From Candidatus Microgenomates bacterium (GTDB lineage: Bacteria; Patescibacteriota; Microgenomatia; Daviesbacterales; UBA10151): a stretch of 64,000 nucleotides of DNA. Below are positions 1-64,000 of the stretch, one piece after another. Location: NCBI GenBank assembly GCA_016182045.1, contig JACOYE010000011.1, positions 39 through 64,038 on the forward strand, given 5' to 3'. Below the pieces are notes generated by a model. It did no database searches. It worked only from the letters and a program-made list of their open reading frames with translations, and was not told the origin of the DNA. Numbering within the stretch: position 1 is the first letter of the stretch; the number at the start of each line of letters is the position of its first letter. Both the position numbers and the translations under genes were made by a program.

Positions 1-67
1 ATTCGGATTTTCTCATGATTCAATGATTCAATTTCATTCGGATTTTAGATGAGTCATATCGAATCCT

Positions 68-97
68 TGACAAATAGTGCTAATATTTGGTATAACT
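68..97 (+). promoter_or_regulatory. Candidate sigma70-like promoter upstream of groES (TTGACA-18nt-TATAAC) with a CIRCE-like half site (TAGTGCTAA) in the spacer
   Basis: Read directly: ttgaca at 68-73, tataac at 92-97. tagtgctaa at 76-84 matches the 3-prime CIRCE half 8/9. The 5-prime half matches poorly (about 4/9). Confidence 0.35.
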
Positions 98-126
98 TCC
101 TCCAGAATTCCTGCCTCATTGATTCC

Positions 127-2077
<1,951 letters not shown>

Positions 2078-2117
2078 GTATGGCAACTGAAAGAGACACT
2101 TTTCCAACAGAGAGCCA

Positions 2118-2420
2118 GTGCAAGTTAGACTAGAAGAGTGGCTTGCCCCTTTTTCCAGGATAAAAACCCTTGAAGATTTGCAACCAGGTGAAACTCCTGA
2201 CGTACTTTTAGTTGCAGATACTTTTTATCTTGAAGGTATTGGACATGGTAGGATTCAGATTGCTAAGTTAGATGTTAGTGAAGGAAGTCTTTTATTAGAT
2301 TTATCAGGCGATGAGCCAGTTCTTAATCCCATGGTAAGGCAGTTCGGACGAATAGATGTTTTATTTAAGGATTTAGATAAAACAATGCTGACTAAACTTA
2401 AGTCTCTAATTTTATGGTAA
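2118..2420 (+). CDS. Hypothetical protein (GTG start), function unknown
   Basis: 100-aa ORF directly downstream of groEL. No family recognised by eye. Confidence 0.3.
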   Translation: MQVRLEEWLAPFSRIKTLEDLQPGETPDVLLVADTFYLEGIGHGRIQIAKLDVSEGSLLLDLSGDEPVLNPMVRQFGRIDVLFKDLDKTMLTKLKSLILW

Positions 2421-2423
2421 AAT

Positions 2424-2678
2424 ATGTTTATTATGCAAACTATTCCTTGGCAAAAAATTAAAGCTTTAGAAGATGAAATAAAGGTTTTAAAAAACCTAGG
2501 TAAAAAGCAGGTTAAAAAGACTACTAAGAAAGATAGTCTTAAAGGTATATTAAAGGCTAAACCCAGTAGTATTGAAGGTATTCTAAAAGGAGTTAATGTT
2601 AGCTGGAAGGATTTTCAAGAGGTAAAACAAATGTGGCTTGATGAAGATCACATACTGCACCAGAAGCACAAAAAGTGA
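2424..2678 (+). CDS. Small lysine-rich protein, putative antitoxin-like partner of the downstream PIN remnant
   Basis: 84-aa ORF. Its stop overlaps by 4 nt (GTGA) the start of a PIN-domain remnant, the classic TA arrangement. The C-terminal GILKGVNVSWKDFQEVKQMW resembles VapB-type antitoxin tails. This is inference. Confidence 0.35.
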   Translation: MFIMQTIPWQKIKALEDEIKVLKNLGKKQVKKTTKKDSLKGILKAKPSSIEGILKGVNVSWKDFQEVKQMWLDEDHILHQKHKK

Positions 2679-2770
2679 ATATTTTATTAGATACAAATGC
2701 TCTCTTCTGGTATTTAGAAGATTCTCCTGTATTAAGTAAGGATGATCAAACTTATAATCAAAACAAATAA
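2675..2770 (+). pseudogene. Truncated PIN-domain (VapC-like) toxin remnant, only ~31 codons
   Basis: Translation from GTG is VNILLDTNALFWYLEDSPVLSKDDQTYNQNK*. This matches the N-terminus of the (M)xILLDTHALLWFL...P.LS VapC subfamily and then stops. Compare the intact PIN protein at 55057-55497, which starts MYLLDSNILIY. Confidence 0.5.
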
Positions 2771-3140
2771 AGCGAAGCAAGCTTTGGATATTACGGATAT
2801 TATAAATCAAGAAATCAAAAAATTAGAAATTAAGGACGGGGTTTGTAATTTGTTTGTTACTCATACAACAGCTTCCATAACTACTGCTGATTTGGATCCT
2901 GGGACAGATCAGGATTATTTGGGTGCTTTTGAAAAACTTATTCCCAAATTGGATTTTCACCATCCCCATGATCCGCAACACACCCCTGATCACATTTTAT
3001 CTTCTTTAATAGGTACCTCAATTACTCTGCCGGTGGAGAATGGGAAATTGGTGTTAGGAATTTGGCAGAGAGTAGTTTTAATGGAATTTAATGGGCCAAG
3101 AGAACGAAATATTGTAGTTTCTATGGTAAGTTCTCGCTAA
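2742..3140 (+). CDS. YjbQ/UPF0047 family protein (secondary thiamine-phosphate synthase-like)
   Basis: FVTHTTASITTADLDPG...ENGKLVLGIWQRVVLMEFNGPRERNIVV matches the YjbQ signature. Confidence 0.8.
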   Translation: MIKLIIKTNKAKQALDITDIINQEIKKLEIKDGVCNLFVTHTTASITTADLDPGTDQDYLGAFEKLIPKLDFHHPHDPQHTPDHILSSLIGTSITLPVENGKLVLGIWQRVVLMEFNGPRERNIVVSMVSSR

Positions 3141-3180
3141 TCGCTCGAACAATAATAACCTATCTGTTACAATTTATATA

Positions 3181-3774
3181 ATGGCCAAGTTTCATTACCG
3201 AGAATCTCCCACACTAAAACAAAGAAAAGCTTTTGCTCCCTATCTTTCTGAAGATGAGGAATTGATTTTAGTGACAGGTTTTTCCAAAGCCTATACACGT
3301 TCCATGTTTACTTTATTCTTAGTTTTTCCTGGTTTAATTTTTGCTCTGGCAGGAGTAGGTATAGCTTGGCTTTTAGGACTTTCTAAACAAATGGCCATAA
3401 TTTTGGCAATTTCTTTGATGATATTTTCAGCACTGCTTAGAATCCTACATGTATACCATGCCAATCGCTATCTGCTTACCACCAGGCGGGTAATCATCAA
3501 AAAAGGTTTATTCTCTGTCAAACTAACCGCAGCTTTATATGATAAGATCACTCATTTAGAAGTAATTCAAGGTCTGATTGATAGATTTTTACTTCATCAC
3601 GGCACCATCATGGTCAATACTGCAGGTTTAAATAAGGGAGAAATTGTTTTAAAGTTTGTTGACTATCCAATGGAAATCAAAAATCTAATGGAGCGGCTTA
3701 TCAATAGGGAGCGGGAACAGTTTGGTTTAAGAGGAGCAACCATCACCGAAGTTGAAGGTGAAATCATTTCTTAG
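3181..3774 (+). CDS. Membrane-anchored bacterial PH domain protein (bPH_2/YdbT-like)
   Basis: Two TM helices followed by RRVIIKKGLFSVKLTAALYDKITHLEVIQGLIDRF..GTIMVNTAG, typical of DUF304/bPH_2. Confidence 0.55.
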   Translation: MAKFHYRESPTLKQRKAFAPYLSEDEELILVTGFSKAYTRSMFTLFLVFPGLIFALAGVGIAWLLGLSKQMAIILAISLMIFSALLRILHVYHANRYLLTTRRVIIKKGLFSVKLTAALYDKITHLEVIQGLIDRFLLHHGTIMVNTAGLNKGEIVLKFVDYPMEIKNLMERLINREREQFGLRGATITEVEGEIIS

Positions 3775-4399
3775 CCAAGTTCTCGTTGGGCATATCAGGA
3801 ATTTCCGGTAAGATTGTTAAGGGATTAATGTAGTTGCCATCTTTGGTAATTTCCAAATGGGTATGAGGACCGGAGGTGAATCCAGACAAACCAACCTCTC
3901 CGATGATGTTTTCAGATCTAACTTCTTGACCTTTCTTGATATAAATTCTTCCCATATGTCCATATAAAGACTTGAATCCTTCAGTATGAGAGATAATCAA
4001 ATGATTACCATAGCCCCAAAAGCTGAAATTGACCTGCTCCACAGTTCCGGCGGTAATGGGATGGATGGGCATTCCCAAGCCGGCGGCAATATCGACACCA
4101 GGGTGAGATCTGGAGAAAGATGTTGAGAGGTAACCGGGATGAGGTAAAACAACCGGTTGAGGAAAAGAAGAGGCAATGATGCCATCTTGCACCTGATTTT
4201 GAGCAAAAGAGGTGGAGAGTCTGACAGGTGGAAATGTCAAAGCCGGATAGTAGCCGAAAAAGAAAAGAAGCAAGGTGATAATTATGGTAAGTCGTTGAAA
4301 CCTTTTTGGAACCCTTGACTTGATGTTAAAAAATCTTTGAGTTAGGGCGACCCCTTCAAAAACTTTTCTAGGCAGAAGGTTTTGAATTTTCTCTTTCAA
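3764..4399 (-). CDS. M23 family metallopeptidase (LytM-like)
   Basis: HPGVDIAAGLGMPIHPITAGTV...GYGNHLIISHTEGFKSLYGHM...GLSGFTSGPHTHLEI contains the HxxxD and HxH M23 motifs. Confidence 0.8.
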   Translation of the reverse strand: MKEKIQNLLPRKVFEGVALTQRFFNIKSRVPKRFQRLTIIITLLLFFFGYYPALTFPPVRLSTSFAQNQVQDGIIASSFPQPVVLPHPGYLSTSFSRSHPGVDIAAGLGMPIHPITAGTVEQVNFSFWGYGNHLIISHTEGFKSLYGHMGRIYIKKGQEVRSENIIGEVGLSGFTSGPHTHLEITKDGNYINPLTILPEIPDMPNENLAKK

Positions 4400-4494
4400 A
4401 AGAAAGCCAAGCTTTTTAAGGGCTTGGTAAGGAGGAATACTAACAAATTTTTCTTAAGATGTAAAGCTTACTGTGGTATATTATACTTTAGCTT

Positions 4495-5310
4495 GTGCCA
4501 AAACTTATGAAAAAGACTCTGCTTTTGGTTTTAGTAAGCATCAGCATTGCTTTGCTGATTGTTCGTTTCAGTTCAAAAGGCTTGGAGATTTTTTTGGGCA
4601 TCAAAGAAAAGAGTGGCCTGTCTATTTTATCCCAACCTTCCGATGCCACTGTTTTTCTTGATGGTCAAGAGGTGGGTAAAACTCCATATGAAGATAAGAA
4701 CTTACTTGTTAAAGACTATGTTGTTAAAATCGAAAAAGATCAATCCTTTTGGGAAGGAAAGGTTAGTTTAATAGCAGGAACACTGGTCGTTGTAAATAGG
4801 GAATTATCTAAAGAATTAACCACCTCTGCAGGTGAGATTTTAACTCTAAGAAAAGGTAGAGGTTTAACTGTCATATCAAATCCCAATAGTGCAGATGTAG
4901 AAGTAGACAATAAACCATCTGGTAAGACTCCTTTGTCAGTTAATGTATCAAGCGGTGAGCATAATGTTTCAGTTTCTCACCCGGGTTATCTAAAAAGGAA
5001 TATCAGAGCGATGTTGCCGTCTGAATATAACCTGGTTGTTTCTGTTGATTTGGCTATTGCTGAGGCCGATCTTACCACCATAACTACTCCTCCTATAACT
5101 CAAACTCCCCAAGTTTTGGTAAAGGACACCCCCACGGGATTTTTAAGAGTTAGAGATAAGCCTTCTTTATCAGGAAAAGAAATTGCTCAAGTTAAACCTG
5201 GTGATACCCTGATACTTTTGGAAGAGCTTCCTTCTTGGGACAGAGTTAGATTACCTGATGGGACTGAGGGTTATGTTTCCTCAGTTTATGTAGAGAAAAA
5301 GAATCCCTAA
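4495..5310 (+). CDS. Secreted/membrane-anchored PEGA-domain protein with C-terminal SH3b-like domain
   Basis: N-terminal TM segment. Repeated PEGA-like segments (DGQEVGKTP, VDNKPSGKTP). C-terminal GFLRVRDKPSLSGKEIAQVKPGDTLILLEE..WDRVRLPDGTEGYV is SH3b-like. Confidence 0.55.
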   Translation: MPKLMKKTLLLVLVSISIALLIVRFSSKGLEIFLGIKEKSGLSILSQPSDATVFLDGQEVGKTPYEDKNLLVKDYVVKIEKDQSFWEGKVSLIAGTLVVVNRELSKELTTSAGEILTLRKGRGLTVISNPNSADVEVDNKPSGKTPLSVNVSSGEHNVSVSHPGYLKRNIRAMLPSEYNLVVSVDLAIAEADLTTITTPPITQTPQVLVKDTPTGFLRVRDKPSLSGKEIAQVKPGDTLILLEELPSWDRVRLPDGTEGYVSSVYVEKKNP

Positions 5311-5343
5311 CCTGTGGTTTGCCAGTAAAATAAAAATAGTGCT

Positions 5344-5372
5344 TGACAAATTGCCCATAAAATGTTAAATTT
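5344..5372 (+). promoter_or_regulatory. Candidate promoter for the marR-like gene (TTGACA-17nt-TAAATT)
   Basis: ttgaca at 5344-5349 and taaatt at 5367-5372, read directly. Confidence 0.35.
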
Positions 5373-5385
5373 TTAATTGTTTGCC

Positions 5386-5400
5386 TTCTAATAATTAGAA
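5386..5400. promoter_or_regulatory. 15-bp perfect palindrome ttctaataattagaa between the promoter and the marR start (candidate MarR operator)
   Basis: Perfect dyad symmetry read directly. MarR regulators bind palindromes overlapping their own promoters. Confidence 0.35.
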
Positions 5401-5427
5401 AACTAAAGAAAGGGTGGCAAGACTTTC

Positions 5428-5862
5428 TTGAGGCATACATTAATCTTTCACACTATAAATATCGCCAGAAAACTCCAACAGAGAGTAAGTTTTCGAGATA
5501 CCCACTTACCTTTATCATATTCCCAAGCTTTAACTTTAATCACCCTTCGTTTGAAAAAAAGCTTAAGTCAAAATGAGTTAGCTTTAATACTTTATCTTAG
5601 CCCAGCTTCCGTGGTCACTCTGATTGATGAACTGGAGAAACTCGGCTTAGTCAAAAGAGAGATACCGAGCGATGATCGTAGAAGGTATAGCATTGTATTA
5701 ACCAAAAAAGGGCAAAGGAAAGCTATAGCCATAAGAGATCTAACTTATAAATTGGACGATTTCCTCAAAGATAAACTTCAAGCAAGACATAACCGTTCTT
5801 TTCATTTGAATCTGAATAAAATAGATCATTATTTAGACCAATGGAAAGGAGGTGAAAAGTGA
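5428..5862 (+). CDS. MarR family transcriptional regulator
   Basis: The wHTH LSQNELALILYLSPASVVTLIDELEKLGLVKREIPSDDRRRYSIVLTKKGQ is typical MarR. Confidence 0.75.
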   Translation: MRHTLIFHTINIARKLQQRVSFRDTHLPLSYSQALTLITLRLKKSLSQNELALILYLSPASVVTLIDELEKLGLVKREIPSDDRRRYSIVLTKKGQRKAIAIRDLTYKLDDFLKDKLQARHNRSFHLNLNKIDHYLDQWKGGEK

Positions 5863-6311
5863 AGTATCTTGCTCAAAGTGAAATTTGGCAACTTGATCAG
5901 GTAACAGGTGTGCAAGCGTTAAATGGTCAGCCTCCCTCAAGGGTACTGGCTCGTTTTAAACAGATTTTCCCCTTGACGTTGTTTCGTGACGAGTTGATCA
6001 TCGAAGAATTGAGAATGGTTTGGGTCAGAAGAGACGGACCATGGGCCGAGGAGGTGATTTCTATTATGGCCACCGATATTGCCTGCGTTGATGCCTCATC
6101 CGGACCATTTTTTGGACATGTACATATCAAAAGCCTAACTGGTGGTTTAGATATTTTTGTAGACAAATTACAAAGAGGTCATGTCTATCAGATTAGAGCA
6201 TTGGTTGAAACTATTGCCTTAGCCTCCAGAGCAGGTAAAATAATTAATGGTTCTCTTCAAGCAGGTGGACACTCTCATTTTCCGAGTCAAGGTCATATTG
6301 AGATGAACTAA
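5859..6311 (+). CDS. Hypothetical protein, translationally coupled to marR (4-nt overlap)
   Basis: 150-aa ORF, no family recognised. Its start overlaps the marR stop. Confidence 0.3.
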   Translation: MKYLAQSEIWQLDQVTGVQALNGQPPSRVLARFKQIFPLTLFRDELIIEELRMVWVRRDGPWAEEVISIMATDIACVDASSGPFFGHVHIKSLTGGLDIFVDKLQRGHVYQIRALVETIALASRAGKIINGSLQAGGHSHFPSQGHIEMN

Positions 6312-6385
6312 CCATCTGCTTGTATCAAAAAACTATCCAATCTTCTTAAGAGGAGATAGAATCTTTAATAAACTTTAGCGGCTTT

Positions 6386-7318
6386 TCAAGCCCCCAGATA
6401 ATAAATTATTCCAACTACCACAACAAGCCAGAGAAGAACTGCTATAAGAAGCGGTCTGTCGGTGAGTAAGACTCTTTCAGGAGACTCTCCCTCCTTTTTT
6501 TCATAAATTATATACAGATACCTCATAACTCCATAGATTACTAAAGGAACTGTTGCCATCAGATATTTTGCTTCAGCAAAAGGTAGCTCCAAACCCCCTA
6601 AAAAGTTAGATAGAGCACTTCTGGCGTTGATAGGTGGTTGTAAGAAAGCAAAGAAAGCATAAGTTAACCAGGTAGAGTTGGCAAACATAGAAGTTAAGAT
6701 ATCCAACAAGTTTTCAGAATAATGCAAAAGAGTTTCTCTATGGCGAGCAGCCTGGCTTTCCATCAAAGTTCGCTCAGACCGCCTCTTTCCAATTGCCAAA
6801 AATAAAGCAAAAGATATAACAGAAAGTAAAAACCAAACATTAAGATGAGCATCTATTGCCCAAACTCCCGCGTATACTCTTAAAACAAATCCAGTAGCAA
6901 TCACCATCACATCAATTAAAATGACCTGTTTTAGATAAGCTGAATAAAAAAGTTGCAAAACTAGATAGGTTAATGCAGCAAAGAAAAAGGCAGGGGAGAG
7001 TTTGTAGGATAAGGGGAGAAGCAGACCGATTATAGCCAGTGCCACTGCAGTGGCAACCGATACAGGGACTGATCCTTCGGCAATAGGACGCTTCTTTTTA
7101 AAAGGGTGAAGTTTATCTCTTTCAATATCGAAAACATCGTTTAAAAGATAGGTGGCAGATGAGAAAGCGCAAAAAAACAAAAACGCTTGGAGTGTCTTAA
7201 TTTGACTTATGGGGTCAAATAATGAGCCGGAAAAAATAAGAGCAGCAAATATGCTTAAGTTTTTTATCCACTGTCTGGGACGCGACGCTTTGATAAGTCC
7301 CCAAAGAAGTTTAACCAT
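6386..7318 (-). CDS. UbiA-family prenyltransferase, decaprenyl-phosphate phosphoribosyltransferase-like
   Basis: N-terminal RPRQWIKN, NDVFDIERDKLHP (NDxxDxxxD motif) and multiple TM helices. Confidence 0.7.
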   Translation of the reverse strand: MVKLLWGLIKASRPRQWIKNLSIFAALIFSGSLFDPISQIKTLQAFLFFCAFSSATYLLNDVFDIERDKLHPFKKKRPIAEGSVPVSVATAVALAIIGLLLPLSYKLSPAFFFAALTYLVLQLFYSAYLKQVILIDVMVIATGFVLRVYAGVWAIDAHLNVWFLLSVISFALFLAIGKRRSERTLMESQAARHRETLLHYSENLLDILTSMFANSTWLTYAFFAFLQPPINARSALSNFLGGLELPFAEAKYLMATVPLVIYGVMRYLYIIYEKKEGESPERVLLTDRPLLIAVLLWLVVVVGIIYYLGA

Positions 7319-8307
7319 AGTATACCACCTAATATTAGTATTGCCACCAAGATGGTCGCAAACAGTTTGCCGGATGATGACAAACCCAGGGCGATAAGCC
7401 CTAAGATAACAGATCCCAAAAGGTAAAACAAGGAGATTCTCTGATGTGTCAGACCTATCTCTAAAAGTTTATGGTGCAGATGTCCTCTGTCTCCCCAAAC
7501 AGGGGATTTCTTTTGAAAAATTCTTCTTAGGAATGTGTAGGCAAAATCTGTGGCGGGAATCAAAAGCACCAGCGTGGCAGTTGCTAGTTTTGCTCCCGAT
7601 AAAATTGCCAAAGTGGCAATCATAAATCCCAAAATTGTTGAACCTGAAAATGCGGGGAAAATCTTTGCCGGATACCAATTAAAGACCAAAAGCCCCAAAG
7701 ATGCGCCGGCTGTGATAAAGGCAATTTTGGCCACATCTGCTTGATTAGGATCTCCCAATAGAGTAAGTTTAATAGAGAGCAGTCCTAAAACTGCCGCGGC
7801 TACAGTAACAATTGAGGGCATTTGGCCATCTACCCCCTTTGACCAATTAATCATATTCATTACCCATACAATCCAAATTAAGGCCAAAAGATAAGAGATA
7901 AAGGGAGAGAAATGAATGATCCCTCCCAGGGGATTGGTGATAAAATTTATCCCTACTCCACTCCAAACCACTACTAAGGCAGCAATGAATTGAGAAAAAA
8001 GCCTAAAATAGGGAGATAAATTTTGATATTTATCATCCAAAAGTCCAATAAATAAAAGAATTAAAAGAGCTAAGAAAATAGCAATGATAACTTTACTTAG
8101 AGGAATAAAGATAAATATAGTAAAGATAATTCCTAAAAATGGTGCCAATCCGCCTGCCCGAGGGACTGTCCTTTTTTGTATATGTGCAGGATGAGGTCTA
8201 ATCCTTGGGTTGTCTATCAGATTAAATTTTTTTGCTATTTTAATCGCGGGATACATGGCAATGGTAGTTGTGAAAAAGGATATAATGGCAGGCAAAAGAA
8301 ATTGCAT
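7264..8307 (-). CDS. Glycosyltransferase family 4 polyprenyl-phosphate sugar-1-phosphate transferase (MraY/WecA family)
   Basis: The N-terminus (KKFNLIDNPRIRPHPAHIQKRTVPRAGGLAPFLGI), DDKYQNLSPYFRL and ~10 TM helices match MraY/WecA topology. The 3-prime end overlaps the UbiA-family gene by ~55 nt, so one of the two starts may be misplaced. Confidence 0.8.
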   Translation of the reverse strand: MQFLLPAIISFFTTTIAMYPAIKIAKKFNLIDNPRIRPHPAHIQKRTVPRAGGLAPFLGIIFTIFIFIPLSKVIIAIFLALLILLFIGLLDDKYQNLSPYFRLFSQFIAALVVVWSGVGINFITNPLGGIIHFSPFISYLLALIWIVWVMNMINWSKGVDGQMPSIVTVAAAVLGLLSIKLTLLGDPNQADVAKIAFITAGASLGLLVFNWYPAKIFPAFSGSTILGFMIATLAILSGAKLATATLVLLIPATDFAYTFLRRIFQKKSPVWGDRGHLHHKLLEIGLTHQRISLFYLLGSVILGLIALGLSSSGKLFATILVAILILGGILWLNFFGDLSKRRVPDSG

Positions 8308-8313
8308 ATAAAT

Positions 8314-8655
8314 TTAAATAAATATAAAGATTATTTTTAGATAGGTCAGGCTCAGAATGAGGGTATTGATTAAAGATGAGATCATTAATATTTTTTTAAA
8401 AAAAGTCTGACTTAAATGTAGGTGCCAGGAGATTGCTAAATTGCCTAAGGCGATTAGCATAATGATAGCGGGAATGATGAAAAATTGCTGATGGGTTGCC
8501 AGCTGATTATCACCCCAGGGTAGAGAATAAAATAATGGTAATTTATTTGGTAAATTTTTTGAAAGAAGTAAGATAGATAGCCCGATGAAAGCAGCTATCA
8601 ATATAGATAAAGCTTGGAGCCAAAGATAAAATTTATTGTTTTTTAAGACAAACAT
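8314..8655 (-). CDS. Small integral membrane protein, unknown
   Basis: Hydrophobic 113-aa ORF embedded in the glycosyltransferase cluster. Confidence 0.3.
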   Translation of the reverse strand: MFVLKNNKFYLWLQALSILIAAFIGLSILLLSKNLPNKLPLFYSLPWGDNQLATHQQFFIIPAIIMLIALGNLAISWHLHLSQTFFKKILMISSLINTLILSLTYLKIIFIFI

Positions 8656-8656
8656 T

Positions 8657-10465
8657 TTAATAATTTAAATTTTTCTCAAGAAGTCTAGCTTTATTGGTGA
8701 CCCTAAATTCCAATTTCTTACCAAACATGAGAGAAGTTTGGGCATCGATTGCCGGTAGGGATGAGATGGTAATTAAAATAATTGGCACCAAAAGCCACTG
8801 GATATATGACCAGATTACTTTAAAAATAGACCAACCCTTTGGCCTTTTGGGGACGGTTTTTTCGTGGACTAAAATGGTTGCAAAAAGCCCCAAAAAAGCC
8901 GTAGTTAAAATCCAGGAAGAGATAATGGGTAAGTTAACCGATAAAACAGAAAGTTTGTAGCTTGGGTTAACCAATGGAATCAAAAGACTACCGAAGGTGA
9001 CGAATATCGCCAAAAACCCCCATTTCAAATCCCCCCAAATTTTAAATAGTAACTTGTCGGTTTTATCCCAAAAGTCAACTTCTTTTTTAAAATATTGTTT
9101 TACTATAAAAGGTATATGTTCAACCCCATAAGCCCAACGTTTAATTTGTAAATATTGATTTTGGAAGGTCTTAAGAAGTGTGGTATCTTGGACAGCATCT
9201 CCGGAAATTGGCAGGAAATGGGGAATAACTTTGTAGTCGCCATTAAAGTGGAAGTAAGCTTTCCAGTAAAAACCGGAGTCGTCATTAACCTTATCCGGTA
9301 TCCACAAACCAACATCCAACAACGCTTTAAGAGAAATGGACATAGATGAATAGTTAATATATTTATCAGAGCCAACCATTTCCGCCAGTTGCCAAAATGA
9401 AGTTCCGGTGGCCATCAATCTCATGGGAGTGGGAGTCTGCCAATAATTGTTGTGATATAAGAATACCCCGGTAAATGAACGTTTATCTCTTTTTGACTGC
9501 GGCTGTGATAAGTATTTATGCAAGCTGCCTGCCAGAAATTGAGGATTAATACAAAAATCTGCATCCAAGGTAGTGACAAAAACATCTTCAATTTTGATGC
9601 CTCTTTTTTTAAACTCGGTAAGGATATTATTGATCATCCAGTTTTTGTTTGAACCTTGACCCGGGACTTCTCCCGGCAGACCATAAGGGTGAATGGTGGT
9701 GAATACTCCAGCAATTTTTGACTCGATCTTTTTAAGAATATTTTTAGTTTCGGTAATTTTTTTTGGATCATCTCTTTCTTCAAAGCCAACAGCTAAAAAC
9801 ATTTTATCTTTAGAGTAGTTTGAATTTAATATTGCTTCAAAAGTAGAAGTCAAAATATAGGGAGGCTCTTTATAGGTAGGGATCAGTATTAAATGATAGT
9901 ATTTTTGCCAATTTTGGGGGAAATCTTTTTGCAAAAGATTTAACCAATCCTTACTTTTGGCAACCTCCATTTTTCTATATCCAATCAAAATAAGTACACC
10001 AATTTTTAAAGCACTAAGTAACCAGTAAACATCAGCAATTAAAATTAAGTAAGCCACAACATAAGGTAAGGTGAAGGAAAGCCAAACAGGGGAGGTGAGA
10101 GCAAGCCAGGTGATTGCCCCAGGCAAAATTTCCAAGATTCTTTCAACTAAATTTTCATGTTTTAAAACAAAGTCTTTTTCTATCCTTTCAGACAAAATAT
10201 AACGACGAGAAAGAAGATGATGTAGCACCAGTCCAATACCAGAACCAATTAAAAATAGACCTGATAAAATATTAAGCCCACTACCTAAAAAAGATTGTCC
10301 AAAAATGCTTAAAAAAATTCCCACCGCAATAAAGATTATCCCAACCAAACTATGGGTTATAGGAATAACCTCTAAGGCAGGATATTTTCTGCCCAATCTC
10401 TGAAAAAGTTCTGCCAAATAAAAAAATGATACTAAACCTATAAAAAATGATAAGATTAAACGCAT
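8657..10465 (-). CDS. Membrane-embedded family 2 glycosyltransferase (cellulose-synthase-like topology)
   Basis: N-terminal TM block, cytoplasmic GT-A domain with TTLDADF (D,D,D) and QxxRW-like KRWAYG, then C-terminal TM helices. Confidence 0.6.
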   Translation of the reverse strand: MRLILSFFIGLVSFFYLAELFQRLGRKYPALEVIPITHSLVGIIFIAVGIFLSIFGQSFLGSGLNILSGLFLIGSGIGLVLHHLLSRRYILSERIEKDFVLKHENLVERILEILPGAITWLALTSPVWLSFTLPYVVAYLILIADVYWLLSALKIGVLILIGYRKMEVAKSKDWLNLLQKDFPQNWQKYYHLILIPTYKEPPYILTSTFEAILNSNYSKDKMFLAVGFEERDDPKKITETKNILKKIESKIAGVFTTIHPYGLPGEVPGQGSNKNWMINNILTEFKKRGIKIEDVFVTTLDADFCINPQFLAGSLHKYLSQPQSKRDKRSFTGVFLYHNNYWQTPTPMRLMATGTSFWQLAEMVGSDKYINYSSMSISLKALLDVGLWIPDKVNDDSGFYWKAYFHFNGDYKVIPHFLPISGDAVQDTTLLKTFQNQYLQIKRWAYGVEHIPFIVKQYFKKEVDFWDKTDKLLFKIWGDLKWGFLAIFVTFGSLLIPLVNPSYKLSVLSVNLPIISSWILTTAFLGLFATILVHEKTVPKRPKGWSIFKVIWSYIQWLLVPIILITISSLPAIDAQTSLMFGKKLEFRVTNKARLLEKNLNY

Positions 10466-10516
10466 AATTTTGAGGACAGTAAGCTTAGTTTAATGAATTT
10501 GATAGGTGAAATCAAA

Positions 10517-10537
10517 TGATCCGCCTTTGGCGGATCA
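10517..10537 (-). terminator. Hairpin tgatccgcc-tttg-gcggatca overlapping the tatD stop codon. Candidate terminator for tatD (minus strand).
   Basis: Perfect 8-9 bp stem read directly. Downstream RNA on the minus strand is only moderately U-rich. Confidence 0.3.
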
Positions 10538-11413
10538 TCCTGAGTGGAGTCGAAGGATCTGTTTTACATTGGCACTGGTTTGATTGGCAACATCTTCTAA
10601 AGAAATCTCTTTTAGCTGGGCAATCAGTTGAGCAATCTCTAAAACATTGGCTGGTTCATTTCTTTGGCCTCTTTTTGATTGAGGAGGCAAAAATGGGCAG
10701 TCTGTTTCCAAACAGATTTTTTCTAAAGGCAACAATTTAGCAGCTTCCCTTAAATATTCATTTTTAGGATAAGTAATGGTGGCTGCAAAGGATATTAGTA
10801 TACTCGGTTTCTCGAATACTCGTTTCGTCGTTTGTAGCAAGCCACTGTAACAGTGGAGTATAGTTGGGTGGTTACCAACCATCTTCAGTACTTCATCCCA
10901 TGCTTCGCTGTTTTGTGGATTGTGTGATCTATCATCCCTGCAGTGAACAATTAAAGGTAAATTTAGTTTCTTAGCTAAATCAATCTGGGCTTGAAACAAC
11001 TGGCGTTGCAGTTGTTTTATCTTGGAAACAGATAGGGTAGGCGGAGTAAATTCTGGATCAGAATAATAATCTAGTCCACATTCTCCAACAGCTACCACTT
11101 TTTTAGGATTATCACTATAGATTTTTCCCAATAGATCTATATCTTCTTGGACAAACCTTGTACGATCGGATAATGTTTGTCCATTTTTGGCATATTTTAT
11201 GGCCTCATGGGGATGGATACCAATGGTGGAATACCCTTCGACTCCGCTCAGGGCAAGTTTATCCGAAACTTGAGCAGCCTCCCTAGATTTCTCCACATCA
11301 ACACCAACATTTATGATAATGCCAACTCCAGCATCCTTGGCTCTTTGAATAACCTCATCAAGATCCTGCTTATAATCTTTCCAGTAAAGATGAGCATGAG
11401 TATCTACCAGCAT
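10535..11413 (-). CDS. TatD family metal-dependent hydrolase (start moved to internal Met, MLVDTHAHL)
   Basis: MLVDTHAHL..., HCRDD and ILHCYSG TatD motifs. The longer ORF-track start would overlap the divergent gene at 11496. Confidence 0.8.
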   Translation of the reverse strand: MLVDTHAHLYWKDYKQDLDEVIQRAKDAGVGIIINVGVDVEKSREAAQVSDKLALSGVEGYSTIGIHPHEAIKYAKNGQTLSDRTRFVQEDIDLLGKIYSDNPKKVVAVGECGLDYYSDPEFTPPTLSVSKIKQLQRQLFQAQIDLAKKLNLPLIVHCRDDRSHNPQNSEAWDEVLKMVGNHPTILHCYSGLLQTTKRVFEKPSILISFAATITYPKNEYLREAAKLLPLEKICLETDCPFLPPQSKRGQRNEPANVLEIAQLIAQLKEISLEDVANQTSANVKQILRLHSG

Positions 11414-11495
11414 ACCCCTGATTTTATCAGAAATAACAATCCTCTTTAATCTCTTGCTAAAAGATGTTATAAGATAGGGAGATAAATAATCCTTT

Positions 11496-12830
11496 ATGAG
11501 CATAACTACAGTTGAAAAAATTGAGAGGTTTCCTGCTGATCGACCAGTAGCTATTGTTTTGGGTAGCTCCAGAGGTATCGGGGGTGCTGCAGCAGAAGCT
11601 TTAGGAAAAGCAGGAATTAGTGTTCTTGGTACTCATGCTCATGAGCAGTTTAATAAAAGGCAATCTCAAGTAGAAACAAGAGTTCATCAAAGTGGAGGGT
11701 ATATGCATTCAATTGTGGCTGATATGACCAAAGGAGTAGGTCATCAGGCCCTACTTGAAACTTCTCGCATAGTGGCTCCTGATGGGTTTGATTACATAGT
11801 TATCAACTTTGCAGTGGGATTAGAAGAGAATGCCGATGATGCGTACGCGGAAAAAGGTAATATTGCTGCTCCGATAAGAATACTGGAGATGTTCTTGCCC
11901 ATGATGCATCGAGGAGGCAAAGCGCTATACGTAACCAGCCTTTGGGCAGATAGGTATGGAGAGTTGGAACAGCCACCAGGATATGAGAAAAGAGTTGCTC
12001 GACCTAAAAAAATTACTCAGCAATTACTGATTAATAGAATTCCCTATCTTTCTTCATTAGGGATAAATCTTGGTTTTGTGCGAGGACATGTCATCAAAGA
12101 TACTGGTTTTTACACCATAGCTCAGCGTAAATATCCTGATTTATTAGAGAAATTAAAGTTGACGGCTGAAGATGGAGATTTTGCAACTGCTGCAGATATG
12201 GGCACTGCCATAAGAGATATGATAATAGGTGGATTTGAGACAGGCGATATGATGAGTGTAGGAGGCACAGAAGCATATCCTTATACAGGAGTTCAGCCCG
12301 CACCGTTCGTACTAAATAGAATGCAAATTTCTGAAAACTGGTTGCCGATGTATGGGGATGATAAGTTGCTAATTGATCTATTTGTCTCCCACAAAGATAA
12401 AAACACAGGGCAGGCTCGTTTTGATGTAATGCAAAGAAATGTAGAAGGTCATTTTAAAGAAGGCTATGCGGGCGGAATTCAGGTATTTCGAGGGGTGGAG
12501 ATTCTAGAAGCTGAGGTTCAAACGGTAGGGGCTATTGTGCGGGCACGCGATCCTAATATGATTATAGTCCCAGCTGGCGAAGGAAAAATCCCACTTTTCC
12601 GTAAGGCACAAGTTGCGTGGGATGGAATGGTATTCCCAGGTGATCAAATTATTATGGATGGGGAGATTATATCTGTAGAAAAGAATTATGTTACAGCTGT
12701 ATGCAAGGCCTGGATTAGGGGTGTAGGGATTATTTCTCAGAGTGAGGTAGGGTTTAACCTTGCATCGCCAAAGGTTGCTCAAAGACTAATTAAGGAACAA
12801 AAGGCTTTAAGAGATAAATACTGGGATTAG
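11496..12830 (+). CDS. Fusion protein: N-terminal Rossmann/SDR-like domain plus C-terminal FabZ/FabA-like hotdog dehydratase domain
   Basis: The N-terminus VAIVLGSSRGIGGAAAEALGKAG is glycine-rich TGxxxGxG. The C-terminus NVEGHFKEGYAGGIQVFRGVEILEAEVQ...FPGDQIIMDGEII matches the hotdog HF..PG..ILEA.AQ core. GC looks somewhat higher than neighbouring genes by eye. Confidence 0.5.
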   Translation: MSITTVEKIERFPADRPVAIVLGSSRGIGGAAAEALGKAGISVLGTHAHEQFNKRQSQVETRVHQSGGYMHSIVADMTKGVGHQALLETSRIVAPDGFDYIVINFAVGLEENADDAYAEKGNIAAPIRILEMFLPMMHRGGKALYVTSLWADRYGELEQPPGYEKRVARPKKITQQLLINRIPYLSSLGINLGFVRGHVIKDTGFYTIAQRKYPDLLEKLKLTAEDGDFATAADMGTAIRDMIIGGFETGDMMSVGGTEAYPYTGVQPAPFVLNRMQISENWLPMYGDDKLLIDLFVSHKDKNTGQARFDVMQRNVEGHFKEGYAGGIQVFRGVEILEAEVQTVGAIVRARDPNMIIVPAGEGKIPLFRKAQVAWDGMVFPGDQIIMDGEIISVEKNYVTAVCKAWIRGVGIISQSEVGFNLASPKVAQRLIKEQKALRDKYWD

Positions 12831-12851
12831 TTAAATTAAAAGCATTAATAG

Positions 12852-13475
12852 TTAACTGTTTCTTAAATTTATTCCTAATGTTGTAATGAATCTATAATCT
12901 TCTTTTAAGTTTTCAACAACAGATCTTCTATGAGAGAAATAATCCTTACTTTCATAAGTACAAATTTTTGGATTGTCTATATTTTTCTTTAAGACACTAA
13001 GCTTTTGCAGTTGATCTTCTGCTAATTGCCAAAGATTTAGTCTGTAATGACACGGCCCAATAGATGGACCGAATTTTACAATTAAATCTTTAGGATTTGT
13101 ATTAAAATTTTTCTTCATACTTTTAACTACATTTTTTATTATGTCCTTTTCTAATCCTCTCCATCCTACATGAATTAAACCAATAGCATTATGCTTTGGG
13201 TCATAAAGACCGATGGGAATGCAATCGGCAATTTTCACCATTAAATATATTCCTGTTTCATTGGTAATTAGTCCATCTGCTTTAGTATCTGAACTTGGTA
13301 GGCGGTTGGTAACACTGATTATCTTATTACTATGTATTTGTTTGACTTCAGCAACAGAGTTTGGATTAATCCCCAGTCTTTTTAGAAATTTTTTTCTATT
13401 TTCTAAGACTGTCTTTTTATCTTCTCTGAAAAAAGACATGTTTCCATCTGAAACTTTTGAAGATACAAAAATCAT
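12852..13475 (-). CDS. PgeF/YfiH family (laccase-domain, DUF152) protein
   Basis: N-terminal DGNMSF, ADCIPIGLYDP and LIHVGWRGL motifs. Confidence 0.8.
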   Translation of the reverse strand: MIFVSSKVSDGNMSFFREDKKTVLENRKKFLKRLGINPNSVAEVKQIHSNKIISVTNRLPSSDTKADGLITNETGIYLMVKIADCIPIGLYDPKHNAIGLIHVGWRGLEKDIIKNVVKSMKKNFNTNPKDLIVKFGPSIGPCHYRLNLWQLAEDQLQKLSVLKKNIDNPKICTYESKDYFSHRRSVVENLKEDYRFITTLGINLRNS

Positions 13476-14890
13476 ATACGTGGGAACAACGGTAGTGCTG
13501 ATTTAATTGCTCCCAAGAATTGTTTTTCTATTTTTTGGGCAGTTTCGGGGAGAAATGGTCTAAGATTGTAGGCTATAGCCTGAATTCTTTTAACGTAATC
13601 TTCTAAAATTTTCTTTAATTCTTGCCCGGACAATTCCCAAGGTTTGTCCTGATTAATTTTTTTATCTGCCTCAGTAATAAGTTGCCAAATTACAGATAAG
13701 GCCTCATTAAATTTAAACTCCCCCATATATTTTTCCAAATCAGCACACCAAACATTAGATCTTGTGGTAGCCTCTATATTATTTTGTTCACAAAGTTTAG
13801 CCACTCTGGCCACCAAATTCCCCAATCCATTTGCCAAATCTGCATTATAGCTTTCTTTAAATTTTTCCTCTGAAAAATCCCCGTCTTGAAATGGCGAGAG
13901 TTTGGCCAGTAGGTAATACCGCAACGGGTCAGCACCATATTTTTCCACCAAGGGTATTGGATCTAAAACATTGCCCAAAGTTTTGGACATCTTTTGACCT
14001 TCCACAGTAATATATTCATGGACCAACAACTTTTTTGGTAAAGGTAATCCTGCAGACAATAAAATGGCTGGCCAATAAACAGCATGGAATCTAATAATCC
14101 CTTTGCCAATGACATGTATGTCAGCCGGCCACCATTTTTGATATTTTTTATCATCCCAGCCAAAACCTATACCCGACTGATAAATATTTAAAGCATCAAA
14201 CCAGACATAGATTCGCTGAGTTGGGTCATTTGGGACAGTCACACCCCAATTCTTTGCTCTCTCATTGGTCCTTGAAACACTAAAATCCTGTAAGCCCTTT
14301 TTTATGAAGGACAGGACTTCGTTTTTTCGAAATTGCGGGACAATTTGGTATTCATCTGATTCAATGATTTGAATCAATTGATCTTGATACTTTGATAGCT
14401 TGAAGAAATAATTTTCTTCGCTGACCTCTTCTAATTTTTTACCCGGATGCTCAAAGCATTCACCGTTTTCATTAAGTTCCTCTTTTGCATAAAAGGTTTC
14501 ACAACCTACACAATAAAGACCTGAATATGATTTTTTGTAGATATCACCTGATTTAGCACATAGTTGCCATAATTTTTGGGCGGATGGATAATGATGTTTT
14601 TGATCGCTGCCTTTTTGGAAGACATCAAATTGGATATTAAGTTTTTGAGCCAGGTTTTCAAAAAGCCTGGCATTTTGATCAACAAGAGTTTGTGTGTCTA
14701 GGCCTGCTTCCTCAGCAGCTTGGACATTTTTTAAGGCATTTTCATCAGCCCCAGACAGCAGCAAAACTTGCTTATCCAGCAACCTGTGAAAACGGGCAAT
14801 TGTATCTGCCTGGATAAACTCCAGCGCATGACCTATGTGGGGTTTAGCATTAACATATGGAATTGCTGTTGTGATATAGAACTTGCTCAT
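13472..14890 (-). CDS. metG: Methionyl-tRNA synthetase (short form without C-terminal tRNA-binding domain)
   Basis: PYVNAKPHIGHA (HIGH) and KMSKTLGNV (KMSKS), 472 aa. Confidence 0.9.
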   Translation of the reverse strand: MSKFYITTAIPYVNAKPHIGHALEFIQADTIARFHRLLDKQVLLLSGADENALKNVQAAEEAGLDTQTLVDQNARLFENLAQKLNIQFDVFQKGSDQKHHYPSAQKLWQLCAKSGDIYKKSYSGLYCVGCETFYAKEELNENGECFEHPGKKLEEVSEENYFFKLSKYQDQLIQIIESDEYQIVPQFRKNEVLSFIKKGLQDFSVSRTNERAKNWGVTVPNDPTQRIYVWFDALNIYQSGIGFGWDDKKYQKWWPADIHVIGKGIIRFHAVYWPAILLSAGLPLPKKLLVHEYITVEGQKMSKTLGNVLDPIPLVEKYGADPLRYYLLAKLSPFQDGDFSEEKFKESYNADLANGLGNLVARVAKLCEQNNIEATTRSNVWCADLEKYMGEFKFNEALSVIWQLITEADKKINQDKPWELSGQELKKILEDYVKRIQAIAYNLRPFLPETAQKIEKQFLGAIKSALPLFPRI

Positions 14891-14894
14891 AAAT

Positions 14895-15266
14895 CTAAAT
14901 ACCCTTTCTTAGTCTGGTTATTCTAGGAATTCTTGGCAGTTTAGTCAAATTAATTTTTCTAAAATAACTGGCCAATAGCCCTACTGCTATTGCTGTCAAA
15001 ATTCCTGTGACTAAATTTAGAGAGTCTAGTGATTTGAGGATCATTAGAAAGATTAAGCCCAAAGAGAGAGAAGTTGAGATAAAAATATTTTTTAAGAAGA
15101 TGTTTAAAGTTAAAGTTATAGCCAAAAACAGGGGGATAAAAAATGATAAAAGCTGGATTATATTTGCCTGAGTGATACTTTCCGGATAGGGAATCTGTAA
15201 AACTACATATCCAAAAATCCCCCATAAAAAGAGGGAGGGAATAATCTTTGGGATAATTTTGACCAT
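14895..15266 (-). CDS. Small integral membrane protein, unknown
   Basis: Hydrophobic 123-aa ORF between metG and sbcC. Confidence 0.3.
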   Translation of the reverse strand: MVKIIPKIIPSLFLWGIFGYVVLQIPYPESITQANIIQLLSFFIPLFLAITLTLNIFLKNIFISTSLSLGLIFLMILKSLDSLNLVTGILTAIAVGLLASYFRKINLTKLPRIPRITRLRKGI

Positions 15267-15280
15267 AAATCCATTGTAAC

Positions 15281-17440
15281 CTAAACGCCCACTACCTCAA
15301 AGGTAGAACCTGCTGCATTTTTGGAAACTTCAATCCGCACAGGAAATTCTTCTTTTAGTTCTTCCAAATGAGTTATTACCAAGATTTTTTCAAAATCATT
15401 CTTGATAGCATCTAAAACTTCCACAATCCTTGTTCTCCCCTCCACATCTTGCGTTCCAAATCCTTCATCTATCACCAAAAATTGTAATTTTGCCCCGGCT
15501 CTTCTTGTTAGAAGTTTTGATATAGCCAAGCGGATGGCAAAATTAACTCTGAACTGCTCACCACCACTATAGGCTTCATAGGATCTTTCACCCATCTCAT
15601 CAGAGATAATAATATCTAATGTTTCAATAATGCCTTTTTCTCCGCTTTCCAGTTTAGTCTTGGTTTCTCTTTGAGTAAGCAGAGAAATTTTCATCCGGCC
15701 ATCAGTCAGTTTGTCTAATAAACTGTTAGCTTCATCCTCAATTTCCGGTATGGCAGATTCAATGATCATGGCCTGAATACCTTTTTTTCCAAAAGCAAAT
15801 TGCAACTCATCCAAAATTTCTTTTTCTTTTTGTAAATTACTTTTATCTTTTTGTTTCTCTTCTTGTAATTTCTCTAACTGTTTAGATCTGGAGATTAATT
15901 CTTCTGCCCTTCCCAAAAGGCCTCTTACCTGCTTTTCTTCTAAGCGCAAGTTGGTAATCCTATTTTCTTTTTGTTCCAATATAATTTTTACTTTTCCTAA
16001 GTCTTGGTCTATTTGGGGAAGTTTTTCAGCCTCCTTTTCCAATACCTTGACTTGTTCTTCTTTATTTTTATAAAGAGCGCGCAGATCCTCAACAGTTTTT
16101 CTTTCTGTTTCTAAAGCTGCTTTATTTTGTAAGGCATTTTCTTTCTGCTTTTGTAAATCTTCCAGTTGCTTTAACTCAGTCTGAATATTTTCAAGCTTTT
16201 TTTCATCAAAAGTAACTTCTTTTAAATTGCTTACTAATTTATTAAGTATATTTTCTTCATCTTGTGTCTTAATTTTTGAAAGTTCGTTTTGTTTTTGTTG
16301 CAATTTATTGGCAATCTCTAACTTGATTTGATGTTTTTGGTCTTTGTTAATTAATTGCCCACAAGTGGGACATTTTGCCCCTTTTTGTTCTAGCGTAGTA
16401 ACCTGCTTTTTTAACTGGTCAATTTCCTGCCCCAAAAGGTTCCTCTGTTGATCCTTAAGCTTGATTTGGTAGGAAACTTCACTAATTTGTTTTTCTATCT
16501 CCAATTTTTTTTGATTTTGGATTATCAATTTATCAGCCTCTTTCTTAAGGAACTTTAACCTTAAAAGTTCCTTTTCCATGTTTTCTAAATTTGAGATTGA
16601 TTGTTCTAACTCCTTTATACGATCTGCTCTTTGTTTTCCTTGAGAAACAATTTGTTCCAACTCTTGTCTTTGAAAGTTTAAATTTTGTTCCATTTTTTGA
16701 CGTTGCTCCAAAACAATATTTAGTGTTTCTTTCTCCTTTTGCAAGATGTTGATTTCTTGTTCTAATATCTTGATCTCACTTTCTACTTTGCTTACTTTTT
16801 GTTTGGTTTGATCAAGTTCTTTTTCTCTTTCATCTTTTTGGGATAATTCTGCCTCAATTTCCAAAAGCTGATATTCCAAAAGTTGCAGTTTGGCTTGGAT
16901 TTCTTTAACTTTATCTTTGGCTTTTTCCTCTAAAATATCATAATCAGATAAACCCAAAATATCAGAAAGAATTCTTTTTCTATCAGTTGGACCTTTGGTG
17001 GTAAACTCATCAGCATGCCCTTGCCTTAAAAATGCAGAGTTGGTGAAAGTCTCAAAACTGAGATGCAGAAGATTGATAATTTTCTCCTGGGTTGCTTTGA
17101 TAGTTCCTTCAGTTAGATTATAACTGCCAGACCAAAGTTCCAAGGAGGTTGAACCGCCGCCCTTTTTTGATCTTTGTCTTTTGATGGTAAATTCCCCTCC
17201 ATCTAATTTAAAAGAAAATTCTACCCACATGTCATTTTTGCCAAGATGAACTAATGAGTCTGAAGAATCCCCAGTTCGAGATTGCCCCCAAAGACACCAG
17301 GTGATGGCATCTAAAAGTGAAGATTTACCGGCCCCGTTTGGGCCGGAAATGGCTGCCAAATGAAATTTTCTAAAATCCAACTCCTTTGGCCCATCAGAAT
17401 AGGAAGTGAAATTTGATAATTTAAGAGAAACAGGTATCAT
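15281..17440 (-). CDS. sbcC: SbcC/Rad50-like SMC-type ATPase with zinc hook
   Basis: Walker A GPNGAGKSS, long coiled coil with central CPTCGQ hook, C-terminal signature SGGEQFRVNFAIRLA and Walker B FLVIDEGFG. Overlaps sbcD by 4 nt. Confidence 0.85.
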   Translation of the reverse strand: MIPVSLKLSNFTSYSDGPKELDFRKFHLAAISGPNGAGKSSLLDAITWCLWGQSRTGDSSDSLVHLGKNDMWVEFSFKLDGGEFTIKRQRSKKGGGSTSLELWSGSYNLTEGTIKATQEKIINLLHLSFETFTNSAFLRQGHADEFTTKGPTDRKRILSDILGLSDYDILEEKAKDKVKEIQAKLQLLEYQLLEIEAELSQKDEREKELDQTKQKVSKVESEIKILEQEINILQKEKETLNIVLEQRQKMEQNLNFQRQELEQIVSQGKQRADRIKELEQSISNLENMEKELLRLKFLKKEADKLIIQNQKKLEIEKQISEVSYQIKLKDQQRNLLGQEIDQLKKQVTTLEQKGAKCPTCGQLINKDQKHQIKLEIANKLQQKQNELSKIKTQDEENILNKLVSNLKEVTFDEKKLENIQTELKQLEDLQKQKENALQNKAALETERKTVEDLRALYKNKEEQVKVLEKEAEKLPQIDQDLGKVKIILEQKENRITNLRLEEKQVRGLLGRAEELISRSKQLEKLQEEKQKDKSNLQKEKEILDELQFAFGKKGIQAMIIESAIPEIEDEANSLLDKLTDGRMKISLLTQRETKTKLESGEKGIIETLDIIISDEMGERSYEAYSGGEQFRVNFAIRLAISKLLTRRAGAKLQFLVIDEGFGTQDVEGRTRIVEVLDAIKNDFEKILVITHLEELKEEFPVRIEVSKNAAGSTFEVVGV

Positions 17441-18621
17441 TCTAATAGCTGGGCAGCGTATTTTTCCATGATCTTTTGTTTTTCCAAAGGTATTTTTTTG
17501 GCTTGAAAATACATCCTTAAGGCCTCAACCGGTGTTAAGCTTTCAACCTCTATTTCACTACTTACTCTTACTCTATCTATCCTCTCTACATTTTTTGAGA
17601 TACCAGCTAAAAAGTGAGCATCTTTTAAAGCCTTTTTAACTTGATCAATTAGAATTTCGCTGTTTAAGTCAGCAGGAATATTAATATTTATTCGGACTAT
17701 TTTATTCTCTATATCATGCTTTTTTATTTCATCTAAAATTGTTTGGGTAGGATCCGGGTCATCAGATTTTAAATCAATAATGATGGTTAAAAATTGTCTG
17801 GCATTAGTGGGGATGAATTGGATGGTGGATGGTGGATGGTGGATGGTGGACTTTATTTCCACCAAACATATTCCTTTTTCTTCTTTTTCCTCCCCAAAAT
17901 CAATTCTTTGGGGTGATCCGGAATAAACAATTAAAGGGTCTTTTCCTAAAATCTGGTGTTTATGAATGTGTCCTAAAGCAACATAAGAGAGTCGTTTATC
18001 TTGTAAAAGTGGCAAGGGAATTGTCACATCATTTCCAATAGCCATGCCTTTTTCGCTGCCATATTGGGCCCCGACAACCTCAGCGTGAGATAACAAAATA
18101 GCAGGTCCATCTGATGTGATTTTGTCATACAAAAGATTGAGTTTTTCACCAACAGTTTTGTAATCATTTTTATGAAGCCAGGGTAGAGTGATAACTTGTA
18201 AATCACCACTTTTGGTGGGAATTTTTAAAAGTTCTGGTTTTCTGGAAACATAAACGTTGTCAATCTCCAAAGCAGAGTAAATATCTAAAGTATTGGCTTT
18301 TCCTTGAGCATTTGGAGTATCATGATTGCCCACCACTAAAACTACTGGTAATTGTCTGGCCAGTTTTCTTATTCTTTCACCAAAGCCTCTTTGCTGAGTA
18401 GGATTTGGATCGCGGGTTTTGTAAGCGTCTCCTGCAAAAACTACACAATCAACATCTTCCTTAAAAGCTGTATCAATAATAAAATCAAAAGTCTGGAAAA
18501 AGTCTAAAAGTCTGGTGGAAAGCCCAGTTTGGGGATCCAACTTTGCATAATTTTCCATACCGATGTGAATATCAGAAAAATGCAGGAGTTTCATGGCACT
18601 CGCGATTTTATCATAGTCCAT
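17437..18621 (-). CDS. sbcD: SbcD/Mre11-family nuclease
   Basis: The calcineurin-like phosphoesterase motifs HFSDIHIG, GDAYK, GNHD and GHIH are present. It lies in an operon with sbcC. Confidence 0.85.
   Translation of the reverse strand: MDYDKIASAMKLLHFSDIHIGMENYAKLDPQTGLSTRLLDFFQTFDFIIDTAFKEDVDCVVFAGDAYKTRDPNPTQQRGFGERIRKLARQLPVVLVVGNHDTPNAQGKANTLDIYSALEIDNVYVSRKPELLKIPTKSGDLQVITLPWLHKNDYKTVGEKLNLLYDKITSDGPAILLSHAEVVGAQYGSEKGMAIGNDVTIPLPLLQDKRLSYVALGHIHKHQILGKDPLIVYSGSPQRIDFGEEKEEKGICLVEIKSTIHHPPSTIQFIPTNARQFLTIIIDLKSDDPDPTQTILDEIKKHDIENKIVRININIPADLNSEILIDQVKKALKDAHFLAGISKNVERIDRVRVSSEIEVESLTPVEALRMYFQAKKIPLEKQKIMEKYAAQLLE
17821..17848. repeat. Perfect tandem repeat (gatggtg)x4 inside the sbcD coding region (encodes STIHHPPSTI on the minus strand)
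   Basis: Read directly: gatggtggatggtggatggtggatggtg. The unit length of 7 is not a multiple of 3. Confidence 0.9.
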
Positions 18622-18627
18622 GCTACA

Positions 18628-19770
18628 ATGTCAGCCATGTTTGAGCGAAGAATAAAAATATTAAAGCAACATTTAAAAAGAGAAAAATTGGATGGAGTTT
18701 TAATCTCATCTGTTCCTAATATTACATATCTGACCGGCTATTCCAATTTTTTTAAAGAGGAAAGAGATGGTTATCTTTTAATAACCAAAGATAGAAATTA
18801 TATTTTAACTCACTCTATTTACAGTAAGGCTATAAATATCTCAAATTTTAAAGTAGTTGAAATAAGTCGTAGGGAACCGCCTGCAAAAGTAATGCAGAAA
18901 ATCTTAAAAAATAATGATGCATATATTGGAATTGAAGAACATGATTTAAGGGTTTATGAGTATAAGAAATTAGTTTTTGTTTTTAAAAATCTGAAAAACT
19001 TTGACCTAAAAATAAAAAGATCTATTAAGGATAAAGATGAGATTGAATTAATTTCCAAAGCATGTCAGATTGGTGATAAAGTTTTTAAAAAAGCAGTAAC
19101 AAAAATTAAATTAGGAATTTCTGAAAAGAAACTTGCTTTTGCAATAGATAATGTAATTAAAAAATTGGGTTATGAACCTTCCTTTAAAATTATTATTGCA
19201 TTTGGTAAAAATGCAGCATATCCTCATCATGAATCAGGAAAAGATAGGTTAAGAAAAAATCAGTTTGTTTTAATGGACTTTGGTGTAAAGTTTGAAAATT
19301 ATTGTTCTGATATGACTAGAACTGTCTTTTTTGGTAAACCTAATAAGAAACAAATAAAAATGTATGAGACAGTACTGAGGGCCCAACAAAAGAGTGTAGA
19401 TTCCATAAATGAAAGCATTAAAAAAGGCAAGAAAATTTTGGCTAGAGATATTGATAATGTGGCAAGAGAGTACATAGAGTCAAAAGGTTTTCCAACTATT
19501 CCACATTCCTTGGGCCATGGGATTGGACTTGAGGTACATGAGCATCCGAGCCTTTCTTCAAAAAGCAAAGATTTCTTAAAAGAGGGGATGGTTTTTTCTA
19601 TAGAACCAGGAATTTATATTCCAGGTTTTGGCTCGCCTCGCTCGACTCGTCTCGCGACGAAGCGGACGCGAGTCGAAGCGGGCGGAGTAAGGATTGAGGA
19701 TTTATATTTATTTACAAATAAGGGTTTAAAACAAATTACCACTTCCCCTAAAAGTCTAATCGAGTTATAA
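18628..19770 (+). CDS. M24 family Xaa-Pro aminopeptidase/prolidase (start moved to internal Met)
   Basis: The metal-ligand motifs DFGVKFENYCSDMTRT, HGIGLEVHE and GVRIEDLYLFT are present. The earlier ORF-track start would overlap sbcD. The gene contains an in-frame GC-rich palindromic insert (SPRSTRLATKRTRVEA). Confidence 0.8.
   Translation: MSAMFERRIKILKQHLKREKLDGVLISSVPNITYLTGYSNFFKEERDGYLLITKDRNYILTHSIYSKAINISNFKVVEISRREPPAKVMQKILKNNDAYIGIEEHDLRVYEYKKLVFVFKNLKNFDLKIKRSIKDKDEIELISKACQIGDKVFKKAVTKIKLGISEKKLAFAIDNVIKKLGYEPSFKIIIAFGKNAAYPHHESGKDRLRKNQFVLMDFGVKFENYCSDMTRTVFFGKPNKKQIKMYETVLRAQQKSVDSINESIKKGKKILARDIDNVAREYIESKGFPTIPHSLGHGIGLEVHEHPSLSSKSKDFLKEGMVFSIEPGIYIPGFGSPRSTRLATKRTRVEAGGVRIEDLYLFTNKGLKQITTSPKSLIEL
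19630..19686. repeat. GC-rich palindromic element (family 1: ctcgcctcgct...gcgggcgg), inserted in-frame in the M24 peptidase gene
   Basis: ggctcgcctcgctcgactcgtctcgcgacgaagcggacgcgagtcgaagcgggcggag. It interrupts the conserved PG-GGVRIED block. Internal inverted repeats tcgactcg/cgagtcga. Confidence 0.6.
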
Positions 19771-19774
19771 TATT

Positions 19775-20401
19775 TTGTTTCTTGCTATGGATAAATGGAC
19801 GAAGTTAACAACTAAAGAAACTATCAATAAAACCATAGAGGCCTTAAAGGCCAATGGGATAGAGGCACATTTTGTAGAAAATGGTAAGAAGGCCAAAGAG
19901 TTGGCTTTAGAATTAATTCCTGAGGGTAGTGAGGTGATGACGATGAGTTCAACTACCTTAGACACCATCAATTTGTCTGAAGAGGTAAATAAAGAGGGAA
20001 GCAAATTTAAACCAGTCAGAGACAAACTTTATTCCATGGATCCAACCACTCAATTGCAGGAAATGAATCGTTTGGGGGCAGCACCCCAATATACTTTGGG
20101 AAGTGTTCATGCAGTCACAGAAGAGGGACAAGTTTTAATTGCCTCAAATTCCGGCAGCCAGCTACCTGCTTATGCATATGGTGCATTGCATGTAATTTGG
20201 GTAGTAGGGGCACAAAAAATTGTGAAAAATATTTCGGAGGGAATAAAGAGGATTTATGAACACTCCTTTCCTTTAGAAGATGAAAGAGCCAGTAAGGCTT
20301 ATGGAATTGGCAGTGGAGTCAATAAAATTTTAATTATTAATAAGGAAAAACAAATAGGAAGAATTACTTTGATTTTTGTTAATGAAAAATTAGGTTTTTA
20401 A
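19775..20401 (+). CDS. LUD-domain protein (LutC/YkgG-like)
   Basis: MDKWTKL...IEAHFVENGKKA...QVLIASNSGSQLP resembles the LUD/DUF162 fold. Moderate confidence. Confidence 0.5.
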   Translation: MFLAMDKWTKLTTKETINKTIEALKANGIEAHFVENGKKAKELALELIPEGSEVMTMSSTTLDTINLSEEVNKEGSKFKPVRDKLYSMDPTTQLQEMNRLGAAPQYTLGSVHAVTEEGQVLIASNSGSQLPAYAYGALHVIWVVGAQKIVKNISEGIKRIYEHSFPLEDERASKAYGIGSGVNKILIINKEKQIGRITLIFVNEKLGF

Positions 20402-20952
20402 CGACGGTAAATTCGGAAATTGCCAGCCCCTTTAATATCCTTTGAAAAATCAATTTCTTTTGATAAATCTATCTTTTTAAAAGGCCTCCAATGAGAGAAA
20501 TGATAAGTTTGTGTAATAACAATAGAGCCCTTTTTTAATTCTTTTCTTAATCTCCCTTCCAGCTTATTAACCCCTTTTTGCAAAAGAAAAACATAAACAA
20601 TGTCGGCATCCGCGTATGACTTCTTAAAAAGATCGCCGTGATAAAATTGACAATTTAATCCTCGAGGACTATTTTGTCTGCTAGCTTTCCATCTGGAATA
20701 TAAAACTCTAATCCAAGATTGTTCTATGCCGACTGTATCTGCTCCGAGTTTGGCAGCTTCAATGACTACCCTGCCATCCCCAGATCCTAACTCGTAAAAT
20801 TTCTTACCCTTTTTAATTCCTGCCAGTTTTAAAATTTTTCTAATTTGATCCATTTTGGTGGGAACATAAGGAGCATCAGATCCGGCAAACCAGGATAGAG
20901 CAATAATACAGCCAATTAGAATACCTCCAGAGATAATCAGTGTGATATCCAT
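20398..20952 (-). CDS. Class I SAM-dependent methyltransferase
   Basis: Motif I FYELGSGDGRVVIEAAKLGADTVGIE. Confidence 0.7.
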   Translation of the reverse strand: MDITLIISGGILIGCIIALSWFAGSDAPYVPTKMDQIRKILKLAGIKKGKKFYELGSGDGRVVIEAAKLGADTVGIEQSWIRVLYSRWKASRQNSPRGLNCQFYHGDLFKKSYADADIVYVFLLQKGVNKLEGRLRKELKKGSIVITQTYHFSHWRPFKKIDLSKEIDFSKDIKGAGNFRIYRR

Positions 20953-20982
20953 TTGTTAAATATTAGCTTAATTTTCAAGTAC

Positions 20983-21011
20983 CAATTTACAATTTCCAAT
21001 CAAATATCAAT
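20983..21011. repeat. AT-rich intergenic repeat, copy 1 (aatttacaatttccaatcaaatatcaatg)
   Basis: 27/29 identical to 61846-61874. Both are followed by cattg/caatg/ttgaaaat-rich low-complexity sequence. Confidence 0.5.
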
Positions 21012-21079
21012 GATTAAATTTTCAAAACATTGATAAATTGAAAATTCATTGAAAATTGAGAATTAAAAATTGAAAAATT

Positions 21080-22132
21080 TCATTTTCCGAATAATCTTAA
21101 CAGAAAAACCTTTAGTGGAGTCAATTTGTCTATGGCAGTAAAAGCCAAATATAGTGGCCAATTAAAAACCAAATCATATGTTCCGATATATTCCACAAGT
21201 TCCCCACCATATCCCTGTTTAAACTTATGAAATCCATACCAGGGATCAGATTCTTTGGCATCGGGCCCTAATGCTCCCCACACGTCAAATTTCTTAAGGC
21301 CTAATTTTTTACCAAGTTTGATTGCTTGCCAAGCCACTAAATTTGAAGCCATCACATTTTTATATTCTAAAGATGAGCCGCCATAAGGATAATAAAGAGT
21401 ATCTTTGAAATTTAAAAGCATCCAGGCAGTGATCGGATGTCGGATGTCAGAGTTCGGAAGTCGGTAGAAAGCAATCAACAGCCTCGCCATGTTAACCTTC
21501 TTTAATGTTTCCCAGACCTTTTGATGATACTCTTTATTATGTCCATGATAACCTTGGCGTTTGGTGGTTTCAAAATAAAGTTTTAGATAAATTTCAAAAG
21601 CCTCATCATCTGTTCTTTCTTGAATTTCCACCCCATTTCTTTGGGCAATTTTAATGTTATATCTGGTTTTTGGGTGCATATTTTTTAAAAGTTCTTCTTC
21701 GGATTTGGTTAGATCAATTATGAAATTATATTTGGTGAATAAAGGCTTGGGAGAGGGTAAAAGATCTCTGGCCATTTTTTTTAATTGGATCCCTGCTCGC
21801 TTCGCGAAGCGAGCCTTCGCAGGGACGACGTCTGGTTCTACTTTTATGAAAGCACAATTATATTCTTTGCCAAGTTTTTTCAAAGCCTCTGCTAAATCCT
21901 TATTTGGAAAAGGACCTTTTGGTAAATAGCCAACATACTGACTGGTGAAAGGAATCTTGTGCAGAGTTAGTTGGAAGGCTTTTTGTAGTTTTCCATTTTT
22001 GTAAAGACCATAGCGCAAAAGTGGAATCCCCAAGGATTTTCGAAACTTCCCCCATTCCCAGGATTGAATGACATGGGTAACTAATTTGTCATATTGAGAT
22101 CTTTGTTTATCTGTAATTGGTCGAAGGTCCAC
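21080..22132 (-). CDS. FemAB-family peptidoglycan interpeptide-bridge aminoacyltransferase-like protein
   Basis: Its length, the N-terminal WEWGKFRKSLG and the C-terminal NLVAWQAIKLGKKLGLKKFDVWG resemble the FemABX family. It contains an in-frame GC-rich palindrome. Confidence 0.6.
   Translation of the reverse strand: MDLRPITDKQRSQYDKLVTHVIQSWEWGKFRKSLGIPLLRYGLYKNGKLQKAFQLTLHKIPFTSQYVGYLPKGPFPNKDLAEALKKLGKEYNCAFIKVEPDVVPAKARFAKRAGIQLKKMARDLLPSPKPLFTKYNFIIDLTKSEEELLKNMHPKTRYNIKIAQRNGVEIQERTDDEAFEIYLKLYFETTKRQGYHGHNKEYHQKVWETLKKVNMARLLIAFYRLPNSDIRHPITAWMLLNFKDTLYYPYGGSSLEYKNVMASNLVAWQAIKLGKKLGLKKFDVWGALGPDAKESDPWYGFHKFKQGYGGELVEYIGTYDLVFNWPLYLAFTAIDKLTPLKVFLLRLFGK
21791..21826. repeat. GC-rich palindromic element inserted in-frame in the FemAB-like gene (ccctgctcgcttcgcgaagcgagccttcgcaggg)
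   Basis: Contains the 20-bp perfect palindrome gctcgcttcgcgaagcgagc flanked by ccctgc/gcaggg. Confidence 0.6.
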
Positions 22133-22144
22133 CCGACCATTGTA

Positions 22145-22837
22145 TCAGAAGATTTGGATTTTGGCTTTTTGTCTAAGTTCTTGGAATTTTTGATTGAAGA
22201 TTTGAGAAAGCTTTTGTTGTTTTAATATATTTTCAACTTCCTTTATTTGGCCGGCAGAATCAGTAGCTTGGAGTTGATCTTTATTATTTGATAAGAATTG
22301 TTCAACTTCTTGGGCAGAGATAGTTGCCTCGTTAAGATAAAGTTTTTCTATGGAGAGTTGAACTTTAATTTGTGATCTTATGGAATCACGGTTTTGTCCT
22401 TGTTGGGAAAGTAAACTATCAAATACTTGAGTGCCACCCACACTTTTTTCTAATTCGGAGATTTTATTGTTAATCTCAGCTTCAGTTGGAGTTGCATTAT
22501 TTTTGGCTGCCTCATCCAAAATTATTTTTTCATTGATCATCTGGTTTAAAGTTTGGGTTCTAAATTGCTGATTAAGTTTCATTTGTAATTCTAAGTTGGT
22601 AATAGGAGAGCCATTAACCAAAGCAGCAATAAACCAATCTTTTTTAAGCATTGCCAGAAGCAATACCCCCACAATTAAAAGAATGACATAAAATTTTTTT
22701 GAGGATTTAAAATTTTGTAAATTAGGTATTTTATCCAGAACATTGTTTATTAAAGGAAACGGTTTTTCTTTTAAATTTTTCGACGTGGACTTTTTGACCA
22801 TTTCTGGATAGTAACAGAAGCCGTTGTCTTTTGGCAA
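22145..22837 (-). CDS. SurA N-terminal-domain-like periplasmic chaperone
   Basis: TM anchor, then VNGSPITNLELQMKLNQQF... helical chaperone-like domain. No PPIase domain. Confidence 0.45.
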   Translation of the reverse strand: MPKDNGFCYYPEMVKKSTSKNLKEKPFPLINNVLDKIPNLQNFKSSKKFYVILLIVGVLLLAMLKKDWFIAALVNGSPITNLELQMKLNQQFRTQTLNQMINEKIILDEAAKNNATPTEAEINNKISELEKSVGGTQVFDSLLSQQGQNRDSIRSQIKVQLSIEKLYLNEATISAQEVEQFLSNNKDQLQATDSAGQIKEVENILKQQKLSQIFNQKFQELRQKAKIQIF

Positions 22838-22858
22838 GACCTAAATTATGATTAATGT

Positions 22859-23728
22859 ATGCAAAAGGGATCTGCCTTAATACCCTTTCTTTTGGTTAGT
22901 TTGTTAGCAATTGTTGGTGGTATTTATTTTTACTTTAATCAATTGGGCAAAACTCCAACATTAACACCCACACCAGGTTTATCTTCAAAACAGCCATCTC
23001 AAAAGAACGAGCTAAAAACCTATACAAATGAGTATTTAGGTTTTGAATTTAACTATGATGATAAAAAATTAACTGTTAAAGAAGATTCCGAGCAGGAATT
23101 TAATAAAAGAGGAAATGGTGATTTTAGGACAAACTTTACAAGTTATGTAACTTATCCTCCCGCAGAGTTTATGGACGGGATAGTAGTTTTGGATGAAACT
23201 TCCTCATATGATAAAAACCCCCTAACAATTTGGGTTTTTAACAATTCTAACAATTTAACAATAGAACAATTTTACGCAAATTACTGGTATTACCCATTTG
23301 TCTGGGGAGATTATACCGCAAGACGCAATAGTGTGGCACCGGTAAATGATGCCACAATTTCCGGACAATTGGCACTATATGGAATAGTGACTTACCAACC
23401 AGGTTCTCCCAAATTTGTTTACCTGATCTCTGGGGGGGAAATGTATCTTTTTAGAATAATCGGAGAGGAAGGAGAAAAAATCTTACAAAGTTTTAAATTA
23501 TTGGAAGAAAAGGTAGGTTGTTTTGTGGCAGGATGCTCCGGTCAACTTTGTGTGGAGGAGGCTGAAAAAGACATTATTACTACTTGTGAGTTTAGGGAAG
23601 AGTATGCTTGTTATAAAGAAGCTAAATGTGAAAGACAACCAGACGGAAAATGCGGCTGGACAAAGAGTGTAGAACTAATCAGTTGTTTGGAGGAAAAAAG
23701 AAGCAGTTCTCCCGACATTGTATTCTAA
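22859..23728 (+). CDS. Secreted/membrane-anchored hypothetical protein with an 8-cysteine C-terminal domain
   Basis: N-terminal TM helix. C-terminal CFVAGCSGQLC...TTCEF..ACYKEAKCERQPDGKCGW..SCLEE. Confidence 0.35.
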   Translation: MQKGSALIPFLLVSLLAIVGGIYFYFNQLGKTPTLTPTPGLSSKQPSQKNELKTYTNEYLGFEFNYDDKKLTVKEDSEQEFNKRGNGDFRTNFTSYVTYPPAEFMDGIVVLDETSSYDKNPLTIWVFNNSNNLTIEQFYANYWYYPFVWGDYTARRNSVAPVNDATISGQLALYGIVTYQPGSPKFVYLISGGEMYLFRIIGEEGEKILQSFKLLEEKVGCFVAGCSGQLCVEEAEKDIITTCEFREEYACYKEAKCERQPDGKCGWTKSVELISCLEEKRSSSPDIVF

Positions 23729-23833
23729 CCATTTAACCTTTTCATAAAATTTTCCCAAAAAGAAGTCATTAAACATGTGAAAAAACAAACTCATAATTTA
23801 GATTATAGATTCTGAAACAAGTTCAGAATGACA

Positions 23834-24526
23834 TTAGAGAAGGTATATATCTACAAATTTTGCCCTCCAGCCTGCTGTTTTGGCATCGTCAAAGCCTAAG
23901 TCGATGATATTTCCTTTGATGGCTCCGCCTGTATCTCCTGCTATGGCTTGTCCGTATCCTGGGATATAAAGTTTAGATCTTAATGGTATTACTTTTGGAT
24001 CTACTGCAATTACACCTTTTCCAGCTTTTAGTCCTATGGCTGTTGTTTCATTACAACCTGGACAATGGGAATCATAGTGAGTAGCATAAACTCGCATCTT
24101 TTTCCAATAGCTAATTTGTCCATCAGGAGTATCTAAAGTTTTCCAGACGATTTTGGTGCCTCTTAAAATTTTTTTATCTTTTGGCTGAGTTGTCTCAACT
24201 GACACAATCTCCCTATCATATTCTTCACCATAATGGAAAGTAATTTTAATAATCTTTACTTGTTTACCATCCTCTCCTTCGTCAATAACTTTTTCTATCC
24301 CCGCTTCTTCTTCCGGATCATCTTCATAAATTACTTTCTTTAAGATAGTTTCTATTTCTTCTTCTAATTTTTCAGTAAATGAGGACTGGGTAGTAACAGG
24401 TTGGTTAATTGGTAGTGTTTCAGTTGGAGAGGGAGTGGAGTCTCCCAGAATTGTCGGAGATTGCCAAAAATTTTTGGCAAAAAAGGTGAGCCCTATTATT
24501 AGTAAGATCCCTAAGTATCTTTCCAT
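23834..24526 (-). CDS. G5 + 3D domain cell-wall protein (YabE/MltA 3D-domain family)
   Basis: AVDPKVIPLRSKLYIPGYGQAIAGDTGGAIKGNIIDLGFDD contains the three conserved Asp of the 3D domain. G5-like KITFHYGEEYDREIVSVETTQP lies upstream. Confidence 0.7.
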   Translation of the reverse strand: MERYLGILLIIGLTFFAKNFWQSPTILGDSTPSPTETLPINQPVTTQSSFTEKLEEEIETILKKVIYEDDPEEEAGIEKVIDEGEDGKQVKIIKITFHYGEEYDREIVSVETTQPKDKKILRGTKIVWKTLDTPDGQISYWKKMRVYATHYDSHCPGCNETTAIGLKAGKGVIAVDPKVIPLRSKLYIPGYGQAIAGDTGGAIKGNIIDLGFDDAKTAGWRAKFVDIYLL

Positions 24527-24560
24527 CCTTCGACTCCCTTCGGTCGCTCAGGACAAGTGG
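24527..24560. repeat. GC-rich palindromic element, family 2 (ccttcgactcc...gtcgctcagga), intergenic between helicase stop and 3D-gene start
   Basis: ccatccttcgactcccttcggtcgctcaggacaag. Same termini as copies at 40825, 41443, 42261, 42853 and 56343. Confidence 0.5.
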
Positions 24561-26552
24561 TCATACATTTAACCATTCTTCCTCATCAACTCCAGTATCC
24601 GTATCATCCAAGAATTGATCTGAATCTTTAAAAGTAGCATTTGATGAGATTAAGTGCTCAGGGATATCAGACAAGAAACGGGAAACCAGATTATTAGATC
24701 TTGTGCCAAAATATAATCTTTGTCTGGTATATGTTAAATATAACTTTTCCTTGGCCCGAGTAATCCCCACATAACAAAGCCTTCTTTCTTCCTCCAGTTC
24801 ATTAACATCAAGCATGGATCTAGAATGAGGGAACAATCCCTCCTCCATGCCTACTATAAAAACAACAGGAAACTCTAAACCTTTGGCAGAATGTAGGGTC
24901 ATTAAGGTTACTACATCTTGAGCTTGATTATTGGGGATGTTAGGGCGGCTAGGTAAATAGCCATTTTCCACCAAAGCTACATTTTCTAAAAAGTCTACTA
25001 AATTGGGAAATTCTTCTGCCACAGATCGAAGTTCTTTGACATTTTCCACCCGTCCCTTTCCTTCTTCAGTGCCATCATCTAAATATGTCAAGTAGCCTGT
25101 GACTTGTAGGATTTTATCCAGAAGCTCCATAGTGGTGTAACCACTTTCGTCATTGCGAGGAGACGTAGTCGACGAAGCAATCTCATTAACAAGATTGCCA
25201 CGCGAACTTCGTTCGCTCGCAATGACGTTTTGCAACTCCATTATTTTTGCAAGTCTGCCCTTACCAATTTTTTCTGCCCGCTTTAAGGAAACAGAATCTT
25301 TGGGATTTTGTAAAAGTCTTAAATAGGCAAGAACATCTTTAATTTCTTTTCTTTGATAAAAACTGACTCCACCGACTAATCTGTAAGGGACGCCCGATTT
25401 TAAAAATTGTTCCTCCAAAGACCTTGATTGGGCGTTAGTACGGTAGAGGATAGCAAAATCTGATAGCGGTTTGTTGTCATTGCGAGGAGACGTAGTCGAC
25501 GTGGCAATCTTTATTTTTGAGCCAGATTGCTTCGCTTCGCTCGCAATGACGTTTAAAATGAATAAAGTTTCCGCTACCTCATTTCTTACTTCCACCACTT
25601 CTATTTTTTCTCCTCCATCTTTTTGAGTCCAAAGTTTTAAAATTGGATGAGATTTATTTTTGGAAATAACAGCATGAGCTGCATCCAGGATGTTTTGAGT
25701 AGATCTATAATTTTGTTCAAGATTAAAAATTTTGGCATTGGGATAGTCTTTTTCAAAATTGACTATATTTCTAAAATCAGCTCCTCGGAATGAATATATG
25801 GACTGGCTTGCATCACCTACTACGCAAATGTTTTTATGACGGTTAGCCAAATATTTAGAAATTAAATATTGGGCAGGATTGGTATCCTGATATTCATCGA
25901 TTAAGATATATTTAAATTGGATTTGATATCTGGTTAAAATGGCTGGTTCTGTTTGAAAAAGCTGGATCACTTTTAATAGCAGATCATCAAAATCCAAAGC
26001 ATGATTTTTTTCCAAAATTTTCTGATATTCCAGATAAATTTTGGCCACAAGTTCCTGGAAAAAACCTCTGGCATATTGAGGATATTCTAAAGAAGAAATT
26101 AATTCATTTTTGGCCCCGGAGATGGTGGCCCGAACTGCAGAAGGGGAGGTTTTTTGAGTTGGAATATTTAAATTACCCATGGCTTCTTTGATAGCATCCA
26201 AAGCATCGGATTCATCATAAATAGCAAAGCCGGGAGGAAGCCCTAGCACTTTGCCTTCACGACGCAAGATTTTGGCACAGAAAGAATGGAATGTGCCCAT
26301 CACTGGTTGGGTGGGAAGATCGCCAATTAATTTTTTAATTCGCTCAATCATCTCTCCGCTGGCCTTATTTGTAAAAGTTAATACAAGTATATTTTCAGGT
26401 GGAATTTTCTTCTCAGAAATTAAGTAAGCCACTCTGTAGGTGAGTACTCTGGTTTTTCCAGAACCAGCTCCGGCTAAAATTAAAACTGGGCCTTCAGTTT
26501 GTTTGACAGCTTTTTGTTGAGCGGGATTTAGATCATCTAGGAGAGCAGACAT
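24561..26552 (-). CDS. UvrD/PcrA/Rep-family superfamily-1 DNA helicase (start moved to ATG at 26552, MSALLDDLNPAQ)
   Basis: LLDDLNPAQQ, Walker A GAGSGKT and motifs through TLHSAKGLEFPVVF...RRLCYVGITRAK. It carries two in-frame MITE-like inserts. Confidence 0.9.
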   Translation of the reverse strand: MSALLDDLNPAQQKAVKQTEGPVLILAGAGSGKTRVLTYRVAYLISEKKIPPENILVLTFTNKASGEMIERIKKLIGDLPTQPVMGTFHSFCAKILRREGKVLGLPPGFAIYDESDALDAIKEAMGNLNIPTQKTSPSAVRATISGAKNELISSLEYPQYARGFFQELVAKIYLEYQKILEKNHALDFDDLLLKVIQLFQTEPAILTRYQIQFKYILIDEYQDTNPAQYLISKYLANRHKNICVVGDASQSIYSFRGADFRNIVNFEKDYPNAKIFNLEQNYRSTQNILDAAHAVISKNKSHPILKLWTQKDGGEKIEVVEVRNEVAETLFILNVIASEAKQSGSKIKIATSTTSPRNDNKPLSDFAILYRTNAQSRSLEEQFLKSGVPYRLVGGVSFYQRKEIKDVLAYLRLLQNPKDSVSLKRAEKIGKGRLAKIMELQNVIASERSSRGNLVNEIASSTTSPRNDESGYTTMELLDKILQVTGYLTYLDDGTEEGKGRVENVKELRSVAEEFPNLVDFLENVALVENGYLPSRPNIPNNQAQDVVTLMTLHSAKGLEFPVVFIVGMEEGLFPHSRSMLDVNELEEERRLCYVGITRAKEKLYLTYTRQRLYFGTRSNNLVSRFLSDIPEHLISSNATFKDSDQFLDDTDTGVDEEEWLNV
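25149..25226 (-). mobile_element. 78-bp MITE-like palindromic element with 12-bp terminal inverted repeats (gtcattgcgag...ctcgcaatgac), in-frame in the helicase gene
   Basis: 78 bp = 26 codons, translated as VIASERSSRGNLVNEIASSTTSPRND. A second copy lies 337 bp away. Confidence 0.5.
25486..25560 (-). mobile_element. 75-bp second copy of the MITE-like element, in-frame in the helicase gene
   Basis: 75 bp = 25 codons, translated as VIASEAKQSGSKIKIATSTTSPRND. The first 26 nt and last 13 nt are identical to copy 1, and it has the nested gcaatct/agattgc inverted repeat. Confidence 0.5.
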
Positions 26553-26588
26553 GAAGCATATATTAACATTTGCCAGCAAAGTTGACAA

Positions 26589-26619
26589 AGTTTGTAAGAT
26601 TTCAGTTAAAATTTAGGTA
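26589..26619 (+). repeat. Direct repeat DR-A copy 1 (agtttgtaagatttcagttaaaatttaggta, 31 bp)
   Basis: Perfect identity with 27602-27632. Together the copies bracket the GC-rich segment. Confidence 0.9.
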
Positions 26620-26917
26620 AATTTTCAATGTTTGGAGGCTAAAGTATTGAAAAATATGTTAAAATATCATTGAAATCTTATGCCAGAAAGGATAAGGATC
26701 GTATTTCTACCTTCAGGACTACTCCGATAGAGGTAAATTACGAGCTATCAACACGGAAACAGAAGCACCAAAGCAGCCGCCGATAGAACGTTTAAAACGA
26801 CTCTTAGTAGGGTGGGCAAGGCGTGGTCGCACAGGGACAGAAGCAAATCCAGAACAACAGATATTAACTCCTGTCCGTCTTAAAGACTATCTTCTACAAG
26901 CAGCAAAAAGCCCATCG

Positions 26918-27556
26918 TTGGCAGTTAATCCCATGCCTAAAGTTTTTGACCTTGGGGAATTTGGAAGAGAAGCAGAAAGATTATTGCACCTATCCCTGAG
27001 AGATCCTAAACACCCGGAGTATGCCTCAATAGCTTGCATTAACGATAAAGGTCGGCTCGTCATCTTAAAGGAACCCATCCGAGGTGATGAGAGGAGCGTT
27101 CCGGTTCCCGCCCCCAAGGATAAACGCAGGGTCCTTTTGCTACATACCCACGGTGACACTGATACTCCTTTCTCCGCAAGTGATTTAGAGGGCTTATTTG
27201 TGCCCTCAGCCGAGAATGGGGTTCCAGCCGTGCTTCTCGCCACTCCGAGTCTGAAAATGCTGATTCTTCGCACCAAAGATACTCCCTATCTCACGCCGCT
27301 TCAAATTGAAGATAGGACTGTGATGATGTGGCTCCACCCAGCTACGGAAGAGGAGAGAAAACTATTCGAAGCTGGTTATCAGGCAGCGGGCGGTGAAGAA
27401 GCCGATAGGCCACCAGAGCTTACTCCAGAGTATAAGCAAGCCCTTCGTCAGCTCAGCAGCAAGCGAATGTTCGTGCTCACCCGCGCTGCCCATGAGTATA
27501 ATCTCAAAGGCTACTCTTGCCCATCTAACCAGAATATTGTGTCACTTCTCAGCTAA
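26918..27556 (+). CDS. JAB/MPN (JAMM) metalloprotease-domain protein on a GC-rich foreign segment, probably 5-prime truncated
   Basis: LLLHTHGDTDTPFSASDL is a perfect HxHx7SxxD JAMM/RadC-like motif, with an upstream Glu in ILKEPIRGDE. The frame is open from 26696 (74 codons upstream of the TTG start) with no start codon. GC is roughly 50% by eye against AT-rich flanks. Confidence 0.5.
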   Translation: MAVNPMPKVFDLGEFGREAERLLHLSLRDPKHPEYASIACINDKGRLVILKEPIRGDERSVPVPAPKDKRRVLLLHTHGDTDTPFSASDLEGLFVPSAENGVPAVLLATPSLKMLILRTKDTPYLTPLQIEDRTVMMWLHPATEEERKLFEAGYQAAGGEEADRPPELTPEYKQALRQLSSKRMFVLTRAAHEYNLKGYSCPSNQNIVSLLS

Positions 27557-27601
27557 CCCGCATCTTTAGTGGCGAGCCAGAAAATGGTGGGGTCACTTCC
27601 C

Positions 27602-27632
27602 AGTTTGTAAGATTTCAGTTAAAATTTAGGTA
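27602..27632 (+). repeat. Direct repeat DR-A copy 2
   Basis: Identical 31-mer to 26589-26619. It abuts DR-B copy 1. Confidence 0.9.
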
Positions 27633-27633
27633 G

Positions 27634-27653
27634 TTTTCCCCTAGACAATTTTT
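27634..27653 (+). repeat. Direct repeat DR-B copy 1 (ttttcccctagacaattttt, 20 bp)
   Basis: Identical 20-mer at 28540-28559. The copies bracket the two-gene NTase cassette. Confidence 0.8.
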
Positions 27654-27679
27654 GGCTTTGGAAATGGTATAATTAAGGT

Positions 27680-27943
27680 ATGTATAACTGGTCTGTTGAT
27701 GAAAAAAGGTTTAAAAAGGAAAACCCTAAAGAGTATAGACTGTGGAGGTTGGTGCAGCTGATAAACTATGGACTGGATGGAGAAAAACTGGATAGGGAGG
27801 AGGTCAAAAAAGCCTGGCCGAAGATTAAAGATCAGCTTGATCCATATAAGGCTAGGGCAATAGAATATTTATTATGGGGAAAGCTATACTCACTCCCGAA
27901 CAACTTAACTTTCTGGAATTTATCCAAAAAGAACAACAAATAA
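27680..27943 (+). CDS. Small hypothetical protein upstream of and overlapping the NTase gene (candidate partner/antitoxin)
   Basis: 87-aa ORF. It overlaps the next ORF by 70 nt in another frame. No family recognised. Confidence 0.3.
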   Translation: MYNWSVDEKRFKKENPKEYRLWRLVQLINYGLDGEKLDREEVKKAWPKIKDQLDPYKARAIEYLLWGKLYSLPNNLTFWNLSKKNNK

Positions 27944-28539
27944 CCAAACGCTTTTATTGGACCGGCGGAACAGTTCTTTCTGAATTCTACCTGCAACACA
28001 GACTTTCGGAAGATATAGATTTATTCAATGAATTTGAGGAGGTAAATCAGAGTTTAATAGATGCTTTCTTAAAAAAGATTTCACCTTCACTTCAAGTAAC
28101 AGAGATTAAGAAAAGTCAGTTTTTAGGTTTAGTGAGTTATATCTTGGTTTTTAAAAATAGTCAGAAACTAAAAATAGATTTTAATTATTATCCATTTCCT
28201 AGAATTGAAAAAGGCAAGAAATATAAAAATTTAGAGATAGACAGTATTTATGATATTGCTGTAAATAAAGTGCATACTATGTTTATGCGGACAAAAGCCA
28301 GGGATTTTGTTGACATTTATTTCATCATGAAAACAATTGATTATCATTTAGATCAGCTCATCAGGGACGCGAAGGTTAAGTTTGACTGGCATATTGATAA
28401 AGTTACTTTGGCCAGTCAATTTATGAAAGTCAAAGAAATTAAAGATTTACCTAAAATGTTGTTACCATTTAATCAAAAAGATATGGAAAAATTTTATCTA
28501 AAGCTGGCTAAATCTTTAGAAGAAGAGATCTTAAAATAA
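27874..28539 (+). CDS. Pol-beta-superfamily nucleotidyltransferase, AbiEii/DUF1814-like (abortive-infection / type IV TA toxin family)
   Basis: YWTGGTVLSEFYLQHRLSEDIDLF matches the GG...S.DhD NTase motif and AbiEii N-terminal architecture. 221 aa. Confidence 0.55.
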   Translation: MGKAILTPEQLNFLEFIQKEQQITKRFYWTGGTVLSEFYLQHRLSEDIDLFNEFEEVNQSLIDAFLKKISPSLQVTEIKKSQFLGLVSYILVFKNSQKLKIDFNYYPFPRIEKGKKYKNLEIDSIYDIAVNKVHTMFMRTKARDFVDIYFIMKTIDYHLDQLIRDAKVKFDWHIDKVTLASQFMKVKEIKDLPKMLLPFNQKDMEKFYLKLAKSLEEEILK

Positions 28540-28559
28540 TTTTCCCCTAGACAATTTTT
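28540..28559 (+). repeat. Direct repeat DR-B copy 2
   Basis: Identical to 27634-27653. It lies immediately upstream of trxA. Confidence 0.8.
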
Positions 28560-28585
28560 TAAACTATTGTTATTATCTAAATCTT

Positions 28586-28846
28586 ATGGCAGTTAAACTT
28601 TTGGATTTTTGGGCTCCTTGGTGTGGACCCTGCCATGTTATGACTCCTGTTTTGGAAGAGATTAAAAAAGAAATGGGAGATAAGGTGGAAATTGAGGAAA
28701 TTAATGTAGATGAAAAACCTGAGGAAGCTTCTAAATTTGGAGTCATGAGTATTCCTACCTATATTATATTAAGGGATAATAAAGAGGTTGGAAGGAAAAT
28801 TGGGGTTACCCCAAAAGCAGAGCTAATAAAACTTCTACAAAGTTGA
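28586..28846 (+). CDS. trxA: Thioredoxin
   Basis: WAPWCGPC active site, 86 aa. Confidence 0.9.
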   Translation: MAVKLLDFWAPWCGPCHVMTPVLEEIKKEMGDKVEIEEINVDEKPEEASKFGVMSIPTYIILRDNKEVGRKIGVTPKAELIKLLQS

Positions 28847-29142
28847 ATTTCAAGGAGAAAGTCATCAATATTGTTAAGAAAATACCATATGGTCGAGTAA
28901 CCACCTACGGTACCGTGGCAATTTTGGCTGGTGTCCCTCGTGGGGCAAGATTGGTGGGTGGGGTTTTACACTTTAATATTGAGGCTGCACCATGGCATAG
29001 AGTTATTAACCGACATGGATTTATTTCTACCAAATGTTTGGAGCATCCTAAAGCTTTACAAAAGATACTTTTGGAACAGGAGGGAATTGAGGTAACTGAC
29101 GATTTCATGATAGACTTACAAAAGTATGGATGGTGGGGATAA
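28843..29142 (+). CDS. Alkyltransferase-like (ATL) protein: MGMT/Ogt DNA-binding domain with PWHRV instead of PCHRV
   Basis: VPRGARLVGGVLHFNIEAAPWHRVINRHGFIS. Trp replaces the acceptor Cys, as in ATL proteins (Atl1/YbaZ). Translationally coupled to trxA. Confidence 0.7.
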   Translation: MNFKEKVINIVKKIPYGRVTTYGTVAILAGVPRGARLVGGVLHFNIEAAPWHRVINRHGFISTKCLEHPKALQKILLEQEGIEVTDDFMIDLQKYGWWG

Positions 29143-29818
29143 AAACATCTGGCTTATTGCTAACTGGAAATCTAATAAAACCATAGCTGAGGCTTTAGAC
29201 TGGGTTTCTAAAGTTGGACCAAAAGTCCCCAAAAGAGATGATCTAAAAGTGGTGGTTTGTCCAACTTTCAGTTGTCTTTCTGAAGTTAAAAAGGCGGTTC
29301 AAGTGGGTAACTTCCCCATCATGGTTGGATCACAGGATCTGTCTCCGTTTGAGGTGGGTGCATACACTGGTGAGGAAGCGGCATCTTTATTGAAAGGTCT
29401 TGTGTTAATATCCATCCTAGGTCATTCTGAAAGAAGACAAAATTTTTCTGAGAGTGATGAGATGGTCGCTAAAAAGGTTGAACAGGCGCTCCAAAATGGG
29501 ATCATTCCTTTAGTTTGTGTCCAGGGTCCTGATACCCCTGTACCGGATGGTTGTAAGTTAGTAGCTTATGAACCTGTCTTTGCCATAGGTACAGGGAATC
29601 CTGATATTCCAGAAAATGCCAATAATGTAGCAAAAGTTTTGAAAGAAAAACACGGTCCGCCAGCTGGCGGATTGGAAGTTTTATATGGAGGAAGTGTCAC
29701 TTCTGAAAATATTAAAAATTTTATAAATATGCCCAACCTTTGTGGTTCTTTAATAGGTAATGCCTCATTAGATGCTGAGGAGTTTATCAAGATAGTTGGG
29801 GAGTGTTCAAAACTGTGA
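29126..29818 (+). CDS. tpiA: Triosephosphate isomerase
   Basis: IANWKSN, GHSERR and AYEPVFAIGTG motifs. It contains the in-frame 16-bp palindrome encoding PPAGG. Confidence 0.85.
   Translation: MDGGDKNIWLIANWKSNKTIAEALDWVSKVGPKVPKRDDLKVVVCPTFSCLSEVKKAVQVGNFPIMVGSQDLSPFEVGAYTGEEAASLLKGLVLISILGHSERRQNFSESDEMVAKKVEQALQNGIIPLVCVQGPDTPVPDGCKLVAYEPVFAIGTGNPDIPENANNVAKVLKEKHGPPAGGLEVLYGGSVTSENIKNFINMPNLCGSLIGNASLDAEEFIKIVGECSKL
29656..29671. repeat. 16-bp perfect palindrome tccgccagctggcgga, copy 2 (inside tpiA)
   Basis: Identical to 2026-2041 in groEL. Confidence 0.7.
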
Positions 29819-31044
29819 AACCAATCAAGCTGGGGGTTAGAAGAGATTCCTATCATCAAAAGAAATCAAGATTAATCATTAAAAAATTAGCACCATTTTT
29901 TTTGGTACTGGCTATTTTAACTGCATTGGCCATATTTTTAGTAACCTTATCGGGTTCATCTATGGTCAAGTTTATCCTTTCGGGTAGTAGTCTAAGGTCT
30001 TCTGGTGGAAGGGTTAATGTGTTAATTTTGGGTATGGCAGGTGGCAGGCATGAGGGAGCGACTTTGACAGATACAATTTTGGTTACTTCCTATAATTTGG
30101 ACACAAATCAACTTCATCTTATTTCCATCCCCAGAGATCTTTGGTTACCTTCTTTTTCTGCCAAGGTAAATGCTTTGTACCAGATAGGACTTTCGCAAAA
30201 TAACGGTCTGGAACTTGCAAAAATAGGCATAGGTAATATTGTCGGATTGCCCGTTCATTATGCATTAAGAGTCGATTTTCAAGGTTTTATTGATGCAATC
30301 AATATTTTGGGAGGTATTGATGTGGAAGTGGAAAAGACTTTTGATGATTATTTATATCCAATCACTGGTAAAGAAAACGATCTTTGTGGATGGGAAGAAA
30401 AAGAGATGGAATTTAATGATATGGAGGCAAAAAAGCTCAACATTGACCCGGGCAAAAGAAAAGTTTTTGTCAAAGATGATCAAATTGCCACAGATTCTGC
30501 CCAGGAGGATAAGGGAATAAAGTACTTTTCCTGCAGATTCGAGCATATTCATTTTGATAAAGGATTGGTGCGGATGGATGGAGAGGAAGCCTTAAAATTT
30601 GTCAGATCAAGACACGGAACTAATGACGAAGGGTCTGATTTCTCAAGATCTAAAAGACAGGAGAGAGTGATTGGGGCAGTCAGGAAAAAGGCTTTGTCTT
30701 TTGAAACTTTATCAACCCCCACCAAATTAGGGGAGTTAATTAACTCTTTCGGTAAAAGCATTGATACGGATATTTCCATAAAAGATGCAGTCGAGTTCTA
30801 TAAATTGTCGAAAAGATTAGCGGTGACCTATTCAATTACATTGGATGATTCAAAAAGGGCGGGCTTAGCTGAGGGGAGAACTTCACTTTTGGTTCAGCCC
30901 TCCCCTTCAGATTATGGGGGAGCATATGTCTTAATCTCTCAGGATGATGACTTTTCCATAATTCACAAATTCATACAAGATGTGTTAAAAAAAGATGAGG
31001 AGGAGCATGAGGCTACATCTTCTGCACGGACCGGCTCTGAGTAG
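29803..31044 (+). CDS. LytR-CpsA-Psr (LCP) family cell-envelope phosphotransferase
   Basis: TM anchor, then VNVLILGMAGGRHEGATLTDTILVTSYNLDTNQLHLISIPRDLW, the LCP core. Confidence 0.8.
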   Translation: MFKTVKPIKLGVRRDSYHQKKSRLIIKKLAPFFLVLAILTALAIFLVTLSGSSMVKFILSGSSLRSSGGRVNVLILGMAGGRHEGATLTDTILVTSYNLDTNQLHLISIPRDLWLPSFSAKVNALYQIGLSQNNGLELAKIGIGNIVGLPVHYALRVDFQGFIDAINILGGIDVEVEKTFDDYLYPITGKENDLCGWEEKEMEFNDMEAKKLNIDPGKRKVFVKDDQIATDSAQEDKGIKYFSCRFEHIHFDKGLVRMDGEEALKFVRSRHGTNDEGSDFSRSKRQERVIGAVRKKALSFETLSTPTKLGELINSFGKSIDTDISIKDAVEFYKLSKRLAVTYSITLDDSKRAGLAEGRTSLLVQPSPSDYGGAYVLISQDDDFSIIHKFIQDVLKKDEEEHEATSSARTGSE

Positions 31045-31663
31045 TTCCAGAGATAAGTTGGTTTCAATAAAGCAAAAATTTAATCCTAATAATGTGGTTG
31101 TGTTTGAAAAAGAGGCAAATGTGCAGGAGGTTTTAAATACCTTAATTGCACCTTCTCTTTTTGAAGAAGAACAGTTAGTTATCTGGGAGAATCCTCCTGA
31201 TAATTTTGTTTTTGACTCATCGCTGATCAGTAATCACTCATCACTCATTTTATGGTTTGACCATGAGGTATCCCCCAAACCCATCATGGAATGGGTCAAG
31301 AAAAATGAAGGAGAGATTCTCTATTTTCCGGAGAGTAAAGAAATCTCTGTTTTTCCCTTTTTAGATTATCTTGCAAATAAAGACAAGAGAGCTTATCTTG
31401 AGATGGATAAATTAAAAAAGGCAGGTTTCGATATACACTATTTAATCACAATGGTTTTTTATATGCTGAGAAGTTTAGTAGCAACTCCCAAAAATGCCCC
31501 TGCCTTTGTTAAAGATAAACTACAAAGACAAAGAAAAAGGTTTGCTTTAGAAGATGTAGAAAATTGTTACAAAGAAATTATAAAGATAGATTTTAAAATC
31601 AAATCCGGTCTGCTGGAAAAAGAACAAGCAGAGTTTTTACTGGTTAATAAATTTGTAAATTAA
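30995..31663 (+). CDS. Possible DNA polymerase III delta subunit (HolA-like). Low confidence.
   Basis: Leucine-rich N-terminus LHLLHGPALSS and overall helical composition resemble HolA. Start uncertain (overlaps the LCP gene). Confidence 0.35.
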   Translation: MRRSMRLHLLHGPALSSSRDKLVSIKQKFNPNNVVVFEKEANVQEVLNTLIAPSLFEEEQLVIWENPPDNFVFDSSLISNHSSLILWFDHEVSPKPIMEWVKKNEGEILYFPESKEISVFPFLDYLANKDKRAYLEMDKLKKAGFDIHYLITMVFYMLRSLVATPKNAPAFVKDKLQRQRKRFALEDVENCYKEIIKIDFKIKSGLLEKEQAEFLLVNKFVN

Positions 31664-31677
31664 TTTTGAGTTGGAAC

Positions 31678-32679
31678 TTACAATTGAGGAAGGATGCCAC
31701 CCCGTCTTTCAATCTCTTGGGCTATCAGATCTAAATCTTTCTGATCAACTACTCCGTCAGAGTTTATATCAGCCCTTTTTTCTTGAGGATTTTTACTCGC
31801 CTCGCTGCCAGCCTCGCGGCTAGGCGGGCGAAGCGGGCCAAAATTTTTAAGTACTATGGCGTGATCATTAGCATTAATCTGTCCATCATTGTTTAGATCG
31901 AACTTATTTAAATCCTCAGCAGTCACCGGTTCAGTTAGATCTAAGTTTTGTCCTAATTTCAAGGGTGGTAAGATCTGGCCTGAAATTGTCAGTTTAAAAA
32001 TAGCGCTGGCCTCACCTTTATCAGAGACAACAGTTAATTTGCCGATTTCTTCTCCGTTAGGTTGATAAGTTCCTGATAAATCCGATTTGTTTATTTTAGA
32101 GAGTGGTATCAAAAAATTACCTCCAGTTTTGACCAGAGCGGATTGAGGAGAAGTACCTGAGATGGTCAGATAAACAATGCCATCATCCAAGGGAATTTCT
32201 CCATCCAAGACAGTTCCGATCACTGGGTTAAGGTTAACAAGAGAGGTGGCAGATTTGGCAGTATTAAACTGGAAAGTTTCAGACTTATGCTTGCCTGAGA
32301 CAATTTTTAAAACATACCTAGTTTGGGGTTGGAGATTTTTGAGGGTGACATAATGAGTCGGACGGGCTTTTGGTCCCGCACCATCTGGTGCGGGATTGCT
32401 GTCTCTGTCATCTAAAACTGCCTGCTCATTAGGCGATGTCAGGCCAAATGTGATAAAAGAGGGTGCGGCTTGAGATGTTTGCCAAGACACTACTACCGAT
32501 TGATCCTCAATGTTGGTAAAAATAACATCGTCTTTTTTAGGAACAATTTGTGGCGATGCTTGAGTGGAAAAAATTGCCTCCTCCTTCGCTACCAAATATA
32601 CACCCGCTACTGTTCCTGCAATAATGATGCCTAATCCTAAAAGAGTTGGTATCTTAAATTTATTAAAAAATGAAGTCAT
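31678..32679 (-). CDS. Secreted protein with Ig/Fn3-like beta-rich region and two C-terminal dockerin-type Ca-binding repeats
   Basis: DLNNDGQINANDHAIVL and DINSDGVVDQKDLDLIA match the dockerin DxNxDGxIn motif. TM/signal anchor. It contains an in-frame GC-rich element (PLRPPSREAGSEAS). Confidence 0.5.
   Translation of the reverse strand: MTSFFNKFKIPTLLGLGIIIAGTVAGVYLVAKEEAIFSTQASPQIVPKKDDVIFTNIEDQSVVVSWQTSQAAPSFITFGLTSPNEQAVLDDRDSNPAPDGAGPKARPTHYVTLKNLQPQTRYVLKIVSGKHKSETFQFNTAKSATSLVNLNPVIGTVLDGEIPLDDGIVYLTISGTSPQSALVKTGGNFLIPLSKINKSDLSGTYQPNGEEIGKLTVVSDKGEASAIFKLTISGQILPPLKLGQNLDLTEPVTAEDLNKFDLNNDGQINANDHAIVLKNFGPLRPPSREAGSEASKNPQEKRADINSDGVVDQKDLDLIAQEIERRGGILPQL
31795..31839. repeat. GC-rich palindromic element, family 1, in-frame in the dockerin-protein gene
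   Basis: actcgcctcgctgccagcctcgcggctaggcgggcgaagcgggcc. Shares termini ctcgcctcgct / gcgggcgaagcggg with the copies at 19630, 46431 and 60549. Confidence 0.55.
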
Positions 32680-32848
32680 GGTGTAGAATCTAACACTGAT
32701 GTGTCAAGATTAGGATTCAATGGTTCAATCAGCTGTTGAATGTCGGTAGGAATTTCCACCTGAGAGCTGGTATGAATTATATCAAAAGCTACCCATGCTA
32801 TTATTGTAATAAAAGTGAATATGACGGCAATCAACCATTCTTTACGTG

Positions 32849-33454
32849 TCATTTAATAAAATATGCCTTTCCGGAAAGAGACATAATCAATCCCTCTCCC
32901 TCACCGACTTTACTGATATTTAAGCTGTCAATTGAGATTAACCTAACCGAAGTGTTAAGCTCTTGCAATAGAGAAACCAGTCTCGGATATGAATTTTCAA
33001 TATTGAAAGTAAACTCTATCTCTCCCAAAGTACCGATAGTATCTTCCTTTTTGACTTCCAAGACAAGTGGTTGAACTTGTAAGGCAGAGATGGAAGCCTC
33101 ATTTTTGCTTGCCATAAGTTCCAAAGTTTGGATCAGGGATTTTAATTCTACCGTATCCGGGATGGCTGTTTGAATTCTAGTTTTTATATTTGGATTAAGA
33201 TTCTCATAATTTTGTTTACCCAATGTTAAATCGGTAGCTTTTTTCTTAAGTTGATCTAAAATTTGGTTGGCATTCTCTAACTTTTTTTGTAAGACAACAA
33301 TTGTCTCTATAGTAGGTTTAATTGCAAAGAGTATGAAGACAATCATAACTAAGATGGTAAAGATGGCTGTACCATAGGTTCTGACAATTGGTAGTTTGAC
33401 TACCGGTTTTATATGGGTAAAATATCTAAAATAACGTTCCGATTCCAGTCTCAT
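32849..33454 (-). CDS. Type IV pilus assembly PilO-like protein
   Basis: N-terminal TM, coiled coil, C-terminal beta-rich domain. Overlaps the upstream PilN-like gene by 4 nt. Confidence 0.45.
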   Translation of the reverse strand: MRLESERYFRYFTHIKPVVKLPIVRTYGTAIFTILVMIVFILFAIKPTIETIVVLQKKLENANQILDQLKKKATDLTLGKQNYENLNPNIKTRIQTAIPDTVELKSLIQTLELMASKNEASISALQVQPLVLEVKKEDTIGTLGEIEFTFNIENSYPRLVSLLQELNTSVRLISIDSLNISKVGEGEGLIMSLSGKAYFIK

Positions 33455-34035
33455 GTGCTTTTCTCCCCTTTCCGAGAAACCTTGGCAGAGGCATTAAGAA
33501 TGAAACGGATAATACCTTGCTCAAGTCCGACACTTACTAGGCTGACATCGGTAAAATATTGGTCCTCTCTCATACCGAGAAGAAAGGTTAGCAGATCATT
33601 ATTACTTTGTGCTTGAGCGTTGATTCGGATGGTGATTTTACCGACATCTTTTTGTAAGCCCATGGTGTTTATCTTGATTCCACTCGGTACTTGGTCAGAG
33701 ATTCTTTTTAAGATTTCAGGATAATCAGCATAGTTTTGATTAAAAGCTCCAATTGTTGACAGTTTAAGCTGAATTTGTTTTATCAAGATTTCATAATTTC
33801 TTAAGCTTTCAACATAAGGAATCTGCTCATCGATCTTCTCTTTGGTAGAAGCTATGTCGGCATCCAATTTAAATCTAAAAATGAAAGCCAGTAAAACCAC
33901 GGCTTCTACCAGAACAAAAATAAAGCGTCCGGTGGAAAGAAGCCAGCGTAGGAATTTTTCCGGCAGTTTCTGTGGACTTCCTTGAGGTTTTAAAAGATCC
34001 AAGTGAATGTCAAGCTTAGGGCCAGATTTGAGCAT
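33451..34035 (-). CDS. Type IV pilus assembly PilN-like protein
   Basis: LDLLKPQ, then TM helix and periplasmic domain of PilN-like size (194 aa). Confidence 0.45.
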   Translation of the reverse strand: MLKSGPKLDIHLDLLKPQGSPQKLPEKFLRWLLSTGRFIFVLVEAVVLLAFIFRFKLDADIASTKEKIDEQIPYVESLRNYEILIKQIQLKLSTIGAFNQNYADYPEILKRISDQVPSGIKINTMGLQKDVGKITIRINAQAQSNNDLLTFLLGMREDQYFTDVSLVSVGLEQGIIRFILNASAKVSRKGEKST

Positions 34036-34049
34036 AAATACATTATATA

Positions 34050-34070
34050 CTAGGGTATAGGGTATAGGGT
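34050..34070. repeat. Tandem 7-mer (tagggta)x3 immediately upstream of the pilN-like start, between rpsT and pilN
   Basis: Read directly: tagggtatagggtatagggta. Confidence 0.8.
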
Positions 34071-34079
34071 ATAGAGAGA

Positions 34080-34364
34080 TTAAGACCTCTTTTTGGTAGA
34101 TTTCTTAACGATTCCTGTGGGGGTTGTTCTCACTCGGATTCCTTTAGATAATCGGGATTTTAATCTGGCTGCTTTGTTGGGATGGATCAGTTTGACCTTG
34201 GCTGCTTTATCCAGGGCAGAAAAGGCTGCCTGAAGATCTTTAACTGCCTTGGTAGTTCTTACCTTTTTTATTAAAGACTTTAAGGCATCTGCCCTTTTTT
34301 TATTACGAGCTGTTCTTACTTTATCTTTGCGGACCTTTTTAATAGCTGATTTGATGATAGGCAT
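34080..34364 (-). CDS. rpsT: 30S ribosomal protein S20
   Basis: MPIIKSAIKKVRKDKVRTARNKKRADALKSLIKK... Confidence 0.9.
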   Translation of the reverse strand: MPIIKSAIKKVRKDKVRTARNKKRADALKSLIKKVRTTKAVKDLQAAFSALDKAAKVKLIHPNKAARLKSRLSKGIRVRTTPTGIVKKSTKKRS

Positions 34365-34399
34365 GGCGTGTATAGTATCATAATGCTACACTAAGTTAA

Positions 34400-36043
34400 A
34401 TGGTTAAAAATATATTTTCACTGCTATATTCCAGGCAAACCTCAATCCTTTCTGGGGCAGCAATTATCATGGCCACCATGATGGTGGCTAAAATATTGGG
34501 ATTGGTGCGTGATCGGTTACTGGCCCATGTCTTTCCTCCGGATACTATCGATATATTTTGGGCTGCCTTTAGATTACCGGATTTGCTTTTTTCCATTGTC
34601 ATCTTTGGCGCTTTATCTGTAGCTTTTATTCCGGTCTTTACAGAACATTTTGAAAGTAAAGGTAAAGAGGATGCCTTTGCTTTAGCCAGATCAATCTTAA
34701 ACATCTTTCTAACAATCTTTATTTTGGCTGGTATTTTAATTTATATTTTTGCCCCCTTAATAATTTCCACCGTGATCTCCCCGGGTTTTTCTCAAGAAAA
34801 GCAAGCACAGGTGGTATCTTTAGTAAGAATTATTGTTTTTGGTCAGGCCATACTGGTTTTGGGATCCTTCTTTATTGGTATTTTGCAATCATTTCAAAGA
34901 TTTATTATTCCTGCTTTAGCTCCCGTCTTTTATAATTTGGGAATTATTTTAGGCATTATCATGTTTTCAAAGGAGTGGGGAATTACAGGAGCAGCTTATG
35001 GAGTGATTATCGGTGCACTGATGCATGCTTCCATACAGCTGCCGCTAGTTTGGTCTTTAGGTTTTAGATTTAAATTCCCTTTCAAGTTTTTTCACCCAGG
35101 AGTTAAAGAAATCATTAGTTTGGTTAGTGTGAGAACTGTGGGGCTGGCTGCTGAGCAGATCAATGAAACTGTGGGATTGGCTTTGGCATCTTTGACATCA
35201 ATTGGATCAGTTACTTATTTGACCTTTGCCCAACATTTGCAAGTGGTGCCGATTGGTCTTTTTGGGGCAACTTTGGCACAAGCAGCTTTACCGGTTTTAT
35301 CATCTGAGAGAGCCAGAGGTAGAATTGAAGAGTTTAAGATTACACTTCTTACCACTACCCATCAAATATTATTTCTGACTCTTCCTGCAACAGCCATTTT
35401 GATTGTAATAAGAATTCCAGTGGTGAGATTAATTTTTGGTGCTTCTCAATTTGATTGGGAGGCAACCGTTTTAACAGGTTTAACAGTAGCTTACTTAGCA
35501 ATAGGACTGGTCGCACAATCGGTATCTTTGCTTTTTGTTAGAGGTTTTTATGCTATGAAGGATACTAAAACTCCAGTATTTGTATCTTTTATTGTGGTTA
35601 GTATAAATATAGCATTAAGCTTTTACTTTATTAAATTTTTAAAATTAGATGTTTGGAGTATTGGAGCAGCCAATTCAATATCTGCCATACTCTCCGGGAT
35701 TTTACTTTTTTGGACACTACATTTTAAAGTTGGGAAATTTAATTTGGATCAAGTGTTTATCCCTTTGGGGAAAATGCTGATGGCCACCATTATTATGGGA
35801 GTGGCACTTTATGTTCCCATCAAGCTTTTGGACCAGGTAATTTTTGATACTACCAGGACCATCAATTTGCTGATATTAACATCTTCTTCAGCAATTTTTG
35901 CTCTGTCTGTATATGTCGGATTGGTTTGGTTTTTGAAAGTGAGAGAACTACTTACCTTTGCGGATTTAATCAGAAGGGCTACTAAATTCCAAACAAAGCT
36001 TAAATCACAAGAGATAATTACTCCTGAAACAGGTACTGTTTAG
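34400..36043 (+). CDS. murJ: Lipid II flippase MurJ/MviN
   Basis: 547 aa, 14 TM helices, MurJ-like conserved Arg/Asp positions. Confidence 0.85.
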   Translation: MVKNIFSLLYSRQTSILSGAAIIMATMMVAKILGLVRDRLLAHVFPPDTIDIFWAAFRLPDLLFSIVIFGALSVAFIPVFTEHFESKGKEDAFALARSILNIFLTIFILAGILIYIFAPLIISTVISPGFSQEKQAQVVSLVRIIVFGQAILVLGSFFIGILQSFQRFIIPALAPVFYNLGIILGIIMFSKEWGITGAAYGVIIGALMHASIQLPLVWSLGFRFKFPFKFFHPGVKEIISLVSVRTVGLAAEQINETVGLALASLTSIGSVTYLTFAQHLQVVPIGLFGATLAQAALPVLSSERARGRIEEFKITLLTTTHQILFLTLPATAILIVIRIPVVRLIFGASQFDWEATVLTGLTVAYLAIGLVAQSVSLLFVRGFYAMKDTKTPVFVSFIVVSINIALSFYFIKFLKLDVWSIGAANSISAILSGILLFWTLHFKVGKFNLDQVFIPLGKMLMATIIMGVALYVPIKLLDQVIFDTTRTINLLILTSSSAIFALSVYVGLVWFLKVRELLTFADLIRRATKFQTKLKSQEIITPETGTV

Positions 36044-36058
36044 TTATATAATTGCCTC

Positions 36059-37870
36059 ATGAATATTCGTAACTTTAGTATAATTGCCCATATTGATCAT
36101 GGTAAATCTACCCTGGCTGATAGGTTTTTGGAAATTACAGGAACCGTGCCAAAGGAAAAGCTTAAACCACAACTTCTGGATTCTTTGGCTTTGGAGCGAG
36201 AACGTGGGATCACAATAAAACTTGCTCCAGTCAGGCTGAAATATGTCATTGGTGGAGTGGAGTATATCCTTAACTTGATAGACACACCAGGACATGTTGA
36301 TTTTTCCTATGAAGTCTCACGGGCTCTGGTAGCTGTTGAAGGAGCAATACTTTTGGTTGATGCCACTCAAGGAATACAAGCGCAAACTTTGGCACATGGC
36401 CTGGCTGCTTTAGAACAAAATCTTACCTTAATACCAGTTATCAACAAAATAGATCTTCCTAATGCGGATATAGTTGGAACAAAAAAACAACTTGGGGAGA
36501 CATTTGGTTTTGATGATAGGGAGATACTTTTAGTCTCGGCTAAGACTGGGCAAGGTGCAGAAGAACTTTTAAAAGCCATAGTCGAACGTATTCCTCCCCC
36601 AAAATCCGCCACAGTCGAACGTGGCAGGGACGTTCGACGTCCCGTAGGTGTAAACCTATTCCACCCCAAGGGTGGAAATATATTTAGAGCTTTGATATTT
36701 GATTCTTTTTTTGATTCTTATAAAGGAGTGATTGCAGAAATTAGGGTGATGGATGGGGAGATTCCAAAGATAGGATCATCCATTAAGTTTTTGGGAACTA
36801 AAGCCGAAGGTCAAGTTTTGGAGATGGGATATTTTGCTCCCCAGCTGACACCTACAGTTCAGTTGCAAGCTGGGGAGATAGGTTACATTGCAACAGGTGT
36901 GAAACAACCGGATTTAGTTAGAGTGGGTGATACCATCTCGACTGATTTAGGGGTTGAACCACTTCCTGGTTATAAACAAGTAAAACCTATGGTATATGTG
37001 GGTCTTTATCCAATTAATCAGGATGAGTATCATGAAATTAAGGAAGCACTGGAGAAGTTCAGGCTTAATGATCCGGCTTTTATCTACGAGTTGGAACATT
37101 CGAAAGCTTTAGGGGCAGGTTTTAGGTGTGGTTTTTTGGGGCTTTTGCATGCAGAAATTGTTCAGGAAAGATTGTCAGAGGAATTTGGAGCAGATTTAAT
37201 TGCTACTACTCCTTCGGTGCAGTATTTGGTGGATGATGTAATTTTGACTAATCCCTCTTCCCTTACCACTTTTCACTCTATTAAAGAACCATGGGTGAAA
37301 TTAAAGATATTTGTACCTCAGGAATATATTGGTAGTGTGATGGAATTAGTGTCAGAGAAAAGGGGTGGATTTTTAAATATGCAGCATTTTGGGATTCAAG
37401 TAGAACTAACTTATGAGATGCCTCTTTCAGAAATGGTGACGGACTTTTATGATAGGTTGAAATCTGTATCTTCCGGGTTTGCCTCTTTAGATTGGGAGTT
37501 TTTAGATTTTAGGGGAGTTGATGCAATCAGGGTAGATATTTTGGTTGCTGGGGAAAAAGTGGATGCGCTATCACAAATAGTGGTTAGGGAAAAGGCAGAA
37601 AGTTTGGGGAGAAGGATGGTGGAAAAATTAAAAGAGGTTTTACCCAGGCAAAATTTTGAGGTGGCAATCCAAGCATCAATTGGAGGAAAAATTATTGCCA
37701 GGGAAACTTTGCCTGCATATAGAAAAGATGTAACAGCTAAACTTTATGGAGGAGACAGAACCAGAAAAGATAAGCTTTTAGAAAAACAAAAAAAGGGAAA
37801 GAAAAAAATGAAAATGATAGGTCGGGTGGAGATACCACAGGAGGCTTTTTTAAGCATCCTGAAATCATAA
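36059..37870 (+). CDS. lepA: Elongation factor 4 (LepA)
   Basis: IRNFSIIAHIDHGKSTLADR, DTPGHVDF, NKIDL and the LepA-specific C-terminal domain. It carries an in-frame GC-rich insert after IPPPK. Confidence 0.95.
   Translation: MNIRNFSIIAHIDHGKSTLADRFLEITGTVPKEKLKPQLLDSLALERERGITIKLAPVRLKYVIGGVEYILNLIDTPGHVDFSYEVSRALVAVEGAILLVDATQGIQAQTLAHGLAALEQNLTLIPVINKIDLPNADIVGTKKQLGETFGFDDREILLVSAKTGQGAEELLKAIVERIPPPKSATVERGRDVRRPVGVNLFHPKGGNIFRALIFDSFFDSYKGVIAEIRVMDGEIPKIGSSIKFLGTKAEGQVLEMGYFAPQLTPTVQLQAGEIGYIATGVKQPDLVRVGDTISTDLGVEPLPGYKQVKPMVYVGLYPINQDEYHEIKEALEKFRLNDPAFIYELEHSKALGAGFRCGFLGLLHAEIVQERLSEEFGADLIATTPSVQYLVDDVILTNPSSLTTFHSIKEPWVKLKIFVPQEYIGSVMELVSEKRGGFLNMQHFGIQVELTYEMPLSEMVTDFYDRLKSVSSGFASLDWEFLDFRGVDAIRVDILVAGEKVDALSQIVVREKAESLGRRMVEKLKEVLPRQNFEVAIQASIGGKIIARETLPAYRKDVTAKLYGGDRTRKDKLLEKQKKGKKKMKMIGRVEIPQEAFLSILKS
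36606..36650. repeat. GC-rich palindromic insert in lepA (gtcgaacgt...acgttcgac / gggacgt-tcg-acgtccc alternative hairpins)
   Basis: ccgccacagtcgaacgtggcagggacgttcgacgtcccgtaggtg. It interrupts the conserved IPPP(K)GD region and encodes SATVERGRDVRRPVG. Confidence 0.55.
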
Positions 37871-37916
37871 TTTTGACAAATTGCCTCTTTGGAGCAGTTA
37901 TGATTACAATAATTAA

Positions 37917-39143
37917 GTGAGACATTTAGTTTGGATATTTAATGAACAAGTTCTTTCCTCTGGAAATAAAATTCTTTCCCAAGTGTTTAAACACAAATAT
38001 ATACTGTCTGCTTTATTTGGGGGATTAATTATCCTACTTGCTTTCAATTTCCGGCAAATCTTTGATCAGAATCTGCAGATTACCATTTTACAAAGTAATG
38101 AAACAAGACTGAAAAATGAATTATTAGCAGTTGGCAAACAATTGGAGGATTTAAAAAATGAGGATCAGGTAAAAATAAATCAGGATCTAAAAAAAGAAAT
38201 AGATAATATCCAAAAAACATACAATTCTGCTGTAACTGTTTATGAAAAACTGGTGGATTTTAATGGAGACAAGAAAAAGAAATCAGAGTTTGAGAAAAAT
38301 TTTGCTAAATCTTTAAAGCTTTTGGCTGATAAAAACTATACTGAGGCAGGAAAAATATTATCAGAAGTGTCATCTGGGATAGATACTGAAAATCAAAAGG
38401 TTATCGCTTCTTTTAAAATTCCTGAAAATGTTACCCAATCTAATACTCCTCCTGACTCAGGTTTTTCCAGACAAAAAGTGTCAATTGATATCGGTGATTA
38501 TTTAGTGGATGTAGTTTCGGCTGATTTAAATTCTACTAAAGTGATTGTGGATACGGCCTCAGATTCCGACTGCAAAGATAACTGTCCCACTTTACCCTTA
38601 GCCACGTATGTTTCCAGAAATGGAGCCTTTGCCGGAATTAATGGTTCATACTTTTGTCCGGCAGAGTATCCATCTTGTGCTGGTAAAACAAACTCTTTTG
38701 ACACACTTTTGATGAATAAAAATAAAACTTACTTTAATTCTGATAATAACGTTTATTCCACTGTTCCTGCTGTGATTTTTTCGGGTAACTCTGTTAGATT
38801 TGTAGGTCAATCCCTTGAGTGGGGTAGGGACAGTGGGGTAGATGCAGTTTTAGCAAATCAGCCGCTACTGGTTTCAGGGTCAAATGTGGTTTTTGGGGGG
38901 AATTCTGATCCTAAACAAGGTTTGAAAGGATCAAGAAGTTTTGTGGGAAATAAAGACTCAACAGTTTATATAGGGGTTGTACATAATGCCACTGTTGCAG
39001 AAGTTGCCAGAGTATTACAAAAAATGGGAATGCATAATGCGCTAAATTTAGATTCAGGAGGATCAACAGCTTTGTGGTCTGGAGGGTACAAAGTGGGACC
39101 AGGACGTAACATCCCCAATGCGCTTCTATTTATCAGAAAATAA
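37917..39143 (+). CDS. Phosphodiester glycosidase family protein (NAGPA/DUF2233-like), secreted
   Basis: TM anchor plus coiled coil, then GINGSYFCP...NALNLDSGGSTALW. Confidence 0.65.
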   Translation: MRHLVWIFNEQVLSSGNKILSQVFKHKYILSALFGGLIILLAFNFRQIFDQNLQITILQSNETRLKNELLAVGKQLEDLKNEDQVKINQDLKKEIDNIQKTYNSAVTVYEKLVDFNGDKKKKSEFEKNFAKSLKLLADKNYTEAGKILSEVSSGIDTENQKVIASFKIPENVTQSNTPPDSGFSRQKVSIDIGDYLVDVVSADLNSTKVIVDTASDSDCKDNCPTLPLATYVSRNGAFAGINGSYFCPAEYPSCAGKTNSFDTLLMNKNKTYFNSDNNVYSTVPAVIFSGNSVRFVGQSLEWGRDSGVDAVLANQPLLVSGSNVVFGGNSDPKQGLKGSRSFVGNKDSTVYIGVVHNATVAEVARVLQKMGMHNALNLDSGGSTALWSGGYKVGPGRNIPNALLFIRK

Positions 39144-39232
39144 GCCACTTGATTAAATTTTTTATTTGTGCTTACACTAAACTAGTATCTAGATTCTAGC
39201 AACTAGTCTCTAGTATGAAAGGGGGTGATTAA

Positions 39233-39442
39233 ATGAAAGCTTTACATATGGTGGCCTTCACCCTTTTGGTGGTAGGTGGTTTAAACTGGGGCCTTTGGGC
39301 ACTGTTTAATTTTAACTTGGTTAATACCATAGTAGGTAGCTGGCCCACACTTGAAAAATTAGTTTATATTTTGGTGGGAGTATCAGCAGTATATATTGGT
39401 GCAACTCATATGCAAGATTGCAAGATCTGCAGCGCCAAATAG
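39233..39442 (+). CDS. DUF378 family small membrane protein
   Basis: LLVVGGLNWGLWALFNFNLV....LVGVSAVY. Confidence 0.65.
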   Translation: MKALHMVAFTLLVVGGLNWGLWALFNFNLVNTIVGSWPTLEKLVYILVGVSAVYIGATHMQDCKICSAK

Positions 39443-39480
39443 CGGTAATTATTTCCTAAATATTTTTAGGAATATATTAA

Positions 39481-39510
39481 ATCTCGCTCCTCTTTGGGGC
39501 GAGATTTTTT
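39481..39510 (+). terminator. Rho-independent terminator after the DUF378 gene
   Basis: atctcgc-tcctctttggg-gcgagat followed by tttttt. Confidence 0.7.
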
Positions 39511-39524
39511 GATACAATGCTTTC

Positions 39525-40499
39525 ATGAAAATTGTTAAGCCGCCTAAGTTAAATAAAGGAGATACTATTGGGATTGTGGCCTCATCTTTGCCGGTTTTAC
39601 CCTCATTTAGAGAAAACTATGAAAGAGGTAAGAAGGTGATTTATGATTTAGGATTTAAGATTTATGAAGGGGAAACAATTGGTAAGACTCGCTGGTGGAT
39701 GGCTGGTACACCAAAAGAAGTAGCTGACGATATTAATGCCATGTTTGCTAATAAAGATATTAGAGCCATCATGGCTCAAACTGGTGGATATTCAGCAATT
39801 TCTGTTTTAGAACATTTAGACTATGAACTAATAAGAAATAACCCAAAACCCTTCATAGGAATGTCTGATATGACTGCTTATCATTTGGCAATATTTTCAA
39901 AAACAGGCATGGTAGGATTTCATATGGATGATGTGACGTTTGGATTTGGTAGAGTTCCAAAAGAAGGGAAGGAAGACTGGGTAGAAATGGATAAGCAGTT
40001 TTTCTTAAAGTTTCTAACAAAAAATGAAGCCCCTGGAATCATAAAGCCAATTTCTGAGTGGGAAGAGTGGAAAAAAGGCAAAGCAGAGGGACATTTAATT
40101 GGAGGTATATTAGAATACCATCGGATTTTATCCGGTACAGAATATTTTCCAGAAGCGGGAGCTTTTGATGAAGCTGTATTTTTTTGGGAAGAAGTAGGAG
40201 TAACTTTGCATCATATAGCCACAACTTTATATAAGTTAAAATATATGGGAATTTTAGATAAAATTTCTGGAATGCTTATTGGTAAAATCAAATATATGAA
40301 GCCACCAAGAGAGGAAGAAATAAAAGAGCCAACAGCAAAAGAGATGGTTTTAGATATCTTAAAAGAATATGATTTTCCCATTATGGCCAATTTGGATTTT
40401 GGTCACTTTACAGTTAATATTCCTATGCCCATAGGTATAAAAGTTTCCTTTGATACCTCTAAAAAAGAGCTAAACTTCCTAGAATCAGCTGTAATTTAA
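39525..40499 (+). CDS. LD-carboxypeptidase (peptidase S66 family)
   Basis: IGIVASS..., GMSDMTAYH nucleophile motif, and C-terminal Glu/His region. Confidence 0.75.
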   Translation: MKIVKPPKLNKGDTIGIVASSLPVLPSFRENYERGKKVIYDLGFKIYEGETIGKTRWWMAGTPKEVADDINAMFANKDIRAIMAQTGGYSAISVLEHLDYELIRNNPKPFIGMSDMTAYHLAIFSKTGMVGFHMDDVTFGFGRVPKEGKEDWVEMDKQFFLKFLTKNEAPGIIKPISEWEEWKKGKAEGHLIGGILEYHRILSGTEYFPEAGAFDEAVFFWEEVGVTLHHIATTLYKLKYMGILDKISGMLIGKIKYMKPPREEEIKEPTAKEMVLDILKEYDFPIMANLDFGHFTVNIPMPIGIKVSFDTSKKELNFLESAVI

Positions 40500-41239
40500 C
40501 CTCTAATCACTTGGCAGTTGGGACATCTTAGGGAACCTGCCTCATAAATTTTGGCTTTTTGCAAGGATTGTTTAAAGGTCAATTTAGCGCCTTCCTTGAT
40601 TGCATATTGGCTATGACTGTTATCATGGGTTAATGTTCCATGGCCACGAATCAATTTGAATGTTATTTCTTCATCATCTTTAAAGATAATGGGCTCAATT
40701 TTTTGGGTAGTGTTATTAAAAGCCAGCCCAAAATCATCCTGGAAAGTTTGTCCTGTGATACTTTTAAAATAGCCTGTGGAGCCAAAAGGAGTTGCTAAAA
40801 CTACCCCATCTCCAATAAGTATAGATCCTTCGACTCCTCCGACGTGACGTCGGAGTCGCTCAGGATGACTGGGAACAGTCACCTGAAACCTGATAGCATG
40901 GACAGCCTCTTTATTTCTGATGACAAAATCATTTAATGCTAAAATAGTTTGATTTTCTACTTTAGTTTCCAATTTGGCATATTCTTTAACTTGTAATTTA
41001 TTTTGAGAAAGAGTTTTTAGTAGAACTTCTTCTTTATGCTCTGGACATTTTTTGTAAATTAAACTGTTTCTTATGGGAAGTTTGGGTATTCCTGGATAGT
41101 GTCTTTCTGAGGACAAAAGAGTACCATCACCTCCATAACTTATTACCACCTCAGGGTTAGAGGTGACTACCTCAAAGCCCAAGCTTTTTACCAAGGGCTC
41201 TATATTTTTTGAATACTTGCCATGTAATAATACTTTCAT
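40496..41239 (-). CDS. nadK: NAD kinase
   Basis: GGDGTLLS, NDFVIRN and ATPFGSTGY motifs. It contains an in-frame GC-rich palindrome (encodes RLRRHVGGVEGS). Confidence 0.85.
   Translation of the reverse strand: MKVLLHGKYSKNIEPLVKSLGFEVVTSNPEVVISYGGDGTLLSSERHYPGIPKLPIRNSLIYKKCPEHKEEVLLKTLSQNKLQVKEYAKLETKVENQTILALNDFVIRNKEAVHAIRFQVTVPSHPERLRRHVGGVEGSILIGDGVVLATPFGSTGYFKSITGQTFQDDFGLAFNNTTQKIEPIIFKDDEEITFKLIRGHGTLTHDNSHSQYAIKEGAKLTFKQSLQKAKIYEAGSLRCPNCQVIRG
40825..40868. repeat. GC-rich palindromic element, family 2, in-frame in nadK
   Basis: gatccttcgactcctccgacgtgacgtcggagtcgctcaggatgac. Nested palindromes: cgactcc/ggagtcg and the 17-bp perfect palindrome tccgacgtgacgtcgga. Confidence 0.6.
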
Positions 41240-41406
41240 CTCAGGCTATCATACTACAATCTATAGTTGCTTGGAAAAGTAACAGTTTAAGGCAGTACCG
41301 CGGTAAAGACCTGGCAGTATAAATTTTAAATAAATTTTAAAGAACATATTCCAAACATTGAACGATCGTACAATGTATGGCAACAATTTAGGTCGAAAAT
41401 CAGACC

Positions 41407-41435
41407 TTGACAAACATTAGCACTCGTGGTATCTT
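41407..41435 (+). promoter_or_regulatory. Candidate sigma70-like promoter of the hrcA-grpE-dnaK operon (TTGACA-17nt-TATCTT)
   Basis: Read directly. It overlaps a CIRCE-like element. Confidence 0.4.
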
Positions 41436-41443
41436 ACTGCTAG
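41417..41443. promoter_or_regulatory. Degenerate CIRCE-like element (TTAGCACTC-N9-TACTGCTAG)
   Basis: The left half is a perfect CIRCE half site. The right half matches 6/9 of GAGTGCTAA. Confidence 0.4.
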
Positions 41444-41474
41444 TCCTCCGACTCCCTGCAGTCGCTCAGGATTG
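41443..41474. repeat. GC-rich palindromic element, family 2, in the hrcA leader
   Basis: gtcctccgactccctgcagtcgctcaggattg. Confidence 0.55.
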
Positions 41475-41478
41475 TAAT

Positions 41479-42225
41479 ATGACAGAATTATCTGACAGAC
41501 AAAAAGCACTTTTAAAAGCAATTGTGGAAGAGTATATAGAGTCAGCAGATCCGGTGGGTTCGGAGGTGATTGAGAGAAAGTATGATCTGGGGGTGTCCCC
41601 TGCCACTATCAGGATTGAGATGGGGAAATTAACTGAGATGGGATATCTTAGACAGATTCATACATCAGCCGGAAGAACTCCTACCTCTATGGGAATGCGG
41701 GTTTATATAAATGAGCTGATGAAGGAAAAACAGCTGCCTGTTACAGCTGAGGTTTCTATTAAAGAAAAGCTTATGTCAAATAGAGCTAAGGAAGAAAGGC
41801 TTTTGAAGGAAGCTGTTACAGCTTTGGCCAGTCGCCTTGACATGTTAGGTCTTGTCAGGGATGACAATGGACAGGTTTATTATGCCGGAGCTGCCAATAT
41901 TTTGGACTGGCCGGAGTTTTATGATATTGATGTTGCCAGATTTGTGCTGTCTTTGTTTGATGAAAACCCGATGTTGTCTGAGATTATAGGTAAGGCAGTT
42001 GGACCGGATCCAATACATATCCTTTTTGGTGAAGAGTTAGGGTATGAGGATTTGCTACCAACCGGATTTGTTTTTACCAGATATGAGTTTGTACCTGTAA
42101 ATCCTGGGGTTGCCGGGAAAGGTGGAGTAATTGGAGTGATTGGTCCTGCCAGGATGAATTTTGCTCTGGTTTTACCATATGTTAAATATGTCAGGAATTT
42201 GGTTTGTGAAGCTATGAGAGTGTGA
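41479..42225 (+). CDS. hrcA: Heat-inducible transcription repressor HrcA (short form). Start at ATG MTELSDRQKALL.
   Basis: The N-terminal wHTH LSDRQKALLKAIVEEYIESADPVGSEV and its position upstream of grpE-dnaK identify HrcA. Confidence 0.85.
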   Translation: MTELSDRQKALLKAIVEEYIESADPVGSEVIERKYDLGVSPATIRIEMGKLTEMGYLRQIHTSAGRTPTSMGMRVYINELMKEKQLPVTAEVSIKEKLMSNRAKEERLLKEAVTALASRLDMLGLVRDDNGQVYYAGAANILDWPEFYDIDVARFVLSLFDENPMLSEIIGKAVGPDPIHILFGEELGYEDLLPTGFVFTRYEFVPVNPGVAGKGGVIGVIGPARMNFALVLPYVKYVRNLVCEAMRV

Positions 42226-42260
42226 TGGGGTTAAATGGAGTGAGCGGATAATCCGAAGGA

Positions 42261-42297
42261 GATCCCTCGACTCGCTTCGCTCGCTCGGGATGACAAA
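42261..42297. repeat. GC-rich palindromic element, family 2 variant, intergenic hrcA-grpE
   Basis: gatccctcgactcgcttcgctcgctcgggatgacaaa. Confidence 0.55.
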
Positions 42298-42326
42298 ATG
42301 CGTTAGGAAATTGTACGCATTTTGTC
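42292..42326. promoter_or_regulatory. Perfect 11-bp inverted repeat gacaaaatgcg-N13-cgcattttgtc, 14 nt upstream of the grpE ATG
   Basis: Read directly. No U-tract follows, so it is not a canonical terminator. Confidence 0.5.
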
Positions 42327-42339
42327 AAATCGGCTTAAT

Positions 42340-42891
42340 ATGGCTAAGAAAGAAAACAAGGTTGAACAATTAGAGCAAAGAGTGGTTGAGCTGGAGAATC
42401 AGCTAAAAAGAGCAGTGGCTGATTATCATAATTTGGAGAAAAGAGTCAGTGAGGGAAGGTCTGAGTTAACAAATTATGTTGGAGCAGAGCTTTTAAGAAG
42501 GTTGATTCCTACTTTGGATCATTTGGAACAGGCTTTAGCTGGAGCAAGCGAGACAGATAAGCAGTCTGGATGGTTTAAGGGTATAGAGCTGGCTGTTAAA
42601 GAGTTTAAATATGTTTTACAATCTGAAGGGTTGGATGAAATTGCAGCAGACGGTCAATTTGATCCGGCCCTTCATGAGGCAGTTGACGTGAGGGTAATGC
42701 CGCCTTCGCTTGACAGCTCCGGCGAGCCAAAGGATAATATTATTTTGGAGGTAGTCAGGAAAGGTTACAGCTTAAATGGAAAAGTTTTAAGGCCGGCAGC
42801 AGTTGTAGTCGGCAGAAAGGATATAAATGAGCGGGGCGGACAATCTGAAATAGATCCTTCGCTAATCGCTCAGGATGACAAACAAATTTAA
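42340..42891 (+). CDS. grpE: Nucleotide exchange factor GrpE (start at ATG MAKKEN)
   Basis: Coiled-coil N-terminus. ...DHLEQAL..., ...FDPALHEAV... and the C-terminal beta domain. Confidence 0.9.
   Translation: MAKKENKVEQLEQRVVELENQLKRAVADYHNLEKRVSEGRSELTNYVGAELLRRLIPTLDHLEQALAGASETDKQSGWFKGIELAVKEFKYVLQSEGLDEIAADGQFDPALHEAVDVRVMPPSLDSSGEPKDNIILEVVRKGYSLNGKVLRPAAVVVGRKDINERGGQSEIDPSLIAQDDKQI
42853..42882. repeat. GC-rich element, family 2-like, forming the 3-prime end of grpE (encodes EIDPSLIAQDDKQI)
   Basis: gatccttcgctaatcgctcaggatgacaaa. Confidence 0.5.
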
Positions 42892-42924
42892 AAAATTGTA
42901 ATTTGTTTGTCAAATAGCAAATAT

Positions 42925-44847
42925 ATGGCTAAGATTGTAGGAATTGATTTAGGAACAACTAATAGCGCAGTGGCGGTGATGGAGGGCGGGAAGCCCAAGG
43001 TTATACATTCAGCTGAGGGGGAAAATATTATCCCTTCTGTGGTTAATCCTCTGAAAAATATTGTAGGAAGGGTTGCTAAACGTCAGGCTGTGGTTAATCC
43101 CAAAGAGACCATTTTTTCCATTAAAAGATTAATGGGTAGGAAATTTAAAGACCCAGAGGTTCAACGTGATATCAAGTGGCTTCCCTATACCATCAAAGAA
43201 GGTAAAAACGGCATGGCTGTTGTTGAAGTAGAAGGCCATGAATATACTCCTCAGGAAATTTCTGCCCAGATTTTACAAAAAATTAAAGCTGATGCTGAAT
43301 CTTATTTAGGTGAAAAAGTGACAGATGCTGTGATTACTGTCCCAGCTTATTTTGATGATGCTCAAAGGCAAGCCACCAAACAAGCAGGAGAGATTGCCGG
43401 ATTAAATGTCCAAAGAATTATTAATGAACCAACTGCGGCAGCTTTAGCCTATGGTTTGGAAAAAAGCCATGCTCACACCATTGCTGTTTATGATCTTGGG
43501 GGAGGCACTTTTGATATCTCTGTTTTAGAACTGGGTGAGGGAGTATTTGAGGTCAAATCCACCAACGGTGATACACACTTGGGCGGAGATGATTTTGATC
43601 AAGTTGTTTTAGATCATCTGGCAGAAGAGTTTAAAAAAGAACAGGGTGTGGATTTAAAAAATGACAGGCAAGCCCTGCAAAGACTGCGAGACGCTGCGGA
43701 AAAAGCTAAGATTGAGTTATCTTCCACCCAAGAGGCTTCAGTTTCTATTCCATTTGTGACTGCTGACTCAAGCGGCCCCAAGCATTTGGAGATGAAATTA
43801 TCCAGGGCCAAGCTTGAAGCTATGGTCAAATCTTTAATTGATAAAACTTTTGAGGCTGTGAAAGCTGCTTTAAAAGATGCCAAGATAGAGGCCAAAGATA
43901 TTGAGGAGGTAATTTTGGTTGGTGGCATGACCAGAATGCCTGCAGTGCAAAAGTCGGTCCAAGATTTTTTTGGCAAAGAACCACACAAGGGTATTAATCC
44001 TGATGAGGTGGTGGCAGTGGGGGCTGCTATTCAGGGAGGAGTTTTAGGTGGAGAGGTTAAGGATGTACTTTTGCTCGATGTGACGCCCTTAACTTTGGGA
44101 ATTGAGACATTAGGTGGAGTACGAACACCTTTGATACCCAGAAACACTACTATTCCTTCTTCTAAATCAGAAATATTCTCAACAGCTGCAGATAATCAAA
44201 CATCTGTGGAAATAAATGTGCTGCAAGGTGAGCGAGAGATGGCAGCTGACAATAAATCTCTGGGCAGATTTATTTTAGATGGTATTCCACCAGCACCCCG
44301 TGGAGTTCCTCAAGTTGAGGTCACTTTTGATATTGATGCCAATGGCATTTTAAATGTTTCTGCCAAGGATAAAGCCACTTCAAAAGAGCAAAAAATAACT
44401 ATTACCGGTTCAACAGGTCTTTCCAAAGATGAAGTGGAGAAAATGACCAAAGAAGCAGAGGCTCATGCTGAGGAGGATAAAAAGAGAAAAGAAGAAATTG
44501 AGATTAAAAATCAAGCAGATACTTTAGTTTATACAGCAGAAAGAAGCTTAAAAGATGCCGGGGATAAAGTTTCAGCTGAGGTAAGAACTGATGTTGAGCA
44601 AAAATTAAATGACTTAAAAGGGGTGATTCAAACTGCTTCTGCCGAAGATTTAAAACCCAAAATGGATGCATTATCTGAGGCTTTACAGAAAGTAGGAGCT
44701 GCCATGTACCAACAGCCGGGGGGAGAAGGTCAACCAGCCGGAGAACAACCACAAGCAGGTGAAGCTGAAGAGCCCTCTTCCGCCAAGGCTTCGGAGGGTG
44801 AAACAGTTGAAGGTGAAGTGGTGGAGGAAGAGAAAAAGGAAGAATAA
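42925..44847 (+). CDS. dnaK: Chaperone DnaK (Hsp70)
   Basis: [18 protein letters not shown] and the full Hsp70 architecture with an acidic EEVD-like tail. Confidence 0.97.
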
Positions 44848-44984
44848 TCCCCCTTGCCAACTGGAAAAGTTGTTTTAACCTCATTTTCATTATTTTTATT
44901 TATCCCACGGCCGTAGTAAAAGTGTATTTTTAATGGTGGAATTATGATTGGAAGTTAGATGTTGGAAACTGGAAGCTGGAAATT

Positions 44985-45527
44985 ATGAAAGGTGCTATGC
45001 TTAAGGATATGATTGGATTTCGGTTGAGGTTAAAGGGTAAAGCTGCTGTGTTTGTAGATTGGGCTAATGTTTATGGTTGGAAAAAATCTTTAAAAGAGGA
45101 AGTTAATCCTAGAAAACTCTATAAGTATTTAAAATCTTATAAAGAGATAAAAGATATTAGTTTGTATCATGGTACTGATCAAAATGAACACTCCAGAAAA
45201 TTCCTAAGAATTGCTAGAAATATTGGTTATAAAGTTATCACCAAACCTGTTAAATATGTTTTAGTTGCCGAAGTTGCAGGACAGAAAATCCGTCGAAGGA
45301 AATGTGACTTTGATATAGAAATCTCCCTGGATTGCTTTGAAAATTTAGATAAATATGATAGCTTCATTTTCCTTTCTGGAGACGGTGATTTCGCCACCCT
45401 TTATAAAAGATTAATTAATCAGAAGAAACAGGTAATTGTTATTTACGCACCTGGGCATATTGGTAGAGAGATTTGGGAAATAAAAAAAGGCTTATTTAAG
45501 GTTAGTATTGAAAATATGGGTTTTTAA
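44985..45527 (+). CDS. NYN/LabA-like (PIN-related) domain protein inserted between dnaK and dnaJ
   Basis: VFVDWANVYGW...CDFDIEISLD...FIFLSGDGDFATLYKRL..KQVIVI matches NYN/DUF88. Confidence 0.65.
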   Translation: MKGAMLKDMIGFRLRLKGKAAVFVDWANVYGWKKSLKEEVNPRKLYKYLKSYKEIKDISLYHGTDQNEHSRKFLRIARNIGYKVITKPVKYVLVAEVAGQKIRRRKCDFDIEISLDCFENLDKYDSFIFLSGDGDFATLYKRLINQKKQVIVIYAPGHIGREIWEIKKGLFKVSIENMGF

Positions 45528-45530
45528 AAA

Positions 45531-45565
45531 TCGTCCCCCGATTACTCGGGGGCGTGATTGTTTTT
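45531..45565 (+). terminator. Candidate Rho-independent terminator after the NYN gene
   Basis: cgtcccccg-attact-cgggggcg stem-loop followed by tgattgtttttattt. Confidence 0.5.
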
Positions 45566-45622
45566 ATTTAATCACAAGCTGGCACTTTTGTCAAGAGAGC
45601 GCTATAATACACAAATAAAAAT

Positions 45623-46600
45623 ATGACAAAGCGTGATTATTATGAAATTTTAGGCGTTAATAAATCCGCATCTGCTGATGAAATAAAATCAGCTTACAGG
45701 AAACTGGCTAGAAAACATCACCCTGATGTAGATAAATCTGCCGGGGCTGCAGAAAGATTTAAAGAAGTGGGTGAGGCTTATCAAGTTTTATCTGATCCTC
45801 AGAAAAAAGGAGCTTATGATCAGTTTGGCCATTCCGCCTTCGCCCCTGGAGGGGGCTTTGGCGGACAAGGCTGGCCAGGTGGTGGACCATTCGGTGGCCA
45901 AGGGGGTTGGAAAACATATAGTTGGTCCTCGGGTGGTGAAAACCCAAATATCCAGTTTGATTTTGGAGGGTTTGAGGATCCATTTGAGCTGTTTGAACAA
46001 ATTTTTGGTAGTGCCGGATTTGGCGGTTTCACCAGAAGAAGACCAACTTATCAGATGGAGCTAAGTTTTGACGAATCCATACATGGGGTGACCAAAGATA
46101 TTGAGGTGGAATCAAGAAATCAACAAGGAACATTAGTTAGGAAAAGAATGAGAATTAAAGTTCCACCGGGAGTGGATAATGGGACTAAGATGAGATTTGG
46201 TCCGTCAGCTGACGGATTGGATATTGTTTTTAGAATTTCTCGTCATCCCCAATTTTTAAGAGAAGGAGCAGATATTTTTTCGGAAATAACCATCAATATT
46301 CCCCAGTTAGTCTTGGGAGATGTGTTTGAAGTGGAAACTGTGGGAGGGAAAGTAAAAGTTAAGGTGCCGCCAGGCACCCAACCTGGTTCTTTGGTTAAAC
46401 TAAAAGGCAAAGGCGCTCCCAAATTAGGTGGCCACGGCCCGCTTCGCCCGCGAAGCGAGGCGAGCCACGGTGATCATTATGTCAGGGTTAACCTAGAAAT
46501 CCCCAAAAATCCTTCTAAGCAAGAGAAACAACTATATGAGGAGTTATATAATTTATCTTTCCCGCCTGGCGGGGCAAGCAAGAAAAAAGGCTGGTTTTAA
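45623..46600 (+). CDS. dnaJ: DnaJ-family co-chaperone without zinc-finger domain (class B-like)
   Basis: J domain [11 protein letters not shown], Gly/Phe-rich linker, C-terminal substrate-binding domains. No CxxCxGxG repeats. It contains an in-frame GC-rich element ([14 protein letters not shown]). Confidence 0.9.
46431..46471. repeat. GC-rich palindromic element, family 1 (reverse orientation), in-frame in dnaJ
   Basis: gccacggcccgcttcgcccgcgaagcgaggcgagccacgg. Its reverse complement ggctcgcctcgcttcgcgggcgaagcggg nearly equals the copy in pnp at 60549. Confidence 0.55.
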
Positions 46601-46614
46601 GATATCATAATTTT

Positions 46615-46977
46615 ATGAAATATGCTGGATTTTGGAGGAGGTTTGCTGGGGCTTTTATAGATGGGCTGATTGTGGGTGTAATTCCCGGTATGCTTTTGAA
46701 AGATGGCACAGGTAATATCTTAAGTTTTCTATTGGGTTTGGCTTATTCTATTTGGATGCTGTCAACTTATAGTGCTACGGTGGGCATGATGATTTTAAAA
46801 ATAAAAATTTTGAAGGAAAACGGTGGTAAAGTGACCTACCAGGATGCCATACTTAGGTATTTTGCCAGTATTTTATCTGCCATTGCCCTATTTTTAGGAT
46901 ACCTTTGGATGATTTGGGATCCCAAGAAACAAACTTGGCATGACAAATTGGCCAAAACTGTGGTAGTAAAAACCTAA
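46615..46977 (+). CDS. RDD family membrane protein
   Basis: GFWRRFAGAFIDGLIV...WHDKLAKTVVV. Confidence 0.65.
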   Translation: MKYAGFWRRFAGAFIDGLIVGVIPGMLLKDGTGNILSFLLGLAYSIWMLSTYSATVGMMILKIKILKENGGKVTYQDAILRYFASILSAIALFLGYLWMIWDPKKQTWHDKLAKTVVVKT

Positions 46978-47757
46978 TTATTTTAGAAGTTTTTTAAGTC
47001 CTGATAGGACTTCTGTGGGGAGGGTGAAGATGACAGTATTGCCGGCTTTGGTGGTGGTGGATTCTATGGTCTGTAGAGTTCTTAAGGAGATAGCCCCAGA
47101 TGAGGCCATATTCTGCATGGCTTTTTTCAGATTTTCTGATGCAGATAGTTCTCCCTGAGCCCTGATAATGGCTGCCCTTCTTTCCCTTTCAGCCTGTGCC
47201 TGTTTGGCCATAACAAGTTTCATATCAGCTGGGAGTTCAATATCCTGCATCTTAATGGCAGTGACATTAGCTCCCCATTCGGCGGTTTCCTTATCAACCA
47301 AAGTTTTAATCTGCTCGGCGATTTTCTCCCTTTCTGTTAAAAGCGCATCCAGCTCTATGCCACCAATCACATCTCTTAAGGCTGTTTGAGCATATTGAGT
47401 AACAGCATAGTAATAATCCTGGATTTTTAAGACCGCATCATCCGGTTTTTCAACCTGGAAATAAACCACAGCATTAATTCCCACCGGAACATTATCTTTG
47501 GTGATGACCTCCTGTTTGGGAATGTCGGCGGTGGTTATTCTAAGATCAACTCTGATCAGTCTTTGGATAAGGGGAATGACAATCTTTAAACCAGGGCTTA
47601 GAATTCCGCTAAATGTTCCTAAAGTTAACACTACCCCTCTTTCATATTGATCAATAATCTTTATGCCAGACAGAATGATAAGAAGTAAGAATACTAAAAT
47701 TGGCCAAAAGATCCAGTCCATTATTGGGAATATATCACCTACAAACCCATATTGCAA
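46978..47757 (-). CDS. SPFH/band 7 (stomatin-like) family protein
   Basis: TM anchor plus a conserved SPFH domain and EA-rich coiled coil. Confidence 0.85.
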   Translation of the reverse strand: MQYGFVGDIFPIMDWIFWPILVFLLLIILSGIKIIDQYERGVVLTLGTFSGILSPGLKIVIPLIQRLIRVDLRITTADIPKQEVITKDNVPVGINAVVYFQVEKPDDAVLKIQDYYYAVTQYAQTALRDVIGGIELDALLTEREKIAEQIKTLVDKETAEWGANVTAIKMQDIELPADMKLVMAKQAQAERERRAAIIRAQGELSASENLKKAMQNMASSGAISLRTLQTIESTTTKAGNTVIFTLPTEVLSGLKKLLK

Positions 47758-47808
47758 TTTTTTTAAAAGAATGTTATTTTAATTCAATTATTCTGTCCCC
47801 AAAAATAA

Positions 47809-49146
47809 ATGCCAGAAGCCAGAAGAGGTTCTTATATCCCCAACTCAGACACTGATAGTGAGGACATGCTAAGAGCTATTGAGGTTGATGATTTAGACGA
47901 TCTATTTAAAGACATTCCCCCACAACATCGTAATCCACCTTTAAACTTACCTCCTCCACTTTCAGAACTGGAACTTAGGCGTGAAATGGAAGATATTGCC
48001 AGCCGTAATATCTCTTTAGATGGTAAAATGCCCAGTTTTTTGGGAGGAGGTAGGTATAGACACTATATACCTGCTGCAGTTGATCATATTGTCGGAAATC
48101 CCAGTATTTACACAAGTTATACTCCTTATCAAGCTGAGGTAAGTCAGGGTAATCTTTGGGCTACTTTTGAACTTCAATCCATATTACATAATCTTTTAGG
48201 CAATCTACCTGTTGTTACTGCAGGTCATTATAGTGGAGCTACAGCTGCAGCAGAGGGTGTTCTAATGACTCACAGGATGAAAAGAGATCGAAATGTAGTT
48301 ATGATGTTTGATGATGTCAGTCCAGAGATTCAAGGAGTGATTGAAACCTATTGTTATAGTGCTGGCATTGAAATTAGTACTGTTTCTGCAAATAATCCTC
48401 CAGAGGTAAAAGATAATGTGGCCAGTGTAGTTATTCAAAATCCTAACTTTTTTGGTTATTTTAGGGAAAATTTGGCAGAGTGGGTAGAAACTGCACATCA
48501 AGCAGGTGCTTATGTGATTGCCTCTCAAGATCCAATGGCTTGTGGTTTATTTAAACCTGCTTTTGAGTATGGGGTAGATGTAGTGGTAGGTGATGGACAA
48601 CCTTTGGGCATACCATTAAACTTTGGTGGACCATCGTATGGTATTTTTGCCTGCACTGAGGAGTTTTTACATGCCAGGCAGGTACCTGGTCGACTTGTAG
48701 GCAGAACTAAAGATAGTAAAGGACGCGATTGTGTTGTTTTAATAATGACTACTCGAGAACAGCATATTAAAAGAGCACGGGCCACATCCAATATCACTAC
48801 CAATTCAGCACATAATGGTTTTAGGATGGCTGCTTACTTGGCCCTGATGGGATCATATGGGCTCAATAAGGCAGCAGAGCTATCTTTTCAGAAGGCACAT
48901 TATGCTGCAAGGCAAATAGATGGATTGGAAGATTATAGTGTGTTGCCTGGGCGTTTCTTTAAAGAATTCGTAGTGCAGTGTCCTATTGAACCCGTCCAAG
49001 TAAACCAGAAATTATATGAAGCAGGAATCATTGGCGGGATAGATGTGAGCGATCGGATACCCAACGGTTTACTTATTTGCGTAACTGAGATGAATACCAA
49101 GGAAGAGATTGATTGGTTGGTTCAAGAATTAGCCAAGATAAGGTAA
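47809..49146 (+). CDS. gcvPA: Glycine dehydrogenase (decarboxylating) subunit 1
   Basis: 445 aa N-terminal P-protein subunit. Followed by subunit 2. Confidence 0.9.
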   Translation: MPEARRGSYIPNSDTDSEDMLRAIEVDDLDDLFKDIPPQHRNPPLNLPPPLSELELRREMEDIASRNISLDGKMPSFLGGGRYRHYIPAAVDHIVGNPSIYTSYTPYQAEVSQGNLWATFELQSILHNLLGNLPVVTAGHYSGATAAAEGVLMTHRMKRDRNVVMMFDDVSPEIQGVIETYCYSAGIEISTVSANNPPEVKDNVASVVIQNPNFFGYFRENLAEWVETAHQAGAYVIASQDPMACGLFKPAFEYGVDVVVGDGQPLGIPLNFGGPSYGIFACTEEFLHARQVPGRLVGRTKDSKGRDCVVLIMTTREQHIKRARATSNITTNSAHNGFRMAAYLALMGSYGLNKAAELSFQKAHYAARQIDGLEDYSVLPGRFFKEFVVQCPIEPVQVNQKLYEAGIIGGIDVSDRIPNGLLICVTEMNTKEEIDWLVQELAKIR

Positions 49147-49154
49147 TTGAAACT

Positions 49155-50609
49155 ATGCCAGTTGAAACAAAGTTGCTGATTGAGATGAGTGTTCCTGGAA
49201 GAGGGAGAAGAGATTATCTTCCAGAATCCGACGTTCCTGAAACATCGCTTGATGAATATCAAGATCTAATTAGAAATAAAGATAGTTTAATTTTGCCAGA
49301 TGTAGCAGAGAGTGATGCTATTCGCCACTTTGAATATTTAGGCAGCTTAAACTACAGCATAGACAGAGGAGTATATCCTTTGGGTAGTTGTACCATGAAG
49401 TACAACCCAAGAGTCAATGAAACATTAGCCAATTTACCTGGATTTACTCATCTTCATCCAAATCAACCCATGGAAACTGTTCAGGGTGCTCTTCAAGTAA
49501 TGTATGAGCTTCAGAGATATCTTGCCGAAATTACTGGTATGTACGCAGTTTCACTGGATCCAAAAGCTGGAGCTCATGGGGAGTTAACAGGCATACTAAT
49601 GATCAAGAAATATCACGAAAGTCGAGGTGAAGGTGCTAAACGACGTAAGATATTAATACCTGATTCGGCCCACGGGACTAATCCTGCAACTGCAGCCATG
49701 GCAGATTATGAGGAAGTGACCTTACCATCAGATATTAATGGTAATGTGAATCTTGATGAGTTAAGAAAGCTTATGACTGAGAAAGTGGCTGGGATAATGA
49801 TGACGTTACCCAGCACATTAGGACTTTTTGACCCCAATATTTTAGAGATTACTCAGATAGTGCACGAAAAAGGAGGCCTCGTTTATGGAGACGGTGCTAA
49901 CCAGAATGCAACTATGGGTAAGGCTAAATTTGGTGAATTGGGTTTTGATGTAGTCCATTTAAATCTACATAAAACATTTAGTACACCGCATGGAGGTGGG
50001 GGGCCTGGTGCTGGACCAGTAGCCTGTAAGGAACATTTAGCGCCGTTCCTCCCATCTCCAATTGTAGAAAAAATGGATGATTCTTACCTTTTTATAAAAC
50101 CAGACAACACCATAGGAAAGATAGGTGAATATTATGGTAATTTTGCAATGGTTGTTAGAGCCTATGCTTATATTCGTGCTCATGGCGAAGAAGGTTTGCG
50201 ATCAGTAAGCGAGTATGCAGTACTGAATGCCAATTATTTATTAAGCCTACTTCAAGATGATTATTACCTTAAGTTTAAGAGACGCTGTATGCATGAGTTT
50301 GTACTTTCAGGTATCCGCCAAAAGGCCAAAAATGTCAGCACTATGGATATTGTGAAGAGACTTATGGATTATGGTTTCCACCCCCCAACTGTCTATTTTC
50401 CTCAGAAGCAGATAGTACCAGAGGCGCTGATGATTGAGCCAACAGAAACAGAATCTAAAGACAGCTTGGATGCTTTTGCAAAAGCGCTGATAGCAATTAA
50501 CAAAGAGGTTGATGAAAATCCAGAGATAGTGCGAACAGCACCTCATACTACCCAGATAGGTCGGCCTGATGAAAGTTCTGCCAGTCGTAATCCTGATATT
50601 CATTGGTAA
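49155..50609 (+). CDS. gcvPB: Glycine dehydrogenase (decarboxylating) subunit 2 (start at MPVETKLL)
   Basis: PLP-lysine region NLHKTFSTPHGGGGPG. Confidence 0.9.
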   Translation: MPVETKLLIEMSVPGRGRRDYLPESDVPETSLDEYQDLIRNKDSLILPDVAESDAIRHFEYLGSLNYSIDRGVYPLGSCTMKYNPRVNETLANLPGFTHLHPNQPMETVQGALQVMYELQRYLAEITGMYAVSLDPKAGAHGELTGILMIKKYHESRGEGAKRRKILIPDSAHGTNPATAAMADYEEVTLPSDINGNVNLDELRKLMTEKVAGIMMTLPSTLGLFDPNILEITQIVHEKGGLVYGDGANQNATMGKAKFGELGFDVVHLNLHKTFSTPHGGGGPGAGPVACKEHLAPFLPSPIVEKMDDSYLFIKPDNTIGKIGEYYGNFAMVVRAYAYIRAHGEEGLRSVSEYAVLNANYLLSLLQDDYYLKFKRRCMHEFVLSGIRQKAKNVSTMDIVKRLMDYGFHPPTVYFPQKQIVPEALMIEPTETESKDSLDAFAKALIAINKEVDENPEIVRTAPHTTQIGRPDESSASRNPDIHW

Positions 50610-50700
50610 TTTCCTCAAACTTAATGCTGGGTAGGGCGGCCTTGACTTCAAGTTAGTAAAAAGGTTAAAATACAATCTGTTAATATTCAAAGGACCGGAA

Positions 50701-50727
50701 AGGTGGGCTAGTCCCACCTTTTTAATT
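50701..50727 (+). terminator. Rho-independent terminator after gcvPB
   Basis: aggtggg-ctagt-cccacct followed by ttttaatt. Confidence 0.6.
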
Positions 50728-50730
50728 ATT

Positions 50731-51981
50731 ATGGCTCAGGCACGAACAGAGTTCGCAGCTGCTTTAAATCAAATAGCCTCTGAAAAAGGGGTGGATGTGG
50801 AGGTGGTTTTGGATGCCATCCGTCAGGCTGCCTTGGCTGCCTATAAAAAAGATCTAGTATTAAGAAATGAAATTGTGCCTGATGATTTTGAAGAATTTAC
50901 CTCTGAAGTTAACCCTGTCAGTGGGGAAATAACCATCTTACATAAAGATAAAAATGTCACCCCTTCGGGTTTCGCCAGAATAGCCGCCTCAATTGCCAAA
51001 CAAGTGATTATGCAACGGCTTAATGAGGCTGAAAGAGGTGCTATACTCTCAGAATACTCAAATAAAGTTGGCACAGTGATATCCGGGTCTATCCAAAGAC
51101 AGGAAGGTTCAACCTTCTTTGTTGATTTGGGAAGAGCCGAGGGAGTATTACCTCCTTCCGAACAAGTTCACACAGAAATTTACAGCCAAAATCAAAGGAT
51201 GAAATTTTATGTCAAAGAAATAAGAGAAGGCGGGCGGGGTTCGGAGGTGATTGTTTCCAGGTCTGATCCAAATTTGGTTAAGGCTCTATTTGCTTTAGAA
51301 GTGCCGGAAATTCAATCAGGAGCAGTTGAAGTGAAAGTGATTGCCAGAGAGGCTGGTTCAAGAACTAAAATTGCAGCTGTCTCAACCCAAGAAGGTGTTG
51401 ATCCTGTTGGGTCTCTGGTTGGACAAAAAGGAGTCAGGGTTCAAGCTGTAATGAGTGAGTTGGGGGAGGAAAAGATTGATATTATCAGCTATTCGGATGA
51501 TCCAGCCAGATTTATAGCTGCAGCGCTATCTCCTGCCAAAGATATTCAGGTTAAATTAAATGAGGCTGACAAGGTGGTAACCGTGATCGTTCCTTCATCT
51601 CAATTATCTCTGGCCATTGGGAAAGGTGGACAAAATGTCAGATTGGCTGCCAAATTGACTGGATGGAAAATAGATATAGTGGGAGCTGAGGAACCCGCCT
51701 CCGCTGACTCGGCCTCCGTAGCCACTTCGGCGAAGGAAGCAGCTACGGCGGGCAAGCCAGCAGCTGAAGCTGTGGAAGAAAAAGCTGAGGGTGAAATTGA
51801 GACTGTGGGTACTGGAGAAAGGAAAGAGAGGCCTGGTACTGCGCCAGCTCCAGCTCAGGCTACATCAGATGATCCAAAAGCTGCTCAAGATATTGAAAAA
51901 GATAAGAAATCCGCCGACGCTAAAGCTATGGCGGACAAGAAAGCTGATAAAAAGAGTAAAGCCAGTAAAGAATCTAAGTAA
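50731..51981 (+). CDS. nusA: Transcription termination/antitermination factor NusA with long Ala/Lys/Glu-rich C-terminal tail
   Basis: NusA N-terminal domain, S1 and two KH domains (LAIGKGGQNVRLAAKLTGWKIDI). Confidence 0.9.
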   Translation: MAQARTEFAAALNQIASEKGVDVEVVLDAIRQAALAAYKKDLVLRNEIVPDDFEEFTSEVNPVSGEITILHKDKNVTPSGFARIAASIAKQVIMQRLNEAERGAILSEYSNKVGTVISGSIQRQEGSTFFVDLGRAEGVLPPSEQVHTEIYSQNQRMKFYVKEIREGGRGSEVIVSRSDPNLVKALFALEVPEIQSGAVEVKVIAREAGSRTKIAAVSTQEGVDPVGSLVGQKGVRVQAVMSELGEEKIDIISYSDDPARFIAAALSPAKDIQVKLNEADKVVTVIVPSSQLSLAIGKGGQNVRLAAKLTGWKIDIVGAEEPASADSASVATSAKEAATAGKPAAEAVEEKAEGEIETVGTGERKERPGTAPAPAQATSDDPKAAQDIEKDKKSADAKAMADKKADKKSKASKESK

Positions 51982-52001
51982 TATGGAAAGGGTTTTTTAT
52001 T

Positions 52002-53456
52002 ATGGAACAAACACGACCACCTATTGTAACTATCCTTGGCCATGTTGATCATGGTAAAACCACATTGCTTGACTTTATAAGAAAATCCTCTGTTGCATCT
52101 CGTGAACATGGAGGTATAACCCAACATATTGGGGCATATCAGCTTGAACATGATGGTAAATTGATTACTTTTATTGATACCCCTGGCCATGCTGCCTTTG
52201 AAAAAATGCGCTCCCGAGGTGCCCAGGTAGCAGACATTGCTGTTTTGGTGGTGGCAGTAGATGATGGAATCATGCCTCAGACAGTTGAGGCCATCAAGCA
52301 TATTCAAGAAGCTAAGGTATCAATGATAGTGGCTGTTAACAAAATTGATCTGCCGGGCATAGATATTAAAGTCTCCTTAGAAAAAATTAAAAAACAATTA
52401 TCTGATAGAGATATAAATATTGAAGAATATGGTGGAGATGTTCCATTAGTTTCTTTATCTGCCAAAACTGGCGAGGGGGTAGATAAGCTTTTAGAGGTGA
52501 TACTTTTGGTGGCAGAATTGCATGAGCTAAAAGGAGATCCACAAACTCAACCTGTTGGTGTGGTGATTGAATCAAATTTGGATAAGTTTAAAGGGTCTGT
52601 GGCAACACTACTTATCAGAAATGGAACCCTTAAAAAGGGTGATCAGATCATGGTTGGTGGAGTTAAGGGAAAAGTGAGAGGGATGTTTGATTGGGATGGT
52701 AAAAGTGTGGAATCTGCTGGACCATCTATGCCTGTTGAGGTATTAGGTTTGGAGGCAGTTTTAGAGGTGGGAGCAGTGTTGGGAGAAGAAGTGAAAAGTG
52801 GTCAGGGAAAAGGGAAAAGTGAAACACAAAATCTGGTGGATAGATTGAGAGAGGGTGGAAAGAAAACTCTCAAGGTTATCATTAAAGCTGACAAGCAGGG
52901 GTCTTTGGAGGCTATCAAGACCTCTTTAGAAAAATATAACGAGGAGAGAGAAGTTGTCAACTTTATCTTTACAGGCACAGGAGAGATTGGCGAGGAAAAT
53001 GTCAAGCTGGCAGCAACTGTTGGGGCAATTGTGGTGGGTTTTAATGTGAAAGTAGCTCCTCAAACTCAAAGACTAGCTGAGAATGAGCATGTGCTGATTC
53101 GAACCTACAATATTATATATGAGTTGTTAGAAGATATAGAGGAAGTAGTTAATACTTTGCTTGAGGTAGGACAATTGGAGGAAGTTTTAGGGAAAGCCAA
53201 TATTATTGCCGAATTTCCCTATGGAAAAGCAGAGAGAGTTGCTGGATGTAGGATTTTGGAGGGAACAATTGCCAAGGGACAAAGGATTAGAGTCGTTCGT
53301 GATGGCACAACTATTGGTGAAACCAAACTTAAATCCTTAAGAAAAGTTAAAGAAGAGGTTAATAAGGTAGAGAAAGGTTCTGATTGCGGAATATTATTTG
53401 ATCCCCAAATAGATTTTCAAATTGGGGATATAGTGGAAAGCTTTAGGGTAATTTAA
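52002..53456 (+). CDS. infB: Translation initiation factor IF-2 (short form lacking N-terminal extension)
   Basis: [27 protein letters not shown] and NKIDL. 484 aa. Confidence 0.9.
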
Positions 53457-54591
53457 GAGATGGAGCTCTCCATAATGGTCTACAAAGTGATAGCCACTCT
53501 GAGCTAAAAGGGCCTATGTTTGATCTCCATGAAAATACTCCACTGCCTTGATGTACCAATAAACCTTTATTTTTTGCTGCTTCGAAGATGCTATCATTAA
53601 TATCAAATATTGCTAAATCTTCAGGTGATAAAAGGTTTCTATATTTCATTGTTCCAAATGCAGGTGCAGTATGCCAATGTCCGCTACAATCGAGATCATC
53701 ACCAACCTTAGCGAATGCCTCTAGTTGGTCTATAGGAGGAACAGTTGAATTGGTGAAATACACAGCATTTGCACTGAAATATAAATGTGGTGCTATATCT
53801 TGAATGTTGGGTGCCATGATTTCATATCTATCTAAGACTGCCTCTGCCAGTGTCTTTTGATGTTCTCTTATATATAGTAGGTGAGAAAATTCTTTAGCTA
53901 GTATCAATTTTTTGGCTATATTGGAGGCATAGATGAAACTATTATCCAACCTTACTTCTTCAATTAATGCTTCATCCACTCTGGCTATAACAGTTTTTGT
54001 TTCTTCTCCAGTATGCCTGTCAACTACTGTGGTTTCTACTCCAACTCCTTGTCCACCTATATCTATTGAGCCAAGAGCACGAGTAGTATTTAATAAATTT
54101 GTTAATCTTACCTTCATAGGTTCTGATCCATTATATAAAGGTATAAATCTTTGTAACTGATCAGGATTAGTTTGAGAAAGTACAATAAGTTCGCCTACCT
54201 CTGAAAACCCAGGTAAATCAGAAGATTGCGAGATATCATGACCCATTGCGATAACTAACTCTTTTGGAAAATATCTATCTTTGTATCTACCCCAATCTCT
54301 ATATGGATTATCACTTTGGGCACTTAATTTATCAAGTAGGATTTTGCCGCTAATCCCTAAGGCTGAAGCTGCAGCTGCTCCTCCTATAACCCTTCCTAAA
54401 AGCAACAAAAACTTTCTTCTGCCTGGATCTTTTGGATGATCGTTCCTGTTTTGTACTGAGCTGATTCTATCTCTTTGCTCCCTCTGTTTGCGAGCCCTAG
54501 AAAATTCCAGAATAGAACTATCTAAGGGGTTTATAAATCCGCCGGTTTCAATCATGAAGAGTATTATAATATGTACCCTATAATAAATCAA
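53443..54591 (-). CDS. Hypothetical exported protein with twin-arginine-like signal (RRKFLLLLGRVIGGAAAASALG)
   Basis: Tat-like N-terminus. No catalytic family recognised. Convergent 14-nt overlap with the infB end. Confidence 0.35.
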   Translation of the reverse strand: MIYYRVHIIILFMIETGGFINPLDSSILEFSRARKQREQRDRISSVQNRNDHPKDPGRRKFLLLLGRVIGGAAAASALGISGKILLDKLSAQSDNPYRDWGRYKDRYFPKELVIAMGHDISQSSDLPGFSEVGELIVLSQTNPDQLQRFIPLYNGSEPMKVRLTNLLNTTRALGSIDIGGQGVGVETTVVDRHTGEETKTVIARVDEALIEEVRLDNSFIYASNIAKKLILAKEFSHLLYIREHQKTLAEAVLDRYEIMAPNIQDIAPHLYFSANAVYFTNSTVPPIDQLEAFAKVGDDLDCSGHWHTAPAFGTMKYRNLLSPEDLAIFDINDSIFEAAKNKGLLVHQGSGVFSWRSNIGPFSSEWLSLCRPLWRAPSLKLP

Positions 54592-54789
54592 ATGACTAAT
54601 TTGTTGAGGCTACACACCCGGTGTGTAAAGCTAATTATACCGGGTTTGTAATTTATCCAATCAAGGTGTTTTGAGCACAAAATATTCTAAAAATCCCGAG
54701 GTGTAGCTACATTTCTACCTCCGAGGTGGAATGTTGGAGGCGTAATACTGAAATTGACATAATTATGTTTTTATGCTTCAATATAAGTA

Positions 54790-55056
54790 ATGAATTACGC
54801 AAGAACAACGCTCACTTTAGATGAGAATATTTTAAGAGAAGCTAAAAAATTGGCAGCGGATCAGAGAAAACCCCTGAAAAGAATTGTGGAAGCTGCCCTA
54901 AAAACTTATATTGAACAAAAAGGGAATACAAAGAAATTAACTCTGACTGATTTTCCTGTCTTTAATCTAGGACAGATAAATGAAAAATTAACTGGAAGAA
55001 GAAATCTATATAGCGATTATCTTAATAGTAAATTTCCTGCTGATAAAAAGTTATAA
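54790..55056 (+). CDS. VapB-like antitoxin (small DNA-binding protein) of a VapBC module
   Basis: 88 aa. Its stop abuts the PIN gene start (taaatg). Confidence 0.5.
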   Translation: MNYARTTLTLDENILREAKKLAADQRKPLKRIVEAALKTYIEQKGNTKKLTLTDFPVFNLGQINEKLTGRRNLYSDYLNSKFPADKKL

Positions 55057-55497
55057 ATGTATCTTTTGGATTCCAATATTTTAATTTATGCTCATAATTT
55101 AGCATCACCTTTCCATAAAACTGTTCGTTCATTAGTGGGCGAGGTTTTAGCTGGAAGAATTGAGGGTTGTGTATCTTTTCAAAATCTTTATGAACTTTAC
55201 TCAATAATTACAGATTCAAAAAGGGTTGAAAAACCATTATCAGTTAAAGATGCCAGAAAAATTTTACTTCTCTACTTGAAAGCAGACAATTTTCCTAAAA
55301 TTTATTCTAAAAACACAAATCTAGCTGTAACTTTAGAATTGTTGAAATCTGCTGATATTAAAAAACAGCAAATTTTTGATTTAATCCTGGTAGCGACTAT
55401 GATTGAAAATGAAGTTAAAGGAATTTATACAGCTGATGAAACATTTTTTAAAAAGTTTAAATTTTTAGAAGTGATAAATCCTTTTAAAGATAGTTAA
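55057..55497 (+). CDS. vapC: PIN-domain toxin VapC
   Basis: MYLLDSNILIYA... with conserved acidic residues (D5, E, D-ETF near the C-terminus). Confidence 0.75.
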   Translation: MYLLDSNILIYAHNLASPFHKTVRSLVGEVLAGRIEGCVSFQNLYELYSIITDSKRVEKPLSVKDARKILLLYLKADNFPKIYSKNTNLAVTLELLKSADIKKQQIFDLILVATMIENEVKGIYTADETFFKKFKFLEVINPFKDS

Positions 55498-55521
55498 GAA
55501 TTATCTAATCAAATTTTCAGA

Positions 55522-55558
55522 TAGGTGATGGAGTGGAATCTTTCAGGGTAATTTGATT
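55522..55558 (+). pseudogene. Orphan duplicate of the infB 3-prime end (encodes QIGDGVESFRVI*)
   Basis: The true infB ends [12 protein letters not shown] at 53421-53456. This 12-codon copy lies 2 kb downstream, directly before the DHH-like gene. It differs at synonymous sites, including Ser AGC vs TCT. Confidence 0.5.
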
Positions 55559-55595
55559 TGCAATTATGGGATAGTTATAGTAGAATTCAAGCACA

Positions 55596-56675
55596 GTGAA
55601 ATACGATAGTCAAATTAGTGAGCTTAAAAATTTACTGCCTACTGCTAAATCTGTTTTGATTGCCCTGCCTGTTGGAGCTGACATAGATAAATTGGCAGCA
55701 GCCCTTGCATTATTTTTAGTGCTTGAAGCGTCTGGTAAAGAAGTAACAGTTGTTTCTGATGATACCATTACCGTGGGTCAATCACATCTTTTCGGAGTAG
55801 ATCATATCTCAAAAAATCTTCCCTCTGGTCAAGGTGGTAATTTAACCTTAACTTTAGAGGGGGTAGCCTCCTCAAATGGTACCATTCCAGCCTTGGAAAA
55901 ATTGGATTGGTATGCCCAAAATAATAATTTAAATTTGGTTTTCCATGTTATTGCAGGTCAAATGTTTCGACCCTCAAGAATTGTGTCACATTATCAAGGC
56001 AGTGGTTTTAATTTAAATTTTGTGGTGGGAGCAGCCAATTTGGACAGCTTAGGCTCAATTTATAAGCAAAACTCCGACAGTTTTTCCGGTGTACATATTG
56101 TCAATATTGATAATCAAGGCAATACCGGCTTTGGTACTACCAATATTTTGGATACCAATGCCTCATCTATATCTGACATAATGGCTAATTTAATTATTGA
56201 TCTTGGTTTGAACTTGGATGCAGATGCTGCCTCAAACCTTTTAACAGGAATTTTTGATGCTACCAACAATTTATCGGATCCAAGAATTTCTGCAGATACA
56301 TATATGGTGGTGGCTAACTTATTAAGAGCAGGAGGGAAAAAGCCCTTCGACTCCAGTTCGGCTTCGCTCACTGCAGGCGCTCAGGGCAGGCCAGCCACAC
56401 CACAAGCTCCCCGGCCAGATTTATCTGCTTTGATTCCACCAGAACTTCCGTTGGTCAGTGAGATGTCAACACAACCAGTGGCTGAATTCACCCCGATCCC
56501 GATAGAATCGGGACCGATTGAATCGGGGTTCACCACCCCACCTGTGGTGTCCCAACCAGCCGGGAATAATCGACCCTCTCCTGAGGAAAGACCTGTACAG
56601 GAGGGTGTAGTCTCCGAAACCATTGAACCGGAATGGCTAACCCCCAAAATCTTTAAAGGTACATCACTGGGGTAA
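55596..56675 (+). CDS. DHH-superfamily (NrnA-like) protein with degenerate catalytic motifs and Pro-rich C-terminal tail
   Basis: NrnA-like N-terminus (SVLIALPVGADIDKLAAALAL) but DHH reduced to DHI and no GGGH. It contains an in-frame family 2 GC-rich element. Confidence 0.4.
   Translation: MKYDSQISELKNLLPTAKSVLIALPVGADIDKLAAALALFLVLEASGKEVTVVSDDTITVGQSHLFGVDHISKNLPSGQGGNLTLTLEGVASSNGTIPALEKLDWYAQNNNLNLVFHVIAGQMFRPSRIVSHYQGSGFNLNFVVGAANLDSLGSIYKQNSDSFSGVHIVNIDNQGNTGFGTTNILDTNASSISDIMANLIIDLGLNLDADAASNLLTGIFDATNNLSDPRISADTYMVVANLLRAGGKKPFDSSSASLTAGAQGRPATPQAPRPDLSALIPPELPLVSEMSTQPVAEFTPIPIESGPIESGFTTPPVVSQPAGNNRPSPEERPVQEGVVSETIEPEWLTPKIFKGTSLG
56343..56388. repeat. GC-rich palindromic element, family 2-like, in-frame in the DHH-like gene
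   Basis: cccttcgactccagttcggcttcgctcactgcaggcgctcaggg. Confidence 0.5.
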
Positions 56676-56685
56676 GATTTAGCTT

Positions 56686-57261
56686 ATGGCATTCAGGGAA
56701 CAAAAAAAATTTGGAGAAGAATTTAATCCATTTACAGGCTTAAGAAAATTAAAAGGACCAAAAACAGATGATGTAGTGGGTAGATCGAGGGGGTTTATCT
56801 TAGAAAATGCAATAGAAGGTTGTGTAGTAATTGGTAGAGAAGCACATATTTTTGATAATGATGCTGCAAGTCTACTTTCTGTAGAAGAAAAAAATGTAAT
56901 TATACGACCATTTAGTGCAGCACTCGGAACATTGTTTGTCCTCCTAGAGATTTTAAAAGAGACAACTCCCTTAGATATTACTTGTCAAATTAGAGTAGAA
57001 GATGTAGTGCTGATAGGGAGAAATGATTGGGTTTGGGACAATACAGCTGATAGGGAGCAAGGGGGGTTATTTAGTAGGTTTTTTATACCCGGCAATTATG
57101 ATATCTATACTCAGTTAGTGGTTGATACAGATCTAAAAAACCCAAACAGTACGTTGCATAGAATGCAGTTTAAATTTAATATTAAGTCCCTACCAGAAGA
57201 GTTAATAAATAGGCATAATACAACTGCATTTTCATATTACGTGTTTGTACCCTTGATGTAA
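56686..57261 (+). CDS. Hypothetical protein
   Basis: 191-aa ORF, no family recognised. Confidence 0.3.
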   Translation: MAFREQKKFGEEFNPFTGLRKLKGPKTDDVVGRSRGFILENAIEGCVVIGREAHIFDNDAASLLSVEEKNVIIRPFSAALGTLFVLLEILKETTPLDITCQIRVEDVVLIGRNDWVWDNTADREQGGLFSRFFIPGNYDIYTQLVVDTDLKNPNSTLHRMQFKFNIKSLPEELINRHNTTAFSYYVFVPLM

Positions 57262-57305
57262 ACCTGATTTGATTGTACCATTTCATTGTACGATCGCACA
57301 CCAAA

Positions 57306-57410
57306 ATGGTTAAGATGCCACTTGATCCAAAAATAAAGCAGAAGATCATTAAAGAGTTTGCTACCAAGAGCGGTGATGCTAAATACCCATGCCGGGTATG
57401 GGTTAAGTAG
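57306..57410 (+). pseudogene. Orphan 5-prime fragment paralogous to rpsO ([28 protein letters not shown]...)
   Basis: 20 of the first 22 residues are identical to the true S15 N-terminus ([21 protein letters not shown] at 58109). About 78% nt identity, with mostly synonymous differences. It then diverges and stops. Confidence 0.55.
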
Positions 57411-57440
57411 ACATGCCAGGATTATCTAAGCTGTGTTGTT

Positions 57441-57830
57441 TCACTCTTCCCCACTAATTATTGTCATTTTTCCAAATAGGGATTTTTTGGTGGATTTATT
57501 TAAAAGAGAGGTTAATTTTTTATCAATCTGATCGAGTGTTAGATTTGGAGATACACCAATTACACCAGTTGATCTACTTGTTGATACTAAAGGTTTGAAG
57601 TGTTTAATATTGAGAGTGACAAGAATTCTTTCTTCCTGTTTGGCAAGATCATAAACTTTTGTATCAGAAGATGCGCCTTGTTTATAGTCTCCAGCAACAT
57701 GTTTGACATCAAATCTGCTGTTTGTAACAGGTAAATCTTTTCTATAGTAGAACCCTTCATCAAGCAGCAACTTGTGTTTGTAAAATTTCCGGGGCATCTT
57801 TAGCAGAGCTGAGCTTTTCAACCAATTCAT
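57441..57830 (-). CDS. DUF5615 (Mut7-C/PIN-like) putative toxin
   Basis: KLLLDEGFY...DVKHVAG...ERILVTLNIKHF, paired with the upstream DUF433 gene. Confidence 0.55.
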   Translation of the reverse strand: MNWLKSSALLKMPRKFYKHKLLLDEGFYYRKDLPVTNSRFDVKHVAGDYKQGASSDTKVYDLAKQEERILVTLNIKHFKPLVSTSRSTGVIGVSPNLTLDQIDKKLTSLLNKSTKKSLFGKMTIISGEE

Positions 57831-58002
57831 TGACAGCGCCCTTTATAGTTCTTAAAGATACCCAAGGATATCCTTCTTGAATTGATTCAATAGTATGACC
57901 TTCTTTGAGGCGTGCTACGATCACTGCTATTGGTATTCTGGTACCAACTATACAAGGTGCACCACCCATAATATCAGGTTTGGAGGTGATATACTTTTTC
58001 AT
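57760..58002 (-). CDS. DUF433 putative antitoxin
   Basis: KPDIMGGAPCIVGTRIPIAVIVARLKEGHTIESIQEGYPWVSLRTIKGA matches DUF433. Confidence 0.6.
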   Translation of the reverse strand: MKKYITSKPDIMGGAPCIVGTRIPIAVIVARLKEGHTIESIQEGYPWVSLRTIKGAVNELVEKLSSAKDAPEILQTQVAA

Positions 58003-58108
58003 GCTGTCATCATAGCATAACCTTGCATATTTTAAAAGTTTCTGGTAGAATACAGCAAATGTGAATTAAGGACGACTTTGGCATCAAAGTTGTTCCAGAA
58101 AGGTTTAG

Positions 58109-58378
58109 ATGCCGTTAGATGCAAAAATTAAGCAAAAGATAATCAAGGAATTTGCCACCAAAGATGGTGATACGGGTTCCCCTGAAGTTCAAGTAGCCCT
58201 TTTAACCGAACAGATTAAAAATTTGACAGCTCATCTTAAGGAGCATCCGCATGATATTCACTCAAGGAGAGGACTTCTGTCCATGGTTAACAAAAGAAGA
58301 AGATTACTGCAATATCTGGTTAAAAAGGATGAAGAAAGGTATAAGACTGTTATTGAAAAGCTAGGTTTATCCAAATAA
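58109..58378 (+). CDS. rpsO: 30S ribosomal protein S15
   Basis: [57 protein letters not shown]... Confidence 0.95.
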
Positions 58379-58399
58379 CAGTTATCATCAAAAGCGAGT

Positions 58400-60781
58400 A
58401 TGAACAAAGTTATTACAAAAGAGATAGATCTAAATGGTCGCAAGTTGAAACTTGAAACTGGCAAATTGGCTTTGCAAGCTGATGCTTCAGTAGTGGTATC
58501 TTGGGGCGAAACAGTAATTTTGGCAACTGTGGCTACCCAGCCTCAAAAAGAAGATATTGGTTATTTTCCATTATCTGTTGAATATGTGGAAAAACACTAT
58601 GCCGGCGGAAGAATTTCCTCTTCCAGATTTATTAAAAGAGAAAGTAAACCCACTGATGAGGCTATCTTGACTGGTAGATTGATTGATCGCTCTATCCGTC
58701 CACTTTTCCCCAAAGATTTTAAAAATCAGGAAGTACAGGTGATTTTAACTGTTTTATCAGTTGATCAAAACAATGATCCTGATATTGTCGGTTTGATTGG
58801 AGCCTCTGCTGCACTTTCCATCTCCTCAGTGCCTTGGAGCGGACCAATTGCTGCTATCAGAGTGGGTGAGCGGGATGGCAATTTGGTGGTAGATCCCACC
58901 ATAGATCAGATGGAACATCTTAACATGGATCTTATAGTCGCTTCAACCAAAGACAAGGTGGTAATGATAGAAAGTGAAGCTAAACAAACTTCAGATGAGG
59001 TGATTTTTTCAGGCATCAAGGAAGCCCATGCTCAAGTCCAGCCGATCATTGAGCTGATAGAGCAGTTTAGTAACCAAGCAGGCAGAGAGAAGCAAACCTA
59101 TTCTCATTTGGTGGAAGAGGTGGAAGAGGCACTGCTTTTGGAGGTGAAAAAGATCACTAAGGAAAGAATTGAGGCTGCACTTTTTGACAATGAACATCCT
59201 TGGCATGAGGCAACTGGTGATTTGATCAAAAAAGAATTGGCTCTTCAATATGCAGAAACTTTAACTCCTCAGATAATTTCCGGAATTTTTGATAAGGTAG
59301 CCAAAGAAATCTTGCACGAGGCAGTTCTTAAAAAAGGTAAAAGAGTTGATGGCAGGGCCATGGATGAGATTAGGCATTTGGAGATGGAAGTAGGAATTTT
59401 ACCAAGAACTCATGGATCTGCTCTTTTTCAGCGGGGTGACACACAAATTTTGTCTGTGGTAACCTTAGGCGCTCCATCCTTGCAACAAACTTTGGAGGGG
59501 ATGGAAGGTGAGAGGCAAAAAAGATTTATGCATCATTACAATATGAGTATCAATCCTTTTTCTGTGGGTGAGGTTAAAAGGTTGGGTCCTCCAAATCGAC
59601 GTGATATCGGTCATGGATCTTTGGTGGAAAAAGGTTTAAATGCGGTGATTCCTTCCGAGGATAAGTTTCCCTATGCCATCAGAGTGGTATCAGAAGTCTT
59701 GGCAGCCAATGCTTCCACCTCAATGGCCGCTCTTTGTGGATCAACCTTGGCATTACTTGATGCCGGTGTACCTTTGTCAGAATCTGTGGCAGGAATTGCC
59801 TTGGGACTTTTGACTGATGGTGATAAATGGCAGGTCATTACCGATATGAGGGCTGTAGAGGACTTTTACGGTGATATGGATTTTAAGGTGGCAGGTACTA
59901 AAAATGGAGTGACAACAATTCAGATGGATACTAAACTTGACGGATTAACTTTTGAGATTATTGAGAAAGCACTGGAAATGGGTAAAAAGGCCAGGCTAGA
60001 AATCTTAGAACAGATGAATAAAGTAATAGCGGCTGCTGGTCCTTTATCTCCTCATGCTCCCAGAGTGGAGATATTACATATAAAACCAGAAGAGATTGGT
60101 TTGCTAATTGGGCCTGGAGGTAAAAATATTAATGGCATAATTTCCAAAACTGGAGCACAGATTGATATTGAGGATGATGGGACTGTGATGGTTTCTGGGA
60201 CCAACTCGGAAGGGGTGGATAAGGCAATTGCCTCAATTGAAGGCATGTTTAAACAAGTCAATGTAGGGGATGAGTTTTTAGGCAAGGTGGTCAGAATTGC
60301 TCCTTTTGGAGCTTTTGTGGAGATTGCTCCTGGAAAAGACGGATTGGTTCATATTTCCCAGATGGCTCCAGGACATGTGGAAAGACCAGAGGATGTGGTG
60401 ACTGAGGGGCAAGAAGTGAAGGTGAGGGTAACTGATGTTTCTCCAGAAGGAAAAATTGGCTTATCCATGCTTTTTGGAGCAGACGTAAAAAAGGAATCTG
60501 AAAGCAGGCCTAGAAGTAGTAGTTTTAGACCAAGACCTTCATTTGGAAACTCGCCTCGCTTCGCGGGCGGAGCGGGTAGATCAAGATCATCAGGTGGTGG
60601 GTATAGATCGGGAGGGGGCAGACGGGATTTTGGTGTAAGTGAGAGAAGAGGGCCTTTTGATAGAACCAGGGCCAGATTTGAAAGAAAACCATTTGGAGCA
60701 AGAGGTGGGGGAAGACCTGCCCGCCGAAGCGGTTTTGGCGAAGGCGGGGATAGAGGTGGACGTGGTGGCTTCAATAGATGA
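58400..60781 (+). CDS. pnp: Polynucleotide phosphorylase with Arg/Gly-rich C-terminal tail
   Basis: Two RNase PH domains, KH (LIGPGGKNINGI), S1, then an RGG-rich ~100 aa tail. Confidence 0.95.
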   Translation: MNKVITKEIDLNGRKLKLETGKLALQADASVVVSWGETVILATVATQPQKEDIGYFPLSVEYVEKHYAGGRISSSRFIKRESKPTDEAILTGRLIDRSIRPLFPKDFKNQEVQVILTVLSVDQNNDPDIVGLIGASAALSISSVPWSGPIAAIRVGERDGNLVVDPTIDQMEHLNMDLIVASTKDKVVMIESEAKQTSDEVIFSGIKEAHAQVQPIIELIEQFSNQAGREKQTYSHLVEEVEEALLLEVKKITKERIEAALFDNEHPWHEATGDLIKKELALQYAETLTPQIISGIFDKVAKEILHEAVLKKGKRVDGRAMDEIRHLEMEVGILPRTHGSALFQRGDTQILSVVTLGAPSLQQTLEGMEGERQKRFMHHYNMSINPFSVGEVKRLGPPNRRDIGHGSLVEKGLNAVIPSEDKFPYAIRVVSEVLAANASTSMAALCGSTLALLDAGVPLSESVAGIALGLLTDGDKWQVITDMRAVEDFYGDMDFKVAGTKNGVTTIQMDTKLDGLTFEIIEKALEMGKKARLEILEQMNKVIAAAGPLSPHAPRVEILHIKPEEIGLLIGPGGKNINGIISKTGAQIDIEDDGTVMVSGTNSEGVDKAIASIEGMFKQVNVGDEFLGKVVRIAPFGAFVEIAPGKDGLVHISQMAPGHVERPEDVVTEGQEVKVRVTDVSPEGKIGLSMLFGADVKKESESRPRSSSFRPRPSFGNSPRFAGGAGRSRSSGGGYRSGGGRRDFGVSERRGPFDRTRARFERKPFGARGGGRPARRSGFGEGGDRGGRGGFNR
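60549..60576. repeat. GC-rich element, family 1, within the pnp tail
   Basis: actcgcctcgcttcgcgggcggagcggg. Confidence 0.5.
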
Positions 60782-60805
60782 AAAGATTAGAGTAGAATAT
60801 TAATC

Positions 60806-61831
60806 ATGGATTCTGCCCGAGCGACAATTGATCAGCTGAAGATAAAGTTAAGCCAAGCTAGCCTACCTTCTGATATATCTGAAAAACTTTTAAATCTTCT
60901 ACAGTTTCCAGGCACGGGAGCGGAACTTGAAAAGTTGATTGCTTACATTGATTTTGTAGTTTCCCTGCCTTTTAACAAATTAAGCCAAGATATTTTGGAC
61001 CTTCCCAGAGCCAAAGAAATTTTGGATAAAAATCATTATGGTTTGCAATCTGTTAAAGATAGAATCCTGGAATATTTGGCAGTTTTAATCTTAAACAAAA
61101 GAAAAAGCTACGCTCAAGCCTTTGGACATGCTCCGATTTTGGCCTTTATTGGTTTGGCGGGTAGCGGTAAGACATCTTTGGCTTATTCTATTGCAGAATC
61201 TTTGGGAAGACCACTTCAGAGAATTCCTTTTGGAGGTTTGGGTGATCCTTTAATGCTTCGTGGTCAATCCCGTGTTCATCTGGATTCTGAACCAGGTCAA
61301 ATTATCAAAGCTATAAAATCTGCAGGAGTTAATAATCCGGTCATACTTTTGGATGAGATTGACCGGGTGGAACAAGATAGAAGGGTGGATATTATGGGCG
61401 TTTTGGTGGAACTTTTGGATCCTGCCCAAAACCAAGCTTTTTTGGATCATTATCTGGATTTCCCTTATGATTTATCACAAGTTTTATTTATTGCCACAGC
61501 CAATAATACCTCAAATATAGCCACAGCTGTTTTGGATAGATTAGAGCCAATTCAGATGCCGTCTTATTCAGACGAGGAAAAAATCACTATTGGTAAAAAT
61601 TATCTTTTGCCAAAAATTATTGAGGAAAATGGTTTGGGATCTGATATGCTGATGATAGATGAGATGGCCTGGCCGCAAATCATCAGACCACTGGGATATG
61701 ATGGGGGGATAAGATCTTTACAAAGAAGTTTGCAAAGTATCTGCAGAAAAGTGGCACGGGGGGTGGTGGAAGGGGAGATAGGGCCTTTTAAGGTGGGAGT
61801 GGAGAATGTGGGAGAATACTTAGGAGGATGA
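60806..61831 (+). CDS. Lon-type AAA+ ATPase module lacking both the N-terminal substrate domain and the C-terminal protease domain
   Basis: NHYGLQSVKDRILEYLAVL, Walker A GLAGSGKTS, Walker B ILLDEIDR, sensor FIATANN...LDRLEP. It ends at the ...GEYLGG boundary where the Lon protease domain would begin. Confidence 0.6.
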   Translation: MDSARATIDQLKIKLSQASLPSDISEKLLNLLQFPGTGAELEKLIAYIDFVVSLPFNKLSQDILDLPRAKEILDKNHYGLQSVKDRILEYLAVLILNKRKSYAQAFGHAPILAFIGLAGSGKTSLAYSIAESLGRPLQRIPFGGLGDPLMLRGQSRVHLDSEPGQIIKAIKSAGVNNPVILLDEIDRVEQDRRVDIMGVLVELLDPAQNQAFLDHYLDFPYDLSQVLFIATANNTSNIATAVLDRLEPIQMPSYSDEEKITIGKNYLLPKIIEENGLGSDMLMIDEMAWPQIIRPLGYDGGIRSLQRSLQSICRKVARGVVEGEIGPFKVGVENVGEYLGG

Positions 61832-61845
61832 AATTTTCAATTTTT

Positions 61846-61874
61846 AATTTACAATTTTTAATCAAATATCAATG
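61846..61874. repeat. AT-rich intergenic repeat, copy 2
   Basis: aatttacaatttttaatcaaatatcaatg. 27/29 identical to 20983-21011. Confidence 0.5.
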
Positions 61875-61893
61875 TTTTAATGTTTGAAAATTT

Positions 61894-63585
61894 ATGAAAA
61901 TGTTTAAACCAAAACAATTTATACCAGATCAAGGCCCAGGCCTGAAATTAATTCCATTGGGGGGAGTAGGGGATGTGACCAAAAATATGTATGTTTATGA
62001 GATGGGTAATGACATCATCATTATTGATTGTGGAGTGGGTTTTCCCGATGAGGCCATGCCGGGAGTAGACCTGGTTATTCCCGACATCTCTTATTTGAGA
62101 GGAAAACAAGATAAAATCAGAGCAATTTTAATTACCCACGGACATGAAGATCATATCGGCGGACTGCCCTATATTTGGCCCCAGCTTCAGGTTCCCATTT
62201 ATACCCAAAGATTAACAGCCGGATTTATCAGAGCCAAATTCTCAGAACATAATTTGCCAAAAAATAAAATTATAGAGGTAAAGCCAGATCAAAAATTAGA
62301 TTTGGGTATATTTAAAGTTTCTTTTTATCTGGTGTCACACTCTGTGCCAGATTCTACCGGAATAGTTTTAAAAACACCCCTTGGTACAATTATCCATCAG
62401 GCTGATTTTAAGATTGATTGGACACCGGTATCAGGACAGGTGACTGATGTGGGAACAATTGCCAACTTGGGGAAGGAAGGGGTTTTGCTTTTACTGATAG
62501 ATTGTCTAAGAGTAGAAAAGCCCGGTTTTAACAGATCGGAAAAATCAATAGAAGCTTCTTTTGAGAAAGCGGCCTTGGAAACGAAGGGCAAGCTTTTAAT
62601 AACCATGACCTCATCGAATGTGTCCAGGATGCAACAAGCCGTCAGCGTGGCCCAACGTTTAGGCAGGAAGGTGGCTGTGGTTGGCCGTTCCTTTGAAAAT
62701 AATGTTCAGGTCTCCCGGGATTTAGGGTACTTGCATGTTCCTTCCTCAGTTATGATTACCCCGGATGCCATATCCTCCTTTGATCCCAACAAAATTTTGG
62801 TACTGATCGCCGGTGCTCAAGGTCAGCCTGATTCATCCTTAGTACGAGCTGCCAATGATGAGCACAAACAGGTTAAACTAAGGGAAGGTGATAGTGTATT
62901 ATTTTCAGCCGATCCCATACCTTCCACAGAATCAGCTCAAAATGCCCTGATTGATGATTTAACCTCCAGAGGGGTTGATGTTTATTATTCAGCCATAGCC
63001 TCTGATTTGCATGTATCCGGTCATGCAGCCTTGGAGGAATTGAGATTGGTGGTCAATTTAATAAAACCCAACTTTTTGATACCGATCGGTGGAACCTTTA
63101 GACATATGAAGGCTTTCTCAAATATGGTTTATGAAATGGGTTATCAAAAAAAACAGGTTTTGGAAATAGAGGAAGGGGAGGTGGTAGAGGTGAGAAAAGA
63201 TAGTATAAAACCTTCAGGTAGAGTAGATGTGCAAAATGTCTATGTTGATGGACTGGGGGTGGGTGATGTAGGTCATATAGTTTTAAGAGACAGAAGAGTG
63301 ATGAGTGAGGAGGGAGTGGTGGTAGTGGTGGTGCCCATTGATCAACGTACGGGAAAATTGATAGGTGAGCCGGATATCATCTCAAGAGGATTTGTATTTG
63401 AAGAATTTGCCTCGGACCTTTTGGAGGAGGCCAAAATAGAGCTTAAAAATACTTTGATTGAACATACCAAAAGAATGCCAGATTGGCGGTTTATCCGTAA
63501 GATGATTGAAGATGATTTGGGAAATTTCTTTTATTCTACGACACAAAGAAGACCACTGATTTTACCGGTGGTAGTGGAGGTATAG
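61894..63585 (+). CDS. rnj: Ribonuclease J (metallo-beta-lactamase/beta-CASP)
   Basis: HGHEDHIGG motif, beta-CASP region and overall 563-aa architecture. Confidence 0.9.
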   Translation: MKMFKPKQFIPDQGPGLKLIPLGGVGDVTKNMYVYEMGNDIIIIDCGVGFPDEAMPGVDLVIPDISYLRGKQDKIRAILITHGHEDHIGGLPYIWPQLQVPIYTQRLTAGFIRAKFSEHNLPKNKIIEVKPDQKLDLGIFKVSFYLVSHSVPDSTGIVLKTPLGTIIHQADFKIDWTPVSGQVTDVGTIANLGKEGVLLLLIDCLRVEKPGFNRSEKSIEASFEKAALETKGKLLITMTSSNVSRMQQAVSVAQRLGRKVAVVGRSFENNVQVSRDLGYLHVPSSVMITPDAISSFDPNKILVLIAGAQGQPDSSLVRAANDEHKQVKLREGDSVLFSADPIPSTESAQNALIDDLTSRGVDVYYSAIASDLHVSGHAALEELRLVVNLIKPNFLIPIGGTFRHMKAFSNMVYEMGYQKKQVLEIEEGEVVEVRKDSIKPSGRVDVQNVYVDGLGVGDVGHIVLRDRRVMSEEGVVVVVVPIDQRTGKLIGEPDIISRGFVFEEFASDLLEEAKIELKNTLIEHTKRMPDWRFIRKMIEDDLGNFFYSTTQRRPLILPVVVEV

Positions 63586-63619
63586 GGTACCCCATAGTGT
63601 ATGGTATAATTAATAATAT

Positions 63620-64000
63620 ATGGCAAGAAGACGTTCTATTTATAGACTACCCAGATTAAAATTAAGACATCGGACCATTACTGCCATAGGTTCTTTGGTG
63701 GCTTTGATCTTGGCTGTTTTATCTGCCGTATCTTTGGTAACTCAATCAGCTGCTTTGGCATTTTGGAGCGACTTTTTGAAAGATTTACTTGGCTGGACTT
63801 ATATTTTTTCTCCGCTGGTCTTTTTATTATCCGGTTTAGTGTTATCAAGAGTTCGCTGGCGTTTTGCCCAAGTTAATGTTTTACTGGGGTTAATTTTACT
63901 TATATTGTCTTTGGTAGGATTAACAGCCGCCTTTTGGCCAGAAAGGGGAGGTTCCATAGGATTGACACTTTGGATACAGTTATCTTCTTTTGTGACTCCT
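63620..64000 (+). CDS. Partial ORF (runs off the window): basic N-terminus then multiple TM helices. Possibly the FtsK/SpoIIIE N-terminal domain.
   Basis: MARRRSIYRLPRLK...TM segments. Truncated by the window end. Confidence 0.3.
   Translation, partial: MARRRSIYRLPRLKLRHRTITAIGSLVALILAVLSAVSLVTQSAALAFWSDFLKDLLGWTYIFSPLVFLLSGLVLSRVRWRFAQVNVLLGLILLILSLVGLTAAFWPERGGSIGLTLWIQLSSFVTP

Follow-up and report, generated by a model that had tools for sequence, protein, structure and literature searches.

Orphan infB and rpsO gene ends beside toxin-antitoxin cargo in a Candidatus Daviesbacteria genome: possible relics of cassette exchange among diverged relatives

In the genome of an uncultivated groundwater bacterium of Candidatus Daviesbacteria (CPR), short copies of the infB 3' end and the rpsO 5' end lie among genes of toxin-antitoxin (TA) type, which raises the question of how such orphan gene ends came to stand beside this cargo. 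We examined a window of 64,000 nt (the whole stretch of DNA analyzed) together with about 160 related loci (L numbers), across which nusA-infB-DHH/NrnA-like-rpsO-pnp was the backbone order (Table 1). The window infB shared 60-82% amino acid identity with Daviesbacteria infB. By tblastn synteny (about 130 loci), every relative had the next backbone gene placed between infB and rpsO; the initial label of that gene, DHH-like, held as a similarity to NrnA/DHH, but a weak one (PDB match 4ls9, E = 2e-4). The vapB-like, PIN/VapC, DUF5615, DUF433 and S15 gene calls were confirmed. On our best reading, the segment represents two insertion hot spots, infB/DHH and DHH/rpsO, of this conserved cluster.

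Table 1. Features of the infB-pnp segment of the window, and orphan infB tails in related loci
Feature	Location	Strand	Remarks
infB (IF-2, 484 aa)	52002..53456	+	Pfam GTP_EFTU/IF-2; functional tail T1, 53412-53456
Hypothetical cargo gene	53443..54591	-	twin-arginine-like signal (GRRKFLLLLG); 3' end overlaps infB stop region by 14 nt
Palindrome-containing dispersed element, 42 nt	54690..54731		core TTCCACCTCCGAGGTGGAA; between two cargo sub-blocks
vapB-like	54790-55056	+	Pfam DUF6364/RHH/VapB; type II TA module with vapC
vapC/PIN	55057-55497	+	Pfam PIN; type II TA module with vapB-like
Orphan infB tail T2	55512..55556	+	NFQIGDGVESFRVI plus stop; outside any ORF
Spacer upstream of DHH-like gene	55557..55595	+	promoter-like TTGCAA-N17-TAGAAT at 55558-55586 (promoter scan)
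DHH/NrnA-like backbone gene	55596..56675	+	between infB and rpsO
Hypothetical cargo gene, 191 aa	56686..57261	+	unique to genome
Element E and orphan rpsO head	57273..57380	+	E, 57273-57314; head, 57301-57380
DUF5615	57441-57830	-	Pfam; TA-like module with DUF433 (57441..58002)
DUF433	57760-58002	-	Pfam; TA-like module with DUF5615
Native rpsO promoter/leader segment	58023..58108	+	promoter-like TTGCAT 58023-28, N17, TAGAAT 58046-51
rpsO leader hairpin	58070-58096	+	conserved; within native promoter/leader segment
rpsO (S15)	58109..58378	+	Pfam Ribosomal_S15; duplicated head region, 58095-58174
pnp	58400..60781	+	right-hand backbone gene; tblastn synteny
Orphan infB tail	L038/L132		HicAB cargo
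Orphan infB tail	L041, L047		AbiE cargo
Orphan infB tail	L107		lone Phd antitoxin
Orphan infB tail, decayed	L021		M23 peptidase

The orphan infB tail downstream of vapBC had initially been described as the last 12 infB codons at 55522-55558. The fragment was present, but it comprised the last 14 codons plus the stop, and the coordinates were 2-4 nt off, QIGDGVESFRVI plus stop occupying 55518-55556; an in-frame stop lay two codons upstream of the tail. The real and orphan tails were 79% identical over 42 nt without gaps, with a local-alignment score of 19.5 that exceeded all 60 shuffles (maximum 13). The orphan rpsO head was homologous to the real gene from -14 to +66, a stretch that takes in the RBS region, and its frame was open from an ATG at 57315 as a 31-codon ORF to 57410. 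This pair showed 79% identity over 67 nt (E = 7e-9 by self-BLAST of the 64-kb window) and an alignment score of 32 against a shuffle maximum of 12.5. The encoded peptides agreed at 19 of 22 residues (P5A, S19D, A22T), not at 20 as first counted, and the AGC/TCT serine difference ascribed to this pair belonged to the infB pair. At 21 of 21 positions the orphan S15 peptide equalled the clade consensus.

Chance similarity or an assembly artefact is favored by the shortness of the infB copy (42-45 nt), which fell below significance by BLASTN of the whole window alone, and yet its probability is practically nil. It was ruled out by the shuffle tests of both pairs, by the in-frame correspondence including the stop codon, by the recurrence of orphan infB tails in five other contigs, and by the finding that, out of the window's 132 gene ends, only the infB tail and the rpsO head have orphan copies. 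Furthermore, independent Logan assemblies reproduced the segment: contigs from several SRA runs (SRR12113420/22/24/30) matched 51714-56373 and 56345-57507 at 100% and 56411-58098 at 99.94% (one mismatch), and so covered both orphans.

As the initial annotation had proposed, both intergenic sites behaved as insertion sites, with short gaps in some relatives and inserts in about half. The infB-DHH gap ranged from 22 nt to 3.8 kb (short forms about 22-60 nt); between DHH and rpsO, gap lengths of 83 nt to 4.9 kb were found (short forms about 90-100 nt). Gaps over 250 nt were found in about 36 of 74 and 36 of 60 species-representative loci, respectively, with similar results for metagenome contigs. 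The inserts measured 0.35-2.1 kb, and TA families dominated their cargo, also in line with the first impression, in a census of 142 ORFs (DUF5615, 9; DUF433, 8; CopG, 4; Phd, 3; YafQ, 3; BrnT, 2; further HepT and AbiEii), with HicAB and PIN found outside that census. Two transposases occurred in the cargo, one of DDE type (L081/L122) and one IS200-like Y1. The spacer with the promoter-like site, which in the window retained the ancestral infB-stop-to-DHH spacing, stood directly 5' of the DHH gene in many relatives, whether inserts were present or absent. The same was true of the promoter-like site and leader 5' of the real rpsO; the leader hairpin was found in 77 of 102 loci, its stem arms varying between loci yet still folding.

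The orphan infB tails of the five other contigs lay next to HicAB, AbiE, a lone Phd antitoxin or an M23 peptidase (Table 1). In the window and L021 the tail adjoined the conserved DHH promoter spacer at ancestral spacing, and in L038, L041, L047 and L107 it lay between two different cargo blocks; its left end was near -45 in the window and L041/L047 and near -63 in L038, L107 and L021. The amino acid sequence was conserved beyond expectation for an equal number of random substitutions in six of six pairs (p < 5e-5 to 1e-4; T1 vs T2, p = 1e-4). Stop codons were kept in the copies but were unlike (TAA/TGA, TAG/TAA), and three pairs (window, L038, L107) showed serine switches between AGY and TCN, two codon families that both occur in the real tails of relatives. 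Pooled pS was 0.52 against a pN of 0.11, and pS reached 0.96 in the rpsO pair. Copy identity across pairs was 74-83% (74-79% for the window's own pairs, with identical runs of at most 10 nt), the two tails of L047 having 37 identical nt in common, and the orphan-to-real distances (17/66, 11/45) were about as large as the medians for real ends of different species (18/66, 15/45). Since the divergence was protein-conserving and of species level, it argues that import has put two alleles side by side, and against a duplicate decayed in place, as the initial annotation had suggested from the predominance of synonymous changes.

Regarding the window's own cargo, the gene with the Tat-like signal gave no Pfam or NCBIfam match and was absent from all of the about 160 related loci; three database proteins were found in all, namely its own product and two homologues of 43-44% identity that were not infB-adjacent. 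The vapB-like/vapC module had a GC content of 27-31%, and VapC matched TIGR00028 (E = 7e-18) with 65.3 bits, under the curated cut-off of 73.6 bits. The 191-aa gene had no family match and no tblastn match in the about 160 related loci; Logan contigs from the same population contained it. The earlier suggestion that each TA module is delimited by a duplicated gene end was supported only in part: the infB-bounded block with vapBC also holds a non-TA gene, and on the rpsO side the orphan is no simple boundary of the DUF433/DUF5615 module. There, DUF5615/DUF433 occurred at the equivalent site in L004, L018, L022, L029, L036, L044, L073, L079, L096, L097, L103/105 and L131, and eight species-representative genomes and five metagenome contigs had the module together with the rpsO promoter/leader in the canonical place with no orphan. 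The orphan head, found in one of about 60 rpsO loci, lay 60 nt beyond the far end of the module and adjoined the gene unique to the genome. Neither similarity to the rpsO promoter/leader nor a recognizable donor context was found 5' of it, so that its history involves at least one extra event.

Evidence for transfer between lineages came from L041 and L047, whose infB genes were about 80-88% identical and whose AbiE cargo was 93-100% identical; the homology ended about 12 nt before the orphan stop codon, and the DNA downstream was unrelated. Likewise, DUF5615/DUF433 of the window and L036 were 88-94% identical in nucleotides, compared with 67-80% in the majority of rpsO/pnp windows (53-80% in all). 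No donor or empty-site variant of the window genome was found, and the closest relatives were only about 72-75% identical in infB nucleotides, so that no recombination breakpoint could be mapped. The initial proposal that the fragments came with the insert from a related donor stands as allelic import, and not as to which copy came with the insert; the L041/L047 cassette, closer than its flanks and with the break inside the orphan, supports such import. As to homologous recombination, RecA-type crossing-over within the window copies is doubtful, as it would be very inefficient at 74-79% identity with identical runs of at most 10 nt; either joining was illegitimate, or later allelic replacement drove the copies further apart.

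With moderate confidence, we propose that diverged relatives exchange cassettes and that the joint falls inside a conserved gene end. Small, mostly TA cargo blocks would be gained, stacked and exchanged among lineages differing at species level, and the orphans would be second alleles left where the recombination joint fell inside a gene end: one complete end would keep the essential gene intact, and the other allele would survive beside the cargo as a short non-coding relic (last 45-63 nt of infB, first ~80 nt of rpsO). DNA of a diverged relative may be taken up, CPR bacteria having comEC, pili and recombination genes (recombination and competence genes are carried by Patescibacteria; PMC12455944), and integrated by host recombination anchored on short, highly conserved gene-end stretches. 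A cassette bracketed by two gene-end copies could then enter any relative's copy, whatever lies downstream, which would explain the cargo stacked behind infB with orphan tails between, and TA addiction would oppose its loss by recombination between repeats or flanks. We infer the uptake route, the recombination enzyme, the foreign copy in the window and the origin of the first duplication. Against this exchange count the left ends near -45 and -63, which look more site-specific than random illegitimate joining, the orphan-free state of about 30 of the 36 occupied infB/DHH sites in species-representative loci, and the missing promoter/leader and donor context of the rpsO orphan.

Streptococcal ICEs, IMEs and CIMEs integrate at the 3' or 5' ends of conserved genes, and part of the gene is duplicated in attL/attR; CIMEs are decayed, integrase-less remnants bounded by att sites, and the elements accrete in tandem. 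Site-specific integration with gene-end replacement, by an integrase element or by cassettes mobilized in trans at the infB 3' or rpsO 5' end, is an unlikely alternative, in which the attachment site would carry a replacement gene end, as with e14/phage 21 at icd of Escherichia coli, and the present blocks would be decayed, CIME-like remnants in which just the addictive TA genes were retained. The two discrete left-end classes fit it, the tandem cargo blocks with orphan tails between resemble tandem accretion at att sites, and the high copy divergence suits a short-core recombinase more easily than RecA. The icd-e14-icdC anatomy is also shared, the functional gene running into the insert and a short displaced end (icdC) lying opposite, with mainly synonymous or conservative differences between the two ends (PMC13626634, citing Hill et al., 1989). 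However, the e14 prophage (15 kb) has an integrase of its own and shows SOS-induced excision, whereas the inserts here are tiny and carry TA genes, and the orphan head lies at a 5' end in just one of the rpsO loci. Among the best 50 of 100 Pfam families listed for 142 + 42 cargo ORFs (184, from about 160 loci), no Phage_integrase, Resolvase or Recombinase was present, nor in 20 large cargo ORFs scanned singly; no relaxase was detected in these loci among the families listed, nor any conserved att core. Classical att targets, such as a tRNA, were absent, and the cargo/orphan junctions showed no common motif or inverted repeat.

In-situ insertion that duplicates a long target (45-80 nt), in the manner of restriction-modification systems, appears rather improbable. 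The alleles would have diverged by later homologous replacement, in which sequence from other lineages overwrote either the functional copy or the orphan together with its downstream gene. The known cases likewise concern addiction-type modules with direct repeats over 30 bp, single-copy at the empty sites of relatives and lacking mobility genes, mostly in naturally competent bacteria and by a mechanism that is unknown (Nobusato et al., 2000; Furuta et al., 2010, PMC2853133). The 37 nt common to L047's two tails fit this reading, and the direct-repeat cassettes noted at 26.6-28.6 kb of the window proved real and fit that description better, their intergenic-target repeats being near-identical (31/31 and 22/23 nt) and one cassette being an AbiE TA module. 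However, the cargo there is restriction-modification systems, with reported repeats nearly identical (for example 44/46, 47/47), and here TA genes, with 74-83% identity and allele-type divergence equal to the full between-species distance. An extra allelic replacement would be needed in six of six pairs, and a neutral orphan should gain random changes, frameshifts and stop loss, as seen in L021 alone. Retention of the orphans for function, the infB tail as upstream promoter DNA of the DHH gene and the rpsO head as an expressed 31-codon mini-ORF or S15-autoregulation decoy, seems very improbable: the tail does end 2 nt before the conserved promoter-like -35 and the head retains an RBS-like sequence, an ATG and an open frame, but most insert-bearing relatives have the DHH spacer with no tail copy, the head comes without the conserved leader hairpin and is confined to one genome, and the divergence follows infB/rpsO codon structure, not a promoter.

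The cassette exchange proposed here has known relatives in gene-end replacement at icd and in insertion with long target duplication. It also resembles TA islets, small TA-only islands between core genes that are variably present, lack mobile-element genes and are proposed to spread via recombination at flanking core genes (PMC13617665); that model relies on long flanking core-gene homology and predicts clean replacement with no duplicated gene ends. The relic alleles and the colinearity break inside the orphan go beyond it.

Among the dispersed elements, copies of the 42-nt palindrome element were found in L010 and L157 (both within the infB-DHH gap), L021, L036 and L126/127. Element E also lay to the left of DUF5615 in L004 (88%, E = 3e-9), where it may be followed by a decayed rpsO head of about 52% identity.

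As summarized in the table below, the window contains, in addition to the functional ends of infB and rpsO, a second and shorter copy of each (the orphans). The two infB tails were 79% identical over 42 nt, and the local-alignment score of the orphan (19.5) exceeded the maximum reached in shuffles (13); the two rpsO heads scored 32 against at most 12.5 and were also paired by self-BLAST (E=7e-9), the reading frame of this orphan staying open as a 31-codon ORF. When both ends of the 66 long ORFs of the window were searched, only these two yielded orphan copies. Four SRA runs had been assembled independently into Logan contigs, which matched 51714-56373 and 56345-57507 at 100% and, with one mismatch, 56411-58098 at 99.94%, so that both orphans were spanned by the contig set and an assembly error was excluded. 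The initial annotation had described toxin-antitoxin (TA) modules inserted here and bounded by diverged copies of the infB and rpsO ends; the existence of the copies was confirmed by the shuffle scores, the rpsO self-BLAST and the retention of both fragments in the independent assemblies, whereas details were corrected, as the infB copy lies 2-4 nt from the position first assigned to it, the S15 peptides share 19 rather than 20 of 22 residues, and the AGC/TCT serine switch ascribed to the rpsO pair belongs to the infB pair. The Logan contigs from the same population all break at 58074-58098, in the rpsO leader, and at 56345-56411, within the low-complexity stretch towards the 3' end of the DHH-like gene, which suggests strain-level variation at both places.

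Features of the infB-rpsO region of the window, and orphan infB tails in related loci (L handles)
Feature	Position	Strand	Remarks
Real infB tail	stop at 53456	+	14-residue C-terminal end translated
vapB-like antitoxin gene, 88 aa	54790-55056		DUF6364 E=1.8e-6; ends 1 nt before vapC
vapC/PIN toxin gene	55057-55497		Pfam PIN E=8.5e-10
infB orphan tail	55512-55556	+	peptide NFQIGDGVESFRVI*
rpsO orphan head	57301-57380, ATG 57315	+	copy of -14..+66 of rpsO (start 58109)
DUF5615/DUF433 pair	57441-58002	-	DUF5615 E=1e-11, DUF433 E=2e-16; 71-nt overlap
infB orphan tail, L038 (= L132)			cargo HicB/HicA
infB orphan tail, L041 and L047			cargo 66-aa protein + AbiEii
infB orphan tail, L107			cargo lone Phd antitoxin
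infB orphan tail, L021, decayed			cargo M23 peptidase

The infB sequence placed the window in Candidatus Daviesbacteria (CPR/Microgenomates), and it was compared with loci from two sources, 80 each from species-representative genomes and from metagenomes. The nusA-infB-DHH-rpsO-pnp backbone was conserved across these loci, with gaps as small as ~22-60 nt between infB and DHH and ~90-100 nt between DHH and rpsO, while about half of the species representatives carried inserts of more than 250 nt at each junction (maxima 3.8 and 4.9 kb). The gene content between fixed core genes thus varies across relatives, as expected of a TA islet or hot spot. In a census of 142 cargo ORFs, TA families dominated (DUF5615, DUF433, CopG/BrnT, Phd/YafQ, HepT and AbiEii, plus HicAB), the remaining ORFs encoding assorted metabolic or secreted proteins. 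Neither the families listed for 184 cargo ORFs, for which the best 25 families of each batch were considered, nor 20 ORFs scanned singly included an integrase, resolvase or site-specific recombinase; two transposases (one DDE, one IS200-like Y1) were found among the cargo. The 3.8-kb infB-DHH insert of L042 contains a 70-nt direct repeat (11448-11516 and 12875-12944, 90% identity) spanning promoter and gene start in two cargo genes, probably a tandem duplication of paralogues.

Within the window, 54790-55497 is predicted from gene content and order to be a type II VapBC module, in which the antitoxin would neutralise the toxin. Its toxin matched TIGR00028 VapC with E=6.6e-18 at 65.3 bits, under the curated cut-off of 73.6 bits; the RHH_1 and VapB_antitoxin matches of the vapB-like gene were likewise weak and under cut-off. 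The GC content of vapBC was 27-31% as against 38-42% in core genes. The DUF433/DUF5615 pair recurred in at least 12 related loci. Pfam and NCBIfam supported the S15 and IF-2 calls, and the "DHH-like" gene showed only weak likeness to NrnA/DHH structures. A 382-aa minus-strand cargo protein has a twin-arginine-like motif and is without a family match; its two sole, distant homologues were dismissed as a clue to the donor, since they lie on contigs of 1.4-1.5 kb, neither near infB. No relatives were found for the 191-aa ORF, and exact-protein look-ups of the DHH-like gene and DUF5615 gave no match, for which differences in start codons are probably to blame. When the region was scanned with Rfam and for tRNA genes, no tRNA and a single sub-threshold snoRNA match (E=0.32) were obtained. 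The gap separating vapB from the Tat-signal gene holds an element of 42 nt (54690-54731) whose palindromic core is TTCCACCTCCGAGGTGGAA; it recurs in L010 and L157 (both within the infB-DHH gap), L021, L036 and L126/127, and may serve as a terminator or operator or represent a small mobile repeat.

In many relatives, the DNA that separates the orphan tail from DHH in the window was retained directly 5' of DHH; this spacer holds a promoter-like TTGCAA-N17-TAGAAT. Upstream of rpsO, 58023-58108 contains a promoter-like TTGCAT-N17-TAGAAT and a hairpin (58070-58096, loop TGGCA(C/T)C), both kept in relatives with or without inserts. The hairpin was present in 77 of 102 Daviesbacteria loci, with stem arms that vary between loci and still fold; this was seen by per-sequence folding, RNAalifold on the gapped alignment giving no structure, and Rfam contained no match. 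The hairpin is a candidate autoregulatory leader for S15 in CPR bacteria. Both it and the promoter-like site are missing from the orphan head, and no likeness to the rpsO promoter or leader rose above shuffles in the DNA 5' of it.

All relatives without such inserts possessed a single infB tail and a single rpsO head. The orphan infB tails of other loci always lay 3' of cargo, their left ends falling near -45 in the window and in L041/L047 and near -63 in L038, L107 and L021. The orphan adjoins the DHH spacer in the window and L021, and parts two different cargo blocks in L038, L041, L047 and L107. Fusion of the orphans to cargo ORFs was rejected on the basis of stops (two codons upstream and in frame in the window, close upstream in L041), of frame (L038, relative to hicA) and of position (L047 and L107, outside the called cargo ORFs, the former within a 21-codon mini-ORF). 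The rpsO-head orphan was found in the window alone. The element directly 5' of it (57273-57314) was 88% identical over 42 nt to 13651-13692 of L004, left of DUF5615, where the neighbouring genes differ, and may represent a left flank that copies of the DUF5615/DUF433 module have in common; the following L004 sequence, ~52% identical to the rpsO head by manual count, is possibly, though not necessarily, a decayed head. In L107, a Phd-type antitoxin is all that remains of a cassette (2432-2710), and the homologous antitoxin of L023 (11440-11977) has an adjacent 88-aa ORF, presumably the toxin, with related copies in L010, L015 and L020; L107 illustrates how a TA module can erode within the hot spot.

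To characterize the relationship of the copies, amino-acid conservation in six pairs was compared with that under equal numbers of randomly placed substitutions, and exceeded it in all (p <5e-5 to 1e-4). Identity within the pairs was 74-83%, corresponding to the distance between species: real and orphan copies differed at 17/66 and 11/45 positions, against medians of 18/66 and 15/45 between the real ends of different species. The synonymous divergence proposed for examination by the initial annotation came to a pooled pS of 0.52 with pN of 0.11, and to pS of 0.96 for the rpsO pair. Stop codons were kept in the orphans, yet differed from those of the real copies, and a serine AGY<->TCN switch occurred in three pairs, the real tails of relatives using both codon families. 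The orphan S15 head corresponds to the clade consensus peptide and is closer to the real heads of other species (8/66) than to the resident head. Such protein-conserving, species-level divergence indicated that the copies are two alleles, each with a history as coding sequence in a lineage of its own. A duplicate made in situ that then decayed neutrally does not fit, unless every case had later been overwritten. Among ~150 real tails and ~100 real heads, no donor allele was identified (best 6/45 and 8/66 differences).

The movement of cargo was traced between L041 and L047, whose infB genes are ~80-88% identical and whose AbiE cargo is 93-100% identical. Their colinearity stops within the orphan tail, ~12 nt before its stop, and the DNA beyond is unrelated; in this case the cassette moved as one unit with the 5' portion of the orphan, and the joint lies in the tail. 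Likewise, DUF5615/DUF433 of the window was 88-94% identical to that of L036, compared with 67-80% for most rpsO/pnp windows (53-80% overall). In both comparisons the cargo is closer than the core flanks, as expected of recent exchange. Alignment to relatives, which the initial annotation had recommended, resolved the backbone and the junction gaps, but neither a donor nor an empty site for the window inserts was found among the loci compared, nor any empty-site or other-context contig for this infB. No recombination breakpoint was resolved in the window infB, because all relatives are ~72-75% identical in nucleotides.

The arrangement has the same anatomy as icd-e14-icdC of E. coli (PMC13626634), here without a prophage or integrase: in six contigs the functional infB end lies beside the insert and the displaced end beyond it, as in gene-end replacement of the e14/icd type. 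Elements of that type, like ICEs and IMEs, bring their own site-specific recombinase, whereas none occurred among the families listed for the cargo ORFs examined, and on the rpsO side, where the native promoter and leader still precede the real gene, the anatomy is atypical. The long target duplication of restriction-modification systems (PMC2853133) involves inserts of <20 kb, direct repeats of >30 bp that are single-copy at the uninterrupted locus, and an absence of mobility genes from the insert and its surroundings. Here the repeats are 42-45 nt (infB) and ~80 nt (rpsO) and also single-copy in relatives, and mobility genes were likewise absent, but the repeats diverge like alleles (74-83% identity) where those of the described system are near-identical. 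Integron gene cassettes, defined by an attC-like palindrome and an intI/attI platform, were rejected, as no shared attC-like motif was seen at the cargo/orphan junctions and no integrase in the cargo ORFs examined. The pattern is a TA-cassette variant, in CPR bacteria, of known gene-end replacement and long target duplication, with no visible recombinase.

Our comparisons established TA-rich hot spots, allele-type relics, recent cassette exchange and one joint inside a relic. From these we infer uptake of DNA from diverged relatives, whose integration would be guided by the brief runs of conserved sequence that gene ends contain. With a gene-end copy on either side, a cassette could enter the gene end of any relative, which would explain the stacked cargo, and TA addiction would oppose its loss. 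Genes for competence and recombination are present in Patescibacteria (PMC12455944), and TA islets can spread when the core genes on either side recombine (PMC13617665). Around the F-R codons every pair shares identical runs of 5-37 nt, which could be a fixed att core but would also follow from coding conservation alone. The runs of at most 10 nt in the window pairs are a weak point for homology-guided joining, and the clustering of the orphan boundaries is a hint of site specificity. An additional event has to be assumed for the rpsO orphan, since the TA module and the native promoter and leader occupy the canonical position of orphan-free relatives, and calling this fragment the boundary of the module was accordingly imprecise. 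The earlier reading of recombination-mediated import was largely right in spirit, the cassettes being imported and their relics allele-type rather than decayed target duplications, with recombination as the putative mechanism.

It appears rather unlikely that the duplicated ends are portable homology arms, making TA cassettes mobile without a recombinase of their own, instead of mere scars. On that account a bracketed cassette could form a circle or enter the cell in linear form and insert into the gene end of any related, naturally competent CPR genome by host recombination alone; addiction would guard against repeat-mediated loss, and successive arrivals would stack behind the gene with a relic tail between each. 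Both the movement of chromosomal TA modules without transposases or integrases and gene exchange in streamlined, uncultivated CPR bacteria have so far been poorly explained, and this locus offers a junction-level footprint in several species, with allele-type relics and one transferred unit ending inside a relic. Relics that drive recombinase-free mobility would make it of greater interest: if they guide insertion, they would represent a simple host-recombination route for spreading addiction and defence cassettes, and metagenome-assembled genomes could be searched for them as traces of past transfer. Should an integrase eventually be found, the locus would be an ordinary att-site remnant.

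The direct-repeat cassettes noticed earlier at 26.6-28.6 kb were verified, both sitting between uvrD and trx (26589-28559). A 31/31 repeat of intergenic DNA (26589-26619 and 27602-27632) encloses a GC-rich DUF4329 ORF, and a 22/23 repeat (27631-27653 and 28537-28559) an AbiEi-like/AbiEii TA pair. These 31-nt and 23-nt repeats fit long target duplication (PMC2853133) better, and suggest younger events of the same kind in the same genome. The window AbiE cassette shares just 32-41% amino-acid identity with that of L041/L047, and the two are therefore not the same element; the window block is ~70% identical in nucleotides to one lying ~5 kb 5' of infB in L072/L154/L155. Elsewhere, 61820-61894 resembles 21015-21091 and 20970-21027 (intergenic repeats of 59-77 nt, 82-83%, one inverted and one direct), and 20972-21076 forms an imperfect palindrome.

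Follow-up and report, generated by a model that had tools for sequence, protein, structure and literature searches.

The gene at positions 60806-61831 (plus strand) of the window, by which we mean the whole 64,000-nt stretch of Candidatus Microgenomates bacterium DNA that we analysed, encodes an AAA+ ATPase derived from LonA that has neither the protease domain nor the N-terminal domain of Lon. We refer to this gene as X. It is an intact gene with an ATG start and a product of 341 aa, which consists of the LonA three-helix bundle, the nucleotide-binding subdomain and the lid. It belongs to a clade that in the sampled loci is confined to Patescibacteria, and which is under strong purifying selection. 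The reading that we favor, and that we hold to be somewhat better than even, is that the product of X is a non-proteolytic, oligomeric ATPase of Lon descent that remodels or chaperones its targets. We infer its oligomerisation, its ATPase activity and its non-degradative function from comparisons of sequences.

Pfam identifies only two domains on the ORF, AAA (PF00004, residues 113-249) and Lon_lid (PF22667, residues 273-324). Neither the Lon N-terminal substrate-binding domain (PF02190) nor the S16 Ser-Lys protease domain (PF05362) is found by Pfam on this chain, which stops at the equivalent of E. coli Lon (EcLon) residue 580. An HMM built from the N regions of 16 full-length Lons has no match in the ORF, in the window or in the orthologous loci. 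The NCBIfam family “lon” (TIGR00763, endopeptidase La) is matched over profile positions 251-567 of 795, and the ORF scores under the curated cutoffs both of this family (319.2 bits versus 608.05) and of NF008053 (255 bits versus 891). The closest solved structures are all LonA or LONP1, such as E. coli Lon 6u5z (residues 244-580, E-value of about 1e-72) and the B. subtilis LonA construct 3m6a, for which residues 10-339 align with the ORF. The identity to the LonA proteins (E. coli Lon, B. subtilis LonA and human LONP1) is 41-45% over the whole ORF. The AlphaFold2 model of the 341-aa protein has a pLDDT of 86.3 and a pTM of 0.80; LonA AAA+ modules superpose on the whole model (TMq 0.8-0.9), and an engineered AAA+ fragment of E. 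coli Lon (6n2i) is approximately coextensive with it (TM 0.89/0.90). The Pfam domains, the TIGR00763 match and the alignment to LonA residues 244-580 all agree with the first-pass annotation, which had described a stand-alone Lon-type AAA+ module without N or protease domain. The motifs named there (NHYGLQSVKDRILEYLAV, GLAGSGKTS, LLDEID, ATANN and LDRLE) are present in the ORF, and the ORF does end where a Lon protease domain would start, as the alignment with E. coli Lon stops at residue 580.

The N-terminal helical region (residues 1-100; 60806-61105, plus strand) corresponds to the LonA three-helix bundle and the linker helix that precedes the nucleotide-binding subdomain. The AlphaFold2 model places helices at residues 2-17, 22-31, 39-53, 66-76 and 81-99 of this region, and a column comparison identifies P21, Y47, P55 and H77 as residues that it has in common with full-length Lons. 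It had been proposed that the ORF starts about 70 aa ahead of the Walker A motif. That distance is wrong: 115 residues precede the Walker A glycine G116, and they are the LonA helical bundle that sits atop the AAA+ ring. At the other end of the protein, the alpha-helical lid subdomain (residues 251-341; 61556-61828, plus strand) includes the Pfam Lon_lid domain and the sensor-2 arginine.

All the residues expected of a working Lon ATPase are in place, in every case on the plus strand. Walker A is GLAGSGKT (residues 116-123; 61151-61174), where K122 corresponds to EcLon K362, and Walker B is ILLDEID (residues 180-186; 61343-61363), with D183 and E184 invariant. Sensor-1 is Asn233 (61502-61504; EcLon N473), the arginine finger is Arg245 (61538-61540; EcLon R484), preceded by a D244 that is, like R245, invariant in all members, and sensor-2 is Arg303 (61712-61714; EcLon R542). 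The EcLonA numbering for sensor-1, the arginine finger and sensor-2 is that of PMC9569914. Amongst 120 close and 14 distant members, G116, G119, G121, K122, T123, D183, E184, N233, R245 and R303 are invariant. The spacing between K122 and D183 is 60 residues, which is the LonA value for the distance from the Walker A lysine to the Walker B aspartate (PMC9569914). The arginine finger acts in trans, and its conservation implies that an oligomer remains the working form of the protein. Since Walker A, Walker B, sensor-1 and sensor-2 are invariant as well, the protein in all likelihood forms a ring or spiral of the Lon kind and is an active ATPase. Isolated LonA AAA+ modules are reported to oligomerise poorly without the protease domain, so that the formation of a ring by the product of X may need a partner.

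A search of 5.8 billion proteins finds more than 120 clusters with 72-81% identity to the protein, all of them 336-375 aa in length and all with AAA and Lon_lid only. The named sources of these clusters are Candidatus Daviesbacteria or Microgenomates. Remoter short relatives (39-56% identity, 351-669 aa), which an exhaustive search of representative sequences brings up, also end at the lid and are without Lon_C or Lon N. The N-terminal extensions of P0136, P0141, P0142 and P0149 were considered as a Lon N domain and rejected; they are low-complexity sequence rich in Q, P and S. We also rejected as closer relatives the top representative matches, P0121-P0139, which are tandem-AAA Lon proteases with 30-41% identity per module, and which seemed closer because the scores of tandem AAA modules add up. 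These and others, such as P0143-P0148, are proteins of 890-1400 aa with two or three tandem Lon-type AAA+ modules, one Lon_C and no Lon N. One comes from Candidatus Dependentiae and most are metagenomic; they resemble multi-ring Lon proteases, and some of their modules have non-canonical pore loops, of which RGHNRTW is an example.

When a single genome of each GTDB species is scanned with the family alignment, 80 loci are obtained, to which four from the preceding comparisons are added. In all of the Patescibacteria-type loci (46/46), the ORF is 332-511 aa from stop to stop and lacks the N domain as well as the C domain. In all of the loci from other phyla (38/38), the architecture is N + AAA + C, the full-length proteins having 773-951 aa; the pore-loop motif RGHRRTY[IV]G is read in 33 of these 38 loci and could not be parsed in 5. 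Alignment with full-length Lons, which the first-pass annotation had called for, sets the protease-less clade apart from the 36 full-length sequences: in a distance (NJ) tree of this limited sample, with 294 AAA+ columns and 46 protease-less versus 36 full-length sequences, the protease-less sequences are monophyletic in 200/200 bootstraps. The hosts are in the Microgenomates group (Davies-, Shapiro-, Levy-, Ames- and Roizmanbacteria), in Dojkabacteria and in at least one MAG labelled Parcubacteria. Loci with unreliable MAG titles were assigned to Patescibacteria by sequence identity and shared synteny. In L007, L008, L010, L012, L013, L016, L032 and others, the gene order is the one usual in Patescibacteria and the identity to the product of X is 49-73%, and the titles found on such contigs (“uncultured Gammaproteobacteria”, “Pseudomonadales” and one “Candidatus Methanoperedens”) are probably placeholders or the result of mis-binning. 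In our searches of the literature we came across no account of a Lon without protease in Patescibacteria. The clade is undescribed, and databases carry the protein as “AAA family ATPase”, the name that the sources of the clusters also give, except for one “Lon protease”.

The columns by which the clade differs from full-length Lons cluster mainly in the two pore loops. In pore-loop 1 (GQSRVHLDSEPG, residues 153-164; 61262-61297, plus strand), His158 stands where Lon canonically has a tyrosine (EcLon Y398). Full-length Lons read RGHRRTY[IV]GA[ML]PG in this loop, with the tyrosine in 36/36 of the aligned sequences, whereas the window protein reads RGQSRVHLD. Across the clade (n=46), the residue at the tyrosine position is H (9), F (9), S (6), R (5), Y (5) or others, so an aromatic F or Y is kept in 14/46 species; amongst the close Daviesbacteria relatives (n=120), it is R in 88, K in 22 and H in 5. 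After this position, the Ile/Val of Lon becomes mostly Pro in the clade, and the next Gly becomes Asp or Glu. The whole stretch of loop and flank at residues 147-160, which is DEAE.RGHRRTY[IV]G in Lon, is variable in the clade. In the pore-loop 2 region (RVEQDRRVDIM, residues 187-197; 61364-61396, plus strand), the canonical “D..RGDP” is replaced. Within residues 191-196 the glycine of RGDP is lost, position 194 being G in Lon and variable in the clade, and position 196, a Pro in Lon, is Ile in 89% of the clade. Other changes fixed in the clade are P117L, G253S, T297G and E299D, and the resulting signature of L117, I196, S253, G297 and D299 is present in the window protein in 5/5 positions. 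These patterns suggest that pore loops 1 and 2 are precisely where constraint has been relaxed or rewired. As far as sequence conservation can tell, the motor chemistry is preserved and the canonical translocation paddles are not. Some of the clade members with F or Y at the pore-1 position may still grip polypeptides.

The order of genes in the window is nusA-infB-(PIN and unknown genes)-(toxin-antitoxin pair)-rpsO-pnp-X-rnj-ftsK. The gene for ribosomal protein S15, rpsO (58109-58378, plus strand), is a homologue of the Ribosomal_S15 gene found at the same position in two other Daviesbacteria loci, L002 and L003. The polynucleotide phosphorylase (PNPase) gene pnp (58400-60781, plus strand; Pfam RNase_PH twice, KH and S1) ends 24 nt upstream of X, and the RNase J gene rnj (61894-63585, plus strand; Pfam Lactamase_B, beta-CASP and RNase_J_C) begins 62 nt downstream of it. 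The last gene is the 5’ part of ftsK (63620-64000, plus strand), which runs off the end of the window and which tblastn with the L002 FtsK matches at 56% identity over residues 1-127. Neither the pnp-X gap nor the X-rnj gap contains a terminator or promoter signal above chance, and given these short gaps without a terminator signal, X is probably co-transcribed with pnp and rnj. In evaluable Patescibacteria loci, pnp is upstream on the same strand in 24/36 and rnj downstream on the same strand in 28/38; both flank X in 20/32, an arrangement that is kept down to about 45% identity. In L002 (8778-9952) and L003 (7398-9955), pnp and X are separated by genes for one to three variable proteins, which are secreted or anchored in the membrane. 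Several of these proteins end in ...QILSTFKF, and a Bro-N domain on one neighbour suggests mobile DNA.

The neighbourhood is not the same everywhere. In the cultivated Saccharibacterium Southlakia epibionticum ML1, the order is pnp-hypothetical-rnj-ftsK, without a Lon-type ATPase (PMC10633639 supplements). For this organism no Lon orthologue (K01338) is listed and Lon-related folds occur only in ComM and RadA, while ClpP and FtsH are present (PMC10633639). The ATPase is thus not universal in Patescibacteria, and as the pnp...rnj-ftsK block also exists without X, X may stand next to pnp and rnj because the gene order was inherited, and not because the functions are coupled. In one related subclade of 5 loci, which includes a Roizmanbacteria MAG, X stands divergently beside groES-groEL, a proteostasis context in which the adjacency probably reflects a single evolutionary event. 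No CIRCE/HrcA operator is found upstream of X in these groESL-adjacent loci. We observe in them (L023 9915, L025 9964, L029 9970, L031 9958 and L035 9961) a conserved TTGTCAAG[TG]G-N9-13-[CG]TGCTAA motif that ends 5-26 nt before the ATG of the Lon-type ATPase, and that may be the promoter of a leaderless or short-leader mRNA. The remaining clade members have unrelated neighbours.

Several other features of the window are worth recording. At 57315-57389 (plus strand) there is a copy of about 75 nt of the 5’ end of rpsO, with 80% identity over 25 aa, and between this copy and the intact rpsO (58109) lies a DUF433/DUF5615 toxin-antitoxin-like pair (57441-58002, minus strand). Together they look like the insertion of a cassette that duplicated the start of rpsO. 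The C-terminal 95 aa or so of PNPase (about 60500-60781) form a long low-complexity tail past S1 that is rich in Arg, Gly and Ser (...GGAGRSRSSGGGYRSGGGRRDFG...GGDRGGRGGFNR), and that resembles tails of the RGG type that bind RNA or form condensates. Between infB and rpsO, a gene at 55596-56675 (plus strand) sits where rbfA/truB usually stand and encodes a 359-aa protein without a Pfam match; its counterparts are at the same place in L002 and L003 with 57-60% identity, and the protein appears in many other loci. Elsewhere in the window, a CIRCE-like element, TTAGCACTC-N9-TTACTGCTAG with 3 mismatches to the consensus, is found at 41417-41443, in front of hrcA-grpE-dnaK (41407-44847). The element falls where the hrcA ORF begins, which points to an ordinary HrcA heat-shock regulon and to a listed start codon of hrcA, TTG, that lies too far upstream.

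Several other explanations of X have to be weighed against a non-proteolytic ATPase, and two of them take their start from the absence of the protease. An ORF that terminates exactly at the AAA/protease boundary could be a degraded lon pseudogene, or it could end early through a mistake in sequencing or assembly. Its boundaries are found again in the more than 120 clusters and the 46 loci, which come from independent assemblies; the pairwise dN/dS is 0.06-0.15 among six orthologues (with dS saturated), and the ATPase motifs are invariant. The gene that follows is rnj, as the first-pass annotation had it, and no remnant of a protease is found in any frame past the stop. The degraded lon proposed there is refuted by these data, the premature stop by assembly error fails on the recurrent length and architecture, and the missing domains are not in the adjacent gene out of the window either, the first such gene being ftsK. 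We give a pseudogene or an artefact practically no credence. A two-component Lon, in which the ATPase docks on an S16 protease or another peptidase ring encoded elsewhere, as ClpX does with ClpP, is a more serious proposal. The three-helix bundle, which is an entry portal, and all the ATPase motifs are retained, and 14/46 species have F or Y at the pore-1 position. A protease may also be encoded at a distance, as the search for S16 took in the 64 kb of the window and roughly 20 kb per orthologue. Against it, an HMM for Lon_C that was derived from 16 full-length relatives, and that gives 255-307 bits on positive-control loci, finds nothing at E<=1 in the six frames of the 64-kb window, nor in 749 kb around the 46 orthologues (flanks of about 10 kb). 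The pore-loop Tyr and Gly, present in 36/36 full-length Lons, are not conserved in the clade, and we know of no docking element for Lon AAA+ modules. In addition, the Lon subfamilies described so far are all single-chain enzymes with ATPase and protease (PMC9569914). With the pore loops rewired and no S16 in the window or within about 10 kb of X in 46 genomes, the two-component Lon suggested by the first-pass annotation finds no support in our data, and we regard it as unlikely. Two candidates for a separate partner were also rejected. The genes inserted between pnp and X in L002 and L003 are not split Lon N or P domains, as they have no Lon similarity and no counterpart in the window, and the M16 peptidases beside X in L005, a distant member, are near X in no other locus.

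Two further explanations concern the role of the ATPase. The ATPase could be an accessory of RNA decay, the AAA+ part of a Patescibacteria degradosome that with PNPase and RNase J would remodel RNA-protein complexes or these two nucleases. The same-strand order pnp-X-rnj in 20/32 evaluable loci, kept to about 45% identity and with gaps of 24 and 62 nt in the window, argues for it, and Lon AAA+ modules do bind nucleic acids. However, the old nusA-infB-rpsO-pnp...rnj-ftsK block also occurs without X, for example in Southlakia epibionticum, and other members are found beside groESL or in unrelated contexts. We also see no shift in charge or pI between the clade module and canonical Lon that would point to nucleic-acid binding; net charge and pI are alike (median pI 6.0 versus 6.1). 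We consider a dedicated role in RNA decay improbable. The other explanation is that X is the ATPase component of an anti-phage defence system. Lon-like and AAA+ ATPases occur in such systems, and in the window there are toxin-antitoxin genes close by (57441-58002). PADLOC gives generic AAA matches only, at 13-22 bits, the best being a partial match to DolB with 21.7 bits. Moreover, X has a fixed place in an operon of core housekeeping genes throughout the clade (here the nusA-infB-rpsO-pnp-X-rnj-ftsK block), and the loci share no variable defence-island neighbours. Of the earlier suggestion of an ATPase-only Lon-like protein akin to those of defence systems, the first half stands and the analogy with defence does not; we think a function in defence very improbable.

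The non-proteolytic ATPase that we favor would work as follows. The protein would assemble as a Lon-like ring or spiral and hydrolyse ATP, and it would not thread polypeptides processively into a protease. With pore loops 1 and 2 rewired and no peptidase fused or adjacent, processive threading of this kind is most likely absent. The ATP would be used instead to remodel, hold or release clients, as expected of a chaperone-like “Lon without teeth”. The clients could be proteins, or they could be RNA-protein complexes linked to PNPase and RNase J, the RNA-decay enzymes with which X is probably co-transcribed. A stronger version would have many Patescibacteria swap Lon for a non-degrading motor coupled to PNPase and RNase J, either as a remodeller of RNA-decay complexes or as a new class of stand-alone Lon-derived chaperones. 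We advance that version as a speculation with a small chance of being right.

A conserved natural Lon motor without head or protease, present in many lineages of the ultra-small Patescibacteria, would mean that the Lon AAA+ module can serve a non-proteolytic job. It also matters for annotation. As X fails for the N domain, the P domain, the pore-1 motif and the family cutoff, Lon protease is the wrong class for it. Genes that carry the name “Lon protease” in these Patescibacteria genomes probably encode no protease, and the name would overstate the proteolytic capacity of these organisms. The product of X could reveal what the Lon motor does, and how it assembles, without a protease ring.

Compared to known systems, the motor of X is unmistakably of the LonA type. 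LonA from E. coli and B. subtilis and human LONP1 have, like X, a three-helix bundle, an alpha/beta subdomain and a lid (TM 0.8-0.9), and also Walker A and Walker B with the 60-residue spacing, sensor-1, arginine finger and sensor-2. Unlike LonA, X has no N domain and no S16 domain, it does not conserve “TY[IV]G” and “RGDP”, and it falls below the TIGR00763 cutoff. Other members of the Lon family, LonC and LonB/LonBA, resemble X in that one of their modules has degenerated or been rearranged. LonC, such as that of Meiothermus taiwanensis, keeps the protease and has an inactive ATPase-like domain, and X is the reverse case, with the ATPase intact and the protease wholly lost. X also has no membrane anchor or other insertion in the AAA+ core, and its K-to-D spacing is that of LonA. 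In each of the described subfamilies (A, B, C and BA), a single chain carries the ATPase and the protease (PMC9569914). ClpX, ClpA and HslU are, like X, separate ATPase chains of the same AAA+ clade (the HslU/ClpX/Lon/RuvB group), but their pore-1 loop is still aromatic, their peptidase-docking elements are defined and their peptidase partner is known, none of which is evident for X. There are other examples of function without proteolysis. Proteolytically inactive Lon shows chaperone-like activity, and the plant FtsHi pseudo-proteases (PMC8197885) are relatives of an AAA+ protease that function without proteolysis. Both FtsHi and inactive Lon retain an inactive protease domain, whereas X has lost the protease domain together with the N domain, and its product is a naturally occurring equivalent of the AAA+ fragment engineered from E. 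coli Lon.
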